A DNA stretch of 40,953 nucleotides from Nanobdellota archaeon (GTDB taxonomy: Archaea > Nanobdellota > Nanobdellia > Woesearchaeales > GW2011-AR9): positions 1 to 40,953 of the forward strand of contig JBBSZV010000001.1 of assembly GCA_038044525.1 (NCBI GenBank), given 5' to 3'. The number at the start of each line of letters is the position of its first letter. Position 1 is the first letter of the stretch. Made by a program: the position numbers and the translations under genes. The notes below the pieces were generated by a model. It saw only the letters and a program-made list of their open reading frames with translations. It ran no database searches and was not told where the DNA came from. Below, in pieces: positions 1 through 40,953 of this stretch.

Positions 1-39
1 TTAACAACCCATACACGTTTTTTAAAATTAAGTTTATAC

Positions 40-64
40 ATATAACCTCACCAAGAGGTTATAT
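40..64. other. Perfect 10-bp stem hairpin (ATATAACCTC-accaa-GAGGTTATAT) about 110 nt downstream of pelota; possible terminator or structured element
   Basis: Inverted repeat read directly at 40-49 / 55-64. Confidence 0.3.
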
Positions 65-171
65 TAGATGTAAACTAAAAACGTGATACTACAGTTTTAC
101 AAAATATAGGCTTCATATTTTGGATGGATTTTCGCAGGAAAAACTTAAAACCTTAAACAGATGGGTTTATC

Positions 172-1221
172 TCACGAAAATTTCTTGTAACGCAGTATCG
201 CAGCGATCCCACCGAGGCCGTTTAATTTTTTGCCCGATTCACCTTTGGAAGCGATGATGTGGATTTCTCCCTGCAAAGAATCGACGGTTTTCATGCAGGA
301 ATCGACTTCCACAAACTCTCCGCTAGTTCTTTTCTGCTGGATAAAGTCATCTGTAAGCAGGAGTTTAAGCACCGCGCCGCTCTGCGCTGCATCCCTCACT
401 TCTGTCCAGCCGTAGGCTGCCTTTTCATTTTTGCTGATCTCTTTGAGCAGTTCTTCCGTCAGTAATTGTTCCTGACGCGCCCGGCTGTGCTTAAGCACTT
501 CTGCCAGTTCAGGACGGCGCATGACTTCATCTAAGGAACGTTCGCTGATATCTGAGCAGACCGCCAAAACAAGTTTCTTCTTGAAATCTGAAGCTGGTAT
601 TTTCTTATACAGGTCTTCTTTGTAAAATGCGGGGGAAGCAAGGATGATATTACTGGGATGATAACGCTCATGGTAAGCTTCAAGTATCTTGATTATTTCT
701 TCTTGGAAGTCTTTTTTTACTTCTACGATTTTAGATTTCTTCTGCACTTCACCACTTAATGTGGTCAGGATTTCATAACCAAACTTCTTGCTTAATGCAA
801 ATAAAGCTTCTTCCCGGTCAAATAAGCAGAGCAGGTATTCATATCTTTTTTCACAGGCTTCCTGAAGTTTTTGTTTCTGATATTCCAGCCACCGTTCTTT
901 TACGATGGTGAATTCTGAGCCCTCTTCCAAAGCGATCGATTGATAGCTGTCTTTAGGCACCTCTTCAGTCCCTTCCTTGACTTTTCCGTTGATCCTGAGC
1001 GAAATCTCGGTCAATTCCACCGTTTCCGCGGCGATGGTGAGCGCAAGCGTCTTTTTAACTGATTTGGCGTTCTCTCCTTCACCTATCTTGATTTTTCGGG
1101 TAGTTTTGCCTTTAATTATGTCTCCCCGGTCGATTAGCTGGCTTAAATACCAGAGATCGTCTTTGTCATTGACCTTGAGTTTCGCAAATCCTTTCTTGAA
1201 ATCGGAAGTTATGAACTGCAT
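172..1221 (-). CDS. pelA: Pelota (Dom34-like ribosome rescue / mRNA surveillance factor)
   Basis: 349-aa ORF with ATG at 1219-1221. N-terminus MQFITSDFKKGFAKLKVNDKDDLWYLSQLI and eRF1-like central/C-terminal regions are typical of archaeal Pelota. Confidence 0.85.
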   Translation of the reverse strand: MQFITSDFKKGFAKLKVNDKDDLWYLSQLIDRGDIIKGKTTRKIKIGEGENAKSVKKTLALTIAAETVELTEISLRINGKVKEGTEEVPKDSYQSIALEEGSEFTIVKERWLEYQKQKLQEACEKRYEYLLCLFDREEALFALSKKFGYEILTTLSGEVQKKSKIVEVKKDFQEEIIKILEAYHERYHPSNIILASPAFYKEDLYKKIPASDFKKKLVLAVCSDISERSLDEVMRRPELAEVLKHSRARQEQLLTEELLKEISKNEKAAYGWTEVRDAAQSGAVLKLLLTDDFIQQKRTSGEFVEVDSCMKTVDSLQGEIHIIASKGESGKKLNGLGGIAAILRYKKFS

Positions 1222-1242
1222 TGTATGTTGGGGAACAAGAAA

Positions 1243-1255
1243 TTTTATATATTTA
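1243..1255. promoter_or_regulatory. TATA-like box TTTTATATATTTA between divergent genes
   Basis: Lies about 26 nt upstream of ATG 1275 (+) and about 28 nt upstream of ATG 1221 (-). The intergenic region is only 53 nt. Confidence 0.35.
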
Positions 1256-1274
1256 TTGGCGTTTGATGGTTTAA

Positions 1275-1715
1275 ATGACTTTAGAAGGGCTGGTTTTTGA
1301 TGCTGAAGGCGGCGTTAAGGTAGAACTTAAGCTGGAATTAGTGGTTGACAGCGATTTTGGTTCCTTTTTAGCTTCTGTTCCAGTCAAAGTAACCTATCAA
1401 GGAAAAATTAGAGAGGGTTATCTAACCTACGATAAAGGTAAAAAGATTTTCATCACCGCTTTGACTGATTTCTTCCATGAAGCTACATCTTATAATCACC
1501 AGCACGTGCTTGAAATAGCCAAGACCTATACAGATCTGCTGGCCGATGGACGAGTAAAAGTAAAGGAAGAGTTCCGCGACCATGAAAGCGGCCAAGTGAA
1601 TGAAGTTAAGACCTACGAAACTTATCACCGTTATAGGGTGGAAGTTGCCAAACGCGAATTAGTGGAACTTCAAAGAGGGGAAAAATTGGATAAGCTATTA
1701 AAAATTTCTTCTTAA
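1275..1715 (+). CDS. Hypothetical protein (146 aa), family not recognised
   Basis: ATG-initiated ORF with a TATA-like box upstream and no long competing ORF. Confidence 0.5.
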   Translation: MTLEGLVFDAEGGVKVELKLELVVDSDFGSFLASVPVKVTYQGKIREGYLTYDKGKKIFITALTDFFHEATSYNHQHVLEIAKTYTDLLADGRVKVKEEFRDHESGQVNEVKTYETYHRYRVEVAKRELVELQRGEKLDKLLKISS

Positions 1716-1735
1716 TTACCCTCGTCACCCCCACA

Positions 1736-1749
1736 ATATTTAAATATAA
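1736..1749 (+). promoter_or_regulatory. TATA-like box ATATTTAAATATAA
   Basis: About 28 nt upstream of ATG 1771. Confidence 0.35.
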
Positions 1750-1770
1750 CAAATGTTTGCAGCATAGTTG

Positions 1771-2952
1771 ATGTTTAGAACAAAAAAAGGGCAGTCGGCA
1801 GCCGGCGCAGCAGTCCTTATAGCTATTATTGCCGCTTTGATAATTTTCTTCGTGATCCTGATACCGCAAGAAGAACGGGAAAAACTTCTTGAAGAAGAGG
1901 CTGACACCATTCCTTCAGTTCCGGGAGTTAATGAAAAAAATTTACTTACCGCATCTCCCGGTCGGATAGATTATCTGACCCAGAAAGAAGTGGAACATCC
2001 GCTCCCGGTAGTCAATATCTATACTCAGACTGAAGCTAAAATCTTAGCGGAAAAGAATGTCGCTTACGCCAAAAAAGGCGTTTTCTCAGAAAAGACTGAC
2101 ACTCTGACCGTGATGATCCCCGATCTGCAGCATACCGAAAATGTTCTGTTAAGCTTGGGCGTAGAAGGGGCTGAAGGCAAGCTCATCGTCTTATTCAATG
2201 GTGAAGAAGTATTTAACGCTGAAGTTTCGGTCGGCAGTTTAGCTCCGGTTTCCATCCCCAAAAACCTTCTTCAGGAAGAAAACCAGGTAACATTTACGGT
2301 TTCCTCTCCCGGATTGTCTTTCTGGAGCACCAACGAAGTCACGCTGCGGAAAATACAGGTGGTCGCGGATGTCACCAGCGTGGAAGCGCAGTATTCTAAG
2401 AATGTGTTTTTAGTTTCTGAAGTGGAAAAGAAAAATCTGGAAAAAGTTGTCTTGAAGTTCCAGCCGGGATGCCAGATAGACGAAGTCGGTACCTTAAGCA
2501 TATTGATCAACGGCAAGATCATCTATTCCGGCGTGCCGGATTGCGATTTGATGACTGTGCCTCTTGAATTTTCTCCCGAAACCCTGAATCAGGGAGAGAA
2601 TGAGATCATATTTAAGACTGAAAAGGGAGCTTACTTATTGACCCGCGCCGTGATCGAATCGGAATTGAAGGAGATCGATTTCCCTTCTTATTACTTTGAA
2701 CTGTCTTATGAAGAATACCGAAAAGTGGTGGAAGGCGATAACCGGGTGAAGATAACTTTAGATTTTGTGGATGTGGTAGCCCTTAAAATAGGAGATATCG
2801 TATTTAACGGACACTCCAGATATTTTGACACCAGAGAGGTTTCTTACGTCCTGGATGTAAGCGATGAGGTAGTTCAGGGAGCTAACTCCCTGAAGATCAA
2901 GCCGCGGAAGACTTTAGAAGTGCGGGAATTAAGCGTGGATTTGGTAGAGTAA
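1771..2952 (+). CDS. Exported/surface protein with a class III (prepilin/archaellin-type) signal-peptide-like N-terminus
   Basis: ATG at 1771 (the track start at 1768 is TTG). N-terminus MFRTKKG|QSAAGAAVLIAIIAALIIFFVILI has a charged K-K-G-Q motif followed by a ~22-aa hydrophobic helix. Confidence 0.55.
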   Translation: MFRTKKGQSAAGAAVLIAIIAALIIFFVILIPQEEREKLLEEEADTIPSVPGVNEKNLLTASPGRIDYLTQKEVEHPLPVVNIYTQTEAKILAEKNVAYAKKGVFSEKTDTLTVMIPDLQHTENVLLSLGVEGAEGKLIVLFNGEEVFNAEVSVGSLAPVSIPKNLLQEENQVTFTVSSPGLSFWSTNEVTLRKIQVVADVTSVEAQYSKNVFLVSEVEKKNLEKVVLKFQPGCQIDEVGTLSILINGKIIYSGVPDCDLMTVPLEFSPETLNQGENEIIFKTEKGAYLLTRAVIESELKEIDFPSYYFELSYEEYRKVVEGDNRVKITLDFVDVVALKIGDIVFNGHSRYFDTREVSYVLDVSDEVVQGANSLKIKPRKTLEVRELSVDLVE

Positions 2953-3005
2953 GGGATAAATAATTTTGAAGTATTATAGAAAACTGCTTTTTAGGAACCG
3001 AAATG

Positions 3006-3028
3006 TTTATGAATTATGAATTCATAAA
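3006..3028. promoter_or_regulatory. Palindrome TTTATGAATT-atg-AATTCATAAA, candidate operator overlapping a TATA-like element
   Basis: Perfect 10-bp arms read at 3006-3015 / 3019-3028, ending 9 nt upstream of ATG 3037. Confidence 0.4.
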
Positions 3029-3036
3029 GTAGAACT

Positions 3037-3198
3037 ATGCGGTTAATCAGGCAAAAGGGGAGAGAATACGAAGGTAAAGAATACTTCAAATATATCTTAG
3101 TTGTCCCTAATAAAGTAATTAAAAAGCTTGGTTGGAAAGGGGGAGAAGATTTAGAAGCGAATATTAAAGAAAAAAAATTAATCGTAAAAAAAGATTAA
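3037..3198 (+). CDS. SpoVT/AbrB-fold small DNA-binding protein (53 aa); candidate regulator of the adjacent R-M genes
   Basis: Hand-translated ORF, too short for the track: MRLIRQKGREYEGKEYFKYILVVPNKVIKKLGWKGGEDLEANIKEKKLIVKKD. The VVPNKVIKKLGWKGGEDLE...KLIV pattern is the AbrB/MazE swapped-hairpin signature. Its TAA stop lies 1 nt before the methylase ATG. Confidence 0.55.
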   Translation: MRLIRQKGREYEGKEYFKYILVVPNKVIKKLGWKGGEDLEANIKEKKLIVKKD

Positions 3199-3199
3199 G

Positions 3200-3967
3200 A
3201 TGGGAACCGAACATAAAATCATCCACGGGGACTGTTTGGAAGAATTACAAAAATTGCCGGACGAATCGGTAGATTTAATTTTTGCTGATCCACCGTATGG
3301 ATTAGCAAAAAAGAAAGGATTGGGCTGGAAGTATAGCAAACATGTAACTCTTCAAGAAACATGGGATATATTTGGTAAAGATGAATTTTTTGAATTTAAT
3401 CTTAAATGGATTGCTGAATGTTGGCGTGTCTTGAAACATGGGGGGAGTTTTTGGGTTTGTGGTTCTTTTCATAATATTTACCAATTAGGATTCATTTTAC
3501 AGCATATGGATGCTAAAATTAATAATAGTATTGTATGGTTTAAGCCTAATGCTCAACCGAACATAACTTGCCGAATGTTTACTGAAAGTTGTGAACATCT
3601 TATTTGGGCAGTTAAAAATAACTCTAAAACGAAGTGGACTTTTAATTATGAAGATACCAAACATAAAATAGATGATGAACTCAATCCAAAAGGAAAACAA
3701 ACGAGGAATGTATGGAACATTCCCCTAACCTCTAAAAGGGAAAAATGGGCGGGAGAACATCCAACTCAGAAACCAATAGAACTATTAAGACGTGTTATTT
3801 TGTCATCTAGTAAAGAAGGAGATTTAGTTTTGGATCCGTTTGTTGGTTCAGGTACAACTTCTGCCGTAGCTAAATCTTTAGGTAGAAATTCTATAGGAAT
3901 CGATAAAGACAAAAAATATTTGGAAATTGCCAAGAAGAGGTTAGCTCAGAATACTCTTAATCCGTAG
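3200..3967 (+). CDS. DNA methyltransferase, beta-class N6A/N4C family (N6_N4_Mtase); the DPPY motif favours m6A
   Basis: Motif IV FADPPYG lies near the N-terminus, followed by HPTQKP and then motif I LDPFVGSGTT near the C-terminus. Confidence 0.9.
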   Translation: MGTEHKIIHGDCLEELQKLPDESVDLIFADPPYGLAKKKGLGWKYSKHVTLQETWDIFGKDEFFEFNLKWIAECWRVLKHGGSFWVCGSFHNIYQLGFILQHMDAKINNSIVWFKPNAQPNITCRMFTESCEHLIWAVKNNSKTKWTFNYEDTKHKIDDELNPKGKQTRNVWNIPLTSKREKWAGEHPTQKPIELLRRVILSSSKEGDLVLDPFVGSGTTSAVAKSLGRNSIGIDKDKKYLEIAKKRLAQNTLNP

Positions 3968-4484
3968 GCTGTGGTAGTCCTAAAAAACTTAGAGGTAATT
4001 CTCCGAAAAAGTAGAAACAACCAACAGACTGAATATAATTTAAAGTATCTCTGTAGGACTTATTATTGAACCAATCATTAATGACATAACAATATTCCAC
4101 TTTTATGCCCGTTCCGTCTAAAAGCTTTTGGTATTGTTTTTTCTTAAAATCACAAGTTTGTAGCTTTTCATCCACACTTCCAGCTACTCCCTGAAACTTC
4201 ATCTCAATAATGAATAATGTATTATTTGCCAAAACAAAGACCGTTTCGTCAGGCAATAACTGTTTTGAAATCTTTTCCTTCCAATCAATATTATGCTTTG
4301 GTAAAAACCCCTTATAGAGATCATGCTTTTTAAATAATTGAGCTACTTTCTTGCCTTTAAAAAGCAAGTCGTTGTCATCGGTGGAATAACCATTCATCTT
4401 CTCAAAAACAGAACGCAAATCTACTCTACTTTCAAATTTAAGTCCAGATTGGGTTTTTGCCCCACCTTTTCCGCCCCTTATCAT
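3957..4484 (-). CDS. Putative type II restriction endonuclease, PD-(D/E)XK fold
   Basis: 175-aa ORF convergent with the methylase and overlapping it by 11 nt. It carries LPDETVFVLANNTLFIIEMKFQ (PD...ExK). The specific family was not recognised. Confidence 0.55.
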   Translation of the reverse strand: MIRGGKGGAKTQSGLKFESRVDLRSVFEKMNGYSTDDNDLLFKGKKVAQLFKKHDLYKGFLPKHNIDWKEKISKQLLPDETVFVLANNTLFIIEMKFQGVAGSVDEKLQTCDFKKKQYQKLLDGTGIKVEYCYVINDWFNNKSYRDTLNYIQSVGCFYFFGELPLSFLGLPQPTD

Positions 4485-4493
4485 ATCAATAGA

Positions 4494-4507
4494 AAAAGTA
4501 TACTTTT
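4494..4507. promoter_or_regulatory. 14-bp perfect palindrome AAAAGTATACTTTT between a TATA-like box (4508-4518) and the endonuclease ATG
   Basis: Read directly; it lies 10-23 nt upstream of ATG 4484 on the minus strand. Confidence 0.35.
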
Positions 4508-4601
4508 CTATATAAAACTAACTGGCGTTAAGCGTATAGTTCAAATTCCCAGTAACATTTTTATATGCAGAAAGATTAGTATTCCTCAAAAAAGAGGAAT
4601 T

Positions 4602-6473
4602 ATGGCAGATAAATCTACGTTGCATTCCCTGAAAAAATTTATTATGGCTGACCGGCTGGGCCGGATAGGCAGGTTCCAATACCAGCCGGAAGCTCAAAGG
4701 CAGGAAGACAAAGAAAGAGAACCGGATAAAGAAAGAAAAGGATCGAAAAAAGAATCTGCCGGAGAAAAGGGATTTTCGGGCAATTTTTTTGCCGGTTTAA
4801 GAGATTATCCATCATCTTCTCCTGCCAGTAACGCTGGCAGTAAAGTTCCCGCATCCATCGGAGTATATCTGGCTTTGATGATCGTCGCTATCATCGGGCT
4901 GTTTCTTAAGAATTGGATCTCTTACAGTCCCGCTGCGTCTTTGTTCATAAGCATCTTGATATTTATTTTCTTTTTCGTGGCCATACATTACACTCCTGAA
5001 GCGGCATTGAAGAAAACCTTGGTGATTATTACTTTTGTCCTGAATTTATTCATGCAGTTCATGCTGGGTCTGTTTCCCGAATCAGAATTTAAATCGGCGG
5101 CGATCACTTATTACGTCTTCGCCTGGATAGCCCTTTCTTTAGTATTGTTTTTGATGGGAGTATTTGACGCGCTGGGCGCGGGACAGCGTCTGCCCTGGTG
5201 GGCTTGGCTGCTGACTGCATTTTTACTGGGTTACCTCTTGATATACATATTGTTTCCTTTCTTGGCCCAGAGCCCGTTATTGTATCAGGATAAGACGCAC
5301 TCTGATTATTTCAACATCGCCAAGGAATATCTTTTATCCACCGCCAAGAGCATCCAGGAGACGAAGAACACCGCGATCGACTATATGGGCTGCACGTTCA
5401 GCGCGACTGCGACGCCTTACCAAACCTGTCTAGAGAACCAGCGCATCAAACGTTATTGTAACGCTAATTTTAAGACTGCTGCGGAACAGAAGGATTGCAC
5501 TATCAAACAAAAAGAGATTCTCCGGCAGGGAGAACGCCCCGGTGTGGCCGGAAGCGTCAGCGATGCCATCGAGAAAGTGACTGAAGTGACCCTGAAAACT
5601 GATGAATATTTCCCTAAGGAGACTACCAATGCGCAGCAGTCTTATCCGATAACTTTAGATGTCAAAAATCCCCGGGAGCAGGCATTTACCGTAAGAATAG
5701 ATTGCGTCTTCAAGCAGGCTAAACAAAGCATACCCGGAAAAATATCCATCTTGGGTTTGGAAACGTCCGAAATACAGATTACGGAAACTGAAAAACAAGT
5801 CCGTCTGGAATGCCAGCCGGCCGCTGATCTGAAGGGAAAATATACTTTAGAATTTAATGCCGTGCTGTCCGGATTGCAGACATTTTCTTTTCTGAAACGG
5901 GCTTTTATCAGCGGAGAAGTTGATCCTGCGTTACGGAAACTGATCGAAACAGACAATTTTAAATCAGGGGAACGTTCCTCACTCGGCCCGGAAGAGTTCG
6001 CTCTGCTGAATTTTAAATTCGGAACCGGCAGCGGGACGGAACCTTTAGTGTTGGTAGAAGAACCAGTGATCTTTTCTTTCTCGGTCAAAGACATCGGCGA
6101 CGGAAAAGTTTTAAAAGTGAACAGCTATGATTTCCACGGATTGTTTGAACGCGGATTCAGCGTGGATGAGGAACGCATCGGTGATGCCGACTGCTTGTCC
6201 GGCGGTGAAATCATGGTAATAGAAGACCAGACCAAGAAGCGGGAACCCAGCGAATTGAAAAGATGTTTCCTGAACCTGCCGCCGGACTTAAAAGAGTTAG
6301 CCGGCAATTCATTTGAAGTGGAGACTTTTGTCGCAGGGATGAATTATGATTATAAGATCACTAAATCCATCCCTTCACTGGAAGTAACTCCAATAGAGCC
6401 TGTTGAAGCCGCTCCGGCAGAGCTTGTAGAGGCCGTCCCGGCCGAAAACCCCCCGACGGAGGCCGCTTCATGA
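4602..6473 (+). CDS. Polytopic membrane protein with a large Cys-containing, CARDB-like beta-sandwich ectodomain
   Basis: ATG 4602 is preferred: AAGAGG lies upstream, and the track start at 4338 overlaps the endonuclease on the opposite strand. About 6 hydrophobic helices are followed by motifs shared with the 6470, 38411 and 39421 ORFs (KDIGDGKV, NYDYKI). Confidence 0.6.
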   Translation: MADKSTLHSLKKFIMADRLGRIGRFQYQPEAQRQEDKEREPDKERKGSKKESAGEKGFSGNFFAGLRDYPSSSPASNAGSKVPASIGVYLALMIVAIIGLFLKNWISYSPAASLFISILIFIFFFVAIHYTPEAALKKTLVIITFVLNLFMQFMLGLFPESEFKSAAITYYVFAWIALSLVLFLMGVFDALGAGQRLPWWAWLLTAFLLGYLLIYILFPFLAQSPLLYQDKTHSDYFNIAKEYLLSTAKSIQETKNTAIDYMGCTFSATATPYQTCLENQRIKRYCNANFKTAAEQKDCTIKQKEILRQGERPGVAGSVSDAIEKVTEVTLKTDEYFPKETTNAQQSYPITLDVKNPREQAFTVRIDCVFKQAKQSIPGKISILGLETSEIQITETEKQVRLECQPAADLKGKYTLEFNAVLSGLQTFSFLKRAFISGEVDPALRKLIETDNFKSGERSSLGPEEFALLNFKFGTGSGTEPLVLVEEPVIFSFSVKDIGDGKVLKVNSYDFHGLFERGFSVDEERIGDADCLSGGEIMVIEDQTKKREPSELKRCFLNLPPDLKELAGNSFEVETFVAGMNYDYKITKSIPSLEVTPIEPVEAAPAELVEAVPAENPPTEAAS

Positions 6474-7321
6474 AAAAAATAGCGATGACCTTATTATTGA
6501 TTTTTTCACTTTTGCTTTTTTCCTGCGCTAAAACTCCTGAACGCGGCGCCGATATCAACTATAAGCAGGGATTTCCGGACCTTTCCATAGAATATCTGGG
6601 AAACGCTCAGGAATACCAATCCCGGTCTTTTGATCTGCCGGTCTTGATCCACAATAATCTGGCTTACGATATAGAAAATGTAGCTGTTACCATCCTTGGC
6701 TTTGATAAACACTATGTGGAATTGTTTTCAACTCAGGAGAACATCGAATCTTTAGAAGGAAAGAGCATTTTCAATGATGGGGGCGGAAAGGAAGAATTGC
6801 TGTTTAACGGACAGTTAGGGTCGCTGCTTCCGGGAGCAAGAAAGGAAGCGCAAAACTATCGCATCTACGCCCGATATGATTCCAAGGTCGAATTCACGCC
6901 CAGCATCTGCGTTACCGGGCAATTGACCGGTTATGATACTTTTGCCGGCGGATGCCAATTCCAGCCGGAAGTCACATTTAAAGGGCAGGGCGCTCCGCTG
7001 GGCGTGACCAGGCTGCAGATCATCCCCCGCCAGGGAAGAGCTGTCGAATTACGGATGCTTATCGAAAATAAAGGGAAAGGGACTGTCGGAAGCGTCTCTT
7101 TAGGCGCTGCTGCGTTGGGCGGAAAACCGATGAGCTGCGAATTCCGGGGAACGGAACCGCAGGAAACCAGTTTATTCTCCTTTGAATCTGAGCAGAAAAA
7201 TGTGGATCTGCTTTGCACCGGATTCCTTTCCGGTGAAAACCCTTATCATACTGCCCTGTTGGTGGAACTATTTTATGATTACGAAATAAATGTCCAGCAG
7301 ACCTTGACTATATTGGAATAA
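6470..7321 (+). CDS. Exported lipobox protein, two-domain CARDB-like family
   Basis: Signal peptide MKKIAMTLLLIFSLLLFSC. Its ATG overlaps the upstream stop (ATGA). Family motifs are ENKGKGTV and LFYDYEI. Confidence 0.6.
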   Translation: MKKIAMTLLLIFSLLLFSCAKTPERGADINYKQGFPDLSIEYLGNAQEYQSRSFDLPVLIHNNLAYDIENVAVTILGFDKHYVELFSTQENIESLEGKSIFNDGGGKEELLFNGQLGSLLPGARKEAQNYRIYARYDSKVEFTPSICVTGQLTGYDTFAGGCQFQPEVTFKGQGAPLGVTRLQIIPRQGRAVELRMLIENKGKGTVGSVSLGAAALGGKPMSCEFRGTEPQETSLFSFESEQKNVDLLCTGFLSGENPYHTALLVELFYDYEINVQQTLTILE

Positions 7322-7373
7322 TTTCTTAAGTCGCTGCCGCACTAAACTCATGGTCAAGACGACCGGCTAATAA

Positions 7374-7405
7374 CTTAAGCTTCTTGAACTTCTTAAGCTT
7401 CTTGA
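7374..7405. repeat. Two perfect 14-bp direct repeats CTTAAGCTTCTTGA spaced 18 nt apart
   Basis: Read at 7374-7387 and 7392-7405, upstream of the gpsA TATA-like region. Confidence 0.5.
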
Positions 7406-7446
7406 GCTTCACAAATCATTTAAATAACTTCTTTTATAGCTTACGC

Positions 7447-8397
7447 ATGAACATCGCAATTCTGGGCGGAGGAAGTTGGGGGAGCGCCATGTCCGTCCAT
7501 CTGGCCAAAAAAGGGCACCGAGTAAAAGTATGGGAATTTTTTCAGGAACAAGCCCAGGAGATGCAGCAAAAAAGATTCTGCAGGCTTCTTCTTGAAGTGA
7601 CGCTGCCGGAAAATATCTTCGTGTCGCATAAGATGGAAGAAGTCCTCCCTGAAGCCGAATTAATCCTGCTGATGATCCCCTCTGACAAAGTCGGGATGAC
7701 TGTGGAAAAAGCAACAACCTTGATTTCTGGACAACCGATAATCATCTGTTCCAAAGGATTGGGAGAAGGACTGGCCTTGTTAAGCGATACTATAAATGAA
7801 AAAGTATCTGGAAATGTATATTGCTTATACGGCCCGACTCACGCGGAAGAAGTAGGGAAAGGGGTATTCAGCGGGATCGTCCTGGCCGGTCCCTGCGGTA
7901 AGGAACGGGAAACGATCCGGGCGGCCATCGCTTCTGAGCAGCTGAAAGTGGAAGTCAGCGATGACCTCATCGGAGTCCAGCTCTGCGCGGCGTTAAAAAA
8001 TATCTTAGCCGTCTTTATCGGCATTTTAGACGGAAAAAAATTAGGGGATAACACTAAAGCGTACGTGATCACCAAAGGCTTGGAAGAGATAAAGATGATC
8101 GGCCTTAGGTTGGGAGCGAAGGAAGAGACCTTTTATGGTTTGGCAGGTCTGGGAGACGTTATCGTAACTGCTACCAGCAAGCATTCCCGGAATCGGCATG
8201 TGGGCGAGCAGGTCGGGAAAGGAAGAAAATTGGATGACGTTCTTGCAGAGATGAAAATGGTAGCTGAAGGGGTCACTGCAGTGAAGAAAGCGGTGGGATT
8301 TTCTGAAAAATTAGGGTTGGAACTGCCGTTGATACAGGGATTGCACGGCATTTTATTTGAAGGGAAGGACGTGGAAGAAGTATTATCGCGGTGGTGA
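7447..8397 (+). CDS. gpsA: NAD(P)H-dependent glycerol-3-phosphate dehydrogenase
   Basis: ATG 7447 gives MNIAILGGGSWGSA (Rossmann). It also carries GPTHAEEV, DLIGVQLCAALKNILAV and GLGDVIVTATSKHSRNRHVG, which are collinear with the bacterial GpsA motifs. Confidence 0.85.
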   Translation: MNIAILGGGSWGSAMSVHLAKKGHRVKVWEFFQEQAQEMQQKRFCRLLLEVTLPENIFVSHKMEEVLPEAELILLMIPSDKVGMTVEKATTLISGQPIIICSKGLGEGLALLSDTINEKVSGNVYCLYGPTHAEEVGKGVFSGIVLAGPCGKERETIRAAIASEQLKVEVSDDLIGVQLCAALKNILAVFIGILDGKKLGDNTKAYVITKGLEEIKMIGLRLGAKEETFYGLAGLGDVIVTATSKHSRNRHVGEQVGKGRKLDDVLAEMKMVAEGVTAVKKAVGFSEKLGLELPLIQGLHGILFEGKDVEEVLSRW

Positions 8398-8408
8398 GAT
8401 AAAAATAT

Positions 8409-8663
8409 TTAAGGCTGCTTTTTCTTTGCTTTCTCCAGAGCTTCTTCAAATCTCTTTTCATTGAAGCCGAGGACTATTTCCCCGCCGAAATCTACGACCG
8501 GAACGCTTATCTGCCCGGACTTTTCGATCAACTCATCGCGATACTGGCTGTTCTGGCTTTCCGCGACATCACAGTCTTGGAAGGAAAGCTTCTTTTTCTT
8601 CAGCCATTCCTTAGCTTTGGTGCTCCAGGGACAGGTCGGGATAGTGTATATTTTTATTTCCAT
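8409..8663 (-). CDS. Glutaredoxin/NrdH-like thioredoxin-fold protein (monothiol CPWS site)
   Basis: MEIKIYTIPTCPWSTKAKEWL...ISVPVV is the Grx fold pattern. The second active-site Cys is replaced by Ser. Confidence 0.7.
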   Translation of the reverse strand: MEIKIYTIPTCPWSTKAKEWLKKKKLSFQDCDVAESQNSQYRDELIEKSGQISVPVVDFGGEIVLGFNEKRFEEALEKAKKKQP

Positions 8664-8664
8664 T

Positions 8665-9489
8665 TTATCTTTTGATCATACCGCTTAGTTTTTGCAGGAG
8701 ACTATTGGTTTCTTTGCTGATGACATACTCAGCAGAACCATTCTCAAAGATTATGACCTCTCCGGGCTCTGCTGCCATCCATAAAAGATGGGGGAAGGTT
8801 TTAAGCTTTTCTGAGCTGATTATCAAACCACCATTTCCCCGGCCGATATTCATGCGGAAATATTTTGACAACTCGTTTTTTCTTATCGCGACATAGGTTT
8901 TTTCTTTGGTAGCAAGAATGACATTTGTTCCTTCGGTTTTATAACGCTGGAGGGTATTGCGGATGACACCCCCCAGATTATCTTTAAGCCTGTTGCAGCC
9001 TGTTTCCAGGCCTTTGTTTTCATCGAAATCGCTTAAGATAGAATAAAATAATCTTTCTGAATCGGTATCTCCTTTCGGCTTGAATCTGGGATTGAAATTT
9101 ATTTTCCCTTTGATGGTGCCGTTGTGGCAGAAAACGCAGCTTCCCAGCCGGGGATGTTTTACCATGAAGGGATGGGTGTTTTCTAATAAAACTCTGCCCC
9201 CTGATTTCTTCCGCACGTGCATTACCAGCAGGTTAGTCTTAATCTTCCCGATCTTGCGGAGCTTGCTCGCTTCCGAATCCTTAAATATGGCTTGGGTAGA
9301 TCTCTGGACTACAAATTCTCCGGCTTTATTAAGATAAGCAGCGCCCCATCCGTCCGGATGCTGACAGCTTCCTAGCCCTTTTTTTTCATTGAGTTCGTGG
9401 ATAGAATTTTCATCCTTGGCCATCAGGACGGCGCTTTCGACTATCTTGGCGGCATCAAAGTTCCCGGAAGCTACGATCATGCGGCACAT
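8665..9489 (-). CDS. Class II (Ntn-type) glutamine amidotransferase, YafJ-like
   Basis: The M-C start (MCRMIVASG) supplies the nucleophile Cys2. Other motifs are HPDGWG, HVRKKS, NTHPF, HNG and DSE. Confidence 0.75.
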   Translation of the reverse strand: MCRMIVASGNFDAAKIVESAVLMAKDENSIHELNEKKGLGSCQHPDGWGAAYLNKAGEFVVQRSTQAIFKDSEASKLRKIGKIKTNLLVMHVRKKSGGRVLLENTHPFMVKHPRLGSCVFCHNGTIKGKINFNPRFKPKGDTDSERLFYSILSDFDENKGLETGCNRLKDNLGGVIRNTLQRYKTEGTNVILATKEKTYVAIRKNELSKYFRMNIGRGNGGLIISSEKLKTFPHLLWMAAEPGEVIIFENGSAEYVISKETNSLLQKLSGMIKR

Positions 9490-9700
9490 CTTTAATCCTT
9501 CCCAGGACCGAAAATGCAGATATTTCTCTTAAATCTTTTGTGAAATTGCGGCTAAAAAACCAAAATCTTTTAAATAGGACGCCTTTTAAAACATAAATTC
9601 GGGGTACAAGAAGGCAATAAGCCGCCTCCTGTGCAGAAAAACCCAAAAAGGGGTTTTTCTTGTATCTAAACCCCAAATCCGGGCTTAAAAGGGAAATAAC

Positions 9701-10366
9701 ATGTCAAAAGACCAATCAAAGAAAAACTTAAGCAGAGTTAATGTCAAAAAGAAAGTTTGGTATAAGATCGTGGGCCCAAAAATGTTCGGCCAGATGGAAT
9801 TGGGAGAGACTTACCTGTCTTCTCCGGAAGAAGCTTTAGGCCGGACCGTAAAGATCAATTTAAAAGATATTTCTGGAAATGTGAAGGATCAGAACGCTTA
9901 TGTATGTTTCAAGCTGGATGCGATAGAAGGGAATGTATTGAAAGCTTCCGCTATCGGATACGAACTGACCGCGACCCATGTCAAAAAATTAGTGCGTAAA
10001 AATACTGACCGGATCGACGATTATTTTACTTTCACGACCAAGGACAGAAAAAATATCATCGTCAAGACCTTGATCATCACGCAAATCAAGGCCCAGCGTT
10101 CTGTCCGCGGGCAGCTGCGGAAAAAATTGAGCGATTTTCTCGCTGAAGAAGCGAAAAACAGCACTTTTGACGTCTTAGTGGATAATCTGGCCACCAGAAA
10201 AATACAGATGACGCTTAAGAAGATCCTCTATAAGATTTATCCGGTCAACGAAGTGGCAGTACGGGTCCTGACGCTGAAAAAATCTACCGCTGTCGAAGGT
10301 AATCCTGCTGAAGAAACGCCCGTTGCTGCCGCAGAGGAAGAAGCGCTTGAGGCGCCTGCGGAATAG
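9701..10366 (+). CDS. rps3ae: 30S ribosomal protein S3Ae (eS1)
   Basis: KKKVWYKIVGPKMFG...; acidic/Ala-rich C-terminal tail. Confidence 0.9.
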   Translation: MSKDQSKKNLSRVNVKKKVWYKIVGPKMFGQMELGETYLSSPEEALGRTVKINLKDISGNVKDQNAYVCFKLDAIEGNVLKASAIGYELTATHVKKLVRKNTDRIDDYFTFTTKDRKNIIVKTLIITQIKAQRSVRGQLRKKLSDFLAEEAKNSTFDVLVDNLATRKIQMTLKKILYKIYPVNEVAVRVLTLKKSTAVEGNPAEETPVAAAEEEALEAPAE

Positions 10367-10392
10367 GCCGAAACCTCGCGCTTTGCTGGTGA

Positions 10393-10995
10393 ATGCTGAT
10401 GAAATTTCTTGCTTTTACTGACGTGCATGAAGATAAAGAAGTGCTGAAAGACCTGCTGGAGCGCGCCTCCCAGAAAGATATTGATTTCGTGGTGTGCTGC
10501 GGAGACATTTCTACTTTCGGGAACGGCTTGAGATATAACCTCAAAAGATTGGATTCTTTAGGCAAGGAAGTGTATGTCATTCCGGGAAACCATGAAGAAA
10601 GCCCGGAATTCGGCGCGCTGGTGAAAGAGTTCCCTAATCTGGTGAATCTGGACCGAAGAGCCCGCGTGGTCGGTGATTATGTTTTTCTCGGTTACGGCGG
10701 CGGCGGATTTACGCTGCAGGATGCGGATTTTAGAAAGATCGCGCGGGAATGGTATGGAAAATATAACGGCAGGAAAATCGTGCTGGTTACGCATCAGCCG
10801 CCGTTTGGGAATAAATTAGACCTGATGGGCTCGCGTCATGTGGGCAATAAAGATTTCACCGCATTTATTTTGCGCATAAAAGCTAAATTAGCGGTCAGCG
10901 GCCATCTGCATGAGACTGTAGGCTCTGTTGATGCGCTCGGAGAGACCAAGATCGCCAACCCCGGCTGGGACGGGATGGTCATAGAACTGTTGTAA
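10393..10995 (+). CDS. Calcineurin-like metallophosphoesterase
   Basis: Motifs DVHED, CCGDIS, GNHE, THQPP and GHLHE in canonical order. Confidence 0.8.
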   Translation: MLMKFLAFTDVHEDKEVLKDLLERASQKDIDFVVCCGDISTFGNGLRYNLKRLDSLGKEVYVIPGNHEESPEFGALVKEFPNLVNLDRRARVVGDYVFLGYGGGGFTLQDADFRKIAREWYGKYNGRKIVLVTHQPPFGNKLDLMGSRHVGNKDFTAFILRIKAKLAVSGHLHETVGSVDALGETKIANPGWDGMVIELL

Positions 10996-10999
10996 AAAT

Positions 11000-11890
11000 T
11001 TATTTTAATAACCGCTCCATCCTTTTTTGTGCTTCTGATTCTTCTTCAGTTTCTATCTCTTCTTCAGCCATTTCTTGCTCTGCCTGAACATTGATAACAT
11101 TCTGGTCTTCTATCCTGAGATTATTCGCAGTTGTAATCTTTTTTCTTTCTTCCCAAGCTGAGGTATATGAAGAAGGGATTAATTTTTTAGCAGTCATACC
11201 TGTTAACAGTTTAATGCCTGCATGGATACCTTCGCCTAAGATTATTGCTGGTAATACAAATGCGGTGAAAGCAGCATACATTGGTATAGCAATATAAAGG
11301 CTTCCTGAAGGCCGTGAATACGTTTTCTTTGGGGGAGCATCTAAATACCTAACAATTCCGCTAATCCCACTGATTGCTAAAACTATTGCTGCAGAAATAT
11401 ACCCTTTTGCTTCCGGAAATGATGAAATATAATGGTAAGCTACCGCTGAGGCTGCGATTCCTTCAGCAACAACGCTATTTCTGGTATAAGCTGTCGGATC
11501 ATCGCCCAATTTTTTAGCGATATAAGTTTGCATAAATCCTGGTAAAATGCCTAATATAGAATTTTTTGTTAGATTGAAGGTTCCTTTTCCCAAAACAACT
11601 GCAATATCCCAAGCATCCAGTTTTGGTTTGTAAATTCCAACTTCTTTTCCGGCAACAACGTCATCGATGCTCTCGAATTCCTCTTCGACGATCTCTGCTT
11701 TCTTCCTGCTTATGACATCGTTGACCAAATGAGTTATATCTATTCTTCTGTAAACATCTTGCGCCTCCCAGCCCTTAAGAGCGTCTTTCATTTCCGGTTC
11801 ACAACCTTTCTCTTGGGCAAGATATAATGCCTTCTCCTGCGGAGTTCCTTCAAAAAGTACATATGCTAAATCTTTCTTTTCTTCGGTCAT
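11000..11890 (-). CDS. Membrane protein, tandem paralog A (unknown family)
   Basis: Shares EFESIDDVV, a multi-TM core and the C-terminal NLRIEDQNVINVQ motif with the upstream gene. Confidence 0.55.
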   Translation of the reverse strand: MTEEKKDLAYVLFEGTPQEKALYLAQEKGCEPEMKDALKGWEAQDVYRRIDITHLVNDVISRKKAEIVEEEFESIDDVVAGKEVGIYKPKLDAWDIAVVLGKGTFNLTKNSILGILPGFMQTYIAKKLGDDPTAYTRNSVVAEGIAASAVAYHYISSFPEAKGYISAAIVLAISGISGIVRYLDAPPKKTYSRPSGSLYIAIPMYAAFTAFVLPAIILGEGIHAGIKLLTGMTAKKLIPSSYTSAWEERKKITTANNLRIEDQNVINVQAEQEMAEEEIETEEESEAQKRMERLLK

Positions 11891-12729
11891 ATTATAGTTA
11901 AAGAATTGGTCGATTTTATCTTTGATTCAATTTTTTCCTGCAGCTCTTCTTCAGCAGCTTCCAGAACATCTTCTTCTGTCTGGATATCGATAACATTCTG
12001 TTCTTCTAATCTTAAATTCTTTTGAACTTCAATTCTTTTTCTTTCATCTTGGTAAGCTGAAGAGTAGGAATCTTTTACTGATTCACGAATTTTTTTCCCT
12101 GCTAAAATTGCGCCTAAAGTCAGATAGAAAGGGATTGTTGCAGATGGGCTTCCTAATACATCCCTAGATTTTATTCCATCTGCTAACCTACAAAAACCAT
12201 TAACTGCATACGCTATAGACCCTAAACAAATTACTGGAATTATGTTTGGTTGATAATTGCCGGAAAATGCTATTAATGAGTATACTACTCCTGAAATCCC
12301 CATAAGAAGATCTAACGACCCATTTGCAACAGTATAACTTGCTGCATTATCCCTAAACCTCGCAGCAATCTTATGTTGATATTTCGCCGGCAACGCTCCG
12401 ACAAACGGATAATACCATTGGTGAAAGTGCATCTTCCTCGCCAGATTCAACGTTCCTTTGGCAGCAACTTTCAGCGCGCTTGGTTTGGGTTGATATTCAA
12501 CTACAGCATCAATGCTTTCAAATTCAGCGTCGATTATTTCCGGCTTGCCGCAGACTTTATCCAAGGTTTGGATGGGATCTTCATCATAGTTCTCGCGGTA
12601 ATTTCCTTTGCGCAATTCGGCCGCAACTTCTGCTCCCTTACCACATTTCAGATCGGCATAAGCTATTATTCTCTTTTCAAGACTGCCTTCCAGAATTTTA
12701 CGCGCTTCATCAGGGTTGTATTCGGCCAT
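11887..12729 (-). CDS. Membrane protein, tandem paralog B (unknown family)
   Basis: ATG 12729 (the track start at 12741 is TTG). It has EFESIDAVV ... NLRLEEQNVIDIQ and an ATGA overlap with paralog A. Confidence 0.55.
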   Translation of the reverse strand: MAEYNPDEARKILEGSLEKRIIAYADLKCGKGAEVAAELRKGNYRENYDEDPIQTLDKVCGKPEIIDAEFESIDAVVEYQPKPSALKVAAKGTLNLARKMHFHQWYYPFVGALPAKYQHKIAARFRDNAASYTVANGSLDLLMGISGVVYSLIAFSGNYQPNIIPVICLGSIAYAVNGFCRLADGIKSRDVLGSPSATIPFYLTLGAILAGKKIRESVKDSYSSAYQDERKRIEVQKNLRLEEQNVIDIQTEEDVLEAAEEELQEKIESKIKSTNSLTII

Positions 12730-12770
12730 CTGTTTTTCCAATACACCCTAAACCCCCCGCCCGATTAGAT

Positions 12771-12785
12771 TTAAAAAAAATAAAA
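12771..12785 (-). terminator. Oligo-T tract (minus strand TTTTATTTTTTTT) immediately after rpl14e
   Basis: Plus strand reads AAAAAAAATAAAA just downstream of the rpl14e stop at 12788. Confidence 0.35.
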
Positions 12786-12787
12786 GA

Positions 12788-13168
12788 TTACGCCTCAAGG
12801 GGCGCTTCTTCAGTTTTTGCTTCAGCTTTAACTTTCTTCTTTGAAACTTTAGTTTCTTTAGCCGTTTCTTTTTTCTCCTTCTTGACTTTCTGCTTCTTCT
12901 GCCTTGCTGCAACTTTCTTCGGCTTGGTTTCCCATACCGGCAGCCCTAACTTCTCAAATGCTTTCTTTACGTCGGCGTGGACAGCTTTTGCTTTCAAATT
13001 AAGAGTTTGTTCTAACGGTTCCAGATGCTTGACATTGACTTTCTTCCGCCGGACATCTCCGTCTACAACGACGAACCCGGAAGCTGCTGCTTCAACCACG
13101 ACGCAAGTCCTGCCGGCATCTCTTCCCGCCAGCTTCACGCATAACCTTCCTACTTCAAAGATGCTCAT
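12788..13168 (-). CDS. rpl14e: 50S ribosomal protein L14e (eL14)
   Basis: MSIFEVGRLCVKLAGRDAGRTCVVV (KOW). ATG 13168 forms an ATGA overlap with the rpl34e stop. Lys-rich C-terminal tail. Confidence 0.85.
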   Translation of the reverse strand: MSIFEVGRLCVKLAGRDAGRTCVVVEAAASGFVVVDGDVRRKKVNVKHLEPLEQTLNLKAKAVHADVKKAFEKLGLPVWETKPKKVAARQKKQKVKKEKKETAKETKVSKKKVKAEAKTEEAPLEA

Positions 13169-13437
13169 GCTGATCCCCTCGCCCGTTGTTTTAACAATAC
13201 CCTCGTGCATGCTGAACACAGCACCCCGCCGTAGGGCCGTTCCGGCCTTTTGGCAGTCTTAGGCATATTTCTCATTTTAGAAGCGACATCTCTGGGAACG
13301 CCAGCTAACTGCCTCTTGCAGTTCCCACACAATGCTTTGCTTGGCTTTCTCTCGCGATAGTGGACCTTGAGCCGTCCGCCTGGTGCTTTCACGAATATTT
13401 TTCTTAATCGTCCTGACTTAAACATTCCTCGTGGCAT
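13165..13437 (-). CDS. rpl34e: 50S ribosomal protein L34e (eL34)
   Basis: MPRGMFKSGRLRKIFVKAPGGRLKVHYRERKPSKALCGNCKRQLAGVPR. Confidence 0.9.
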   Translation of the reverse strand: MPRGMFKSGRLRKIFVKAPGGRLKVHYRERKPSKALCGNCKRQLAGVPRDVASKMRNMPKTAKRPERPYGGVLCSACTRVLLKQRARGSA

Positions 13438-13575
13438 AGTTATGACCTCGCTCGTGTATTACTCAGTTAATATTTTTGGTATTCTTGGAGTGACAAAGAA
13501 AGAAGTGATACCCTCAATCCGAGTCGCCTCAAAGATTCGTCCGCTGGGGACTTAATAGTCCAGAATGATGGCTTT

Positions 13576-14064
13576 TTATAAAGGTTTTGATACAAAATCC
13601 GGGAAAGAGGATGTTTGTCCTATTACGCATCTCTTCATCGCTTCCGCCCGGTCAGAGTCCCGGAAATCTACTTCGATATGTTCGTAAATATTCTTAAACT
13701 GCCGGGGAGTATAATGATAAACATCCCTGAGCATCTCGCCGGAATAGCAGTCCGCATCTTTCTCGGCCTGTTTTTTGTCGTAGATGTACGCGCCATGATG
13801 CTCCAGCCGAATATGGCCTAATTCATGAAAGAAAATGAATTTTTGGGCATCGGGATGCACTTTCATCCTCATGTACGCCGGATTGTAATTGATGTAATAT
13901 CTGCCTTCGTGTAAGGTTGAACTCGCTTTCGGCGTCAGCAGTGGATTATCTTTCACTATTATCTCCCGCCCATTGTTGTCAGTAAAAGGAGTATTTAATG
14001 GCAGGTGAAGGCCGTAGCAGCCGGAACTGGCGATCATACCTGCTAATGCTATCGCTCTTTTCAT
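13576..14064 (-). CDS. Putative exported zinc metalloprotease (HExxH)
   Basis: Lipobox-like signal MKRAIALAGMIASSGC and an FFHELGHIRLEHH motif. Confidence 0.5.
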   Translation of the reverse strand: MKRAIALAGMIASSGCYGLHLPLNTPFTDNNGREIIVKDNPLLTPKASSTLHEGRYYINYNPAYMRMKVHPDAQKFIFFHELGHIRLEHHGAYIYDKKQAEKDADCYSGEMLRDVYHYTPRQFKNIYEHIEVDFRDSDRAEAMKRCVIGQTSSFPDFVSKPL

Positions 14065-14066
14065 TT

Positions 14067-14198
14067 GTTACGGATACCCCCTCGCTTGCGATGGTTTGGT
14101 TATTTGTTACGAATACTGATATGAGGTATCCGTAACTTTAAAAATCCCAACTATTGTCTATAAAATACCCCACCCCCTTTGGGGTGATTGGGATTTTT
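14067..14198. other. Nested inverted repeats in the intergenic region
   Basis: A 12-bp perfect IR sits at 14067-14078 / 14125-14136. An 11-bp perfect IR at 14140-14150 / 14188-14198 encloses the CACCCC-cttt-GGGGTG hairpin (14171-14186) and a TATA-like TCTATAAAATA. Confidence 0.45.
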
Positions 14199-14252
14199 AT
14201 TTGTATCACCCCGATGCTAAATAACCGACCGCAAATTATCAATAAATCCAGA

Positions 14253-15011
14253 TCAATATATCTTAAACACTTTTCGCAAACTTAAACTAAACACTATGGA
14301 AAATATAAAATAAATTCCTAGCCATCCGGGATACCAGCCGAACAAAGACAAATCTCCCAAAGGCTTTAACTTATTGTAATTTATGCTTATCTTCTCAATA
14401 TCTGAATGCTTGTACACGGAGATAGCCTCTTCAAACTTCAGATCCTTGGTTATCAATACTTTCTTCTGCTGTTCTGAATCGCCAGCTTTGACAGTTAAAG
14501 TATGTTCTCCCGCTGAACTTTTTAATTTCCATGTTGAAACACCATCTTTGACTTCCTGCGACTTTTCAGATAATAATTCAGTGCCGCTGTCAGTCATCAA
14601 TTCAGCACTGTCCATTTCTCCCACGAAAGCGGCCGTAACACTGTACGTTTCATCGGGATAAATCGGTTCAAACGCCAGATGCCCGGACATCCAGGTGAAA
14701 ATCAAGATTATCGGGAGCATAGTCACCAAAGTCGGCTTCAACGACTGCTTCATGTAATCCATATTCGCCTTCATCGCTTCCTTCTGCACTTTAAGCAATT
14801 CATCGGGATTAGAACGCAGCTCTTTCATCCGTTTCTGATACTCTTTCTGCTGCTCTTTCAGCCGTTTCATCTCCTCCTGCTTAGTCATGAACTTATATAC
14901 CAAAGTTATCATCAGCGAGACGATAAACGAAACTGATATTATAAGGATGAACGGACTGGTATTCAGCAGGGGCTGTAATACCGGATTCAATACTGGGTCT
15001 AAAAATGACAT
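14253..15011 (-). CDS. DUF106 / EMC3-Oxa1-like membrane insertase homolog with an inserted ~110-aa segment
   Basis: TM1, then a K/E-rich coiled coil (KQEEMKRLKEQQKEYQKRMKEL...KVQKEAMKANMDYMKQSLKP), then TM2 and a C-terminal TM. The position next to secY matches archaeal synteny. Confidence 0.55.
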   Translation of the reverse strand: MSFLDPVLNPVLQPLLNTSPFILIISVSFIVSLMITLVYKFMTKQEEMKRLKEQQKEYQKRMKELRSNPDELLKVQKEAMKANMDYMKQSLKPTLVTMLPIILIFTWMSGHLAFEPIYPDETYSVTAAFVGEMDSAELMTDSGTELLSEKSQEVKDGVSTWKLKSSAGEHTLTVKAGDSEQQKKVLITKDLKFEEAISVYKHSDIEKISINYNKLKPLGDLSLFGWYPGWLGIYFIFSIVFSLSLRKVFKIY

Positions 15012-15030
15012 GGAGGGGAAAGTTATCCCC

Positions 15031-15041
15031 TATTTTATAAA
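15031..15041 (-). promoter_or_regulatory. TATA-like box (minus strand TTTATAAAATA)
   Basis: About 25 nt upstream of ATG 15011. Confidence 0.35.
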
Positions 15042-15086
15042 TATTGTGGAGTAAGAAATGAAAAGAGAAAAGAAATAAAATAAGAG

Positions 15087-15362
15087 CTAATTAGAAAAGT
15101 CCTTGCCTAAAGTCCGTTCGCTGGACGGAGCCTGCTCTTCATCATTTTTATATTCTGGCCGCTTTATTTTCTTCTTGATGTAAGAAACAACCCTATCAAA
15201 AATGCTTGGCGCTCTTACTTCGTTAGGAGCCCAGAATTCTGGGTCGCAACTAAGCCCCGTTTCATAAAAAGAATTGTTTAAACTGGTCTTAACCCCTTCT
15301 TCCTGCGGAAAAAACAATGAGCCGTACATCCTTGGAGCAGAATCGTAACCGCCGATAACCAT
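15087..15362 (-). CDS. Hypothetical protein (91 aa)
   Basis: ATG at 15362 (the track start at 15371 is TTG). It occupies the slot where adk is usually found; family not recognised. Confidence 0.4.
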   Translation of the reverse strand: MVIGGYDSAPRMYGSLFFPQEEGVKTSLNNSFYETGLSCDPEFWAPNEVRAPSIFDRVVSYIKKKIKRPEYKNDEEQAPSSERTLGKDFSN

Positions 15363-15600
15363 TTTTTCCAATTTTGTTTTTACTTCCTTTTCTAATCTTG
15401 TTATTAGCTCCTTTTCTCCCCGGCCTAAGGTTTTTTCCTCTAATGAACTTGAGAAATTATCGTTTCTGTAGAACCGTCTGCTAACTTAATCGGTCTAATA
15501 ATTTTACAATAAACATCATTTGTAAATCCGTTATCATACCTTTGTTGTTCCATAAGTAAAACCTCCACATAATAAACAAAAAACAACATTATTTATAAAT

Positions 15601-15636
15601 TTACTCCATAAACTTACGCATAGCAGGATGCATATC
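15601..15636 (-). pseudogene. Relic copy of the last 11 codons plus stop of secY (DMHPAMRKFME*)
   Basis: 32/36 nt are identical to 15725-15760. All 4 differences are silent (GAG/GAA, TTT/TTC, CGT/CGC, TAA/TGA). Confidence 0.6.
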
Positions 15637-15724
15637 GCATCACAAACCTTTGCGCTCACTTCGTTCGGCAAATGTTTGATCGAAATCCACCCCAGTGGAA
15701 CATTCACTGCGTTCAGTTCCACAA

Positions 15725-17116
15725 TCATTCCATGAACTTGCGCATAGCAGGATGCATATCCATCATATGCTGTTTAGAAATCTCTTCATATAACTTATAC
15801 ACGATGCTTACCGCTAACACTATGCTGGTCCCATTCGCTAATGTACCGGTCAGATCAGCCACAGCAGCCAGTAACCCGATTGCCGCTCCGCCGACGATAG
15901 TCAACGGCCATATGTATCTTTCCAGCACCATCTCCAATACCCGCTCATCCCGCCTAAAGCCGGGGATCTGCAGTCCGGAAGCTAATATCTGCTTAGCTTG
16001 GCTCTTGGCATCCATATTCGCAGTCTGCATCCAGAAAATGCTGAACACGACAGCACCGGCGACCAAGACGATGATGTAGAATAAAGCTTGCCCGATCTGC
16101 GGCAAAGCGAAGGTTCCACGGATGAAATTGCCTACTAAATCCGGCGGGCTTAACCAATACACTATCCCTGATGCGGGAGTGTTTCCGGAGAAAGTTCCAA
16201 ACAGCGGATGACCCCAATTTTCAAATAACCTTGCGAACAACTGGACGTTCGCCAATAAAGCGGCCACTAAAATTACCGGAATGTTGGAAGTGTAAAAAAA
16301 GTTTAATGGCCATCTGATGCCCTGTCCGCGTATCCGCCCAAAAGACAAGGGTATTTCCACTTTCATAGACTGCGCATATACCGATATGCCAAAAATCAAA
16401 ACTGTTGCCAGTACCGCCGCCATCTGTAATGCTGCCGTAGTTGCATCTCCGCTGATTAACGATTGAATTAATGCCGGAATCGCTCCAGCTGCAATGTCCG
16501 GATTGGTCGGAGAAGGAAGAAAATTTAATGCGCGTACGAAAAGTTGCTGCGCCACCCCAGCTACGATAAACAGGCTTATCCCCGAGCCGAAACCCCACTT
16601 GCTTACCACTTCATCCATGAACATGATAACTATCCCGCCGAGAATTAATTGAAAAATCAATAATGCTTCCAGCTGCGCAAAAAGCGCCGGAGCTGTCTGC
16701 GCCAATGAGTCTGCCGGAGCCAGACCGCCCATCAATACATAAACGGCAGCTTCAAAAATAACAAACGCGATACCGGTTATTTTTTGCAGGCCTTGGAACT
16801 TCTTCCTGCCTTCCTTCGTGGCCAGATCTAATTTCAATATGCCGGTACCTGAAAGCAGCTGCAACACTATGGATGCGGTTACTAATGGGCCGATACCCAG
16901 CGAGATGATGCTCCCGAAAGAAGCTCCTAAAATGATAGACAAGAATTCAAACTGCTGCAGCGCATTTTCCCCCAGACCGTATAAAGGCACTAACCCCATC
17001 ACGAAAAACAAGACTAGAATCATCAAAGTCCATTTTAATTTCTCCTTGAACGAAAGACGCTGTTTCGGACCTTTCACTTCAGGAAGGTGGGAGATAAGGG
17101 TATCCAGGAAAGACAT
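15725..17116 (-). CDS. secY: Preprotein translocase subunit SecY
   Basis: 463-aa, 10-TM ORF at the end of the r-protein cluster; N-terminus MSFLDTLISHLPEVKGPKQRLSFKEKLKWT. Confidence 0.95.
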   Translation of the reverse strand: MSFLDTLISHLPEVKGPKQRLSFKEKLKWTLMILVLFFVMGLVPLYGLGENALQQFEFLSIILGASFGSIISLGIGPLVTASIVLQLLSGTGILKLDLATKEGRKKFQGLQKITGIAFVIFEAAVYVLMGGLAPADSLAQTAPALFAQLEALLIFQLILGGIVIMFMDEVVSKWGFGSGISLFIVAGVAQQLFVRALNFLPSPTNPDIAAGAIPALIQSLISGDATTAALQMAAVLATVLIFGISVYAQSMKVEIPLSFGRIRGQGIRWPLNFFYTSNIPVILVAALLANVQLFARLFENWGHPLFGTFSGNTPASGIVYWLSPPDLVGNFIRGTFALPQIGQALFYIIVLVAGAVVFSIFWMQTANMDAKSQAKQILASGLQIPGFRRDERVLEMVLERYIWPLTIVGGAAIGLLAAVADLTGTLANGTSIVLAVSIVYKLYEEISKQHMMDMHPAMRKFME

Positions 17117-17118
17117 TT

Positions 17119-17583
17119 TTATTCCGATGCTGCTTTCTCGGAAGAAGCCTCTTCGGCTGAAGAGATCACTTCTCCCCCTGCAGCTTTTATTTTTTCCACT
17201 GCACCTGCGCTGCAGGATTTTACCTTTAATTTTAATTTCAACGATGTTTTTCCGGTGCCTAATAATTTATTGTATCCCAATGCTTTGAGATCGATGGAAT
17301 AAAAGTTTCCTTCTTTAACTGCTTTTCCTTCTTTCACCAGCCGGTTGACCCGTTCGGGAGTGAAATAACTTACATTAACGGCTTTCACCACGATAGTGTT
17401 TTTAGATGTAAATCCATGCCGGCCTAAAGTGATGCCGAACCTTCCGTGCCCAGCGCGTTTGCCGGAACCTGCTCTACCCCGGCCGCCCCGGGAACCTGCG
17501 CCGCGGCGTTTCTTTCTGGCTCCGCCTCCGTGCGTTCCTCCGCCCCGGTACTTAGTGACTTTTTTTCGTTTAAAGGTTACCAT
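17119..17583 (-). CDS. rpl15: 50S ribosomal protein L15 (uL15)
   Basis: KYRGGGTHGGGARKKRRGAGSRGGRGRAG. Confidence 0.9.
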   Translation of the reverse strand: MVTFKRKKVTKYRGGGTHGGGARKKRRGAGSRGGRGRAGSGKRAGHGRFGITLGRHGFTSKNTIVVKAVNVSYFTPERVNRLVKEGKAVKEGNFYSIDLKALGYNKLLGTGKTSLKLKLKVKSCSAGAVEKIKAAGGEVISSAEEASSEKAASE

Positions 17584-17587
17584 GAGA

Positions 17588-18466
17588 TCACTTCTTCAAC
17601 ATCGCAAGAATATTGTTTGCCGCCAGCTGTTCATCTTGCGCATATAGTCCTTGGTCTAAAGAGCTGACGTATTTTTTAAATCGCGATAATTCTTCACGGA
17701 CTTGTTCTTCCAGCACCCCTTCAGGTGTTTTCGCGGATTCTTGGGAAGCAGAAGTATTTTGCGCGCCGCGCCCTGCGGGCGCTTCAGTCGCTTCGCTCCC
17801 ACTACGTACCCCACGCGCACGGTTATGAACGTAGATATCCCGATCAATGGCGTCGAAAATGGAATCGTCACCGAAACTGTAAAGCCAAGAGACCCGCGCA
17901 ATTGCTCCATGGGAAGCGTGCTTTTGCACATATTTTGGATCAAGAACGTAAATTCTGGTTTCATCAATCCTTGCATTTTTCAGCATTTCCATATTCTTGA
18001 CAAAATCATCTCCCTGGCCGAAGACACGTTCTGTGAACGTACGTTCTTCAGCATTCAATGTTTTATATTCCGCGGGAGTGGTTCCGATAGGAAGATAGCT
18101 GAACTCTGCATTGTATACAGATAGACGCAGTTTAGGCAGAGCGATCAGCGTTGTATCGGGAGCGGCAAGAGCCTGTTTAAAATCAGCTTGCGGGACAGGA
18201 TAGTTGCGCCGATTAATTAACTGCTCGAAGGCAGCATCAATATTTTGTAAAACGGGATTGTGAGCTTCTCGGGTCATTGCTAAGGTGGGAGTTTTATTCT
18301 TACCCTTAAGGAAGTATACTTCTCCGTCAGCGGTATAGAACCATTGGTCGCGCAATTTCGGATTATCTATCCGTTCGTTCATCAATTCGTCAGCGTGCAG
18401 CATGGTGCCCGGCTGAAGCTGGCGGTAAGCATCGCGTAAATTTCCGGTGATGGTTTCTAAAGTCAT
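17588..18466 (-). CDS. Operon-embedded unknown protein, family copy 1 (between rpl30 and rpl15)
   Basis: 292 aa. Its C-terminal half (ARVSWLYSFGDD...NRARGVR...GAQNTSASQESAKTPEGVLEE) is homologous to the ORFs at 21470 and 29799. Gaps to its neighbours are 2 nt and 4 nt. Confidence 0.65.
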   Translation of the reverse strand: MTLETITGNLRDAYRQLQPGTMLHADELMNERIDNPKLRDQWFYTADGEVYFLKGKNKTPTLAMTREAHNPVLQNIDAAFEQLINRRNYPVPQADFKQALAAPDTTLIALPKLRLSVYNAEFSYLPIGTTPAEYKTLNAEERTFTERVFGQGDDFVKNMEMLKNARIDETRIYVLDPKYVQKHASHGAIARVSWLYSFGDDSIFDAIDRDIYVHNRARGVRSGSEATEAPAGRGAQNTSASQESAKTPEGVLEEQVREELSRFKKYVSSLDQGLYAQDEQLAANNILAMLKK

Positions 18467-18468
18467 CT

Positions 18469-18903
18469 TTACAGCATCCTCTTGATCAGGTCTTTTATTT
18501 TATCGCCGCGGTTTCCTAATCCCCCGCCGACTTTAAAAGATGTTTTTATCCCTTTCTCGCCGAATCCTTTCTTAGGGGAATTGAGGACAAAATATCTTTT
18601 ATATTTCTTTCCGTTGAATTCCAATCCCTTTTTATCGCTTTCCAGGACTGCGCCGCGCTTCTCAACCAATTCTTTAACTGTATTATCATCGACATTTCCC
18701 CAGGTGATGTAATCTTTCACCTTGAAAAGCATGCCCCGGTATGCGGAATTGTTTTCTATCACTACGCAATGATTCTTACGATTAAGATTAAGCATGGTCA
18801 GGGTATCTTTCACCGGCTTGGTGACTTTAACCACCCCTCTTACTAAGATTACGGCTAATTTTCCATTTCCTTTCCCGTTATCTGAAGAGACTGCTTTTGC
18901 CAT
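18469..18903 (-). CDS. rpl30: 50S ribosomal protein L30 (uL30)
   Basis: KLAVILVRGVVKVTKPVKDTLTMLNLNRKNHCVV. ATG 18903 is preferred because it sits just after the rps5 stop; the alternative is 18921. Confidence 0.9.
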   Translation of the reverse strand: MAKAVSSDNGKGNGKLAVILVRGVVKVTKPVKDTLTMLNLNRKNHCVVIENNSAYRGMLFKVKDYITWGNVDDNTVKELVEKRGAVLESDKKGLEFNGKKYKRYFVLNSPKKGFGEKGIKTSFKVGGGLGNRGDKIKDLIKRML

Positions 18904-18904
18904 T

Positions 18905-19699
18905 TTATGCCGCAGCCCCATCGGATGATTTTTCTTTGAGCTTTCCTTCCATGATCGCTAATTTTCCGCGGTGTTCAGGTCGCACTTTTACTTCTGATAA
19001 TTTTTTCAATGCGTCCATCAGCGCGAAAATCAGATTCAGCTTGGTTCCGGTCTGCCCTTTGGTTTTGCTCCAGATATCTTTTACCCCGGCCAAGGCCAGT
19101 ACTTTTGCGCATTCTTTCTCTACGCATAACCCTTTTCCCTTAGGCGCCGGCATCAATTTCAAGCGCACCGAACCGCATCTGCCTTCCACTGCAAAAGGGA
19201 TGGTATTGGGTTCAGCTACGCCGGATTCCCAGCTTCCGCATCCGCGCCTGACCCGTATAAGATTGATTCTGGCTATCCGCTTGGCTTTATCTCTGGCCGG
19301 GACGGTCTCCTTGCTCTTTCCCACGCCCACGCCGACGTAACCGTTACGGTTGCCGACTACCGCGCAGACCTTGAAATGAATCTTATTCCCTTCCTGGGTT
19401 TTCTTCTGCGTCTGTTTGAAAATACGCCTTTGACCGCCGCCGAACTTACCTTTGGCCTGTCCTATGAGCAATAAATCTTCTTCCAGGTTGGGAAGTAAAG
19501 TCTCGACTATCTCTGCCTCAAGAATATTTTCTCCGCTGTCGAAGATGAAATCTATGTTGTTGATCGCCCCTTCCTTGACTTTCCTTCCTAAGGCAGTCTT
19601 TGGTTTCCACGCTGACTCTGGAGCCGGAACGGTCTCAATCTCTTTCTTGATCTCTTCCATTTCCGACAATTCTACTGGTTCCGGTACGTTTTCATTCAT
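18905..19699 (-). CDS. rps5: 30S ribosomal protein S5 (uS5)
   Basis: FKVCAVVGNRNGYVGVGVGKSKETVPARDKA... Confidence 0.92.
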   Translation of the reverse strand: MNENVPEPVELSEMEEIKKEIETVPAPESAWKPKTALGRKVKEGAINNIDFIFDSGENILEAEIVETLLPNLEEDLLLIGQAKGKFGGGQRRIFKQTQKKTQEGNKIHFKVCAVVGNRNGYVGVGVGKSKETVPARDKAKRIARINLIRVRRGCGSWESGVAEPNTIPFAVEGRCGSVRLKLMPAPKGKGLCVEKECAKVLALAGVKDIWSKTKGQTGTKLNLIFALMDALKKLSEVKVRPEHRGKLAIMEGKLKEKSSDGAAA

Positions 19700-20291
19700 T
19701 TTTTGTTTGACCCGTGATTTTTTGTTTGACTTGCATGAAAGCAGCGGCCATGTTTTCCGGCGCGGAGTTGCTTTTTAAATATTGCGCAAACTGCCGTTCA
19801 TAAACGTCTTTGTTTCCTTTGATCTTTTCCCCGTACTCTTGGACATGCTGCCCTTCAATCTTTTTCTCTTCCGGGAAAAGATCTGTTTCCCCGTGAGGTA
19901 CCGAAATGCCGGCATCTAATGCCCCCTTCAGGAAAGCATATATTCTCCCTTTATGCTGGGGATAATTTAATCCGGTATCCAATACTGAAGTGTCCTTAAA
20001 TTTTTTATCTTTAGCTTTCCTGCCCAGCAGAAAGCCGGTAAGATACGCCGCAGGAATATTTTTACAGGAATATTTCCAGCCATACTTACGCAGGGCAAAA
20101 GAATCTACACCCGCTAATATTTTATCTCCCTTGGGGGTGAATTCCACTAATTGGGCGATGACGCGGCTGTTGGTAAGGCGGACCACTATCCGTTTTTTTC
20201 CGGAGAGCAAAAGCTTTAATCTTTTGGGATAAGAGGTCTTATGTTCTCTTTTCCGTCGGTACATGACAGTTCTTGGTTTTCTTGATGCCAT
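19692..20291 (-). CDS. rpl18: 50S ribosomal protein L18 (uL18)
   Basis: RRKREHKTSYPKRLKLLLSGKKRIVVRLTNSRVIAQL. Confidence 0.92.
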   Translation of the reverse strand: MASRKPRTVMYRRKREHKTSYPKRLKLLLSGKKRIVVRLTNSRVIAQLVEFTPKGDKILAGVDSFALRKYGWKYSCKNIPAAYLTGFLLGRKAKDKKFKDTSVLDTGLNYPQHKGRIYAFLKGALDAGISVPHGETDLFPEEKKIEGQHVQEYGEKIKGNKDVYERQFAQYLKSNSAPENMAAAFMQVKQKITGQTKNE

Positions 20292-20346
20292 AGTTGATCC
20301 TTAGTTTTTTGTTTTTTATCCAGGTATTTTTTATTTGTGATATCCC

Positions 20347-20811
20347 TTATTTCTCTTGTTGTCCTGGTTTTGCTTCAATCAGATTGTGCTCCTTGATGTA
20401 AAGCTTGATGTGCCGCCGATTTCTGAAATAACCCCCCTTGCATTTGGTGTAAAGCATCCGGTAATTCTTAATGGAGAGCAGGCTTTTATCACGCAATTCT
20501 GTCAATAGATCGCGCTGGGCCCGTATTTTTGAAATCCATTTGTCTTTTCTGGTAACTACGGAATGTTTTGATCCTTTCCGGCTTCCTTTCCCCCGCCTTC
20601 TCCCTTTTCTCTTTTGAGCTGCAACCCGCCTGGCTCCGGCACGGGAATGTTGATTTTTAGCGACGATGAAGATCTTTCCTACGGCGACCAAGCCGCGGAT
20701 ATCTGAACGGGTGATGGCTTTCCGGATATCTTCCAGAGCATCAGGAGCGAACCTTATTTTCTTAGGCGAAACTTTCAATATTTTCGCCGCCAGTTCTTTT
20801 TTGTTTCTCAT
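20347..20811 (-). CDS. rpl19e: 50S ribosomal protein L19e (eL19)
   Basis: KKELAAKILKVSPKKIRF...HSRAGARRVAAQKRKGRRRGKGSRKG. Confidence 0.92.
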   Translation of the reverse strand: MRNKKELAAKILKVSPKKIRFAPDALEDIRKAITRSDIRGLVAVGKIFIVAKNQHSRAGARRVAAQKRKGRRRGKGSRKGSKHSVVTRKDKWISKIRAQRDLLTELRDKSLLSIKNYRMLYTKCKGGYFRNRRHIKLYIKEHNLIEAKPGQQEK

Positions 20812-20859
20812 TTTGTATCCTTTATTGCGTGTATTTTTATTTTTTGATCAGGTTGTTAT

Positions 20860-21480
20860 TTATTGGCGTTTAGTTATGGTTTTTTCCGCCATTTTCTTTT
20901 GCTGTTCTGCTTCGTTGTTTTCTTCTGCATGATCGTGATTATGGCTGTGATCGTGTTTGGGCTTTTTGTTTTCAGCTTCCTTCTTGGCGCGTTCTTCAGC
21001 TTTCTTTTTCTTTTCTTCTTCCTTTTTGCCGGTTTCTGCTAATTTTTTCTTCCGCAGCTCCTTGCGCTCTTGGAAACATTTATTTATGCTTTCTACCGCT
21101 TTGGCTGCGTCTTTTACGTTCAGCACCGCGATATCTTTTTTTTGCGCAGCTTCTAATAATGATATTTTCTTCTTCTTTCCCACGCCGGCGGCGATTATCG
21201 CCCCTTGAGTTTCCGGATCCATCGCCGAGAGCTCATCCAGGTTATGGACGACCACCATGGCTAACCCGGTGGGATGCAGACCCCGCACTTCTTCCGGCGC
21301 GCCATATCCCGGATTAGGCATAGCCGGCCGGCCGCAATGCATCTGCCTGACCTTGGAATGCCTTCCGTAAGGGTATCTCCAGCGTGATTCTATCCGGGAA
21401 AAGTTTGATTCCCTGACTACGAAAGCAGGCTTGGTCTTCCTCATCTCCTTCCGTACGGATAATAATTCTTTATTTGCCAT
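20860..21480 (-). CDS. rpl32e: 50S ribosomal protein L32e (eL32) with a ~75-aa K/E-rich, His-rich C-terminal tail
   Basis: WRYPYGRHSKVRQ...GYGAPEEVRGLHPTG core; the tail contains KPKHDHSHNHDH. Confidence 0.9.
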   Translation of the reverse strand: MANKELLSVRKEMRKTKPAFVVRESNFSRIESRWRYPYGRHSKVRQMHCGRPAMPNPGYGAPEEVRGLHPTGLAMVVVHNLDELSAMDPETQGAIIAAGVGKKKKISLLEAAQKKDIAVLNVKDAAKAVESINKCFQERKELRKKKLAETGKKEEEKKKKAEERAKKEAENKKPKHDHSHNHDHAEENNEAEQQKKMAEKTITKRQ

Positions 21481-22282
21481 GGTGTAGTTTTATTAAGTTT
21501 AGTATTGCCTGTTGTTTTAATCCGAAGTATTCCGGCTGGTTTTTTGTTCCCATGAAACCGTCAAAAACCGCTAATTCTTCTGCGATTTTTTCTTCCAGCA
21601 CCTCTTCGGATGTTTTTGCTGGTTCTCGGTAAGCAGAAGTATTTTTCGCGCCTTCGGTGCCTACCTCACGCACCAGACGAGCACGGCCGTTGCTGTCGAA
21701 AGGGTCGTTGAGGCAATAGAGGTAGAACCTATCTGTATAGGTGCCGAGCAAGACCGTCCTTTCAGGTATTAATTTTCTTTTACTTGCTGATGATGTCCAG
21801 AGGTAAGGTCGTTTTCCACTGAATCTATGCAGTACTTCCACCACTTCATCAACTTTCTGATGTCCAAAAGCGATCTGCACTACTTTTCGCCAGTCGTTGT
21901 CCTTCACCAAATTATCTAAATAGCCATTTCCTTCCGGAATAGTACACGAAATAACAGAAGGTTCATCTCCGAAATGAGTAATGGTATTCTTTTTGTGACA
22001 ATAACCAAACTGTGTGCCGGTGCATAAATAATCTTCCTGCAAATCTTTTAACAGGCCTGCTGAAGCAGGGTGGTTTTCTTTCTGCAAATGACGTATAAAG
22101 GAAAAATATTCCGGCAAAGTAGGAAGACGTTTTCCTGAACAGGCCAAATAACTCATCCACTCTGATTGGTTTTGAATAAGATAATTTCCATCTGCATCGC
22201 GAACGGCTTCGCCGTCCAAGGCCAGATTACCTAATACGATTGGCTCAACAGTTCTTTGCTCCAATGAAGTTGCAGGTTCCAT
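21470..22282 (-). CDS. Operon-embedded unknown protein, family copy 2 (between rpl6 and rpl32e)
   Basis: ATG 22282 is favoured: it lies 2 nt after the rpl6 stop and aligns with copy 3 (MEPATSLEQRTVEPIVL). The alternative ATG at 22318 overlaps rpl6. The 3' end overlaps the rpl32e start by 11 nt. Confidence 0.65.
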   Translation of the reverse strand: MEPATSLEQRTVEPIVLGNLALDGEAVRDADGNYLIQNQSEWMSYLACSGKRLPTLPEYFSFIRHLQKENHPASAGLLKDLQEDYLCTGTQFGYCHKKNTITHFGDEPSVISCTIPEGNGYLDNLVKDNDWRKVVQIAFGHQKVDEVVEVLHRFSGKRPYLWTSSASKRKLIPERTVLLGTYTDRFYLYCLNDPFDSNGRARLVREVGTEGAKNTSAYREPAKTSEEVLEEKIAEELAVFDGFMGTKNQPEYFGLKQQAILNLIKLHHGK

Positions 22283-22284
22283 TC

Positions 22285-22824
22285 TCACGCGCTCCCCGCC
22301 TTTTCTACGATATAACATCCGTCCTGGAAAATCCTGCGGTCCCGGTTGGTTATCCGGCAGGCGCTTTCTATCCGCGCCGCAGTCTGGCCGGTCGCTTCCA
22401 CGTCGGAACCGGACACCAATATTTCTTCGCCGTTCACTTTAACTTCCACTCCCGGCATGATCTTGATTTTCCGCGGCACTGCTTCTCCAAGGAAATTCTT
22501 GATAACTACTTCTTTTCCGGAAACGGAAACGTTCATGGGAAAGTGGCCTGAACATATTTTTAACTTATATTGATACGGCTCTTTCACGCCTTGGATCATG
22601 TTTCTTATGTGCGACCTGAAAGAACCCACCATGGTCTTTTCGCGTTTGGTCGCTTTCTGCGCGTAAAGGATGATTTTATTATTTTCCAGGGAAATGGTAA
22701 CTTTGGGATGGAGAAAATTCTTTTTCACTTCTCCTTTATGCCCTTTTATTTTTAAGATGCTCTTATCTAAGTTGGCAGTGATGCCGGTTCCCAGTTCAAT
22801 TTCCTTCCGGAGCTCTTCTTTCAT
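22285..22824 (-). CDS. rpl6: 50S ribosomal protein L6 (uL6)
   Basis: Two-domain L6 pattern: ILKIKGHKGEVKKNF...VSGKEVVIKNFLGE. Confidence 0.9.
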   Translation of the reverse strand: MKEELRKEIELGTGITANLDKSILKIKGHKGEVKKNFLHPKVTISLENNKIILYAQKATKREKTMVGSFRSHIRNMIQGVKEPYQYKLKICSGHFPMNVSVSGKEVVIKNFLGEAVPRKIKIMPGVEVKVNGEEILVSGSDVEATGQTAARIESACRITNRDRRIFQDGCYIVEKAGSA

Positions 22825-22825
22825 T

Positions 22826-23215
22826 TTAGTAACAGTAAGCGATAAGCTTTCCGCCGATCCTTTTTTCTTTCACGTTAAGATGCGTAGCCAGCCCTTGGGG
22901 TGTGGAAACGACGATGATGCCGAAATCCTTTGCCGGCAGATACCTTTTCTCCCATTTTTCAAATTCATCCTTGCCGGTGGAGAAACGCGGCTTTATCACT
23001 CCGCATTTGTTGATGTTCCCTAATAGGTGGACTTTCAAGACATTGCCCTTGCCGTCTTCGATCTCTTCAAATAAACCTATGTACCCCTGTTCATTCATGA
23101 TCGTCAATACCCGCTTGATTATCGATGAAGCCGGTTTGATAACTACTTCACGCTTCCCAACACGTTCTGCATTCAGCACCTTGGTCAAAGCTGCTGCCAA
23201 TGGGTCGTTAAACAT
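22826..23215 (-). CDS. rps8: 30S ribosomal protein S8 (uS8)
   Basis: MFNDPLAAALTKVLNAERVGKREVVIKPASSIIKRVLTIMNEQGYI. Confidence 0.92.
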   Translation of the reverse strand: MFNDPLAAALTKVLNAERVGKREVVIKPASSIIKRVLTIMNEQGYIGLFEEIEDGKGNVLKVHLLGNINKCGVIKPRFSTGKDEFEKWEKRYLPAKDFGIIVVSTPQGLATHLNVKEKRIGGKLIAYCY

Positions 23216-23293
23216 TTTTTTTATCCCCCGATATGTTTAATTTCATTTTTTTGAGTTTGTGTTTTTTTGTTTTATTTTTGCGGAAATCCGGCC

Positions 23294-23524
23294 TCAGCTG
23301 AATTTCTTGAACCCCAGCCCCAGAGCCATTTCCCGGAAACATTGCCGGCATATGTTCAGACCATACTTGTTTATGTGCCCTCTGGTCCTTCCGCAGTTTC
23401 TGCATTTGCGCAGAGCGACACCGCAGGAACGCTTTTTAGGGCTGTTGAACTTAAGATACTTGGCTTTCTTCACCGGTTTATGGTCCAGTTGCGTGAAAGC
23501 TTTTTTATAATCGCTGGTTGTCAT
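23294..23524 (-). CDS. rps14: 30S ribosomal protein S14 type Z (uS14), N-terminally extended
   Basis: [25 protein letters not shown] zinc ribbon. Confidence 0.88.
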
Positions 23525-23528
23525 GTTA

Positions 23529-24044
23529 TCAGTTAACCTCTACTCCCAACCCTCGGACGAATTCAATCGCTTCTTTCTGGCTTATCCGATGGCTTTTGCC
23601 TATGCTGCTCGGCTTGATCTTGCGTTTCTTTACCTTGAACCCCGGCCTTTCCAAGGTCACGGCCGCTTCCAAGCCCATGATTTTTAATTCTGGATCGTAA
23701 TCAAGCCCTTTGATATCGATATATTCCGGTATGCCGAAGGAAAAATTACCTTGGGAATCAAAGTTGCTTGTTTTTAAAGTGTTCTCTTTAGCTGCCAACA
23801 GGCGCAGCAATAATTCTTGGCAGCCGTCGCGTACGGTCACTTTGCACCCTATCGCCAATCCCGGACGCAATCCCCACCCGGGGACTCTTTTCTGGGTCTT
23901 GGTCTCCACCGGTTTGCAGGAAGTTATTTTTTCTAACAGCTTGAGCCCTTTCTTGAGCAGCTCCTCATTCTTTCCTGCGCCTACATTTAAAGTTACTTTC
24001 TCTATGTAGATTTCCTTCATGTGGTTTGGTTTTGCGTCTGCCAT
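23529..24044 (-). CDS. rpl5: 50S ribosomal protein L5 (uL5)
   Basis: [20 protein letters not shown]...[13 protein letters not shown]. Confidence 0.92.
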
Positions 24045-24048
24045 GATC

Positions 24049-24732
24049 TTAGTTGAGCGTGATCTCCGCTTCTTTTTCGCCTACGACAAAAAGATAGCTT
24101 TTTGCCGTCTCGACATCTTCCCCGTCTGCCGAATAGGTCGCTTCCTTGCCCTTGATCTCTTTCAGTAAGCCGGTATTGCCGGCATGCTTTCCTTTCGTCA
24201 AAAACACTTTAGCTCCGTTTTTTAGAGGAAGCACTTTTTTAATTTTAGCTTCCGGAAGCGAGATCAGGAAACTGTCGCCTACGTTTGCTGCCGTCGCCGT
24301 GACCATGTTTCTCCCGTCGTGAAGATTGAACTGCATTTTCCCGCCGGACAGCAGGGTTTTGCCGATAACTTTCTCTAATTTTACGCTGCTTTCCTGAGCG
24401 GATATCTCTTTCAACACCAGCCGGCCTTTTTTGTCCAGCACCATGCGGTAATATTTCTTGGTCTCGGGGATGGAAAGGACGTCAAACAGCCCTACTAAAA
24501 AGCCGTGATCCTTGCGCCTTTTTCCGTCAACCAGCACTTCTTTATTGTTCAATAATTTCTTTACTTCGCCCATGGTGGAAGCCAGACCTAAGTTGTCGCG
24601 CAGCAATATTCCTAACGGCAAGCCGCTGTCCAAAGCATGAGCTCCCGGGTTGGGCCGTAATATGAATGTGTTTACTTTCCGGTCCACAAACCAAGTTCGC
24701 GGGGAGGCGATGCGTTTCAGGTGATTTTTCAT
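24049..24732 (-). CDS. rps4e: 30S ribosomal protein S4e (eS4)
   Basis: MKNHLKRIASPRTWFVDRKVNTFILRPNPGAHALDSGLPL. Confidence 0.93.
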   Translation of the reverse strand: MKNHLKRIASPRTWFVDRKVNTFILRPNPGAHALDSGLPLGILLRDNLGLASTMGEVKKLLNNKEVLVDGKRRKDHGFLVGLFDVLSIPETKKYYRMVLDKKGRLVLKEISAQESSVKLEKVIGKTLLSGGKMQFNLHDGRNMVTATAANVGDSFLISLPEAKIKKVLPLKNGAKVFLTKGKHAGNTGLLKEIKGKEATYSADGEDVETAKSYLFVVGEKEAEITLN

Positions 24733-25151
24733 TTTTTTGATTCCTCTGGAGTTTTTGATTTGATCGATTTGATCTTTTCTTTTCCCAGTTTTCTTCGTTT
24801 ATCTGCCATTTCCAAGACCACGATCATAAGATTGGAAGGCTTGAAAGAGATCGGAACTTTATTTCCGCCTTTCTTGGTATATTCGAAACCGTCGATGAAA
24901 ATACGTTCGCGTTTCAGATCCACTTTTCCTATCTTTCCTTCCTGCCTCTTGAATTTGCCGCGCTGCACTTTTACCCTATCCCCTTTGTGCGCCTGCGCCG
25001 CTCGGGTGCCGTATTTTTTACGAAGTTCAGATGACAGGTGGATATGGACTAATTTTTGCCGTACGTGCAGGGGCGCGTTATGCCTGTACTTGTGCTGTTT
25101 GCGCGGCTGGATGCTTCCCTTCCAACTGGTGGAAAATTTTTTGGTTGTCAT
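24729..25151 (-). CDS. rpl24: 50S ribosomal protein L24 (uL24)
   Basis: KOW motif HKGDRVKVQRGKFKRQEGKIGKV; ATGA overlap with rps4e. Confidence 0.9.
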   Translation of the reverse strand: MTTKKFSTSWKGSIQPRKQHKYRHNAPLHVRQKLVHIHLSSELRKKYGTRAAQAHKGDRVKVQRGKFKRQEGKIGKVDLKRERIFIDGFEYTKKGGNKVPISFKPSNLMIVVLEMADKRRKLGKEKIKSIKSKTPEESKK

Positions 25152-25193
25152 TTTTTTATGTTATGGTTTATTATTGTCCCGTTTATTATGATC

Positions 25194-25595
25194 TTATATT
25201 ACCATGCTGGCTACTTTCGCCACCGCCGGCCATCGCTCTGCGACTTCCTTGGCGATAGGCCCCTTGAAAATAGTCCCCTTGGGATTTCCTTTATCGTCTT
25301 TCAATACTACCGCGGCATTATCTTCGAACTTTATCCTGGTGCCGTCCGGCCTGCGGTATTCTTTTCTTTGCCTTACGATAACTGCATACACTACTGTTTT
25401 TCTCATTTCCAGTTTCCCTTTCTTTACTGAAGCGACGACCAGATCGCCCACTCCGGCGGAAGCTACTCTTCCTTTGACGGTCTTTTGGCCTACTACGCAA
25501 AATATCTTCAACAGTTTAGCGCCGGAGTTGTCACAGACATGGACGCGTGCTTCTAAAGGAAGCCCCTTTGTTACATTGCTTTTAAGCGCTTTCAT
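25194..25595 (-). CDS. rpl14: 50S ribosomal protein L14 (uL14)
   Basis: VCDNSGAKLLKIFCVVG...AVIVRQRKEYRRPDGT. Confidence 0.93.
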   Translation of the reverse strand: MKALKSNVTKGLPLEARVHVCDNSGAKLLKIFCVVGQKTVKGRVASAGVGDLVVASVKKGKLEMRKTVVYAVIVRQRKEYRRPDGTRIKFEDNAAVVLKDDKGNPKGTIFKGPIAKEVAERWPAVAKVASMVI

Positions 25596-25608
25596 TTTTG
25601 GTTTTTAC

Positions 25609-26145
25609 CTATAGATAAAAATACATTTTATCCGGTTGTTTTTCTTCCTCTTTGTTTTCTTCTTCTTTCCTTTTAAACTGCAAGCTTACCTTCTCCAGAA
25701 AATAAACCAGACCCAGCAGCCCCAAACTACTTAAATTGCCGATTGCGAAAGTCCCGGCATCACGCTTGGCATACTGAACTTTTTGTTCTAACTTGGTTTT
25801 TGATGGTAGTACTAATGTATCATATTTTTGTTGTGAAAGTTCTAATTCTTTTTCAAGACCTGCGTGTTCAGTTGTTACTTTCATGCACCTTTGTAAGCCA
25901 GCATCATTGAGATAAACCCCTCTTTCGTGCGTGCAAAAGTCGTACTCCGATTTAAGAGAATCTATTTTGCTTGCAATACCGCTTATTTCTTGTTTAATCG
26001 GTTCTGCAACCTCTTGCAGCATCTCCAGCTGAGATTTGTATGTACCTGCAGAGCCCGCATTTGCAGAGCAACCAAAGTAAGTTACGACGGCTCCTGCAAC
26101 AGCAGTAATTTTCATTCCGGTTCCTATTTTATGTATCAGACTCAT
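25609..26145 (-). CDS. Operon-embedded small membrane/coiled-coil protein (178 aa), paralog of the 26142 ORF
   Basis: N-terminus MSLIHKIGTGMKITAVAGAVVTYFGC, a coiled-coil middle and a C-terminal TM LSSLGLLGLVYFL. ATGA overlap upstream; ends 13 nt before rpl14. Confidence 0.6.
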   Translation of the reverse strand: MSLIHKIGTGMKITAVAGAVVTYFGCSANAGSAGTYKSQLEMLQEVAEPIKQEISGIASKIDSLKSEYDFCTHERGVYLNDAGLQRCMKVTTEHAGLEKELELSQQKYDTLVLPSKTKLEQKVQYAKRDAGTFAIGNLSSLGLLGLVYFLEKVSLQFKRKEEENKEEEKQPDKMYFYL

Positions 26146-26450
26146 TCTTCCCGCCCCCGTTGCGAAAGATAATTTCCTAAACCTAACAGGCAGATCGAAC
26201 CTAAAATGCCGGTGGTCGCGTATAATTGCCAGTTATGATAATCTATACTATATATTTTCAGCTCATCCAATTTTTTATTGATGGCATCTCTTTCTGTTTT
26301 AATTGAAGTTCCGAATTCCTCCAGCACTTTTATTTGCGCGGCGATATCTTCCAGATTTTGTTTCGCATCAATGCAGGTAGAAAGAGACCCGGCTAAACCG
26401 ACTATACTAACAACTTTCATTCCAGTTCCTATTTTGCTTTTCAAACTCAT
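26142..26450 (-). CDS. Operon-embedded small membrane/coiled-coil protein (102 aa)
   Basis: N-terminus MSLKSKIGTGMKVVSIVGLAGSLSTC, a coiled coil and a C-terminal TM GILGSICLLGLGNYL. ATGA overlap with the rps17 stop. Confidence 0.6.
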   Translation of the reverse strand: MSLKSKIGTGMKVVSIVGLAGSLSTCIDAKQNLEDIAAQIKVLEEFGTSIKTERDAINKKLDELKIYSIDYHNWQLYATTGILGSICLLGLGNYLSQRGREE

Positions 26451-26878
26451 TCTTCTTCACCTGCTTCTGCAGCAGCCTTCTTCTTTGCGATTTTCTTTCC
26501 CGGCTCTTCCGCGCCGAATACTTGCTCGACTTTTCCTTCTTTGAGGATTTGGATTATGACATGATGTTTAGTCTTGCTTAACGGCCGGGTTCTGGCCACT
26601 AACACCGACTGCCCGACTTGAGCATCCAGGCAAGGCGGATTATGGACGCGTAATCTTGATCTTCGCAATTCATAACGCTCATACTTCTGGACGTAATGCG
26701 GCCTGAACCATTCGATGGTCGCAGACTTGTTGGTGTCTCTCTTGACTACCTTCCCGGTAAGCAATTCTTTTTTCACCACTAAACCGCCGGTAAAAGGGCA
26801 GTTCTTATCGTAGTACTGACTATCATAAGCCCGCTCAGGAGCGGGAATTCCCAACACTTCTTTCCTTGTATTTGCCAT
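26447..26878 (-). CDS. rps17: 30S ribosomal protein S17 (uS17)
   Basis: CPFTGGLVVKKELLTGKVVK...RLRVHNPPC...LVARTRPLSKTKHHVI. Confidence 0.92.
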   Translation of the reverse strand: MANTRKEVLGIPAPERAYDSQYYDKNCPFTGGLVVKKELLTGKVVKRDTNKSATIEWFRPHYVQKYERYELRRSRLRVHNPPCLDAQVGQSVLVARTRPLSKTKHHVIIQILKEGKVEQVFGAEEPGKKIAKKKAAAEAGEEE

Positions 26879-26880
26879 GT

Positions 26881-27135
26881 TTATCCTTTAAGCCTGTCTT
26901 CAGGCCGTTTTGCGATGCTTTCCCCGGAGATGATCTTTCCAGATCTCACCAGCTTAAAGACGATTATCTTCTTCATCAGGACCGCTTCCTCGCCGCCGTC
27001 CTGAAGCACTTTCATCGTCTCTTTGGTTTCGTCGATGACTTTCCCCCTGATTCCGGCATTGCTCTTGTTTTTGGAATCGATCACTTCTATCTCTTCTCCG
27101 ATCAATTCGTGGGGAAATGTTTCTTTCCGAACCAT
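26881..27135 (-). CDS. rnp1: RNase P protein component 1 (Rpp29/Pop4)
   Basis: ELIGEEIEVIDSKNKSNAGIRGKVIDETKETMKV, in the canonical slot between SUI1 and rps17. ATG 27135 is preferred; a GTG at 27144 is an alternative. Confidence 0.8.
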   Translation of the reverse strand: MVRKETFPHELIGEEIEVIDSKNKSNAGIRGKVIDETKETMKVLQDGGEEAVLMKKIIVFKLVRSGKIISGESIAKRPEDRLKG

Positions 27136-27173
27136 GTGATTCACTGCTCCACCAAGATAATTAATCTTGATGT

Positions 27174-27479
27174 TCAGGCGACTTCGATAGTCTCCTCGGG
27201 AAACCCGAGTTCTATCAAGGCTGATTTCATCCTTGATTTGTGATCGCCCTGAAGCTCTATTTTGCCTGTTTTGGCAGTTCCGCCGCAGGCAAACTTTGAC
27301 TTCAATGTCTTGAATATCTCGTTGATGTTGGCTTCCTTTTGGATGCCACTGATGATGGTATATTTTTTTCCAAACTTTCTTTTTTCTATAGCCACGTTTA
27401 TTTTTTGCTGCTCACGAGCAATGGCTTCGCAGACGCACAAGTCCTCTGGAAGCCCGCATTGGTTGCATACTCCGATCAT
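27174..27479 (-). CDS. sui1: Translation initiation factor SUI1 (aSUI1/eIF1 homolog)
   Basis: KRKFGKKYTIISGI...KSKFACGGTAKTGKIELQGDH. Confidence 0.9.
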   Translation of the reverse strand: MIGVCNQCGLPEDLCVCEAIAREQQKINVAIEKRKFGKKYTIISGIQKEANINEIFKTLKSKFACGGTAKTGKIELQGDHKSRMKSALIELGFPEETIEVA

Positions 27480-27483
27480 TCTA

Positions 27484-27684
27484 TTATTGCTGCCACCCCT
27501 TCTGTTTAAGCACTGTCAATACTCTGGCGATATTCTTTTTTGTCCTTTTTACTTTTCCTGAACTGGCGCTGCCGGTTCCCGCTCCGACTTCAATTTTGAA
27601 TTTCAATAGCTCCTTTTTAAATTCTCTTAAACGATTTTGCAGTTCGGCCGCTGACAGCCCAGATAATTCTTTCATAACTTTCAT
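27484..27684 (-). CDS. rpl29: 50S ribosomal protein L29 (uL29)
   Basis: LSGLSAAELQNRLREFKKELLKFK. Confidence 0.9.
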   Translation of the reverse strand: MKVMKELSGLSAAELQNRLREFKKELLKFKIEVGAGTGSASSGKVKRTKKNIARVLTVLKQKGWQQ

Positions 27685-28541
27685 TCTTCTTTCGCCCCGG
27701 CATTGTCTGCGGTACTGGCAGTTTCAGTTTTTGTCACTGCCGCCTCATCTTTTGCTTCATCATTATCGGCAGGATCAGCTGCGGCAGCTTCTGCCGTTTC
27801 TTTGCTTGCTTCTTTCGCTGCCGGCTGCGGCGCTTCAGGGGCTTTTTCCTTGTTTTTTTTTCTGCTGGCCCTTTTTCGCGGCGAGGCTTCTTTCTTGACC
27901 GGTTTTTTTTCTTCCTTGACCACTGCCGCTTCTTTGACCTGCTCCAGCTCTTCCAAGATGGTAGTCCGGTCCGGAAGCCTGATGTCCGGCGGCATGATTG
28001 CTACTTTCACGCCGATGATACCGCTTTTCAGCAGGGCTGACCGTTTTGCGGTCCGTACGGAAAGAGCTACGTCGCCGCATTTTTTCAAGTATCCAGTATA
28101 AAATCTCCAGCTTTTTGCTCTGGCACTGGGAACTTTTCCAGAGATGATTATTTCCACGCCTAAAGCTCCGGCGTTCATGACATTCTCCATCATCTTATGC
28201 CCTACCCCTTTGAAACGGGCTGAGCCGAAACGTTCCAAAGATGACACGATCCTTTCAGCGACCACGTTGGCATCAAGAAAAATATTTTTAACTTCGTTGA
28301 TTTCGATTTGTGGATTTTCCAGATTGAATTTTTCTTTTAACGCTTTGGTGAGAGACCTGATGTTAGCTCCCTTTGAACCGACGATCAAACTTGGCCTGCT
28401 GGTATTGATAACTATTTTTTCGCCGAGAGGGATCTTCTTTAATGAGATGCTGGAGATTCCTACGCTGCCGAGCATCTCCCCTACATATTTACGGATAAAA
28501 TATTCCCTCGTTTTCTGCGCTATGAATGTCCTTTCAATCAT
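27681..28541 (-). CDS. rps3: 30S ribosomal protein S3 (uS3) with an A/E/K-rich C-terminal tail
   Basis: KH-domain N-terminus MIERTFIAQKTREYFIRKYV...; ATGA overlaps on both sides. Confidence 0.93.
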   Translation of the reverse strand: MIERTFIAQKTREYFIRKYVGEMLGSVGISSISLKKIPLGEKIVINTSRPSLIVGSKGANIRSLTKALKEKFNLENPQIEINEVKNIFLDANVVAERIVSSLERFGSARFKGVGHKMMENVMNAGALGVEIIISGKVPSARAKSWRFYTGYLKKCGDVALSVRTAKRSALLKSGIIGVKVAIMPPDIRLPDRTTILEELEQVKEAAVVKEEKKPVKKEASPRKRASRKKNKEKAPEAPQPAAKEASKETAEAAAADPADNDEAKDEAAVTKTETASTADNAGAKEE

Positions 28542-29305
28542 TTTCTTCCACCTGCTGACCGTAATGAGCCTTTCTTTTTAAGCTGTTCATATAAATCAGA
28601 AACTTCATTGGTTTCCTTCTGCTCTTTCTCGCGCTTTTTTAATTCAGCTGCTTTCTGCTGCGCCCGCCGCAATAATTCCTCTGAAGACGGCTCAGCATTG
28701 TGAACCGGCTTTGCAGACTTGATTTCCGGTTTATGATCGTGTTTAATCTCAGTTTTTATTTCCGGTTTTATTTCAGATTTTATTTCCTGCTGCGCTGCCG
28801 GAGCGGCTTCTTTAATTTCTTTTGCCGCCGTTTCTTTGACCATCGATTCAACTTTTTTAGCTTCCGCTTTTTTCTTGGCGAATTTCTCTCGCACTTCCAC
28901 TTCCACGTGAGTCCGTTTAGTTGCGCCCCCATGCCGGCCGCCGGTTAATGGGATTGAAGCCCGGTTGGCTAAAATTTTAGTTATTTTCAGATTAGAGACG
29001 TCCAATCCTTTCGCCTGTGCGTTGGCTTCGACTGATTTTAGCAGGCGCAATATCTCTTTTGCTGCTTTCTGTGGATATCTGCCTGCTGACATTCCGGCCT
29101 TGTGGGCGATGTTCATTACTGATCTCTTATACGGAACCGCTCTTTTCAATAAGGAAACTTCTTCCACGAACTTCTTCGCATAGGAAATATCCTTGAACCG
29201 CAAAGAGCGGCAGATTTCCACGCACTGCTTGGTGGATACCGGCAAATTCAAAGCCCGGGCTATTGCGGTGTGTCCGGAATCTTTTGAAGTTGTATTTTTT
29301 GCCAT
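28538..29305 (-). CDS. rpl22: 50S ribosomal protein L22 (uL22) with a ~100-aa repeat-containing C-terminal extension
   Basis: LNLPVSTKQCVEICRSLRFK...RYPQKAAKEILRLLKSVEANA core. ATG 29305 lies after the rps19 stop. The tail contains EIKSEIKPEIKTEIK. Confidence 0.9.
   Translation of the reverse strand: MAKNTTSKDSGHTAIARALNLPVSTKQCVEICRSLRFKDISYAKKFVEEVSLLKRAVPYKRSVMNIAHKAGMSAGRYPQKAAKEILRLLKSVEANAQAKGLDVSNLKITKILANRASIPLTGGRHGGATKRTHVEVEVREKFAKKKAEAKKVESMVKETAAKEIKEAAPAAQQEIKSEIKPEIKTEIKHDHKPEIKSAKPVHNAEPSSEELLRRAQQKAAELKKREKEQKETNEVSDLYEQLKKKGSLRSAGGRK
28754..28789. repeat. Three tandem 12-nt units (TTTTATTTCCGG / TTTTATTTCAGA / TTTTATTTCCTG) encoding xEIK repeats in the L22 tail
   Basis: Read directly on the plus strand; degenerate copies flank it at about 28721-28753. 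Confidence 0.6.
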
Positions 29306-29309
29306 TTCC

Positions 29310-29690
29310 TTACCTTGCTGAGATAGCTTTGCTTGATCTGGTTGCGCCGACACCTGCTGCGCTGTGGGTAACGCCTTTCCTGGTGTGCGAAAATTCTCCT
29401 AAATAATGCCCCACCATCTGCGCACCGATTATGACCATGAGATATTCTTTCCCGTTGTAAACGCGTAGAGTTTTACCGACCATCTGTGGGACAATAACCA
29501 TGTCCCGGCAATGAGTCTTGACATTATTCTCGCCGGCAGTGATTCTTTTCATCAAAGCTTTCTGCGCATCCGTAAATCCGCGCTTCAACGACCGCCTCTG
29601 TCTCGAAGTAGTCAGTTCTTTAAACTGCTCTAAGTCCATATTCTTTAATTCTTCTTCCGTTTTTCCTTTCCAGGTGAATTCTTTTGCCAC
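29310..29690 (-). CDS. rps19: 30S ribosomal protein S19 (uS19), GTG start
   Basis: THCRDMVIVPQMVGKTLRVYNGKEY...GHYLGEFSHTRK. The start codon at 29688-29690 reads GTG. Confidence 0.9.
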   Translation of the reverse strand: MAKEFTWKGKTEEELKNMDLEQFKELTTSRQRRSLKRGFTDAQKALMKRITAGENNVKTHCRDMVIVPQMVGKTLRVYNGKEYLMVIIGAQMVGHYLGEFSHTRKGVTHSAAGVGATRSSKAISAR

Positions 29691-29798
29691 AAACTTCTAA
29701 AAGTTTGATCATTAGGGCGACTTCGCTTGCGCTTCAGTCACCTATTGTATCAAACTTCCCTCCAATTAATTTTTAATGATAATGTTGATTTCATTTGA

Positions 29799-30641
29799 TT
29801 ATTTTAATTTCTCCATCATTCTTTTAAATTCTTCCCATGAATACGCAGACATATACCGTTCGTCTGCCGTCCGTTGTAAAACATCTCCGGTAACTGGAGC
29901 TTCTTGGGGAACGATCTGGACGAATGAATTCCATAACGGCTCTGCCACTAACGGCTTGGCGATCATCAATATCTCGTCACGGGTGCGTTGTCGAACCGCA
30001 GGCATTTCCAGAGAAAGGTTTTCGATTCCGCGCGTTGGTGCTTCCCTGCTCGCTTCGCCCGCACCACGCACCCCGCGAGCACGGTCGTAGCTGTAGATAG
30101 GGCTGCTGTAGCAATCGAGGCTGAACCTATCTGTACCGCTACTGAGCCAGACCGCCCTTTCTGGAAATGCTTTTCTGCTTTCCGCTGATGGTGTCCAGAT
30201 GAAAGGTCGTTTTCCACTTGCGCTCTGAATCGTACTGATTGTTTCTAACGCATCGTACTGGAATGTCTCCTCTTCCAATGCTCTCTTCCAGGCAGGATTT
30301 TTCACTAAAACATCAAGATAACCATCACCGATTGGAAGATTGCTTTTATCATAATCTATTTTTGTGCTGGTGCACAAAGCATATTCCAGTAAATCTTGTA
30401 ATATTCCTGTTAAATGGGGATCATTTTCTTCATGTAATTGTTTTATTGCCGCAACATACTCCCCCACTGTAGGAAGGCGTTTTCCAAAAGGAGCAAGATA
30501 CCTTTCCCACCCTTGTTTAGAATCAACGCGATAACTTCCATTTGGATCACGGATTGCTTCCCCGTCCAACAGCAAGCCGTGGTCTAACACGATCGGCTCG
30601 ACAGTTCTGGTTTCTGATGTTTGCAGTGCTTCCATCTTCAT
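29799..30641 (-). CDS. Operon-embedded unknown protein, family copy 3 (between rpl2 and rps19)
   Basis: 280 aa with an ATGA overlap with the rpl2 stop. Shares RTVEPIVL, LDGEAIRD, GKRLPTVGEY, SGKRPFIWTPSA, PERAVWLSSGTDRF and DRARGVR with copy 2. Confidence 0.65.
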   Translation of the reverse strand: MKMEALQTSETRTVEPIVLDHGLLLDGEAIRDPNGSYRVDSKQGWERYLAPFGKRLPTVGEYVAAIKQLHEENDPHLTGILQDLLEYALCTSTKIDYDKSNLPIGDGYLDVLVKNPAWKRALEEETFQYDALETISTIQSASGKRPFIWTPSAESRKAFPERAVWLSSGTDRFSLDCYSSPIYSYDRARGVRGAGEASREAPTRGIENLSLEMPAVRQRTRDEILMIAKPLVAEPLWNSFVQIVPQEAPVTGDVLQRTADERYMSAYSWEEFKRMMEKLK

Positions 30642-31345
30642 TTCTTCCTTCTACCCGTTCTTCGCGGCGCGATCTTACCTACTTTACGTCCCGGCGGAGC
30701 GCTTCTCGGCGACTGCGTCGGCCGTCCTTTCACGTGGGAACATTTTCCGCCGAATGGATGGTCTACAGCGTTCATGGATACCCCGCACACGTGCGGATAT
30801 AATTTATTTCTGGCCCGCATCTTATGATAATGTGTTCCTGCTTTTAGGAATGGCTTCTCTAATCTTCCGCTCCCTGCCAAGACACCGATGCCTGCTCTGC
30901 AGGCCGGCAAAAATAATTTTTCTTTCTTTGACGGCAGTTCTACCCGCACGGCTTCTTCCGTCTTGGAAATAACTCTGGCAAATGAGCCGGAAGCCCGTAC
31001 TAATTTTCCGCCGTCATATGGATTCAGTTCAATGTTATGGATCAATGTTCCTTCTGGAATGTCGCGTAAAGCCATGACATTTCCCATTTTTGCTTCCGTG
31101 CTCTGTCCGATTGATATTTCATCGCCCACTCTAATGCCTTCAGGAGCAAATGACAATCCTTTTTCTCCGTTAGAGTAAGCGACCTCCATCAAAGGGGCGC
31201 TATGCCCTGCACAATGAATCAGATCAGTGATTTTTCCATTAGTTTCTGCGCGGCAATGCTTGACTGCTCCTGCAAAGCGGTGGCTGGGCGAGCGATACGT
31301 CGGTGTGCCGCGTCCACGGCGTTGCTGTATCAGTTGCTTACCCAT
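30638..31345 (-). CDS. rpl2: 50S ribosomal protein L2 (uL2)
   Basis: MGKQLIQQRRGRGTPTYRSPSHRF...MNAVDHPFGG...APPGRKVGKIAPRRTGRRKK. Confidence 0.95.
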   Translation of the reverse strand: MGKQLIQQRRGRGTPTYRSPSHRFAGAVKHCRAETNGKITDLIHCAGHSAPLMEVAYSNGEKGLSFAPEGIRVGDEISIGQSTEAKMGNVMALRDIPEGTLIHNIELNPYDGGKLVRASGSFARVISKTEEAVRVELPSKKEKLFLPACRAGIGVLAGSGRLEKPFLKAGTHYHKMRARNKLYPHVCGVSMNAVDHPFGGKCSHVKGRPTQSPRSAPPGRKVGKIAPRRTGRRKK

Positions 31346-31346
31346 C

Positions 31347-31664
31347 TTATATCAGCCCCAAGTCCGCGCTCACGTCGGAAGCCAGATGTTCGGGGCTTAA
31401 TTTTACATGCGCTTTTTTTACGCCGGTGAACGAGTTGTCCACATTCACTTTCATGACTTTGACATTGTACAGCTGTTCGATGGCTTTTTTTACGTCAGCT
31501 TTGGTCGCTTTCGGCGAGACCACAAACACTAATTTGTTCTGCGATTCGATCTGCCGGATATTCTTTTCTGTGGCCAAAGGATACTTGATGACCGTATACG
31601 GATCGAAAGCATTATCAGTTACGACTGCTGCCGGTACCTTTCCTGCCTTAACTTTTTTTGCCAT
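31347..31664 (-). CDS. rpl23: 50S ribosomal protein L23 (uL23)
   Basis: DPYTVIKYPLATEKNIRQIESQNKLVFVVSPKATKADVKKAIEQLYNVKV. Confidence 0.92.
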   Translation of the reverse strand: MAKKVKAGKVPAAVVTDNAFDPYTVIKYPLATEKNIRQIESQNKLVFVVSPKATKADVKKAIEQLYNVKVMKVNVDNSFTGVKKAHVKLSPEHLASDVSADLGLI

Positions 31665-31666
31665 TT

Positions 31667-32473
31667 TTATTCAAATAATTTTTCTTCCGCTAATCTCTGC
31701 ACTGCTTTTTCCGTCCATAAGGTTATCCTTCCTGCATCTGTTCCCGGAGCCAGCAATTCTGCGTTCAGGGCTTTGACTTCGACTGCATCTACGCCCGGAA
31801 TGTTCTGCGCTGCCTTCAACAGGGGGCATTTTTCTCCGGTTACGATAAGGACGCCTTTTTTGTGCTGGTATTTTCTTCCGCGATTTTTTCCAATACCGGC
31901 GCGGACTTTCTTCTGCGCGGAACGCGTCAATTCCTTATCAAAATCCAGATCCAGCAGCAATTTTTCCACTTCTGCGGTCTTGGATAAGCTTTCTACGCTT
32001 CCAGCGACTACAAAAGGATAAGCTTCAGGAACTTTATGCCCTCTTTTTGCTACGATATCTTTATGCACCGTTGCGGCGATGGCAGAACGAATAGCTTTCC
32101 GGTTTTCTTTCTTGTTGATTTTCCGTTCCCAGATCTTCTCGGCCTTGGGAGGATGAGAACGATGACCGCCCCTTGTTTGAGGAGAAAATGCCCCTATCCA
32201 GCCGAATCTTGTTCCTCGACGGGAAACTATCTTTCGGTTAACTCTGCCGATACCCAATCCGTAACAGCCCCGGTATTTCCTTCTTCGTTTGCTTAATTTA
32301 GATGAATGCCGTAATCCTGCTTCTTGGTCTGCGCCATGCTGCTGCCGCGCTTTGCTTTGTAGGGAATGTACTGCCCGCTTAATCAAATCCGGCCGGAACC
32401 CTTCGGAGAATTGGCTGGGCAAGACTAAATCTCCCGTCTTCTTATTTTGCATATTTAGTAGAGGCAGTTTCAT
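31667..32473 (-). CDS. rpl4: 50S ribosomal protein L4 (uL4)
   Basis: FRPDLIKRAVHSLQS...GGHRSHPPKAEKIWERKINKKENRKAIRSAIAAT. Confidence 0.93.
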   Translation of the reverse strand: MKLPLLNMQNKKTGDLVLPSQFSEGFRPDLIKRAVHSLQSKARQQHGADQEAGLRHSSKLSKRRRKYRGCYGLGIGRVNRKIVSRRGTRFGWIGAFSPQTRGGHRSHPPKAEKIWERKINKKENRKAIRSAIAATVHKDIVAKRGHKVPEAYPFVVAGSVESLSKTAEVEKLLLDLDFDKELTRSAQKKVRAGIGKNRGRKYQHKKGVLIVTGEKCPLLKAAQNIPGVDAVEVKALNAELLAPGTDAGRITLWTEKAVQRLAEEKLFE

Positions 32474-32474
32474 T

Positions 32475-33443
32475 TTATGATTTCACCGAGACATAAGTTA
32501 TTTGCGGCGCTTCTTTTGTTATAGATAAATTTGGCCGGATCGGTTTCATGAGCAGCACCGCTCTTTTCTTTGGACCGACCACGGATCCTTTCAGCAAAAG
32601 ATAATTGTTTTTCAATAAGCCATATTTTGACACGCCGCCGGAAGGAGTGATTTCCTCGCCGCTTTTTCCTATTTTCAGGATGGGCTTATTATAATCAGTC
32701 CGCAGATGATAACCCATTTTACCAGGCTGGGCAACGCTGTAACGAACCCGGTTAGGATGCCAAGGCCCGAGAGTTCCTATACCCCTCTTGGTCTTTTCAG
32801 CTTTATGCTGTCTGATGGGAACGCCGAAACGTTTTACAGTTCCCTGAAAACCTTTCCCTTTGGTGATTCCGTGAACATCAACAGAAACGCCCGATTCAAA
32901 CACATCCTCAACTTTTATTTCTTTGCCTAACACCTGCTGCGCATAGGCAAGTTTTTCATCTTTGCTTCCGCCGATAGCAAGTTCCATCAGTTTGGGCTTC
33001 TTCGTATTGACAGAAGCTCGGACAGGATTAGAATGTACCAATAGACGGACATCATCAAACCCGGAAACAGCATCGTATTTTTTAGCAGTTTTTTTGGGCA
33101 GTTGGATTTTCTTCCCTAAATTCTTGGATAATGTGTCAGCCCAGATATAACCTGCTTTCTGCAGTCCCAACGGCCCGAGTTTATAGAAACATATTCCCGC
33201 TGCATTCATAGATGGACAATCAATGATCGTGGAAGCAACCATTATTTCTTCGCCCTTGGTTACGGAACGCGGACGATTATCTGAAATCAGAAGATGAGTC
33301 ATGCCTGCTTTATAGCCGATGAATCCGAGAGGTTTAACCTTGCTCTCCGCAGCCCAAGATCTAGCTCTGGCTACTGAATGTCTTGCTCTCTTGCGAGGCC
33401 AAAATTGTACGCTTCCTCTACGCGGTGCGCTTGGTTGTCCCAT
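32475..33443 (-). CDS. rpl3: 50S ribosomal protein L3 (uL3)
   Basis: PRRGSVQFWPRKRARH...LGFIGYKAGMTHL. Confidence 0.95.
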   Translation of the reverse strand: MGQPSAPRRGSVQFWPRKRARHSVARARSWAAESKVKPLGFIGYKAGMTHLLISDNRPRSVTKGEEIMVASTIIDCPSMNAAGICFYKLGPLGLQKAGYIWADTLSKNLGKKIQLPKKTAKKYDAVSGFDDVRLLVHSNPVRASVNTKKPKLMELAIGGSKDEKLAYAQQVLGKEIKVEDVFESGVSVDVHGITKGKGFQGTVKRFGVPIRQHKAEKTKRGIGTLGPWHPNRVRYSVAQPGKMGYHLRTDYNKPILKIGKSGEEITPSGGVSKYGLLKNNYLLLKGSVVGPKKRAVLLMKPIRPNLSITKEAPQITYVSVKS

Positions 33444-33664
33444 TTTTGTAACTGCCTATTCATGACCACCATCCGAGAATCAGCATATGCAGATTAGCGA
33501 TGGTTGCCTTTTCAGGCTGATTTTGACGTAGACCATTTAATCGACGAAGTCGATCAGTGTGATTTGCGCCCATTTTGATTAGGTTTCCCTTTTGGGATAG
33601 CAGTTATTTATAAATGTGCCGGTAATGCTGGCTTTTGCCCGGCATCTCCGCGGGTACAACAACA

Positions 33665-33675
33665 TTTATATAAAA
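33665..33675 (+). promoter_or_regulatory. TATA-like box TTTATATAAAA
   Basis: About 27 nt upstream of ATG 33697 (nop5). Confidence 0.4.
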
Positions 33676-33696
33676 ACATTCTTCCTAAGAAATTCC

Positions 33697-34602
33697 ATGA
33701 ACTATATATTCACCAACATCCTTGGAACCTTCGTTCTAGATGAAAATATGGCGGCCGTAGATTCTCTGCTGTTCGAATCCATTGAAGAGTACAAAATAAA
33801 AGAAAAATCAGAAGCGAAATTGCAAAAAAAGCATAATGCCCAGCCTTTGCCGAAAGAAAAACTTCTCCAGACATTACTATTATTCAAAGATGCAAAATAT
33901 TATCAGGAATTTTATCAAAATAATCTGGAATTGACCAAGGAAGGCTTGAAAAATGCGGTCAATGAAGACAACCTCATCATGCAGGCTATCGCTAACATCA
34001 ACGAGCTGGATAAGATTTCCAACACCATGGCTAAACGTCTCAGGGAATGGTACAGCTTGTACTATCCGGAATTGTCCGAACGGATAGAAAACCACGAGAA
34101 ATACATTGAATTAGTCTTAGGACAAGAACGGGATCAGAAAACTTTCGGCGCGGATCTTAAAACCTTTGATATCGAAGAGATGAGATTATTAGCCGAAAGG
34201 ATCGCTTCATTATACGAACTGCGGAAAAAACATGAATTATACCTGCAGAAAATCATGAAAATATATTGCCCTAACTTATTGGAATTGGCCGGAACGACCA
34301 TCGCCGCCAGATTGATTGAATTGGGGAAAGGATTGAAGCATCTTGCTCTGCTGCCGGCATCTACAGTCCAGCTTCTCGGCGCAGAAAAAGCATTGTTCCG
34401 GCATATCAAGACCGGCAGCAAGAGCCCGAAATATGGAGTGATAATCAATCATCCATTCGTCCAGAACGCCAAAGGGAACGAAAAAGGAAAAGCTGCGCGC
34501 AGGCTGGCAGACAAATTATCTCTCTGCGCGCGATTGGATTATTTCAAAGGCGAATTCAAAGCGCTGGAATATAAAAAAGAACTAGAGGAAAAATTACTAT
34601 GA
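33697..34602 (+). CDS. nop5: Nop5 (Nop56/58) C/D box sRNP core protein, short form
   Basis: ATG 33697 (the track start at 33616 is GTG). NOSIC/Nop motifs KRLREWYSLYYPELS, AARLIELGKGLKHLALLPASTVQLLGAEKALFRH and PKYGVIINHPFV. Confidence 0.88.
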   Translation: MNYIFTNILGTFVLDENMAAVDSLLFESIEEYKIKEKSEAKLQKKHNAQPLPKEKLLQTLLLFKDAKYYQEFYQNNLELTKEGLKNAVNEDNLIMQAIANINELDKISNTMAKRLREWYSLYYPELSERIENHEKYIELVLGQERDQKTFGADLKTFDIEEMRLLAERIASLYELRKKHELYLQKIMKIYCPNLLELAGTTIAARLIELGKGLKHLALLPASTVQLLGAEKALFRHIKTGSKSPKYGVIINHPFVQNAKGNEKGKAARRLADKLSLCARLDYFKGEFKALEYKKELEEKLL

Positions 34603-34955
34603 AAGAATTCCAGGAACTGCATTCCATCGCCGTAGAAGACCGCAAATATTCAGAATGGTCGCAGCAAAGAACATTGGATGAAAAAGCGCAGATGCTCCAG
34701 CAGGAAGTGAACGAAATGATAGATGCGGTAAAAAATCAGGATATGCAGAATTTACAGGAAGAGTTGGGCGACATTATCTGGGATGCTTTGACTATTACCG
34801 CTTTGGCTGAAGAGAAAGGATTGTTCACCACTGATGAAACCCTGCGCAAAGCTGCAGATAAGATAAGAATGCGCAAACCTTGGATTTTTACTGGGGAAAA
34901 ATTAACCGCAGAGCAGGAATCAGAACATTGGAAAAGAGCTAAAGAAAAAAAATGA
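34599..34955 (+). CDS. MazG-like nucleoside triphosphate pyrophosphohydrolase domain protein
   Basis: LQQEVNEMIDAVKNQDMQNLQEELGDIIWDALTI (ExxE...EELGD pattern). ATGA overlaps with nop5 and with fibrillarin. Confidence 0.65.
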   Translation: MKEFQELHSIAVEDRKYSEWSQQRTLDEKAQMLQQEVNEMIDAVKNQDMQNLQEELGDIIWDALTITALAEEKGLFTTDETLRKAADKIRMRKPWIFTGEKLTAEQESEHWKRAKEKK

Positions 34956-35617
34956 GCAGCATCAAACCTCACAAAATATTTGAACTGTATTCCGACGGCA
35001 GGAGATTGTACACTAAAAGCATCCTTCCGGGGAAAAAACATTTTGAAGAACGAACCTTCAAAGAAAAAGACGGAGAATATCGCGAATTTGACCCTAGCCA
35101 CAGCAAACTGGCCGCCATGGTCATGAAAGGATGCACTAACGCCGGAATCAGAAAAGGCGACGTCGTCCTCTATTTGGGCGCCTCTCACGGCTATACAGCT
35201 TCTTTCATCTCGGATATGATCAATAAAGAGGGGATTATTTTTGGGATCGATCCCGCGCCGCGGGTGATGCGTGATTTGGTGTTCCTTTCCGAACAGCGGA
35301 AAAATATCATCCCGATACTTGCTGATGCCAACCATCCGGAAGAGTATGTAGAGCGGGTTTCCGGAGCGGATATCGTCTATCAGGACATCGCCCAGAAGAA
35401 TCAGGCCGAGATATTCATCAAGAACTGCAAATTATTCCTGAAGAAAGGCGGCTACGGGCTGCTGGCAGTCAAAGCGCGCAGCATAGATGCCAAACGAAAA
35501 TCAAAAGACCTTTTCATCGAAGTCAGGACACAGCTGGAAAAAGAATTCACGGTTATTGATTACAAAATTCTGGAACCATTCGAGAAAGATCACTGCATGA
35601 TCATTGTGAAGAAGTAG
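34952..35617 (+). CDS. flpA: Fibrillarin-like rRNA/tRNA 2'-O-methyltransferase
   Basis: VLYLGASHGYTASFISDMI, GIDPAPRVMRDL, ILADANHPEEY, IVYQDIAQKNQAEI. Confidence 0.93.
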   Translation: MSSIKPHKIFELYSDGRRLYTKSILPGKKHFEERTFKEKDGEYREFDPSHSKLAAMVMKGCTNAGIRKGDVVLYLGASHGYTASFISDMINKEGIIFGIDPAPRVMRDLVFLSEQRKNIIPILADANHPEEYVERVSGADIVYQDIAQKNQAEIFIKNCKLFLKKGGYGLLAVKARSIDAKRKSKDLFIEVRTQLEKEFTVIDYKILEPFEKDHCMIIVKK

Positions 35618-35620
35618 AGC

Positions 35621-36406
35621 ATGAAAATTCTGACGCAGAACTGCTGGGGGGTCCCGATCAGAAACCGGCGCAGAAGATTTGATATCATTGCGGAAACTAT
35701 CGAGAATAGGCATTATGACATCGTCTGCCTACAGGAGATATTTCTTCGCCGATGGCATAGCCAATCATTTCATAGGCTTGATGAATATAATCATTCCTAT
35801 CAGGAAGGATTTATCTCTCTGAAAAGCGGGCTTCTTACCCTCACCAAACAGACGCCTAAAGAAGTTACTTTCCACCGCTATCAAGCGCAGGGAAATTTAT
35901 TCTCACAGCAGGTTACTGATGCTATCCTGGGAAAAGGATTTCTGGAAACAATCATTGAACATGAAGAATTGCATGAAGACCTGACTATTATCAATGTGCA
36001 TAATGTTTCCGTATACCGGCCGCGTCATAACCAAGAGATGCACTTATTAGCGCAATCGGAACAGCTTTTTGAATACGTCAAAAAGAAAATTGAAAAAGGC
36101 CGAAAAATAATTCTCGCCGGTGATTTCAATTTTGAAAGAGAATCGATGCCTTACTATGCCTTTGCCAACCTACTGGAAGATATGACCTCCTCCCTAGAAA
36201 GCCTATTAGATTTTATTGGTAACTCCGAAGAAGAAACGCAGCACATCCACCGAGAGTTTGTAAAACACCCCGCTAAAGGAAACCAATTGGATTTTGTATT
36301 TAGCAACATCGGAAAAACAAAAAAATCACAATACGTTACCCATATTAGCCAATACCCCAGCGACCATCTGGGAATTTCAGTGAAAATTGAAGCGGACGAC
36401 CGCTAA
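35621..36406 (+). CDS. Endonuclease/exonuclease/phosphatase (EEP) family protein
   Basis: MKILTQNCWG, DIVCLQEIF, INVHN, AGDFNF and PSDHLGI in canonical EEP order. Confidence 0.75.
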   Translation: MKILTQNCWGVPIRNRRRRFDIIAETIENRHYDIVCLQEIFLRRWHSQSFHRLDEYNHSYQEGFISLKSGLLTLTKQTPKEVTFHRYQAQGNLFSQQVTDAILGKGFLETIIEHEELHEDLTIINVHNVSVYRPRHNQEMHLLAQSEQLFEYVKKKIEKGRKIILAGDFNFERESMPYYAFANLLEDMTSSLESLLDFIGNSEEETQHIHREFVKHPAKGNQLDFVFSNIGKTKKSQYVTHISQYPSDHLGISVKIEADDR

Positions 36407-36418
36407 AGTTATATATTC
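36405..36418 (+). promoter_or_regulatory. TATA-like box AAAGTTATATATTC
   Basis: About 26 nt upstream of ATG 36438. Confidence 0.3.
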
Positions 36419-36437
36419 AAAGATCATACTTTCAGAC

Positions 36438-36716
36438 ATGAGCATAACTCGCGAATCAGCGTACCTTTACTTGTGTTCTAAAGAACTGGCCAAACTCAAT
36501 AAAAAATTGCATGATGCCGGGCAGGAAGCGCAGAAGCTTGCGCAAAAATATCATCAGGCTGCTGACGAAAAAACCCGCTACAAGTACGGCAAGAAACATC
36601 ATCAAGCCCTAGAAGAGAGAGGAAATCTAATGAAAGAGTATCGGGAGATGCTGTCAAGGACCAAACATCATCTGGTAAATTTTAATAACGCGCTGAGAAA
36701 AGAATTGAAGCAGTGA
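36438..36716 (+). CDS. Hypothetical helical/coiled-coil protein (92 aa)
   Basis: ATG 36438 is preferred over the TTG at 36387, which overlaps the EEP gene. Confidence 0.4.
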   Translation: MSITRESAYLYLCSKELAKLNKKLHDAGQEAQKLAQKYHQAADEKTRYKYGKKHHQALEERGNLMKEYREMLSRTKHHLVNFNNALRKELKQ

Positions 36717-36720
36717 TTAT

Positions 36721-36975
36721 CTATTGGTCATCAGTTTTATCTTCATCTTTTTTCACATGAATAATATTCACCGGACAGACATCTGCCGCTTCCTGGTTGC
36801 TTTCTGCATCTTCTTTGGAATCGATCTCTAATTCGTAATGATCGTCAACTTCAACAGAATCCTTCAGATGCGCCAGGCCTTGCTCGTCCATCTTCCAGAA
36901 TTCAGGATTGACGGCAGCGCAGGCGCCGCAGCTGATGCAGTCTTTCTTGAAATGGATTATTTTGTATTTGGCCAT
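36721..36975 (-). CDS. Small ferredoxin (single Fe-S cluster type)
   Basis: CISCGACAAVNPEFW ... CPVNIIHV (CxxCxxC...CP). Confidence 0.75.
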   Translation of the reverse strand: MAKYKIIHFKKDCISCGACAAVNPEFWKMDEQGLAHLKDSVEVDDHYELEIDSKEDAESNQEAADVCPVNIIHVKKDEDKTDDQ

Positions 36976-37082
36976 GTTTTATGTTGGAATAAGAGCTATT
37001 TATAATATTTTCTGGGGGAAATCTGCCGGGAGTAGTTTAAAAAGAGTCATATTTTACCGGGATTCCCGGCATTTTAGGAGCA

Positions 37083-37090
37083 TTTATAAA
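37083..37090 (+). promoter_or_regulatory. TATA-like box TTTATAAA
   Basis: About 25 nt upstream of ATG 37112. Confidence 0.4.
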
Positions 37091-37111
37091 TCAGACTTAA
37101 TTTTAGGTTAT

Positions 37112-38080
37112 ATGAAAGTATTTTTACCAAATAGCGTTTGGATTGGAAATATAGACCTATTTTTAAAAAATATTGATAACACGAATGAAGAAATTTTAGA
37201 GATAAGTTCTCATGAAAACTGGGTTTCTGTTCACCCGGTAGTTTTGTGTATGGTCACGGCCTTGGGCTTAAAAATGAGGGGAAAAAACAAAAAAATAAGT
37301 TTCGAAATAATGCAAGCAACTTCAAAGCATTACTTTGAACGTATGGGTTTATTTCGATTTTTAAACTTGGACTCTGAAATGAAAATTAACGAACACGAGC
37401 CAGCAGGGAGATTTATTCCGATTCAATTAATAAAAAATTCAGAACAATTAGACAAATTCATAACAGATATGATACCGTTGCTTCATTTTGATCAAGAAAA
37501 AGTAGAACCTATACGCTATATAATCAGTGAATTGGTTAGAAATGTATTCGAACATGCTGGTTCTACAGAAGGGGCTATAGTTTGTGCTCAATATTACAAA
37601 AAAAGTAATACTATTAGAATTGGCGTAGCAGATGCAGGAGTTGGAATTAAAAATACTTTAGATAGGCTTTATAATCCAAAGGACGACATTGAAGCCTTAT
37701 CGCTTGCACTTACGCCAGGAATAACTGGAACAACAAAAAAAGTTGGCGGAAGTGCAACCAACGCTGGTGCAGGACTTTTTTTTATTAAATCCTTAGCAAA
37801 AGTTAATAGGGATTTTTTTATGATATACAGCGGAAAAGGCATGTATAAATTACTTAAAAATCCAAAAAATAAAGAAGTCAAACTTGTTGCAGACCCATTA
37901 AAAGATCATTGCTCATACGGGGGAAATTACCCTTATTGGACTGGAACAGTTGTAGGTATAGATTTATGTTTAGATGAGCATGCAAATTTTTCAGAACTAC
38001 TGGATTTGATTAGACAATTTTATAGAAAAGAAAGAAAAAGTAAAAACAAAGAAAAATATAAAAAACCGAGATTTATATGA
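37112..38080 (+). CDS. GHKL-superfamily ATPase (RsbW/SpoIIAB-like HATPase_c) with an unassigned ~130-aa N-terminal region
   Basis: ATG 37112; the track start at 36908 overlaps the ferredoxin. N-box ISELVRNVFEHAGS, G1 GVADAGVGI and G2 NAGAGLFFIKSLA. Confidence 0.7.
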   Translation: MKVFLPNSVWIGNIDLFLKNIDNTNEEILEISSHENWVSVHPVVLCMVTALGLKMRGKNKKISFEIMQATSKHYFERMGLFRFLNLDSEMKINEHEPAGRFIPIQLIKNSEQLDKFITDMIPLLHFDQEKVEPIRYIISELVRNVFEHAGSTEGAIVCAQYYKKSNTIRIGVADAGVGIKNTLDRLYNPKDDIEALSLALTPGITGTTKKVGGSATNAGAGLFFIKSLAKVNRDFFMIYSGKGMYKLLKNPKNKEVKLVADPLKDHCSYGGNYPYWTGTVVGIDLCLDEHANFSELLDLIRQFYRKERKSKNKEKYKKPRFI

Positions 38081-38364
38081 AACTAATAAAAATTTATGAA
38101 AAAACTGGAAGTTTTGCGGAGAATAAGGACATAGCACGCGATATAAGAGTAAAAGAGATTTTACCTTGTTTAGATGAAAATGAGGTTCTTTTAGATTTTG
38201 AAAAAGTTGAATCGGCTACCCAATCATTTATTCATGCTCTTATTAGTGACATAATTAGAAAAAAAGGAATCAATATTTTAGACAGATTATATTTTAAGAA
38301 CTGTAATGATACCGTCAAAAAAATAATTAGCATCGTTACTGAATACATGCAACAACAGGATTAG
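38077..38364 (+). CDS. STAS-like small protein (DUF4325-like)
   Basis: 95 aa with an ATGA overlap with the ATPase. EVLLDFEKVESATQSFIHALISDII matches the v.lDF.gV...sSF signature I associate with DUF4325. Confidence 0.55.
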   Translation: MKLIKIYEKTGSFAENKDIARDIRVKEILPCLDENEVLLDFEKVESATQSFIHALISDIIRKKGINILDRLYFKNCNDTVKKIISIVTEYMQQQD

Positions 38365-38410
38365 ATTAACCACCAAAAACCTTAAATACATTCTTTATTT
38401 AATAAAGCGC

Positions 38411-39364
38411 ATGAAAAAGAGTGTGTTGAAAGTATTGTTAATTCTGCTGACCGCATCATTCCTGCTGCTGGTCTCCTGCAAACCCCAGGGAGCTGGAGAA
38501 ACTCCGCGGGATACCGCGGCCATCCTCCAGCAGGTTAAGACCGGAATGCAGGGAGTGGAAATACAGCTTATCCAGGATTCCCCGCCCTCTCTTATCTACG
38601 ACCAGAATGAACTTATCGCTTTAGTGGAAGTCAAGAATAAAGGCAATTACGATTTGCGGGCGCAGGATTGCTTTGTGCAGATTACCGGGTTTGATCAAAA
38701 CATTATTTCCGGCGGCTTTTCCAGTCCGCGTTCCTGCGCTGAAAGCGTAGGCGTTTTAGAAGGAAAAAATGTTTATAACGTGGAAGGAAGCACTAACTTA
38801 TTAGAATTTGAATCCAGCCTTAACCTCCCTTATAACGTCCCTGATTATAGCCCTACTTTGAATTATCTTACTTGTTACAATTATCATACCTCTGCCAATC
38901 CTTCTGTCTGTGTTGATCCCTTGTTTTACCATGTATCTTCTGAACAGAAAACCTGCCGACCGAAAGACCTGCCCCTGGGCGGCGGTCAGGGCGGACCGGT
39001 CGGGATAAGTTACGTTGCGGCAGACATGGTCGGCGGCAAGGCCATCTTTGAGATAAATGTGCAGAATTTGGGAACTGGAAAAGTGTTGAGCCCTTATGCC
39101 AACATCCAGAATTGCGGGCAAGCGTCCTTGGAATACAAAGATTTGGATAAACTTTCTTACAATGTAGAACTTACCGGCGGAGGGAAAATCAACTGCAAGC
39201 CTAACGACGGATTTGTGCGCTTAGTGAACAACCAGGGAAAAATAATCTGCAGTTTCAGCATCCCCGGAGCGACGCCGTTTGAAACCTTATTGCTGGTAGA
39301 TCTGGATTACGGATATATGCAATCCCAGCAGAAAGCGGTCAAGATAGTAAGGACGCCCCAGTAA
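38411..39364 (+). CDS. Exported lipobox protein, two-domain CARDB-like family
   Basis: Signal MKKSVLKVLLILLTASFLLLVSC; motifs VEVKNKGNYDL, GGPVGISYV, QNLGTGKV and LDYGYM. Confidence 0.6.
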   Translation: MKKSVLKVLLILLTASFLLLVSCKPQGAGETPRDTAAILQQVKTGMQGVEIQLIQDSPPSLIYDQNELIALVEVKNKGNYDLRAQDCFVQITGFDQNIISGGFSSPRSCAESVGVLEGKNVYNVEGSTNLLEFESSLNLPYNVPDYSPTLNYLTCYNYHTSANPSVCVDPLFYHVSSEQKTCRPKDLPLGGGQGGPVGISYVAADMVGGKAIFEINVQNLGTGKVLSPYANIQNCGQASLEYKDLDKLSYNVELTGGGKINCKPNDGFVRLVNNQGKIICSFSIPGATPFETLLLVDLDYGYMQSQQKAVKIVRTPQ

Positions 39365-39420
39365 AATTTAAATATCCTTCTTGATTAATGTTAGTAATAG
39401 CATCTAAAAGAGGTCTTCAA

Positions 39421-40314
39421 ATGAGAAAATTCATTATTCCGGTGTTTATTATGGCTTTATTATTTCTTACTGCCTGCCAGCAACAGCAGCAGCAGACCGC
39501 CAAGGGAGCATTCATCGGCGGAACGCAGGGGGTAGTCCCTCAATTTGAGGCTTTTGGAGTGGAAGAAGAAGGGATGTACGCTATTTTTGATGAGGAATCC
39601 TTCCCTTTGGAAGTTACTCTCCGCAACAAAGGAGAATATGCTGTCCAACCTAATGAAGTGTCAGTTAAGCTGCTGGGCCCTTCACAAAATGAATTTTCCG
39701 GTATCGCTTTGTGGGAATTAAAAAATACTTTGGCTTTAGATTCCATATCTGAATTAGTTCCTGCCGGCGGGGAAGAAACCTTGACCTTCGGAAGCGAAGC
39801 AAAATATACGCAAAAAGTTACCGGCATCGTAGATCGGGAATGGTTCGCTAACGTTGAATACCGTTACCAGACCTATTTGATCGTTCCGGAAGTATGTCTG
39901 AAAGAAGACCTTACCGACCAGCGGGTATGTAATGTCAAAGAAGCAAAAACTTATTTTGTCTCGGGAGCGCCGATTACCGTTAGAAGCGTGGAAGAAGATA
40001 CTGCCGGTAAAGGCATTGTTGCCCTGAAAATCGTGGTAAGCAATGCTGGAACCGGAAAAGTTACTAAAGCAGGAGAAGAATTTGGTGTGCGGAACGTCCT
40101 TTCATATAGCACCGAGGATTCTGCTTGGGAATGCAAATCCGGCGGTAAAGTCAACGAAGCCCGCTTGGATGAAGCCGGACAGGCAGAAATAGTCTGCAAG
40201 CTGAAAGAAGCCTTGCCTGAAGGGCATATCTCTACGAAACAGGTGCAGTTGACGCTTGATTACAAGTACCGGGATTTAATCCAAGAGAAGTTAAGGATAA
40301 AGCAAAGCAGTTAA
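39421..40314 (+). CDS. Exported lipobox protein, two-domain CARDB-like family
   Basis: ATG 39421 gives the signal MRKFIIPVFIMALLFLTAC, followed by a Q-run (an ATG at 39388 is an alternative). Motifs VTLRNKGEYAV, GAPITVRSV, SNAGTGKV and LDYKYR. Confidence 0.6.
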   Translation: MRKFIIPVFIMALLFLTACQQQQQQTAKGAFIGGTQGVVPQFEAFGVEEEGMYAIFDEESFPLEVTLRNKGEYAVQPNEVSVKLLGPSQNEFSGIALWELKNTLALDSISELVPAGGEETLTFGSEAKYTQKVTGIVDREWFANVEYRYQTYLIVPEVCLKEDLTDQRVCNVKEAKTYFVSGAPITVRSVEEDTAGKGIVALKIVVSNAGTGKVTKAGEEFGVRNVLSYSTEDSAWECKSGGKVNEARLDEAGQAEIVCKLKEALPEGHISTKQVQLTLDYKYRDLIQEKLRIKQSS

Positions 40315-40366
40315 TTTTTGTTTATGTTTTATAATAATTTTTATAATAATCTAAATAAATTTAATC

Positions 40367-40774
40367 TCAAAACAACAATCCGCCCAAGTCCAGATGCGGC
40401 TTCGTTTCAGCCATTTCGCGCAAGGCTTTATCCAGATCAGTAACTAAAGAAATTCTCCTATGCTCAATCGGCTGGCCTAATTTCAAAGCTCTCTCGATGC
40501 CGTATTGCATCCCTCTGCTGATGCCAAAATCTTCATAGACCGCGCGCAGGTCAAACTTGTCGCCCAAGGTCTGTCCGGCAGCGATCCCTAAAGCTCTTTC
40601 TTCTGCGACAGCATCATTTAAGACCCCTGCTTGGGTGAAAAATAAGTGCGAGGCATAAGGAGCTTCGCCTCTTAGCAAAGAATCCCGGACGCAGATCCGC
40701 GCATACAGAACATTGCGGCGTGTCGCTTCCCAATTATCTCCTTTGAAAGGGCTTTCAATGTAGGCTAATTTCAT
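40367..40774 (-). CDS. Hypothetical protein, possibly nucleoside 2-deoxyribosyltransferase-like fold (DUF4406-like; tentative)
   Basis: ATG 40774 (the track start at 40795 is TTG). The MKLAYIESPFKGD...APYASHLFF...GMQYGIERA pattern was recalled from memory only. Confidence 0.35.
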   Translation of the reverse strand: MKLAYIESPFKGDNWEATRRNVLYARICVRDSLLRGEAPYASHLFFTQAGVLNDAVAEERALGIAAGQTLGDKFDLRAVYEDFGISRGMQYGIERALKLGQPIEHRRISLVTDLDKALREMAETKPHLDLGGLLF

Positions 40775-40953
40775 TAAATTCGATGATAAATACAAATTTA
40801 AAAAGATTTAGAGCTTTGAAAATAGAGTATTTACTGCTCATTTCCGATTAATATTTGACCCTATAACTCTCTGGTCTTTCCACCATCGTAGCCAAATCAG
40901 TGAAACTCCCAATCGCAGCAGAGCTGCGGGGCTTCCGCCTAAAAGTTTGACAA

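Follow-up and report, generated by a model that had tools for sequence, protein, structure and literature searches.

The window analysed here is a 40,953-bp stretch of a nanoarchaeal genome. It contains a ribosomal-protein (r-protein) operon on the minus strand, and three extra ORFs on the same strand, designated A, B and C, occupy the L30|L15, L6|L32e and L2|S19 junctions. They are probably target genes of diversity-generating retroelements (DGRs), in which a reverse transcriptase (RT) of low fidelity rewrites one stretch of a target gene.

Host operon, upstream part (whole operon 15725-33443), minus strand: L3-L4-L23-L2-(C)-S19-L22-S3-L29-SUI1-RNase P p29-S17-(two small ORFs)-L14
Host operon, remainder after L14, minus strand: L24-S4e-L5-S14-S8-L6-(B)-L32e-L19e-L18-S5-L30-(A)-L15-SecY
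ORF A, 17588-18466, minus strand: 292 aa, probable AvpA-like (A-type) DGR variable-protein gene at the L30|L15 junction
ORF B, 21470-22282, minus strand: 270 aa, probable B/C-type DGR variable-protein gene at the L6|L32e junction
ORF C, 29799-30641, minus strand: 280 aa, probable B/C-type DGR variable-protein gene at the L2|S19 junction

The coordinates and junctions of the three ORFs, all of which are intact, agreed with the preliminary description of this DNA, and the flanking genes were verified by Pfam (L2, S19, L6, L32e, L30, L15, L23, S17, L14 and SecY). The operon was collinear with that of the closest relative (L002), whose genes bear Pfam labels and whose DNA is ~88-93% identical to the window. 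The likely start of ORF B is 22282; an in-frame ATG at 22318 is also open and would overlap L6 by 34 nt. The L2/C junction is an ATGA overlap, L6/B is a 2-nt gap, B/L32e is an 11-nt overlap, and L30/A and A/L15 are gaps of 2 and 4 nt. The tight joins described earlier were found at these five junctions but not at C/S19, where the gap is 108 nt. Joins of this kind, with short gaps or with overlapping start and stop codons, suggest that the ORFs are co-transcribed with the r-protein genes and probably translationally coupled to them; together with the common strand, they make hitch-hiking on the operon, as was proposed earlier, probable.

ORFs B and C aligned end to end in BLASTP (41% identity, E = 3e-53), whereas A matched B or C over the C-terminal 50-100 aa only (E = 4e-10 and 4e-8). 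Alignment of the A family against the B/C family by hhalign gave 93.5%, and 75.9% with a deeper profile, over ~80-120 columns, in agreement with BLASTP and with the relationship first proposed. By sequence comparison, B and C are clear paralogs, and A shares just the C-terminal module and belongs to a separate, larger family with 76 homologs of ORF A in Nanoarchaeota/Woesearchaeota.

The AF2 model of ORF A (pLDDT 85.5) had AvpA as its sole significant Foldseek match (5ioo_A; E = 9e-7, probability 1.0, TM 0.67 for the target), the next match having an E value of 0.26. AvpA is the variable protein of a DGR of Nanoarchaeota (PDB 5ioo; Handa et al. 2016, PMC5006420). At the level of the predicted model, a C-type-lectin fold was shown for ORF A, with an internal variable region (VR) and, after it, a two-helix tail. 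For B/C, the model was of low quality (pLDDT 63.6) and had no fold match; these proteins probably have the same fold, judging only from the hhalign match to the A family and from their VR anatomy. The preliminary description had likened the ORFs to DUF1566 (Lcl C-terminal)/FGE-sulfatase domains on the basis of motif grammar, namely RLPT..E near the first helix, a W/aromatic scaffold and a C-terminal R.R.VR-like strand. This likeness stands for ORF A at the level of the C-type-lectin fold. Pfam membership does not: PF07603 (DUF1566) and PF03781 (FGE-sulfatase) matched none of the three ORFs at E <= 1, none of 12 B/C and 30 A members at E <= 10, and none of 57 distant B/C relatives at E <= 0.01, so that the resemblance is at most one of fold. 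In bacteria, DGR targets commonly have their VRs in DUF1566/FGE-sulfatase domains (Wu et al. 2018, PMC5758913).

The putative VRs and the elements downstream of them are as follows.

VR of ORF A, 17811-17899, minus strand: encodes ARVSWLYSFGDDSIFDAIDRDIYVHNRARG; homologous to the VR of P0023, an A-type gene of a relative
VR of ORF B, 21673-21760, minus strand: encodes ..RTVLLGTYTDRFYLYCLNDPFDSNGRAR
VR of ORF C, 30073-30158, minus strand: encodes ..RAVWLSSGTDRFSLDCYSSPIYSYDRAR; homologous to the B/C-type template repeat (TR)
Post-VR tail segment of ORF A, 17684-17767, minus strand: nucleotide-level match to ORF B 21569-21652 (82% over 84 nt)
GC hairpin 3' of VR_A, 17768-17782, minus strand: GCGCCC-GCA-GGGCGC
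Imperfect GC hairpin 3' of VR_B, 21648-21661, minus strand: GCACC-GAA-GGCGC

ORF C is laid out as a ~190-aa core, the VR and an 88-aa slot-specific tail, and it has positional orthologs in the same L2|S19 slot of L002 (86% aa identity) and of a second relative, L001 (54%). The tail of ORF B is almost identical to that of the L002 copy at L6|L32e, whereas its core is divergent, at 46-53% to all others. The tail segment of ORF A also had 88% nucleotide identity to the L002 L6|L32e copy; outside this common segment, no nucleotide similarity was found between A and the B/C genes. The VR_A hairpin corresponds in position to GCGCCC-GAA-GGGCGC in a target of the relative L004 that has an adjacent TR and RT, and the VR_B hairpin carries one mismatch relative to the GCGCC-GCA-GGCGC stem of its relatives. 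No hairpin was evident 3' of the VR in ORF C, and the folding energies of the hairpins (z-scores) were not significant against shuffles.

Complete cassettes were found in relatives of both types. In L004, a repeat of the VR lies after the A-type gene P0023, whose product has 64% identity to ORF A, and an RVT_1 gene comes next. The P0023 VR and the adjacent TR were identical at 80 of 92 positions, and all mismatches (12/12) fell at TR adenines; a second target, at a distance of 9 kb, is also consistent with this TR. For the B/C type, TR and RT cassettes were present in L012/L015, L019, L024 and L025, and the L012/L015 TR copies were retrieved with a search pattern built in advance from the codon pattern of the VRs. 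The RTs of L004, L012, L024 and L025 are RVT_1 proteins with LGNLTSQ and YVDD, which fit the DGR-type RT motifs [I/L]GxxxSQ and YxDD. The VR of L019 differed from its own TR at 12 of 27 adenines and at 0 of 58 other positions. This TR comes from the same sample as L002, and the r-protein operon genes of L002 showed the same pattern against it, with mismatches at 12/27 adenines and 0/58 other positions for the L2|S19 copy and at 16/27 and 1/58 for the L6|L32e copy. Within a single MAG (GCA_053531235.1), the TR on contig 82 (L024) and the L2|S19 operon gene on contig 17 (L001) differed at 10/25 adenines and 1/60 other positions, and their non-adenine bases co-varied with lineage (CGC GTT versus CGT GCT). 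The TR/VR adenine signature is therefore shown in homologs of both types, including a TR and an operon-embedded VR from the same MAG. In all pairs, TR/VR homology stops at CGTGCTCGT(GG).

The window VRs could be compared with foreign TRs only, and the enrichment of mismatches at adenines was significant but not clean. Against the nearest available TR, that of L019, VR_C mismatched at 11/27 adenines and 3/58 other positions (Fisher p = 1e-4) and VR_B at 11/27 and 4/58 (p = 3e-4); against the TR of L004, VR_A mismatched at 17/31 adenines and 15/71 other positions (p = 1e-3). In a codon view of A, B, C and five relatives, the variable codons were of the AAY type, with positions 1-2 varying and position 3 kept, and the entropy profile of A showed invariant VR columns alternating with hypervariable ones. 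No TR or RT was detected on the 40,953-bp window, and no TR of its own lineage was found in the three collections searched. The absence of both from the contig marks the window genes as remote targets, and we infer that their genome has, or had, its own TR-RT off the contig.

These data are best explained if the three ORFs are DGR variable-protein (target) genes, with A representing an AvpA-like type and B and C a related orphan one, a reading to which we assign a probability of about 0.87. Each protein would consist of a ~190-220-aa ligand-binding core, the last ~30 residues of which form the VR, and a 60-90-aa two-helix tail whose DNA bears the GC hairpin 3' of the VR. The RNA of an off-contig TR would be copied into cDNA by a DGR-type RT with misincorporation opposite adenines, and the mutated cDNA would replace the VR of the target. 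Misincorporation at adenines would turn AAY codons into codons for many residues while the scaffold (W, L, F, C, P and R.RGVR) stays fixed. The proteins would accordingly be expected to bind variable ligands, and the operon position would supply expression rather than function.

Whether such diversification continues bears on a possible, though doubtful, variant, in which the retroelement has been lost or has died in this lineage and the ORFs are frozen or relic targets, with slowly drifting VRs and fixed-specificity binders. This variant refines the DGR-target explanation and does not exclude it. Near-identical population variants of A and C (90% clusters from several assemblies) had identical VRs, the sole VR change being C-to-T (His/Tyr), although flanking residues differed; present DGR activity is therefore not established, but consensus assemblies hide within-population VR diversity. 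Since differences between VR_B and VR_C also occur at non-adenine sites, the two cannot both have been copied recently from a single TR. Their non-adenine mismatches to the foreign TR, the replacement of a near-invariant Trp by Leu and the broken hairpin stem in VR_B, and the lack of a TR and RT on the contig are in keeping with decay. So is the B/C-type RT of L019, from the sample of the closest relative, which has TAG for the Tyr of YVDD plus a frameshift; these lesions come from a ~9x assembly and may be errors. In contrast, all three ORFs remain open, and the orthologous VR_C sequences of the window and L002 are different at almost all adenine sites and at very few others, which, given the high DNA identity of the two, indicates homing after the lineages split.

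DGR target genes were found at varying r-protein operon junctions in at least five genomes of the clade, with short gaps or overlaps. This recurrent placement with start/stop overlaps could indicate a new ribosome- or translation-associated family with a function on the ribosome, as could homologs outside the operon that adjoin genes for EF-1beta and RtcA, or IF-2. We consider such a function very unlikely. Occupancy differed among close relatives, and one slot can hold different core families, so that linkage to the operon is neither universal nor fixed in position. Many homologs lie in unrelated contexts (EndoV|SMC, tandem arrays, beside ParE and an RT), no ribosomal family was matched in Pfam or NCBIfam, and a hypervariable surface site is the opposite of an expected conserved ribosome contact. 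The fold and the TR/VR evidence likewise favour DGR ligand binders. The earlier proposal of a novel ribosome-associated family is thus unsupported: the homologs are scattered, some beside a TR and RT, and have a described, unrelated function as DGR variable proteins. That identity had been missed in the preliminary description.

Between genomes ~90% identical, a ~800-bp gene at L23|L2 was present or absent with clean ATG-to-ATG boundaries flanked by ATGG. Along with the variable occupancy, this is what selfish mobile cassettes would produce, for example free-standing genes of the homing-endonuclease kind that move into the gaps between conserved genes. That origin is extremely improbable: no nuclease, integrase or transposase domain was detected in any family member, no terminal repeats were noticed at the inspected junctions, and the indel is equally explicable by deletion or by recombination between paralogs. 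A stronger version of the DGR reading seems to us decidedly unlikely: the operon would be a dedicated docking site for retroelement-diversified binders, with ATG-to-ATG cassettes from several core families gained, lost and swapped among at least five junctions and expressed together with the ribosomal proteins, and the common two-helix tail would perhaps tether the hypervariable binder to the translation machinery or a common partner, giving a programmable ribosome-linked recognition system.

DGRs are, to our knowledge, the only natural targeted protein hypermutation system in prokaryotes. They occur in abundance among DPANN and CPR organisms, in which nearly all targets are without known function. 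The DGR target system itself is known, and the unusual feature here is the r-protein operon context. Several remote targets would be wired into the cell's most conserved, and probably most highly expressed, operon; the hypervariable proteins would then probably be produced constitutively and at high levels, a constraint on what their role could be. The arrangement also offers a compact example from nature of action in trans, with a single TR serving targets across a genome.

The prototype DGR target, Mtd of Bordetella phage BPP-1, is a tail-fibre protein; its VR occupies the extreme C-terminus, and its TR-RT is adjacent. The window genes would resemble it in adenine-directed VR diversification on a C-type-lectin scaffold and in a conserved VR 3' end with a GC hairpin nearby, the hairpin being present in A and imperfect in B. 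In contrast to Mtd, they are cellular, searches of viral contigs having returned no matches, encode a post-VR tail and would depend on a TR-RT acting in trans. AvpA, with which Mtd has been compared, was described with a TR/RT nearby and a hairpin/cruciform in its post-VR coding tail (PMC5006420). Besides the model fold of ORF A and the nanoarchaeal host, the window genes share with AvpA an internal, near-C-terminal, AAY-rich VR of ~25-30 residues and a predicted two-helix tail of ~50-90 aa, the DNA of which has a hairpin in A and an imperfect one in B; as in AvpA, no signal peptide was evident by eye in the window proteins. Nevertheless, no sequence similarity to AvpA was detectable (PDB profile searches did not retrieve 5ioo, and structural-alignment identity was 14%), the B/C family is not tied to AvpA by fold, and the window genes sit inside an r-protein operon, with no TR/RT on the contig.

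The TvpA paralogs of Treponema denticola are remote (non-adjacent) DGR targets (Wu et al. 2018, PMC5758913). Their arrangement of one TR-RT and several dispersed targets with homologous VRs is matched by L002 with L019 and by L001 with L024, except that the targets here lie between core r-protein genes with start/stop overlaps, at junctions that differ by genome. In the literature we found only a passing mention of such placement: in five DGRs of a CPR set (CPR and DPANN metagenomes), the DGR genes were separated by r-protein genes, and an 'S3 ribosomal protein' was a target diversified at the N-terminus in one case (Wu et al. 2018, PMC5758913). Those loci, compared here by description, likewise have DGR parts physically near r-protein genes in ultra-small prokaryotes, but they were reported as a curiosity and embedding at operon junctions was not described. 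Targets of the present kind would account for the r-protein genes between DGR parts (PMC5758913). Annotators should bear in mind that additional ORFs within the r-protein operons of ultra-small archaea may encode DGR targets and not new ribosomal proteins. Finally, the operon is not otherwise intact, as had been thought, since between S17 and L14 there is a further pair of small ORFs, paralogous to each other (26142-26450 and 25609-26145; E = 7e-10).

The archaeal ribosomal protein (r-protein) operon of the window harbours three extra genes, ORFs A, B and C, and the evidence that these are targets of a diversity-generating retroelement (DGR) is strong. Pfam confirmed the identities of the r-protein genes that flank them.

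Positions of the operon ends and the three ORFs
32475-33443, minus strand: L3, first gene of the operon
29799-30641, minus strand: ORF C, between L2 and S19
21470-22282, minus strand: ORF B, between L6 and L32e (22318 is an alternative in-frame start that would lengthen it)
17588-18466, minus strand: ORF A, between L30 and L15
15725-17116, minus strand: SecY, last gene of the operon

The preliminary description had all three ORFs tightly joined to their neighbours. Of the six joints, five fit this description, being either gaps of 2-4 nt or overlaps (ATGA in one case, 11 nt in another). The sixth, between ORF C and the GTG-start S19 gene, is a 108-nt untranslated gap (29691-29798). The gap is also found in L002, the locus of the closest relative of the window, and measures 2 nt in L001, that of another relative; it may contain an internal promoter or processing site.

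Sequence comparison upheld the paralogy of B and C (41% identity, E 3e-53). The homology claimed for A extended over its C-terminal 50-100 residues (E 4e-10 and 4e-8), whereas the remainder did not align, and ORF A is therefore a member of a separate family. An hhalign comparison of the A-type and B/C-type families gave 93.5%, and 75.9% with a deeper profile. For the B/C-type family, a word-indexed search returned 11 matches, all in Nanoarchaeota MAGs, and an exhaustive profile search yielded 138 representative clusters (E<=1e-3), 33 of them at E<=1e-30; in the majority, the match runs to the protein C-terminus behind varied N-terminal extensions. The A-type family yielded 76 matches from Nanoarchaeota and Woesearchaeota. 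One Woesearchaeota contig (L007, 5324-8158) carries a tandem of three A-family genes of 224, 245 and 241 aa, followed by a 233-aa gene that lacks a match to the profile. Sequence searches of Pfam, NCBIfam and PDB with the three ORFs and the family profiles gave nothing meaningful, and the DUF1566/FGE-sulfatase membership suggested earlier was not borne out, as neither family matched these or any other Pfam or NCBIfam models.

An AlphaFold model of ORF A, built on a 30-sequence alignment (pLDDT 85.5), had a sole significant match in the PDB, 5ioo_A (E 9e-7, probability 1.0, TM 0.67), the next match being at E 0.26. This structure is AvpA, a C-type-lectin-fold variable protein of a Nanoarchaeota DGR. 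In the model, the variable region (VR) lies on strands 189-219 and is followed by a disordered linker and two helices, an anatomy that agrees with the published AvpA, in which the VR is internal, near the C-terminus, and is followed by a 46-residue tail of two predicted helices whose DNA carries a hairpin (PMC5006420). The AF2 model of the B/C-type family (12 sequences) was of low quality (pLDDT 63.6) and returned zero fold matches.

Direct evidence for the A-type family came from locus L004, where an RVT_1 gene follows P0023, an A-type homolog with 64% identity to ORF A. The 3' part of this target (6565-6656) recurs at 7075-7166 with 80/92 identities in a DNA comparison, and all 12 mismatches fall on adenines of the downstream copy. 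Repeats that differ at the adenines of one copy are the hallmark of a DGR template repeat (TR) and VR pair. Another A-type gene, at a distance of 9 kb, is also consistent with this TR. Repeats of the A-type are TGGCTTAACAATTTCAATAAC-like. The A-family HMM also matched the N-terminus of the L004 'RT' ORF.

For the B/C-type family, codons of the C-terminal core (the putative ligand-binding part) of B, C and five relatives were compared. Invariant codons alternate with variable ones, in which positions 1 and 2 vary and position 3 is kept, an AAY pattern that predicted the TR to be TTC AAC CTC AAT TGC AAC AAC AAC CCT. Species-representative genomes scanned with a degenerate pattern yielded VRs and the exact predicted TR at two loci, L012 and L015, each TR copy immediately upstream of an RVT_1 gene. 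Repeats of the B/C-type are TTCAACCTCAATTGCAACAACAACCCT-like. Further cassettes, in the order target-TR-RT, were present at L019, L024 and L025; L019 and L002 originate from one Hainich H32 sample. The reverse transcriptases (RTs) of the cassettes contain LGNLTSQ and YVDD; [I/L]GxxxSQ is the signature of DGR RTs.

The cassette-adjacent targets are 398-402 aa long (L019 847-2043, P0011; L024 2471-3667; L025 1455-2663), with a J-domain-like N-terminus (..Y(V/H)HPD(K/R)GGD.., seen by eye), a charged coiled region and a VR-bearing core. If the J-domain were real, such a target would be a hypervariable Hsp70 co-chaperone; the assignment for P0011 was dropped, the HPD motif having been noted by eye and Pfam and NCBIfam giving no DnaJ match.

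The operon-embedded genes of the relatives are real remote DGR targets. Their VRs were compared with the cassette TRs, as were those of the window ORFs.

Mismatches between TRs and VRs, at TR adenines and at other bases
L002, L2/S19 VR, against the L019 TR: adenines 12/27, other bases 0/58
L002, L6/L32e VR, against the L019 TR: adenines 16/27, other bases 1/58
L001, L2/S19 VR (contig 17), against the L024 TR (contig 82), both in MAG GCA_053531235.1: adenines 10/25, other bases 1/60
Window, VR_C (30073-30158), against the L019 TR: adenines 11/27, other bases 3/58, p 1e-4
Window, VR_B (21673-21760), against the L019 TR: adenines 11/27, other bases 4/58, p 3e-4
Window, VR_A (17811-17899), against the foreign L004 TR: adenines 17/31, other bases 15/71, p 1e-3

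The non-adenine agreement of the L002 VRs exists despite a damaged L019 RT (2210-3429), in which YVDD has a TAG codon instead of Tyr and the frame shifts about 35 codons further on; this gene looks like a pseudogene, or else carries errors of a ~9x assembly. The RT in GCA_053531235.1 is intact. Furthermore, lineage-specific non-adenine bases (CGC GTT versus CGT GCT) co-vary between the TR and the VRs of each genome, as repeated overwriting of the VRs by the genome's own TR predicts. Across 30 homologs, invariant and hypervariable columns alternate in VR_A.

Within the window, blastn with the 3' halves of the ORFs matched just the three genes, and the larger ORFs contained no RVT domain. The pattern scan of species-representative genomes gave relatives' TRs and VRs alone, a metagenome scan for an A-type TR gave the L004 lineage alone, and two viral-contig scans were empty. 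As the window holds neither TR nor RT and these scans did not find its own TR, we infer the link of its ORFs to a particular TR-RT. The nearest RT homologs, 84-85% identical, come from other lineages.

With regard to recent activity, members of the clusters at 90% identity were compared with the window, for C 4 sequences from more than 10 contigs and for A the full-length variants P0091 and P0093. Their VRs are the same as in the window while flanking residues differ, the sole VR change being one C-to-T His/Tyr substitution. VR_B has lost a nearly invariant Trp, and the hairpin stem of B has one mismatch; ORF C has no evident hairpin. DNA folding z-scores of the hairpins (-0.7 to +1.5) were indistinguishable from those of shuffles. 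The unchanged VRs of the cluster variants, the changes in VR_B and its hairpin, the lack of an evident hairpin in ORF C and the L019 RT lesions count against recent activity. Nevertheless, at 88-93% DNA identity between the window and L002, the orthologous VR_C regions differ at nearly all adenine sites. Homing therefore took place after the lineages split, yet not among the near-identical strains sampled.

The preliminary description asked whether homologs are always operon-linked. They are not: A-type homologs also occur outside r-protein operons, and the occupied junctions, or slots, vary among relatives.

Occupied junctions
Window: L2/S19, L6/L32e, L30/L15
L002: L23/L2, L2/S19, L6/L32e
L001: L23/L2, L2/S19, L30/L15 (the last gene here B/C-type)
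L017: L4/L23, L23/L2 (the latter gene pairs the same tail with a third core family)
L018: L2/S19

The L23/L2 gene of L002 (~800 bp, 8497-9296) is cleanly missing at window 31342-31348, where the surrounding DNA is ~90% identical. The missing unit spans ATG to ATG, with ATGG at either side, and the stop codons of inserts often lie just within the start of the next gene (for example ..AAT GGG TAA over ATG GGT AAG). A homing-endonuclease or transposon reading was rejected, nuclease and integrase domains not being found. Cores of same-genome paralogs are 76-84% alike, against about 60% for positional orthologs across genomes, and the tails, the two-helix segments after the VR, are slot-specific, a combination that suggests gene conversion or else swapping of cassettes. 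A-type and B/C-type genes (window 17684-17767 in A and 21569-21652 in B; also L002 18930-19024) have an 84-nt post-VR segment in common, at 82-88% identity, and no other nucleotide similarity; the segment could reflect recent recombination or a common cis element 3' of the hairpin. The L23/L2 gene of L017 (6104-6907) has an unrelated core, with 14-24% identity to B/C, an N-rich putative VR (..VNDLDYNSNAGGGGNLNYSGSF..) and a two-helix tail as in the B/C and A genes. The common element of the slot genes is the tail, not the core.

In the proposed mechanism, a TR-RT cassette at another genomic site would generate adenine-mutagenised cDNA that would replace the VRs of ORFs A, B and C in trans and so create diversity in a ligand-binding patch of the C-type-lectin scaffold. 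Strong constitutive transcription would come from the r-protein operon, with translational coupling probable, and the embedding suggests high, growth-coupled expression. For AvpA, a role in symbiotic relationships has been suggested (PMC5006420). Nanoarchaeota DGRs, orphan C-type-lectin targets and multiple and remote targets were already described (PMC4372165, PMC5006420, PMC5758913). In their CPR set of candidate-phyla-radiation and DPANN metagenome data, Wu et al. mentioned in passing r-protein genes between DGR genes in five DGRs, and an 'S3' target too (PMC5758913). Our literature search found no description of DGR targets embedded at operon junctions, and it is therefore the context that is noteworthy. 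Rather than the new ribosomal factor first envisaged, the ORFs are DGR targets of a described type in an unusual location.

Two further non-ribosomal ORFs occupy the S17-L14 interval on the minus strand (26142-26450, 102 aa; 25609-26145, 178 aa). They have paralogous N-termini (MSL..KIGTGMK, E 7e-10) and hydrophobic N- and C-terminal segments, lack Pfam matches, and are found in L002 and L003 and missing from L001 and L018; a 91-aa ORF at S3/L29 in L018 resembles them weakly (E 0.037). Scanning the window against Rfam and for tRNAs gave no matches. Two low-GC islands of the window (3001-4000 and 37001-38000; GC 0.33-0.34 versus about 0.45) may have been acquired horizontally; the first corresponds to an N6/N4 DNA methylase (3200-3967), the second to a 390-aa HATPase_c-domain protein (36908-38080).

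What the first reader, a model, noticed from the sequence alone, without database searches (positions are those of the whole stretch)
25609..26450. Two paralogous small membrane/coiled-coil genes chained between rps17 and rpl14
In archaeal clusters rps17 is normally followed directly by rpl14. Here a 102-aa ORF and a 178-aa ORF are inserted on the same strand. They are linked by ATGA overlaps (26447-26450 with the rps17 stop, and 26142-26145 with each other) and end 13 nt before rpl14.

The two are paralogs and share:
- near-identical N-termini, MSL[KI][SH]KIGTGMK[VI];
- a hydrophobic segment ending in Cys;
- a coiled-coil stretch (I..Q[IL]..L[EQ]E...IK.E...I..K[IL]D.LK);
- a C-terminal TM helix.

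Membrane-anchored proteins co-expressed stoichiometrically with r-proteins are unexpected. Together with the ~280-aa family, they make four foreign insertion points in one operon. They may be part of the same unknown system, for example tethering ribosomes or partner proteins to the membrane.
Basis: partly seen in the sequence, partly recalled or inferred. Interest (0 to 1): 0.65.

Follow-up and report, generated by a model that had tools for sequence, protein, structure and literature searches.

The report
Membrane hairpin genes in ribosomal operon
Two related small membrane-protein genes really are wedged between the ribosomal genes S17 and L14 of a tiny DPANN-type archaeon; they belong to an undescribed, fast-evolving family, almost confined to one archaeal family, that repeatedly lodges inside ribosomal-protein operons and whose function is unknown.

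Summary
A 102-aa ORF (A) and a 178-aa ORF (B) lie between rps17 and rpl14, with ATGA overlaps and a 13-nt spacer as described. They are paralogs (BLASTP E=7e-10). Both are under purifying selection that is weaker than on r-proteins (dN/dS 0.2-0.6 against 0.01-0.06 for L14). AlphaFold2 with a 27-sequence alignment (pLDDT 91.5) models B as one long antiparallel helical hairpin. Two Gly-rich membrane helices form its base and a conserved Cys...Cys core sits at its tip. No curated family, solved fold or paper matches. An exhaustive profile search of 1.84 billion proteins found 9 relatives. Genome searches place the family almost entirely in one GTDB family. Most members lie in r-protein operons, at six different junctions: S17|L14, S3|L29, S24e|S27ae, after S27ae, after L31e and after SecY. 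Some members lie elsewhere. The proposed link to the ~280-aa family fails a co-occurrence test. A ribosome-tether role is disfavoured by topology and by poor codon adaptation, but it is not excluded. Best reading: lineage-specific envelope hairpin proteins riding on constitutive operons.

The parts
26142..26450 (-). Gene A, 102 aa: short paralog (N-terminal motif + TM1, ~50-aa helical ectodomain without the Cys core, TM2, tail QRGREE)
   Evidence: ORF. Orthologs of 101-102 aa in G010, L047 and L046 at 52-83% identity, dN/dS 0.35-0.56.
25609..26145 (-). Gene B, 178 aa: long paralog, predicted as a single antiparallel helical hairpin anchored by TM1 and TM2
   Evidence: ORF. Orthologs of 188-196 aa at 41-54% identity, dN/dS 0.20-0.63. 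AF2 with family alignment: pLDDT 91.5, helices 3-73 and 81-169.
26447..26450 (-). ATGA overlap: S17 stop / gene A start. In relatives without the insert this ATG is the L14 start.
   Evidence: Sequence. The S17/L14 ATGA overlap occurs in 17 relatives, including all 10 insert-free genomes of this genus.
26142..26145 (-). ATGA overlap: gene A stop / gene B start. The junction sequence GAAGAATGAGT[TC]TGA repeats the S17/A junction.
   Evidence: Sequence.
25596..25608 (-). 13-nt spacer between the gene B stop (TAG) and the rpl14 ATG
   Evidence: Sequence.
26373..26432 (-). Gene A TM1 (residues 7-26, IGTGMKVVSIVGLAGSLSTC), Gly-rich, ends in Cys26
   Evidence: Hydropathy, family alignment.
26163..26222 (-). 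Gene A TM2 (residues 77-96, YATTGILGSICLLGLGNYLS)
   Evidence: Hydropathy, charge distribution.
26068..26127 (-). Gene B TM1 (residues 7-26, IGTGMKITAVAGAVVTYFGC), with the lipobox-like YFGC-S
   Evidence: Hydropathy. Sub-threshold Lpp/OprI match over residues 11-67.
25816..25935 (-). Gene B conserved ectodomain core (residues 71-110: C71...C87...H94(Y)..LExE) around the hairpin tip (turn 74-80)
   Evidence: Most conserved non-TM columns of the 27-sequence alignment. Turn position from AF2. Lowest dN/dS within B in the two G000 comparisons.
25690..25749 (-). Gene B TM2 (residues 133-152), followed by the conserved KRKEEE and a K/E-rich cytoplasmic tail (25612-25689)
   Evidence: Hydropathy. 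Near-invariant Arg after TM2 in the family.
26447..26878 (-). rps17 (uS17), upstream neighbour
   Evidence: Pfam Ribosomal_S17, 6.9e-18.
25194..25595 (-). rpl14 (uL14), downstream neighbour
   Evidence: Pfam Ribosomal_L14, 2.8e-36.

Best explanation
A and B are tandem paralogs of an undescribed, taxonomically narrow family of small two-pass membrane proteins. SHOWN: they are real, selected coding genes. They sit at a junction that is empty in most relatives, and relatives of the family lie mostly inside r-protein operons. INFERRED FROM MODEL AND SEQUENCE: the short basic N-terminus and the RRK[DE]EE tail stay in the cytoplasm. Two Gly-rich helices (TM1, TM2) pack side by side in the membrane. 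The helices continue outward as a ~50-residue-per-arm antiparallel coiled-coil hairpin whose tip carries a conserved Cys...Cys...Y..LExE core, probably disulfide-stapled. A is a shortened copy that lost this core. INFERRED FUNCTION: they are abundant envelope or surface components, probably homo- or hetero-oligomers formed through the glycine-rich helices. They hitch-hike on the constitutive transcription and termination-reinitiation coupling of r-protein operons in a regulator-poor, reduced genome. Their exposed arms diverge fast. The specific molecular role (envelope spacer, host or virus contact) is not determined.
For: Coding and selection: intact orthologous pairs in four lineages, dN/dS 0.20-0.63, significantly below 1 in 11 of 12 pairs. 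Paralogy. Structure: AF2 pLDDT 91.5, pTM 0.64, helices 3-73 and 81-169. Foldseek returns only generic antiparallel coiled-coil hairpins. Topology: K/R on both short termini. Conserved Cys pair in 21 of 27 members. Narrow range: 3-4 hits among 5.8e9 proteins, 9 among 1.84e9 representatives, 17 of 114 genomes of the family at E<=0.01, and essentially one convincing hit outside it among 401 genomes of the order. Operon association at six junctions. Fast evolution of the exposed arms: 26-50% identity against 65-74% for the Cys core. B has dS 1.24 against 0.26 and 0.51 for the flanking S17 and L14. Copy-number variation and tandem arrays: L062, L056, L080.
Against: Topology rests on hydropathy and the positive-inside rule only; no dedicated predictor was available. 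No region shows dN/dS above 1, so diversifying selection is not demonstrated. The most conserved short motifs include cytoplasm-facing ones (N-terminal K-[IV]-G-x-G and R-[RK]-[EK]-[ED]-E), which could mean a cytoplasmic partner. Low GC3 (0.34-0.37 against a genome median of 0.49) does not suggest very high translation demand. The enrichment in r-protein operons goes beyond what 'needs a promoter' obviously predicts.
Confidence: 0.55

Rival explanations
1. The family is functionally tied to translation or secretion. It would be a membrane docking or accessory factor for ribosomes or the SecYEG translocon, so its genes are kept in r-protein operons for co-regulation with ribosome synthesis.
For: Members occupy six different r-protein-operon junctions, including directly after SecY in G026. 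The conserved motifs face the cytoplasm. K/E-rich tails resemble the tails appended to this organism's r-proteins. Established knowledge: archaeal r-protein operons already carry SecY, and the secE-nusG-rpl11 linkage is known.
Against: Gene A has only a ~6-residue N-terminus and a 6-residue tail in the cytoplasm. Several members lie outside r-protein operons: G012 L054, G095 L056, G131 L057, G073 L061, G398 L080. The family is absent from most genomes of the same genus and order, so it is dispensable. Codon usage is unlike r-protein genes. It evolves too fast for a partner of the conserved ribosome.
Confidence: 0.15
2. They are nearly neutral passenger ORFs. Young genes arose by junction duplication or de novo, and they are tolerated because ATGA coupling preserves downstream r-protein translation. 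They would have little or no cellular function.
For: Patchy presence needs about 7 losses or 4-5 gains within two genera. Losses restore the exact S17/L14 ATGA overlap. Constraint is relaxed (dN/dS up to 0.6). GC3 is low. G012 has an unrelated 103-aa ORF at the same site. The N-terminus resembles that of L14, a possible partial duplication (post hoc).
Against: dN/dS is significantly below 1 in 11 of 12 pairs. The anatomy and the Cys...Cys...Y core are conserved across at least 8 genera at 15-25% identity. AF2 gives a high-confidence fold from the family alignment.
Confidence: 0.12
3. They are small membrane-active toxin-like or holin-like proteins, or a selfish addiction module, protected from silencing by sitting in an essential operon.
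For: Small, Gly-zipper-like two-pass membrane proteins that occur in pairs and arrays. A weak PHROG 'hemolysin' hit for A (E=0.0035).
Against: No significant PADLOC or PHROG match. There are no mobile-element or phage genes nearby. Constitutive co-translation with r-proteins would be lethal for a toxin without an antidote. The ectodomain is long and conserved, unlike holins.
Confidence: 0.05
4. One reading: A and B form one system with the ~280-aa 'RARGVR' family inserted elsewhere in the operon.
For: Both are inserted in the same operon in G000 and G010, and both have low GC3.
Against: G133 (99% complete, 3 members) and G008 have no ~280-aa homolog. G002, G004, G006, G013 and G015 have the 280-aa family and no detected member. 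That family is in 14 of the 16 genomes of the genus whatever the state of the S17|L14 junction.
Confidence: 0.03

Closest known systems
Non-ribosomal passenger genes of archaeal r-protein operons (SecY, SUI1/aIF1, RNase P Rpp29, all present in this window; Adk and the DUF106 membrane protein from my own knowledge)
   Same: Co-transcribed and translationally coupled with r-protein genes, and includes membrane proteins.
   Different: Those passengers are ancient, near-universal and slowly evolving. This family is confined to essentially one GTDB family, is patchy within a genus, evolves 5-10 times faster than its neighbours and occupies several alternative junctions.
Braun lipoprotein Lpp/OprI alanine-zipper family (NF040598)
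   Same: N-terminal hydrophobic segment ending in G-C-S followed directly by a long helix. It is the best sub-threshold NCBIfam hit for B.
   Different: 16.6 bits against a cutoff of 43. The organism is an archaeon without an outer membrane or murein. The protein has a C-terminal TM helix. The Cys is not conserved across the family.
Unimolecular spanins (phage T1 gp11 type; from my own knowledge)
   Same: N-terminal lipobox-like anchor plus a C-terminal TM helix in one small protein.
   Different: No phage or lysis-cassette context, no PHROG match, an all-helical ectodomain, and a single-membrane host.
E. coli YqjD/ElaB/YgaM (DUF883), ribosome-associated tail-anchored membrane proteins (from my own knowledge)
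   Same: Small, with a C-terminal TM anchor, and conceptually linked to ribosomes at the membrane.
   Different: No Pfam DUF883 match. Here an N-terminal TM puts the main domain outside the cell.
Alpha-helical hairpins of periplasmic adaptor proteins (HlyD/LipC) and the V-ATPase peripheral-stalk subunit
   Same: A long antiparallel coiled-coil hairpin, and these are among the top Foldseek matches.
   Different: Matches are not significant (E >= 0.025) and reflect the generic fold only. Domain context is different.

Membership tests
Any Pfam / NCBIfam / PADLOC / PHROGs family | Score at or above the curated threshold, or a significant E-value | tested here: not met
   Pfam: none for A, and only BLOC1_2 at 15.3 bits against 33.4 for B. 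NCBIfam best 16.6 against 43. PADLOC and PHROGs: nothing below E=0.003.
Lpp/OprI alanine-zipper lipoprotein | Lipobox [LVI][ASTVI][GAS]C at the end of the signal peptide | tested here: inconclusive
   By inspection, B has YFGC and A has LSTC, and neither fits strictly. Some relatives fit (AASC, VASC, AYGC) and others have no Cys at that position. No SPII predictor was available.
Lpp/OprI alanine-zipper lipoprotein | Family HMM score at or above 43 bits, and a free C-terminal Lys for murein attachment | tested here: not met
   16.6 bits. The C-terminus is a TM helix plus an acidic/basic tail.
Unimolecular spanin | Encoded in a phage lysis cassette, with a PHROG spanin match | tested here: not met
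   The neighbours are r-protein genes. No PHROG spanin hit.
YqjD/ElaB/YgaM (DUF883) ribosome-associated membrane proteins | DUF883 domain, cytoplasmic N-terminal domain, single C-terminal TM | tested here: not met
   No Pfam hit. Two hydrophobic helices with basic flanks place the middle domain outside.
Archaeal class III (type IV pilin-like) signal peptide proteins | [KR]-[GA] cleavage site immediately before an uninterrupted ~20-residue hydrophobic stretch | tested here: not met
   By inspection, K6-I-G-T-G-M-K12 does not fit (K lies at -3 of either Gly). A C-terminal TM is also present. No FlaFind-type tool was run.
One system with the ~280-aa 'RARGVR' family | Co-occurrence across genomes | tested here: not met
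   G133 and G008 have members but no 280-aa homolog. G002, G004, G006, G013 and G015 have the 280-aa family and no detected member.
The new family itself (working definition) | N-terminal M-[KS]-[LI]-x-x-K-[IV]-G-x-G-[LM] entering a Gly-rich TM1; helical ectodomain; Gly-rich TM2; R-[RK]-[EK]-[ED]-E | tested here: met
   A and B match the family profile at 1e-24 to 1e-59. Alignments. A lacks the Cys...Cys core.

The most novel reading that the evidence does not exclude
A lineage-specific membrane-hairpin family is genetically wired into ribosomal-protein operons, at six or more junctions across several genera, because its dosage must track ribosome output. It could be a new archaeal ribosome/translocon-membrane accessory. 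Alternatively it could be a growth-coupled envelope or host-contact protein of an episymbiotic DPANN archaeon. The gene may have been born at the S17|L14 junction from a partial duplication of the L14 5' end.
Probability: 0.15. Interest if true: 0.8.

Novelty: new variant of a known kind. Interest (0 to 1): 0.5.

Why it matters
The archaeal r-protein superoperon is among the most conserved gene arrangements known. In one DPANN-type family it repeatedly accepts, duplicates and sheds a lineage-specific membrane-protein gene without disturbing translational coupling. That gives a natural system for studying how new genes are born or lodged in essential operons. It also points to a candidate abundant envelope protein in organisms whose surface biology and host contact are almost unknown. 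If the operon link turns out to be functional and not merely opportunistic, it would reveal an unrecognised connection between ribosome production and the membrane in reduced archaea.

Tried and rejected
- Curated libraries. Pfam, NCBIfam, PADLOC and PHROGs gave nothing significant.
- Fold comparison. Foldseek against the PDB with both AF2 models gave only generic coiled-coil hairpins, best E 0.025-0.037.
- P0002 (145 aa). It looked like an A-B fusion, but it comes from a contig whose genes are fragmented, so it is rejected as a frameshift artefact.
- G012 103-aa ORF at the same junction. It does not match the family profile, so it is left unassigned.
- Family tree of 27 members. It is too saturated to decide whether junctions were colonised once or repeatedly.
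- Region-wise dN/dS. No segment lies clearly above 1.
- Literature. Two full-text searches found nothing relevant.
- Class III pilin-signal reading of the N-terminus. Rejected by inspection.
- Earlier scan notes. They offered only first-reader notes on the ~280-aa family and on r-protein tails.

Full report
**1. Observation**

The minus strand of the window carries an archaeal r-protein superoperon: L4, L23, L2, S19, L22, S3, L29, SUI1, Rpp29, S17..., L14, L24, S4e, L5, S14, S8, L6, L32e, L19e, L18, S5, L30, L15, SecY. Between S17 (26447-26878) and L14 (25194-25595) lie a 102-aa ORF (A, 26142-26450) and a 178-aa ORF (B, 25609-26145). The ATGA overlaps S17/A and A/B and the 13-nt spacer before L14 read directly from the sequence.

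A and B are paralogs. BLASTP gives E=7e-10 with 35% identity over residues 1-65. A multiple alignment extends the match to the C-terminal helix and tail.

**2. The junction is normally empty**

In 26 of 30 related genomes S17 adjoins L14 with no ORF between. In 17 of them the S17 stop and the L14 start overlap as ATGA, and this includes all 10 insert-free genomes of this genus. The other 9 have spacers of -14 to +91 nt. In genomes that carry the insert, the first inserted gene starts at that same ATGA.

**3. Real genes**

Four lineages carry an intact A-B pair: G000, its sister species G010, and the metagenome contigs L047 and L046. Pairwise dN/dS is 0.35-0.56 for A and 0.20-0.63 for B. It is significantly below 1 in 11 of 12 pairs. 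L14 gives 0.01-0.06 in the same genomes.

B is much more diverged between G000 and G010 than its neighbours. It shares 54% amino-acid identity and has dS 1.24. The r-proteins in that comparison share 88-99% identity with dS 0.09-0.69, and the immediate neighbours S17 and L14 have dS 0.26 and 0.51.

**4. Anatomy**

Hydropathy shows two hydrophobic helices per protein. A 27-member alignment and its column statistics define the family by these features:

- An N-terminal M-[KS]-[LI]-x-x-K-[IV]-G-x-G-[LM] that runs straight into a Gly-rich TM1 (residues ~7-26).
- A helical middle domain with a conserved Cys...Cys...Y..LExE core (C71 and C87 in B). The core is present in 21 of 27 members and is deleted in the A type.
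- A Gly-rich TM2.
- A nearly invariant Arg within R-[RK]-[EK]-[ED]-E, followed by a K/E-rich tail of variable length.

AlphaFold2 on B alone gave an all-helical model (pLDDT 72). With the family alignment it gave pLDDT 91.5 and pTM 0.64, with two helices (3-73 and 81-169) joined by a 7-residue turn. This is a single long antiparallel hairpin whose base is TM1+TM2 and whose tip is flanked by the two Cys.

Basic residues on both short termini place the termini in the cytoplasm and the hairpin outside. This is an inference from the positive-inside rule. The Cys at the end of TM1 is lipobox-like in some members but absent from that position in others, so lipidation is possible but does not define the family.

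**5. Distribution**

- Word-indexed searches of 5.8 billion proteins found 3 and 4 hits.
- An exhaustive HMM search of 1.84 billion representatives found 9 proteins, all of this family.
- Whole-genome profile searches found it in 17 of 114 genomes of the same GTDB family at E<=0.01, across 8 of 58 genera.
- Among 401 genomes of the order, essentially one convincing genome outside that family has it (G398).

**6. Context**

Most members lie in r-protein operons, at six different junctions:

| Junction | Genomes or contigs |
|---|---|
| S17\|L14 | G000, G010, G003, G132, G133/L042, L044, L047 |
| S3\|L29 | G133, G132, G129, G014 |
| S24e\|S27ae | G008, G005, and four tandem copies in G001 |
| After S27ae | G000 contig C5 (192-aa distant paralog) |
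| After L31e | G132 |
| After SecY | G026 (weak hit) |

L046 also carries an A-B pair, but that contig ends before any identifiable flanking gene. Members outside r-protein context exist in G012, G095, G131, G073 and G398. By my own rough estimate, r-protein-adjacent junctions are about 5% of all junctions in a genome this size. On that estimate, six of about eleven independent sites is a strong enrichment. The comparison is a hand calculation and not a formal test.

**7. History**

A tree of Rpp29+S17+L14+L24 makes genus g79 (G132 and G133, both with the insert) sister to this genus. It scatters insert-bearing genomes within the genus. This requires about seven precise losses or four to five gains. 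Both are easy by recombination across the highly conserved flanks.

The S17/A and A/B junctions share GAAGAATGAGT[TC]TGA...AAAATAGGAAC[TC]GGAATGAAA, as expected if a tandem duplication carried the junction with it. A and B have GC 0.39 and GC3 0.34-0.37. The neighbouring r-protein genes mostly have GC3 of 0.45-0.60, and the genome median is 0.49.

**8. Mechanism**

The best reading has three parts:

- The family consists of lineage-specific two-pass membrane hairpins with an external coiled-coil stalk. The stalk is probably disulfide-stapled, and the proteins probably oligomerise through their Gly-rich helices.
- They are expressed by riding on constitutive operons through termination-reinitiation coupling.
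- Their exposed arms diverge fast and their copy number changes, as is common for surface proteins.

Coding status, fold class, distribution and context are shown. Topology, disulfide, oligomerisation and surface role are inferred.

The ribosome/translocon rival is kept alive by the operon enrichment and by the conserved cytoplasm-facing motifs. It is weakened by the tiny cytoplasmic portions of A, by the family's dispensability within the genus, by its rapid evolution and by poor codon adaptation. The neutral-passenger rival is weakened by significant purifying selection and by a conserved core across genera.

The proposed link to the ~280-aa family is contradicted. G133 (99% complete) and G008 have members but no ~280-aa homolog. 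G002, G004, G006, G013 and G015 show the reverse pattern.

**9. Comparison with known systems**

Nothing matches in Pfam, NCBIfam, PADLOC or PHROGs. Foldseek against the PDB returns only generic hairpins, best E 0.025. Two literature searches found nothing relevant. Lpp/OprI, u-spanins and YqjD-type proteins share single features but fail their defining tests.

**10. Limits**

No dedicated topology, lipoprotein or multimer predictor was available. The family tree is unresolved.

Noticed in passing
L049:5949-6527 (G000 contig C5, minus strand): A 192-aa distant paralog of the family (profile E=1.5e-4 to 6e-3, and 1e-34 with the enlarged profile). It lies directly after S27ae in an Rpb7-Spt4-S24e-S27ae cluster and has a longer coiled-coil cytoplasmic tail.
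   Followed up: partly
L049:6749-7030 (G000 contig C5, minus strand): A 93-aa ORF between S24e and S27ae with two hydrophobic helices and a K/E-rich tail. It has the same architecture but no significant profile match (E=0.21). It may be a very diverged member.
   Followed up: no
L062 (G001:C164) 166-1905: A tandem array of four family members (146, 139, 99 and 134 aa) packed between S24e and S27ae.
   Followed up: partly
window 17588-18466, 21470-22318, 29799-30641: The ~280-aa family is found in 14 of the 16 genomes of the genus, weakly in G009. Genomes with strong hits carry about 2-7 copies, and some copies have in-frame stops. It is essentially absent outside the genus apart from weak hits in G132, G129, G130 and G051. 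Its GC3 is also low (0.39-0.43).
   Followed up: partly
window 25609-26145 compared with L010:7096-7662: Gene B has dS 1.24 between G000 and G010, while the flanking S17 and L14 have dS 0.26 and 0.51. This suggests allele replacement by recombination or an old polymorphism at this one gene.
   Followed up: no
P0001 (variant of gene B, 99% identical): A near-identical B allele begins MSLKSKIG (the A-type N-terminus) instead of MSLIHKIG. This is possible gene conversion between the 5' ends of A and B.
   Followed up: no
window 25557-25595 compared with 26412-26450: The L14 N-terminus (MKALKSNVTKGLP) resembles the family N-terminus (MSLKSKIGTGMKV / MKISKKVxxGM). A loose pattern fitted after the fact matches only A, B, L14 and one other protein among 4099 candidate starts. 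The family's 5' end may derive from a partial duplication of the L14 start. This is not established.
   Followed up: partly
L014:1989-2300 (G012, minus strand): An unrelated-looking 103-aa ORF with only a C-terminal TM helix occupies the same S17|L14 junction, again with an ATGA overlap on the S17 stop.
   Followed up: partly
L064:1279-1581 and L070:1279-1581 (G130, G131): 100-aa Gly/Ala-rich proteins begin with the same MSLTEKIGTG motif but have a different body. They sit next to an ORF that by eye looks like a TrmB-like regulator (not checked with Pfam). The N-terminal motif may be a lineage-wide membrane-entry module.
   Followed up: no
L069:2007-3396 (G132): The Cbf5/TruB pseudouridine synthase gene downstream of a family member appears to contain an intein (Intein_splicing 33.5 bits, just under the 35.8 cutoff).
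   Followed up: no
L011 (ENA contig ERZ1286166 contig_1322): A 41.7-kb contig of a close relative has many fragmented genes (for example L3 split in two). This suggests an error-prone long-read assembly, and its gene calls (such as P0002) are unreliable.
   Followed up: partly

Follow-up and report, generated by a model that had tools for sequence, protein, structure and literature searches.

The closest described relatives of the gene pair reported here are VapKSC and CapKS. VapKSC is a kinase-regulated toxin-antitoxin/anti-phage operon, which protects against a phage (Chambers et al., EMBO J 2026, PMC13373217). Its VapS component inhibits VapC, and residues 94–116, a C-terminal helix blocking the VapC site, are needed for this inhibition (PMC13373217; structure 9z7o). 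CapKS is activated by DNA damage and regulates downstream immune operons through palindromes, and CapS represses its own promoter (PMC13373217). Single-stranded DNA is sensed via an aromatic residue, namely W68 in CapK and F54 in VapK (PMC13373217). Both CapK/CapS and VapKSC have been described in bacteria only and always with an attached output, which is an immune operon or the toxin VapC (PMC13373217). As for genes coding for DUF4325 proteins, they have been found coupled to those of PIN.4 VapC-like nucleases (Matelska et al., NAR 2017, PMC5499597).

The window, a stretch of 40,953 nucleotides from a Nanobdellota archaeon (assembly GCA_038044525.1, contig JBBSZV010000001.1), carries a cassette that consists of a promoter containing a palindromic candidate operator, a kinase-type gene (K) and a small STAS-type gene (S). 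Its features are listed in Table 1. We read this cassette as a self-contained VapK/VapS-like switch without a dedicated effector, with a probability of roughly 0.6; judging from its sequence, it is most likely an autonomous, self-regulated kinase/STAS phospho-switch. Only the sensor-kinase and STAS parts of the CapKS/VapKSC kind are present, with no output attached to them. An earlier, sequence-only reading of this DNA had stated that the pair did not correspond to a named system. This is corrected here in that the relatives VapK/VapS and CapK/CapS have been named since 2026 (PMC13373217); the cassette is distinguished from them by having neither their effectors nor their HTH domains.

Table 1. 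Features of the cassette and its flanks (window coordinates, or residue numbers of K where indicated)
Feature	Position	Strand	Remarks
Ferredoxin gene (4Fe-4S), left flank	36721..36975	-	Pfam Fer4_15
Ferredoxin promoter region ATTTATAATA	about 36998-37007		Intact in filled and empty sites (junction comparison)
Cassette, whole insert	37013..38369	.	1,357 bp, GC 0.318; blastn and junction reading vs. L040 (G010) and L041 (G002)
Upstream half-site CCGGGA	37026..37031	.	Precedes the full palindrome by about 31 bp; read from sequence
Candidate operator palindrome CCGGGATTCCCGG	37057..37069	.	Core of consensus TACCGGGAWTCCCGGTA, upstream of K
TATA box TTTATAAA	37083..37090	+	Archaeal; its centre precedes the ATG of K by about 25 nt
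K	37112..38080	+	322 aa counted from ATG; predicted STAS-GHKL Ser/Thr-kinase-type protein
K motif ELVRNVFEHA	residues 140-149		Read from sequence
K motif DAGVGI	residues 174-179		Read from sequence
K motif GAGLFF	residues 219-224		Read from sequence
S	38077..38364	+	95 aa, acidic; single-STAS (DUF4325) protein
T48-Q49-S50 codons of S	38218..38226	+	Candidate phospho-acceptor; invariant in 32 sequences
Lipoprotein-like gene, conserved, right flank	38411..39364	+	Outside the cassette; found in all 15 same-genus genomes

The kinase-type and STAS proteins

The two ORFs of 322 and 95 aa that had been proposed from the letters alone were both found, the start of S and the stop of K sharing an ATGA overlap, through which the translation of S is predicted to be coupled to that of K. 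A longer version of the K frame, with a TTG start at 36908, overlaps the opposite-strand ferredoxin gene, and part of it falls outside the insert. The ATG of K is its likely start because it lies about 25 nt downstream of the TATA box centre, a distance that also implies a near-leaderless K transcript. The median pI is 9.5 for K and 5.4 for S.

K is made up of an N-terminal domain (residues 1–108), a GHKL domain (about 109–290) and a helix with a basic tail (291–322, ending in RFI), the pI of the C-terminal tail being 10.3. Pfam HATPase_c_2 is matched over residues 123–229 (E 4e-7; 30.5 bits for a cut-off of 27.4), and the best fold matches of the AF2 model (pLDDT 82) are the SpoIIAB structures 1tid and 1l0o (E 6e-4), 6m37 also being among the best structural matches. 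All three GHKL boxes pointed out by the sequence-only reading are present and fall on columns that are invariant in 34 homologues (E140, N144, H148, D174, G176, G178, G219 and G221), the N-box E..N...H and the G1/G2 boxes of SpoIIAB and RsbW being kept. The RsbW/SpoIIAB-type assignment made at the same time agrees with both the HATPase_c_2 and the SpoIIAB matches; by its sequence, K is a SpoIIAB/RsbW-type GHKL kinase, with a kinase site predicted to be intact. It differs from SpoIIAB and RsbW by its basic C-terminal tail and by an extra N-terminal domain, which had earlier been left unassigned. Most likely, it is a STAS domain of the sort found in VapK and CapK, because the N-terminus of the K homologue of Marinitoga phage MPV1 scores with Pfam STAS (E 1.5e-5, aligning from residue 5), because a STAS-like DF...SFVDP motif occurs family-wide, and because of its alpha/beta topology in the AF2 model. 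A profile-profile comparison of the K N-terminal domain with S (hhalign) gave no signal. W37 of K is invariant in the clade, but its loop exceeds that of distant relatives by about 3 residues; the family-wide aromatic residue aligns two residues after W37, in the shorter loop, and no residue of K was matched to VapK F54/CapK W68.

Concerning S, the earlier proposal of a STAS-like DUF4325 protein is borne out by a Pfam DUF4325 match (E 7e-12) and by the fold matches of its AF2 model (pLDDT 94), the top ones being mostly STAS domains of SLC26-family transporters and RsbS (6jhk, ranking third), at TM scores of 0.58–0.60 and with none at E<=0.001. Its best PDB sequence match is Escherichia VapS (9z7o_A), with a profile E-value of 9.6e-4 that denotes a remote similarity. 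S ends with the last STAS helix and consists of the STAS domain alone. In the model, helix alpha2 begins at residue 49, and T48-Q49-S50 forms its N-terminus, at the canonical phosphorylation site, where the triplet is a putative acceptor. S48 of VapS aligns with Q49, between T48 and S50, and not with a Ser or Thr of S.

As a whole, the pair resembles VapKSC in the architecture of K (putative STAS plus GHKL kinase, with no HTH), in a small single-STAS S protein whose closest solved relative is VapS and which has a Ser/Thr-containing site at the alpha2 N-terminus, and in the gene order, K then S. It differs from VapKSC as follows: no VapC/PIN gene lies within the insert boundaries or, going by the neighbour families listed, at the related loci (34/34), S (95 aa) is without the C-terminal inhibitory extension of VapS (94–116), and the cassette has a strongly conserved palindromic candidate operator, found in archaea and bacteria. 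With CapKS it shares a STAS-GHKL kinase paired with a putative STAS substrate, and palindromic sites in the promoter region; by analogy, ssDNA would be the signal. Unlike in CapKS, K has no N-terminal HTH and S no wHTH (no HTH family was matched in K or S with Pfam), and there is no immune operon downstream, where the window has a genus-conserved lipoprotein gene. As in the DUF4325-PIN.4 pairs (PMC5499597), S is a DUF4325 protein, but in the cassette it is partnered solely by a kinase, a PIN gene being absent.

Boundaries of the insert and transfer between domains

Two sister genomes, described as 96%-similar and with flanking DNA of 90–93% identity to the window flanks, are missing the K/S pair. 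They lack exactly the segment delimited in Table 1, their flanks joining at the same point, and the pair is therefore a clean insert, whose right end lies 5 bp past the S stop codon. This filled-site/empty-site pair gives exact cloning boundaries. The GC content of the K/S pair is 31.4% vs. 44.1% in the remaining window, and the insert comes second lowest in GC among 396 tiles (1,360 bp each; mean 0.437, sd 0.034), in line with the higher AT content that had been noticed by reading the sequence. K was found in only 3 of 41 relatives, the pair being missing from the other 38, and the alleles of the two other K-bearing relatives are 58–59% identical, with no flanking DNA in common with the window. 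The empty sites in the two sisters, the presence in 3/41 relatives and the low GC establish that the K/S pair was horizontally acquired, as the sequence-only reading had supposed. The ends of the insert showed no convincing terminal repeats and no convincing duplication of the target, and no mobility gene was found within the cassette.

Thirty-four related loci from archaea and bacteria, with 53–74% amino-acid identity, were compared (35 with the window). The K tree needs five archaea/bacteria switches, two of which are forced by strongly supported branches, and it groups the K of the window with two Woesearchaeota at 100/100, adjoining a Patescibacteria sequence. In terms of the sequences compared, the cassette moves between archaea and bacteria, and has crossed this boundary several times with its core promoter swapped and its putative operator kept. 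Both K and S are very strongly conserved, with the above identities holding from one domain to the other, whereas conflict genes usually evolve fast; the cassette is under strong purifying selection even though it has only sensor-kinase and STAS parts.

No viral carriage of the close clade was seen in an IMG/VR scan, and INPHARED and PLSDB yielded only distant K/S pairs or fusions, of 21–34% identity. The location of these distant pairs on plasmids and temperate phages would suit a purely selfish addiction element, in which K and S would form a post-segregational killing pair of no benefit to the host; so would the compact, self-promoted and apparently autoregulated layout with overlapping genes, the patchy distribution and the housekeeping contexts of the loci. 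We nevertheless consider such an element unlikely, given that neither a mobility gene nor terminal repeats were found and that the related VapKSC protects against a phage.

Promoter and candidate operator

Of the 35 loci, 28 carry the exact core of the palindrome ahead of K, several further loci have symmetric, palindrome-preserving variants, and most related loci also have a counterpart of the upstream half-site. The candidate operator measures 17 bp. In archaeal loci, a TATA box is found at the same distance from K as in the window, with the palindrome just upstream of it and half-sites over the start. In bacterial loci, a TTGACA and a -10 box are found instead, and the palindrome lies in the -35/-10 spacer, overlapping the -10. 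Judging from these loci, archaea and bacteria alike keep the putative operator, whereas the core promoter is of the host's own type.

The symmetric variants would also fit a hairpin, and the palindrome might accordingly be a mobility or recombination signal used in trans, K being a DNA-acting GHKL ATPase and not a protein kinase. The cassette has no recombinase to account for its transfer, and the tail of K is basic, both of which would suit such a signal. It is made very doubtful by the palindrome being locked to promoter elements in bacteria and archaea alike, by the left end of the insert lying 44 bp upstream of the palindrome, and by the best structural matches of K, which are anti-sigma kinases and not MutL, MORC or topoisomerase.

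No second copy of the palindrome was found in the 555-kb genome, even with one mismatch allowed, and a regulon under the same operator was rejected on this ground. The single copy also speaks against the pair being a transcriptional controller of the CapKS type that acts on its neighbour, in the window the downstream lipoprotein gene. This gene has the same orientation as the cassette, whose end lies 46 bp upstream of it, and CapKS does use palindromes to regulate downstream operons. However, S has no wHTH and K no HTH, the downstream genes and their orientation differ from locus to locus, and the lipoprotein gene retains its own promoter in the empty sites, so that control of this kind is highly improbable.

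As there is no host factor common to hosts of both domains, recognition of the operator and repression of the cassette's promoter would fall to K and/or S themselves. We infer this putative binding by exclusion, neither protein having a recognisable DNA-binding domain. A comparison of the operator variants with K and S residues over the six variant loci singled out only K D15N, in two loci.

Neighbouring genes and possible output

K is directly followed by S in 34/34 related loci, and all-against-all clustering of 432 ORFs from the 35 loci gave no third conserved gene. The neighbours are mostly housekeeping genes. Pfam and PADLOC tallies of the 115 ORFs located within two genes of the related pairs comprise two integrases, a single type I R-M locus, a single AbiE pair and one match each for mad5 and PDC-S01; no enrichment of defence genes was seen among these 115 neighbours of the 34 loci. 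The earlier suggestion of acquired conflict or defence islands finds no backing in these mostly housekeeping surroundings with sporadic R-M, AbiE and integrase genes, and an association with islands is not shown. In L001, a 1,725-aa ORF beside the cassette (L026 has a relative of this ORF) was considered as a helicase or effector and turned out to be an intein-bearing CDC48. As for DISARM, the PADLOC DrmA model PDLC02567 (1,750 positions) is matched by K at positions 41–253 (E 4e-21) and by S at positions 312–389 (E 1.6e-4); the match being restricted to positions 41–389, spread over two small proteins and with no helicase part, the pair is not DrmA, and the call would be a false positive for DISARM. 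These matches suggest that the seed proteins of the model carry an N-terminal K-S-like module.

Neither a sigma factor nor another output gene lies beside the pair, in the window or in the 34 related loci, which extends to the latter what had been remarked for this locus. The sequence-only reading had also raised the case of homologous pairs that always sit next to a sigma or transcription factor, and a sigma factor is absent from 34/34 loci. This bears on whether K and S are an ordinary SpoIIAB/AA or RsbW/V-type partner-switching regulator of a transcription factor, serving host housekeeping. The GHKL fold and the STAS partner, structurally nearest to SpoIIAB/SpoIIAA and RsbW/RsbS, would fit. 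Yet the cassette has neither a sigma factor nor a PP2C phosphatase, SpoIIE and PP2C_2 profiles gave no match in the host genome (69% complete), the host is an archaeon, the mobile pair is missing from most relatives including the sister genomes, and its cross-domain transfer rules out a sigma-type target. Such a regulator is thus hardly credible.

A K/S sensor might also act in trans, S holding an unlinked host protein, for instance a PIN/VapC-type nuclease, which K would release on stress. S is indeed closest to VapS, an inhibitor of VapC, a coupling between DUF4325 and PIN.4 VapC-like genes has been described (PMC5499597), and one PIN-domain ORF is found elsewhere in the host genome, on contig 25. 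However, the cassette was recently acquired and is cross-domain, so that each host would already need to possess the matching unlinked partner; moreover, the families listed for the 115 ORFs neighbouring the pair at the 34 loci include no PIN family, and S is without the VapS extension 94–116. We regard a partner in trans as improbable.

In the self-contained switch that we favour, K would phosphorylate S on T48 or S50. Single-stranded nucleic acid, arising from DNA damage or virus replication, would activate K, by homology with CapK and VapK. K or S itself would provide the output, since the cassette brings no effector gene with it and since a sigma-type target could not be shared by archaea and bacteria. 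The cassette has genetic hallmarks of type II toxin-antitoxin systems, i.e. a compact two-gene operon, its own control site and a patchy, horizontally transferred distribution. Tentatively, the basic K, once freed from the acidic S, could be the growth-arresting part of a toxin-antitoxin-like or abortive-infection-like module; this toxic role of K is one that we purely infer. A more far-reaching proposal, which we hold to be rather unlikely, is a complete host-independent conflict/addiction device built from the operator, K and S, where the K-S complex would be a sequence-specific DNA-binding repressor without a classical DNA-binding fold and the nucleic-acid-activated K the effector, phosphorylating a target common to both domains. 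If true, this would explain how one nearly unchanged cassette works in two domains.

If the cassette does function in its own right, it would rank among the smallest stress- or virus-sensing modules known and a rare regulatory circuit portable between domains, attractive as an orthogonal switch. Its output mechanism would then go beyond the published model, with either a kinase as toxin or a STAS-kinase DNA-binding repressor. K and S also exist as natural fusion proteins of 397–424 aa, in which the HATPase and DUF4325 domains are both present.

An acquired two-gene insert

K (GHKL kinase-type) and S (small, STAS-like), the two ORFs recognised in a sequence-only reading, are both real, as is the ATGA overlap between the stop of K and the start of S, and the family assignments proposed for them agree with Pfam, with HATPase_c_2 in K (E 4e-7, above the gathering score) and DUF4325 in S (E 7e-12). 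The GHKL motifs seen in K map to positions without variation among 34 homologues (E140, N144, H148, D174, G176, G178, G219 and G221), and the predicted kinase site is intact. As a whole, that reading was accurate in its description and largely right in its interpretation.

Features of the window (strand given where assigned)
Feature	Position	Strand	Remarks
N6/N4 DNA methylase gene	3200–3967	+	Pfam N6_N4_Mtase, E 9e-60
Small PD-(D/E)XK nuclease ORF	3957–4484	-	Convergent with methylase gene
MazG-type pyrophosphohydrolase gene	34599–34955		118 aa; between Nop56/58 and fibrillarin, overlapping stops/starts
Candidate operator half-site	37026–37031		From sequence
Candidate operator palindrome	37057–37069		From sequence
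TATA box	37083–37090		From sequence
K	37112–38080	+	322 aa, counted from ATG
S	38077–38364	+	95 aa
142-aa ORF	40367–40795	-	DUF7768, E 2.5e-25

The insert resides in a small archaeal genome (0.55 Mb, 69% complete) that encodes Nop56/58, fibrillarin and an archaeal-type L3. A K homologue is present in only 3 of 41 related genomes. While the right-flank gene was found in 15/15 genomes of the same genus, two of these, G010 and G002, lack the pair, with flanking DNA identities to the window of 93% and 82–90%, respectively. At both empty sites, the ferredoxin promoter ATTTATAATAGTTTTC joins directly to CCACCAAAAACC, and these junctions therefore place the insert at 37013–38369 (1,357 bp), comprising in order a control region of ~100 bp, K and S, and ending 5 bp past the S stop codon. 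According to the junctions, insertion took place between the divergent ferredoxin and lipoprotein promoters, leaving both undisturbed. An exact filled-site/empty-site pair is now available for the cassette (operator/promoter, K and S).

The GC content of the pair is 31.4% vs. 44.1% for the remainder of the window, and, set against 396 tiles of 1,360 bp (mean 0.437, sd 0.034), the insert has the second-lowest value, in keeping with the AT-richness previously noted by eye. In the other two K-bearing relatives, the alleles are just 58–59% identical to those of the window; S and the operator are present in both, flanking DNA common with the window in neither, and these cassettes were independent acquisitions. 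Given the few relatives with K, the empty sites and the low GC, the horizontal acquisition suggested earlier holds: the module is real, well delimited and horizontally acquired.

Distribution, neighbours and candidate operator

A word-indexed search (E ≤ 1e-3) yielded 2,641 K homologues, the best being 60–77% identical over their full length, and an exhaustive HMM search 3,949 representatives (50% clustering), of which 118 at E ≤ 1e-30. Among contigs from one genome per species, K was found at 53–73% identity in 34 loci, each with S directly 3' (52–73% identity), i.e. an invariant K-then-S content. The hosts are archaeal (Woesearchaeota, Nanoarchaeota, Aenigmatarchaeota, Thermoplasmatota and bins labelled Methanosarcinales) and bacterial (Patescibacteria/CPR, Gracilibacteria, Margulisbacteria, Elusimicrobiota and bins labelled Gammaproteobacteria). 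Along the maximum-likelihood tree of K, the archaea/bacteria label needs to change five times, at least two of these changes being forced by well-supported branches; the window K clusters with two Woesearchaeota (support 100/100), and the sister of these three is a Patescibacteria sequence (97/92). Transfer between the two domains has been repeated. The close clade was absent from the IMG/VR scan, and INPHARED contained distant relatives only.

No third conserved gene emerged when all neighbouring ORFs of the loci were clustered. As the earlier reading had stated for the window, neither a sigma factor nor an output gene accompanies the pair in the loci examined. The nearest two ORFs per side (115 in total) are mostly housekeeping genes, e.g. 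tRNA synthetases, gyrase B, EF-Tu and CDC48, with few mobility or defence matches (two integrases, one type I R-M locus, one AbiE pair, one mad5 and one PDC-S01), leaving the proposed defence-island context unproven. Control of the neighbouring gene is an alternative role, of low probability.

The exact core CCGGGA[A/T]TCCCGG lies 5' of K in 28 of 35 loci (window included), mostly as TACCGGGAWTCCCGGTA, several others having symmetric variants, among them CCGGCATTGCCGG and CCAGGATTCCTGG; many loci also have flanking half-sites. In archaeal loci, the palindrome is at ~-55 and a TTTATAAA TATA box ~25–30 nt 5' of a near-leaderless ATG; in bacterial loci, the same palindrome occupies the space between the -35 (TTGACA) and -10 boxes, the latter overlapping CCCGGTAWAAT. 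The operator is thus conserved while the adjoining promoters are of the host-specific type. With one mismatch allowed, the window copy is unique in the genome, and therefore no wider regulon is involved here. Because K and S alone accompany the site, in hosts from both Archaea and Bacteria, the most economical reading, by exclusion, is a candidate operator recognised by K and/or S. A known DNA-binding domain is lacking in both proteins; K is basic (median pI 9.5), its tail (residues 291–322, pI 10.3) ending in a conserved RFI, and S is acidic (median pI 5.4). Alternatively, the palindrome may have a mobility role. Terminal repeats and a target duplication were looked for at the insert ends and not found.

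Domain architecture and related systems

The AF2 model of S (pLDDT 94) matched mostly STAS domains (SLC26-family transporters, RsbS and stressosome proteins), with weak E-values (none ≤ 0.001) and TM values of 0.58–0.60 for the best. Escherichia VapS (9z7o_A, E 9.6e-4) is its best match of solved structure by sequence profile; S48 of VapS pairs with Q49 of S, which invariant T48 and S50 flank at the N-terminal end of helix alpha2. Together with DUF4325, these matches uphold the STAS-like fold proposed for S, with a conserved T/S site. As for K (pLDDT 82), the best fold matches were SpoIIAB (1tid, 1l0o; E 6e-4), then UsfX and RsbW, residues 1–108 forming an alpha/beta domain. The N-terminal region of ~130 aa, previously left unassigned, is most likely STAS, because the Marinitoga phage MPV1 homologue (30% identity over residues 5–245) has an N-terminal Pfam STAS match (E 1.5e-5) and distant family members share the STAS-like motif DF..(v)sF.dP, where Pro replaces the phosphoserine; K would then have the STAS-GHKL architecture of VapK. 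Comparing this domain directly with S by profile gave a negative result.

Four distant representatives of 397–424 aa (P0248, P0259, P0262 and P0267) are natural K-S fusions in the order STAS-GHKL-DUF4325, with HATPase and DUF4325 both present, and one has the ATQSFIHAL motif of S; such fusions speak for K and S being directly linked in function. Among distant relatives, effector-less pairs and fusions are carried by mobile elements. In temperate phages (Marinitoga MPV1, Streptococcus prophages), the pair is beside an integrase gene: two genes upstream of a serine recombinase in MPV1 (L042:2486–5629), and in one Streptococcus prophage (L043:2357–3546) immediately 3' of an integrase-family gene and 5' of paratox. 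The region near phage integrase genes is the usual site of accessory/exclusion genes. Plasmids carry a pair in Alicyclobacillus and a fusion in Nostoc (conjugative cyanobacterial plasmid pANSO36B, L046:1914–3158), the latter annotated merely as 'DUF4325 domain-containing protein'. A purely selfish addiction element is an alternative to be considered beside these mobile carriers.

CapK (HTH-STAS-GHKL) and CapS (STAS-wHTH) control downstream immune operons, while VapK (STAS-GHKL), VapS (STAS with a C-terminal tail) and VapC (PIN) form a DNA-damage-triggered toxin-antitoxin/anti-phage system (Chambers et al., EMBO J 2026, PMC13373217). The K and S architectures recur in the cassette, but VapC, the inhibitory tail of VapS, the HTH and wHTH of CapKS and a downstream immune operon do not. 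It also differs from classical partner switching, which involves a sigma factor and a PP2C phosphatase: the former was found in none of the 34 loci, the latter nowhere in the genome (69% complete). The cassette is a new effector-less, cross-domain relative of the CapK/CapS-VapK/VapS kind. The previous remark that this is not a named system is outdated, relatives having been named in 2026; neither effector-less pairs nor archaea are mentioned in PMC13373217.

K and S both match one PADLOC model, DrmA (PDLC02567), covering positions 41–253 and 312–389 of 1,750, respectively, which probably reflects a K-S-like (fused) N-terminal module in the seed proteins of the model. Confined to these N-terminal positions, the match is not evidence for DISARM at this locus, and cassettes of K and S alone may wrongly be scored as parts of DISARM.

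Proposed mode of action and other features of the window

The kinase target in the known systems is a conserved STAS serine, CapK phosphorylation of CapS S54 having been shown and VapS S48 being backed by mutants and modelling; the activating signal is ssDNA, directly for CapK and by inference for VapK (PMC13373217). In the cassette, K would phosphorylate S, K and/or S would autoregulate via the candidate operator, and, by homology with CapK/VapK, the signal may be single-stranded nucleic acid. A sigma-type target is ruled out because the cassette occurs and works in both domains, and a linked effector by the insert boundaries. The reading we favour, tentatively (probability of roughly 0.3), is that the effector is K itself, with S as decoy or antitoxin, in a toxin-antitoxin-like or abortive role. 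Alternatively, S may act on an unlinked target, for which one PIN ORF on contig 25 of the genome could be considered.

The methylase and nuclease genes, which lie in a second low-GC islet (3200–4484, GC ~0.33–0.34), probably constitute a type II restriction-modification pair that was acquired. The paralogous lipoprotein-like genes at 38411–39364 and 39388–40314 matched no Pfam family and are conserved across the genus. In G002 (L041), the alignment leaps from 34597 to 34953, so that the MazG-type gene, present in G010, is also a precise presence/absence difference. A Woesearchaeota contig (L001:2243–7420) encodes a 1,725-aa CDC48 AAA ATPase, separated from the cassette on its 5' side by one small ORF and split by intein(s) carrying LAGLIDADG homing-endonuclease domains.
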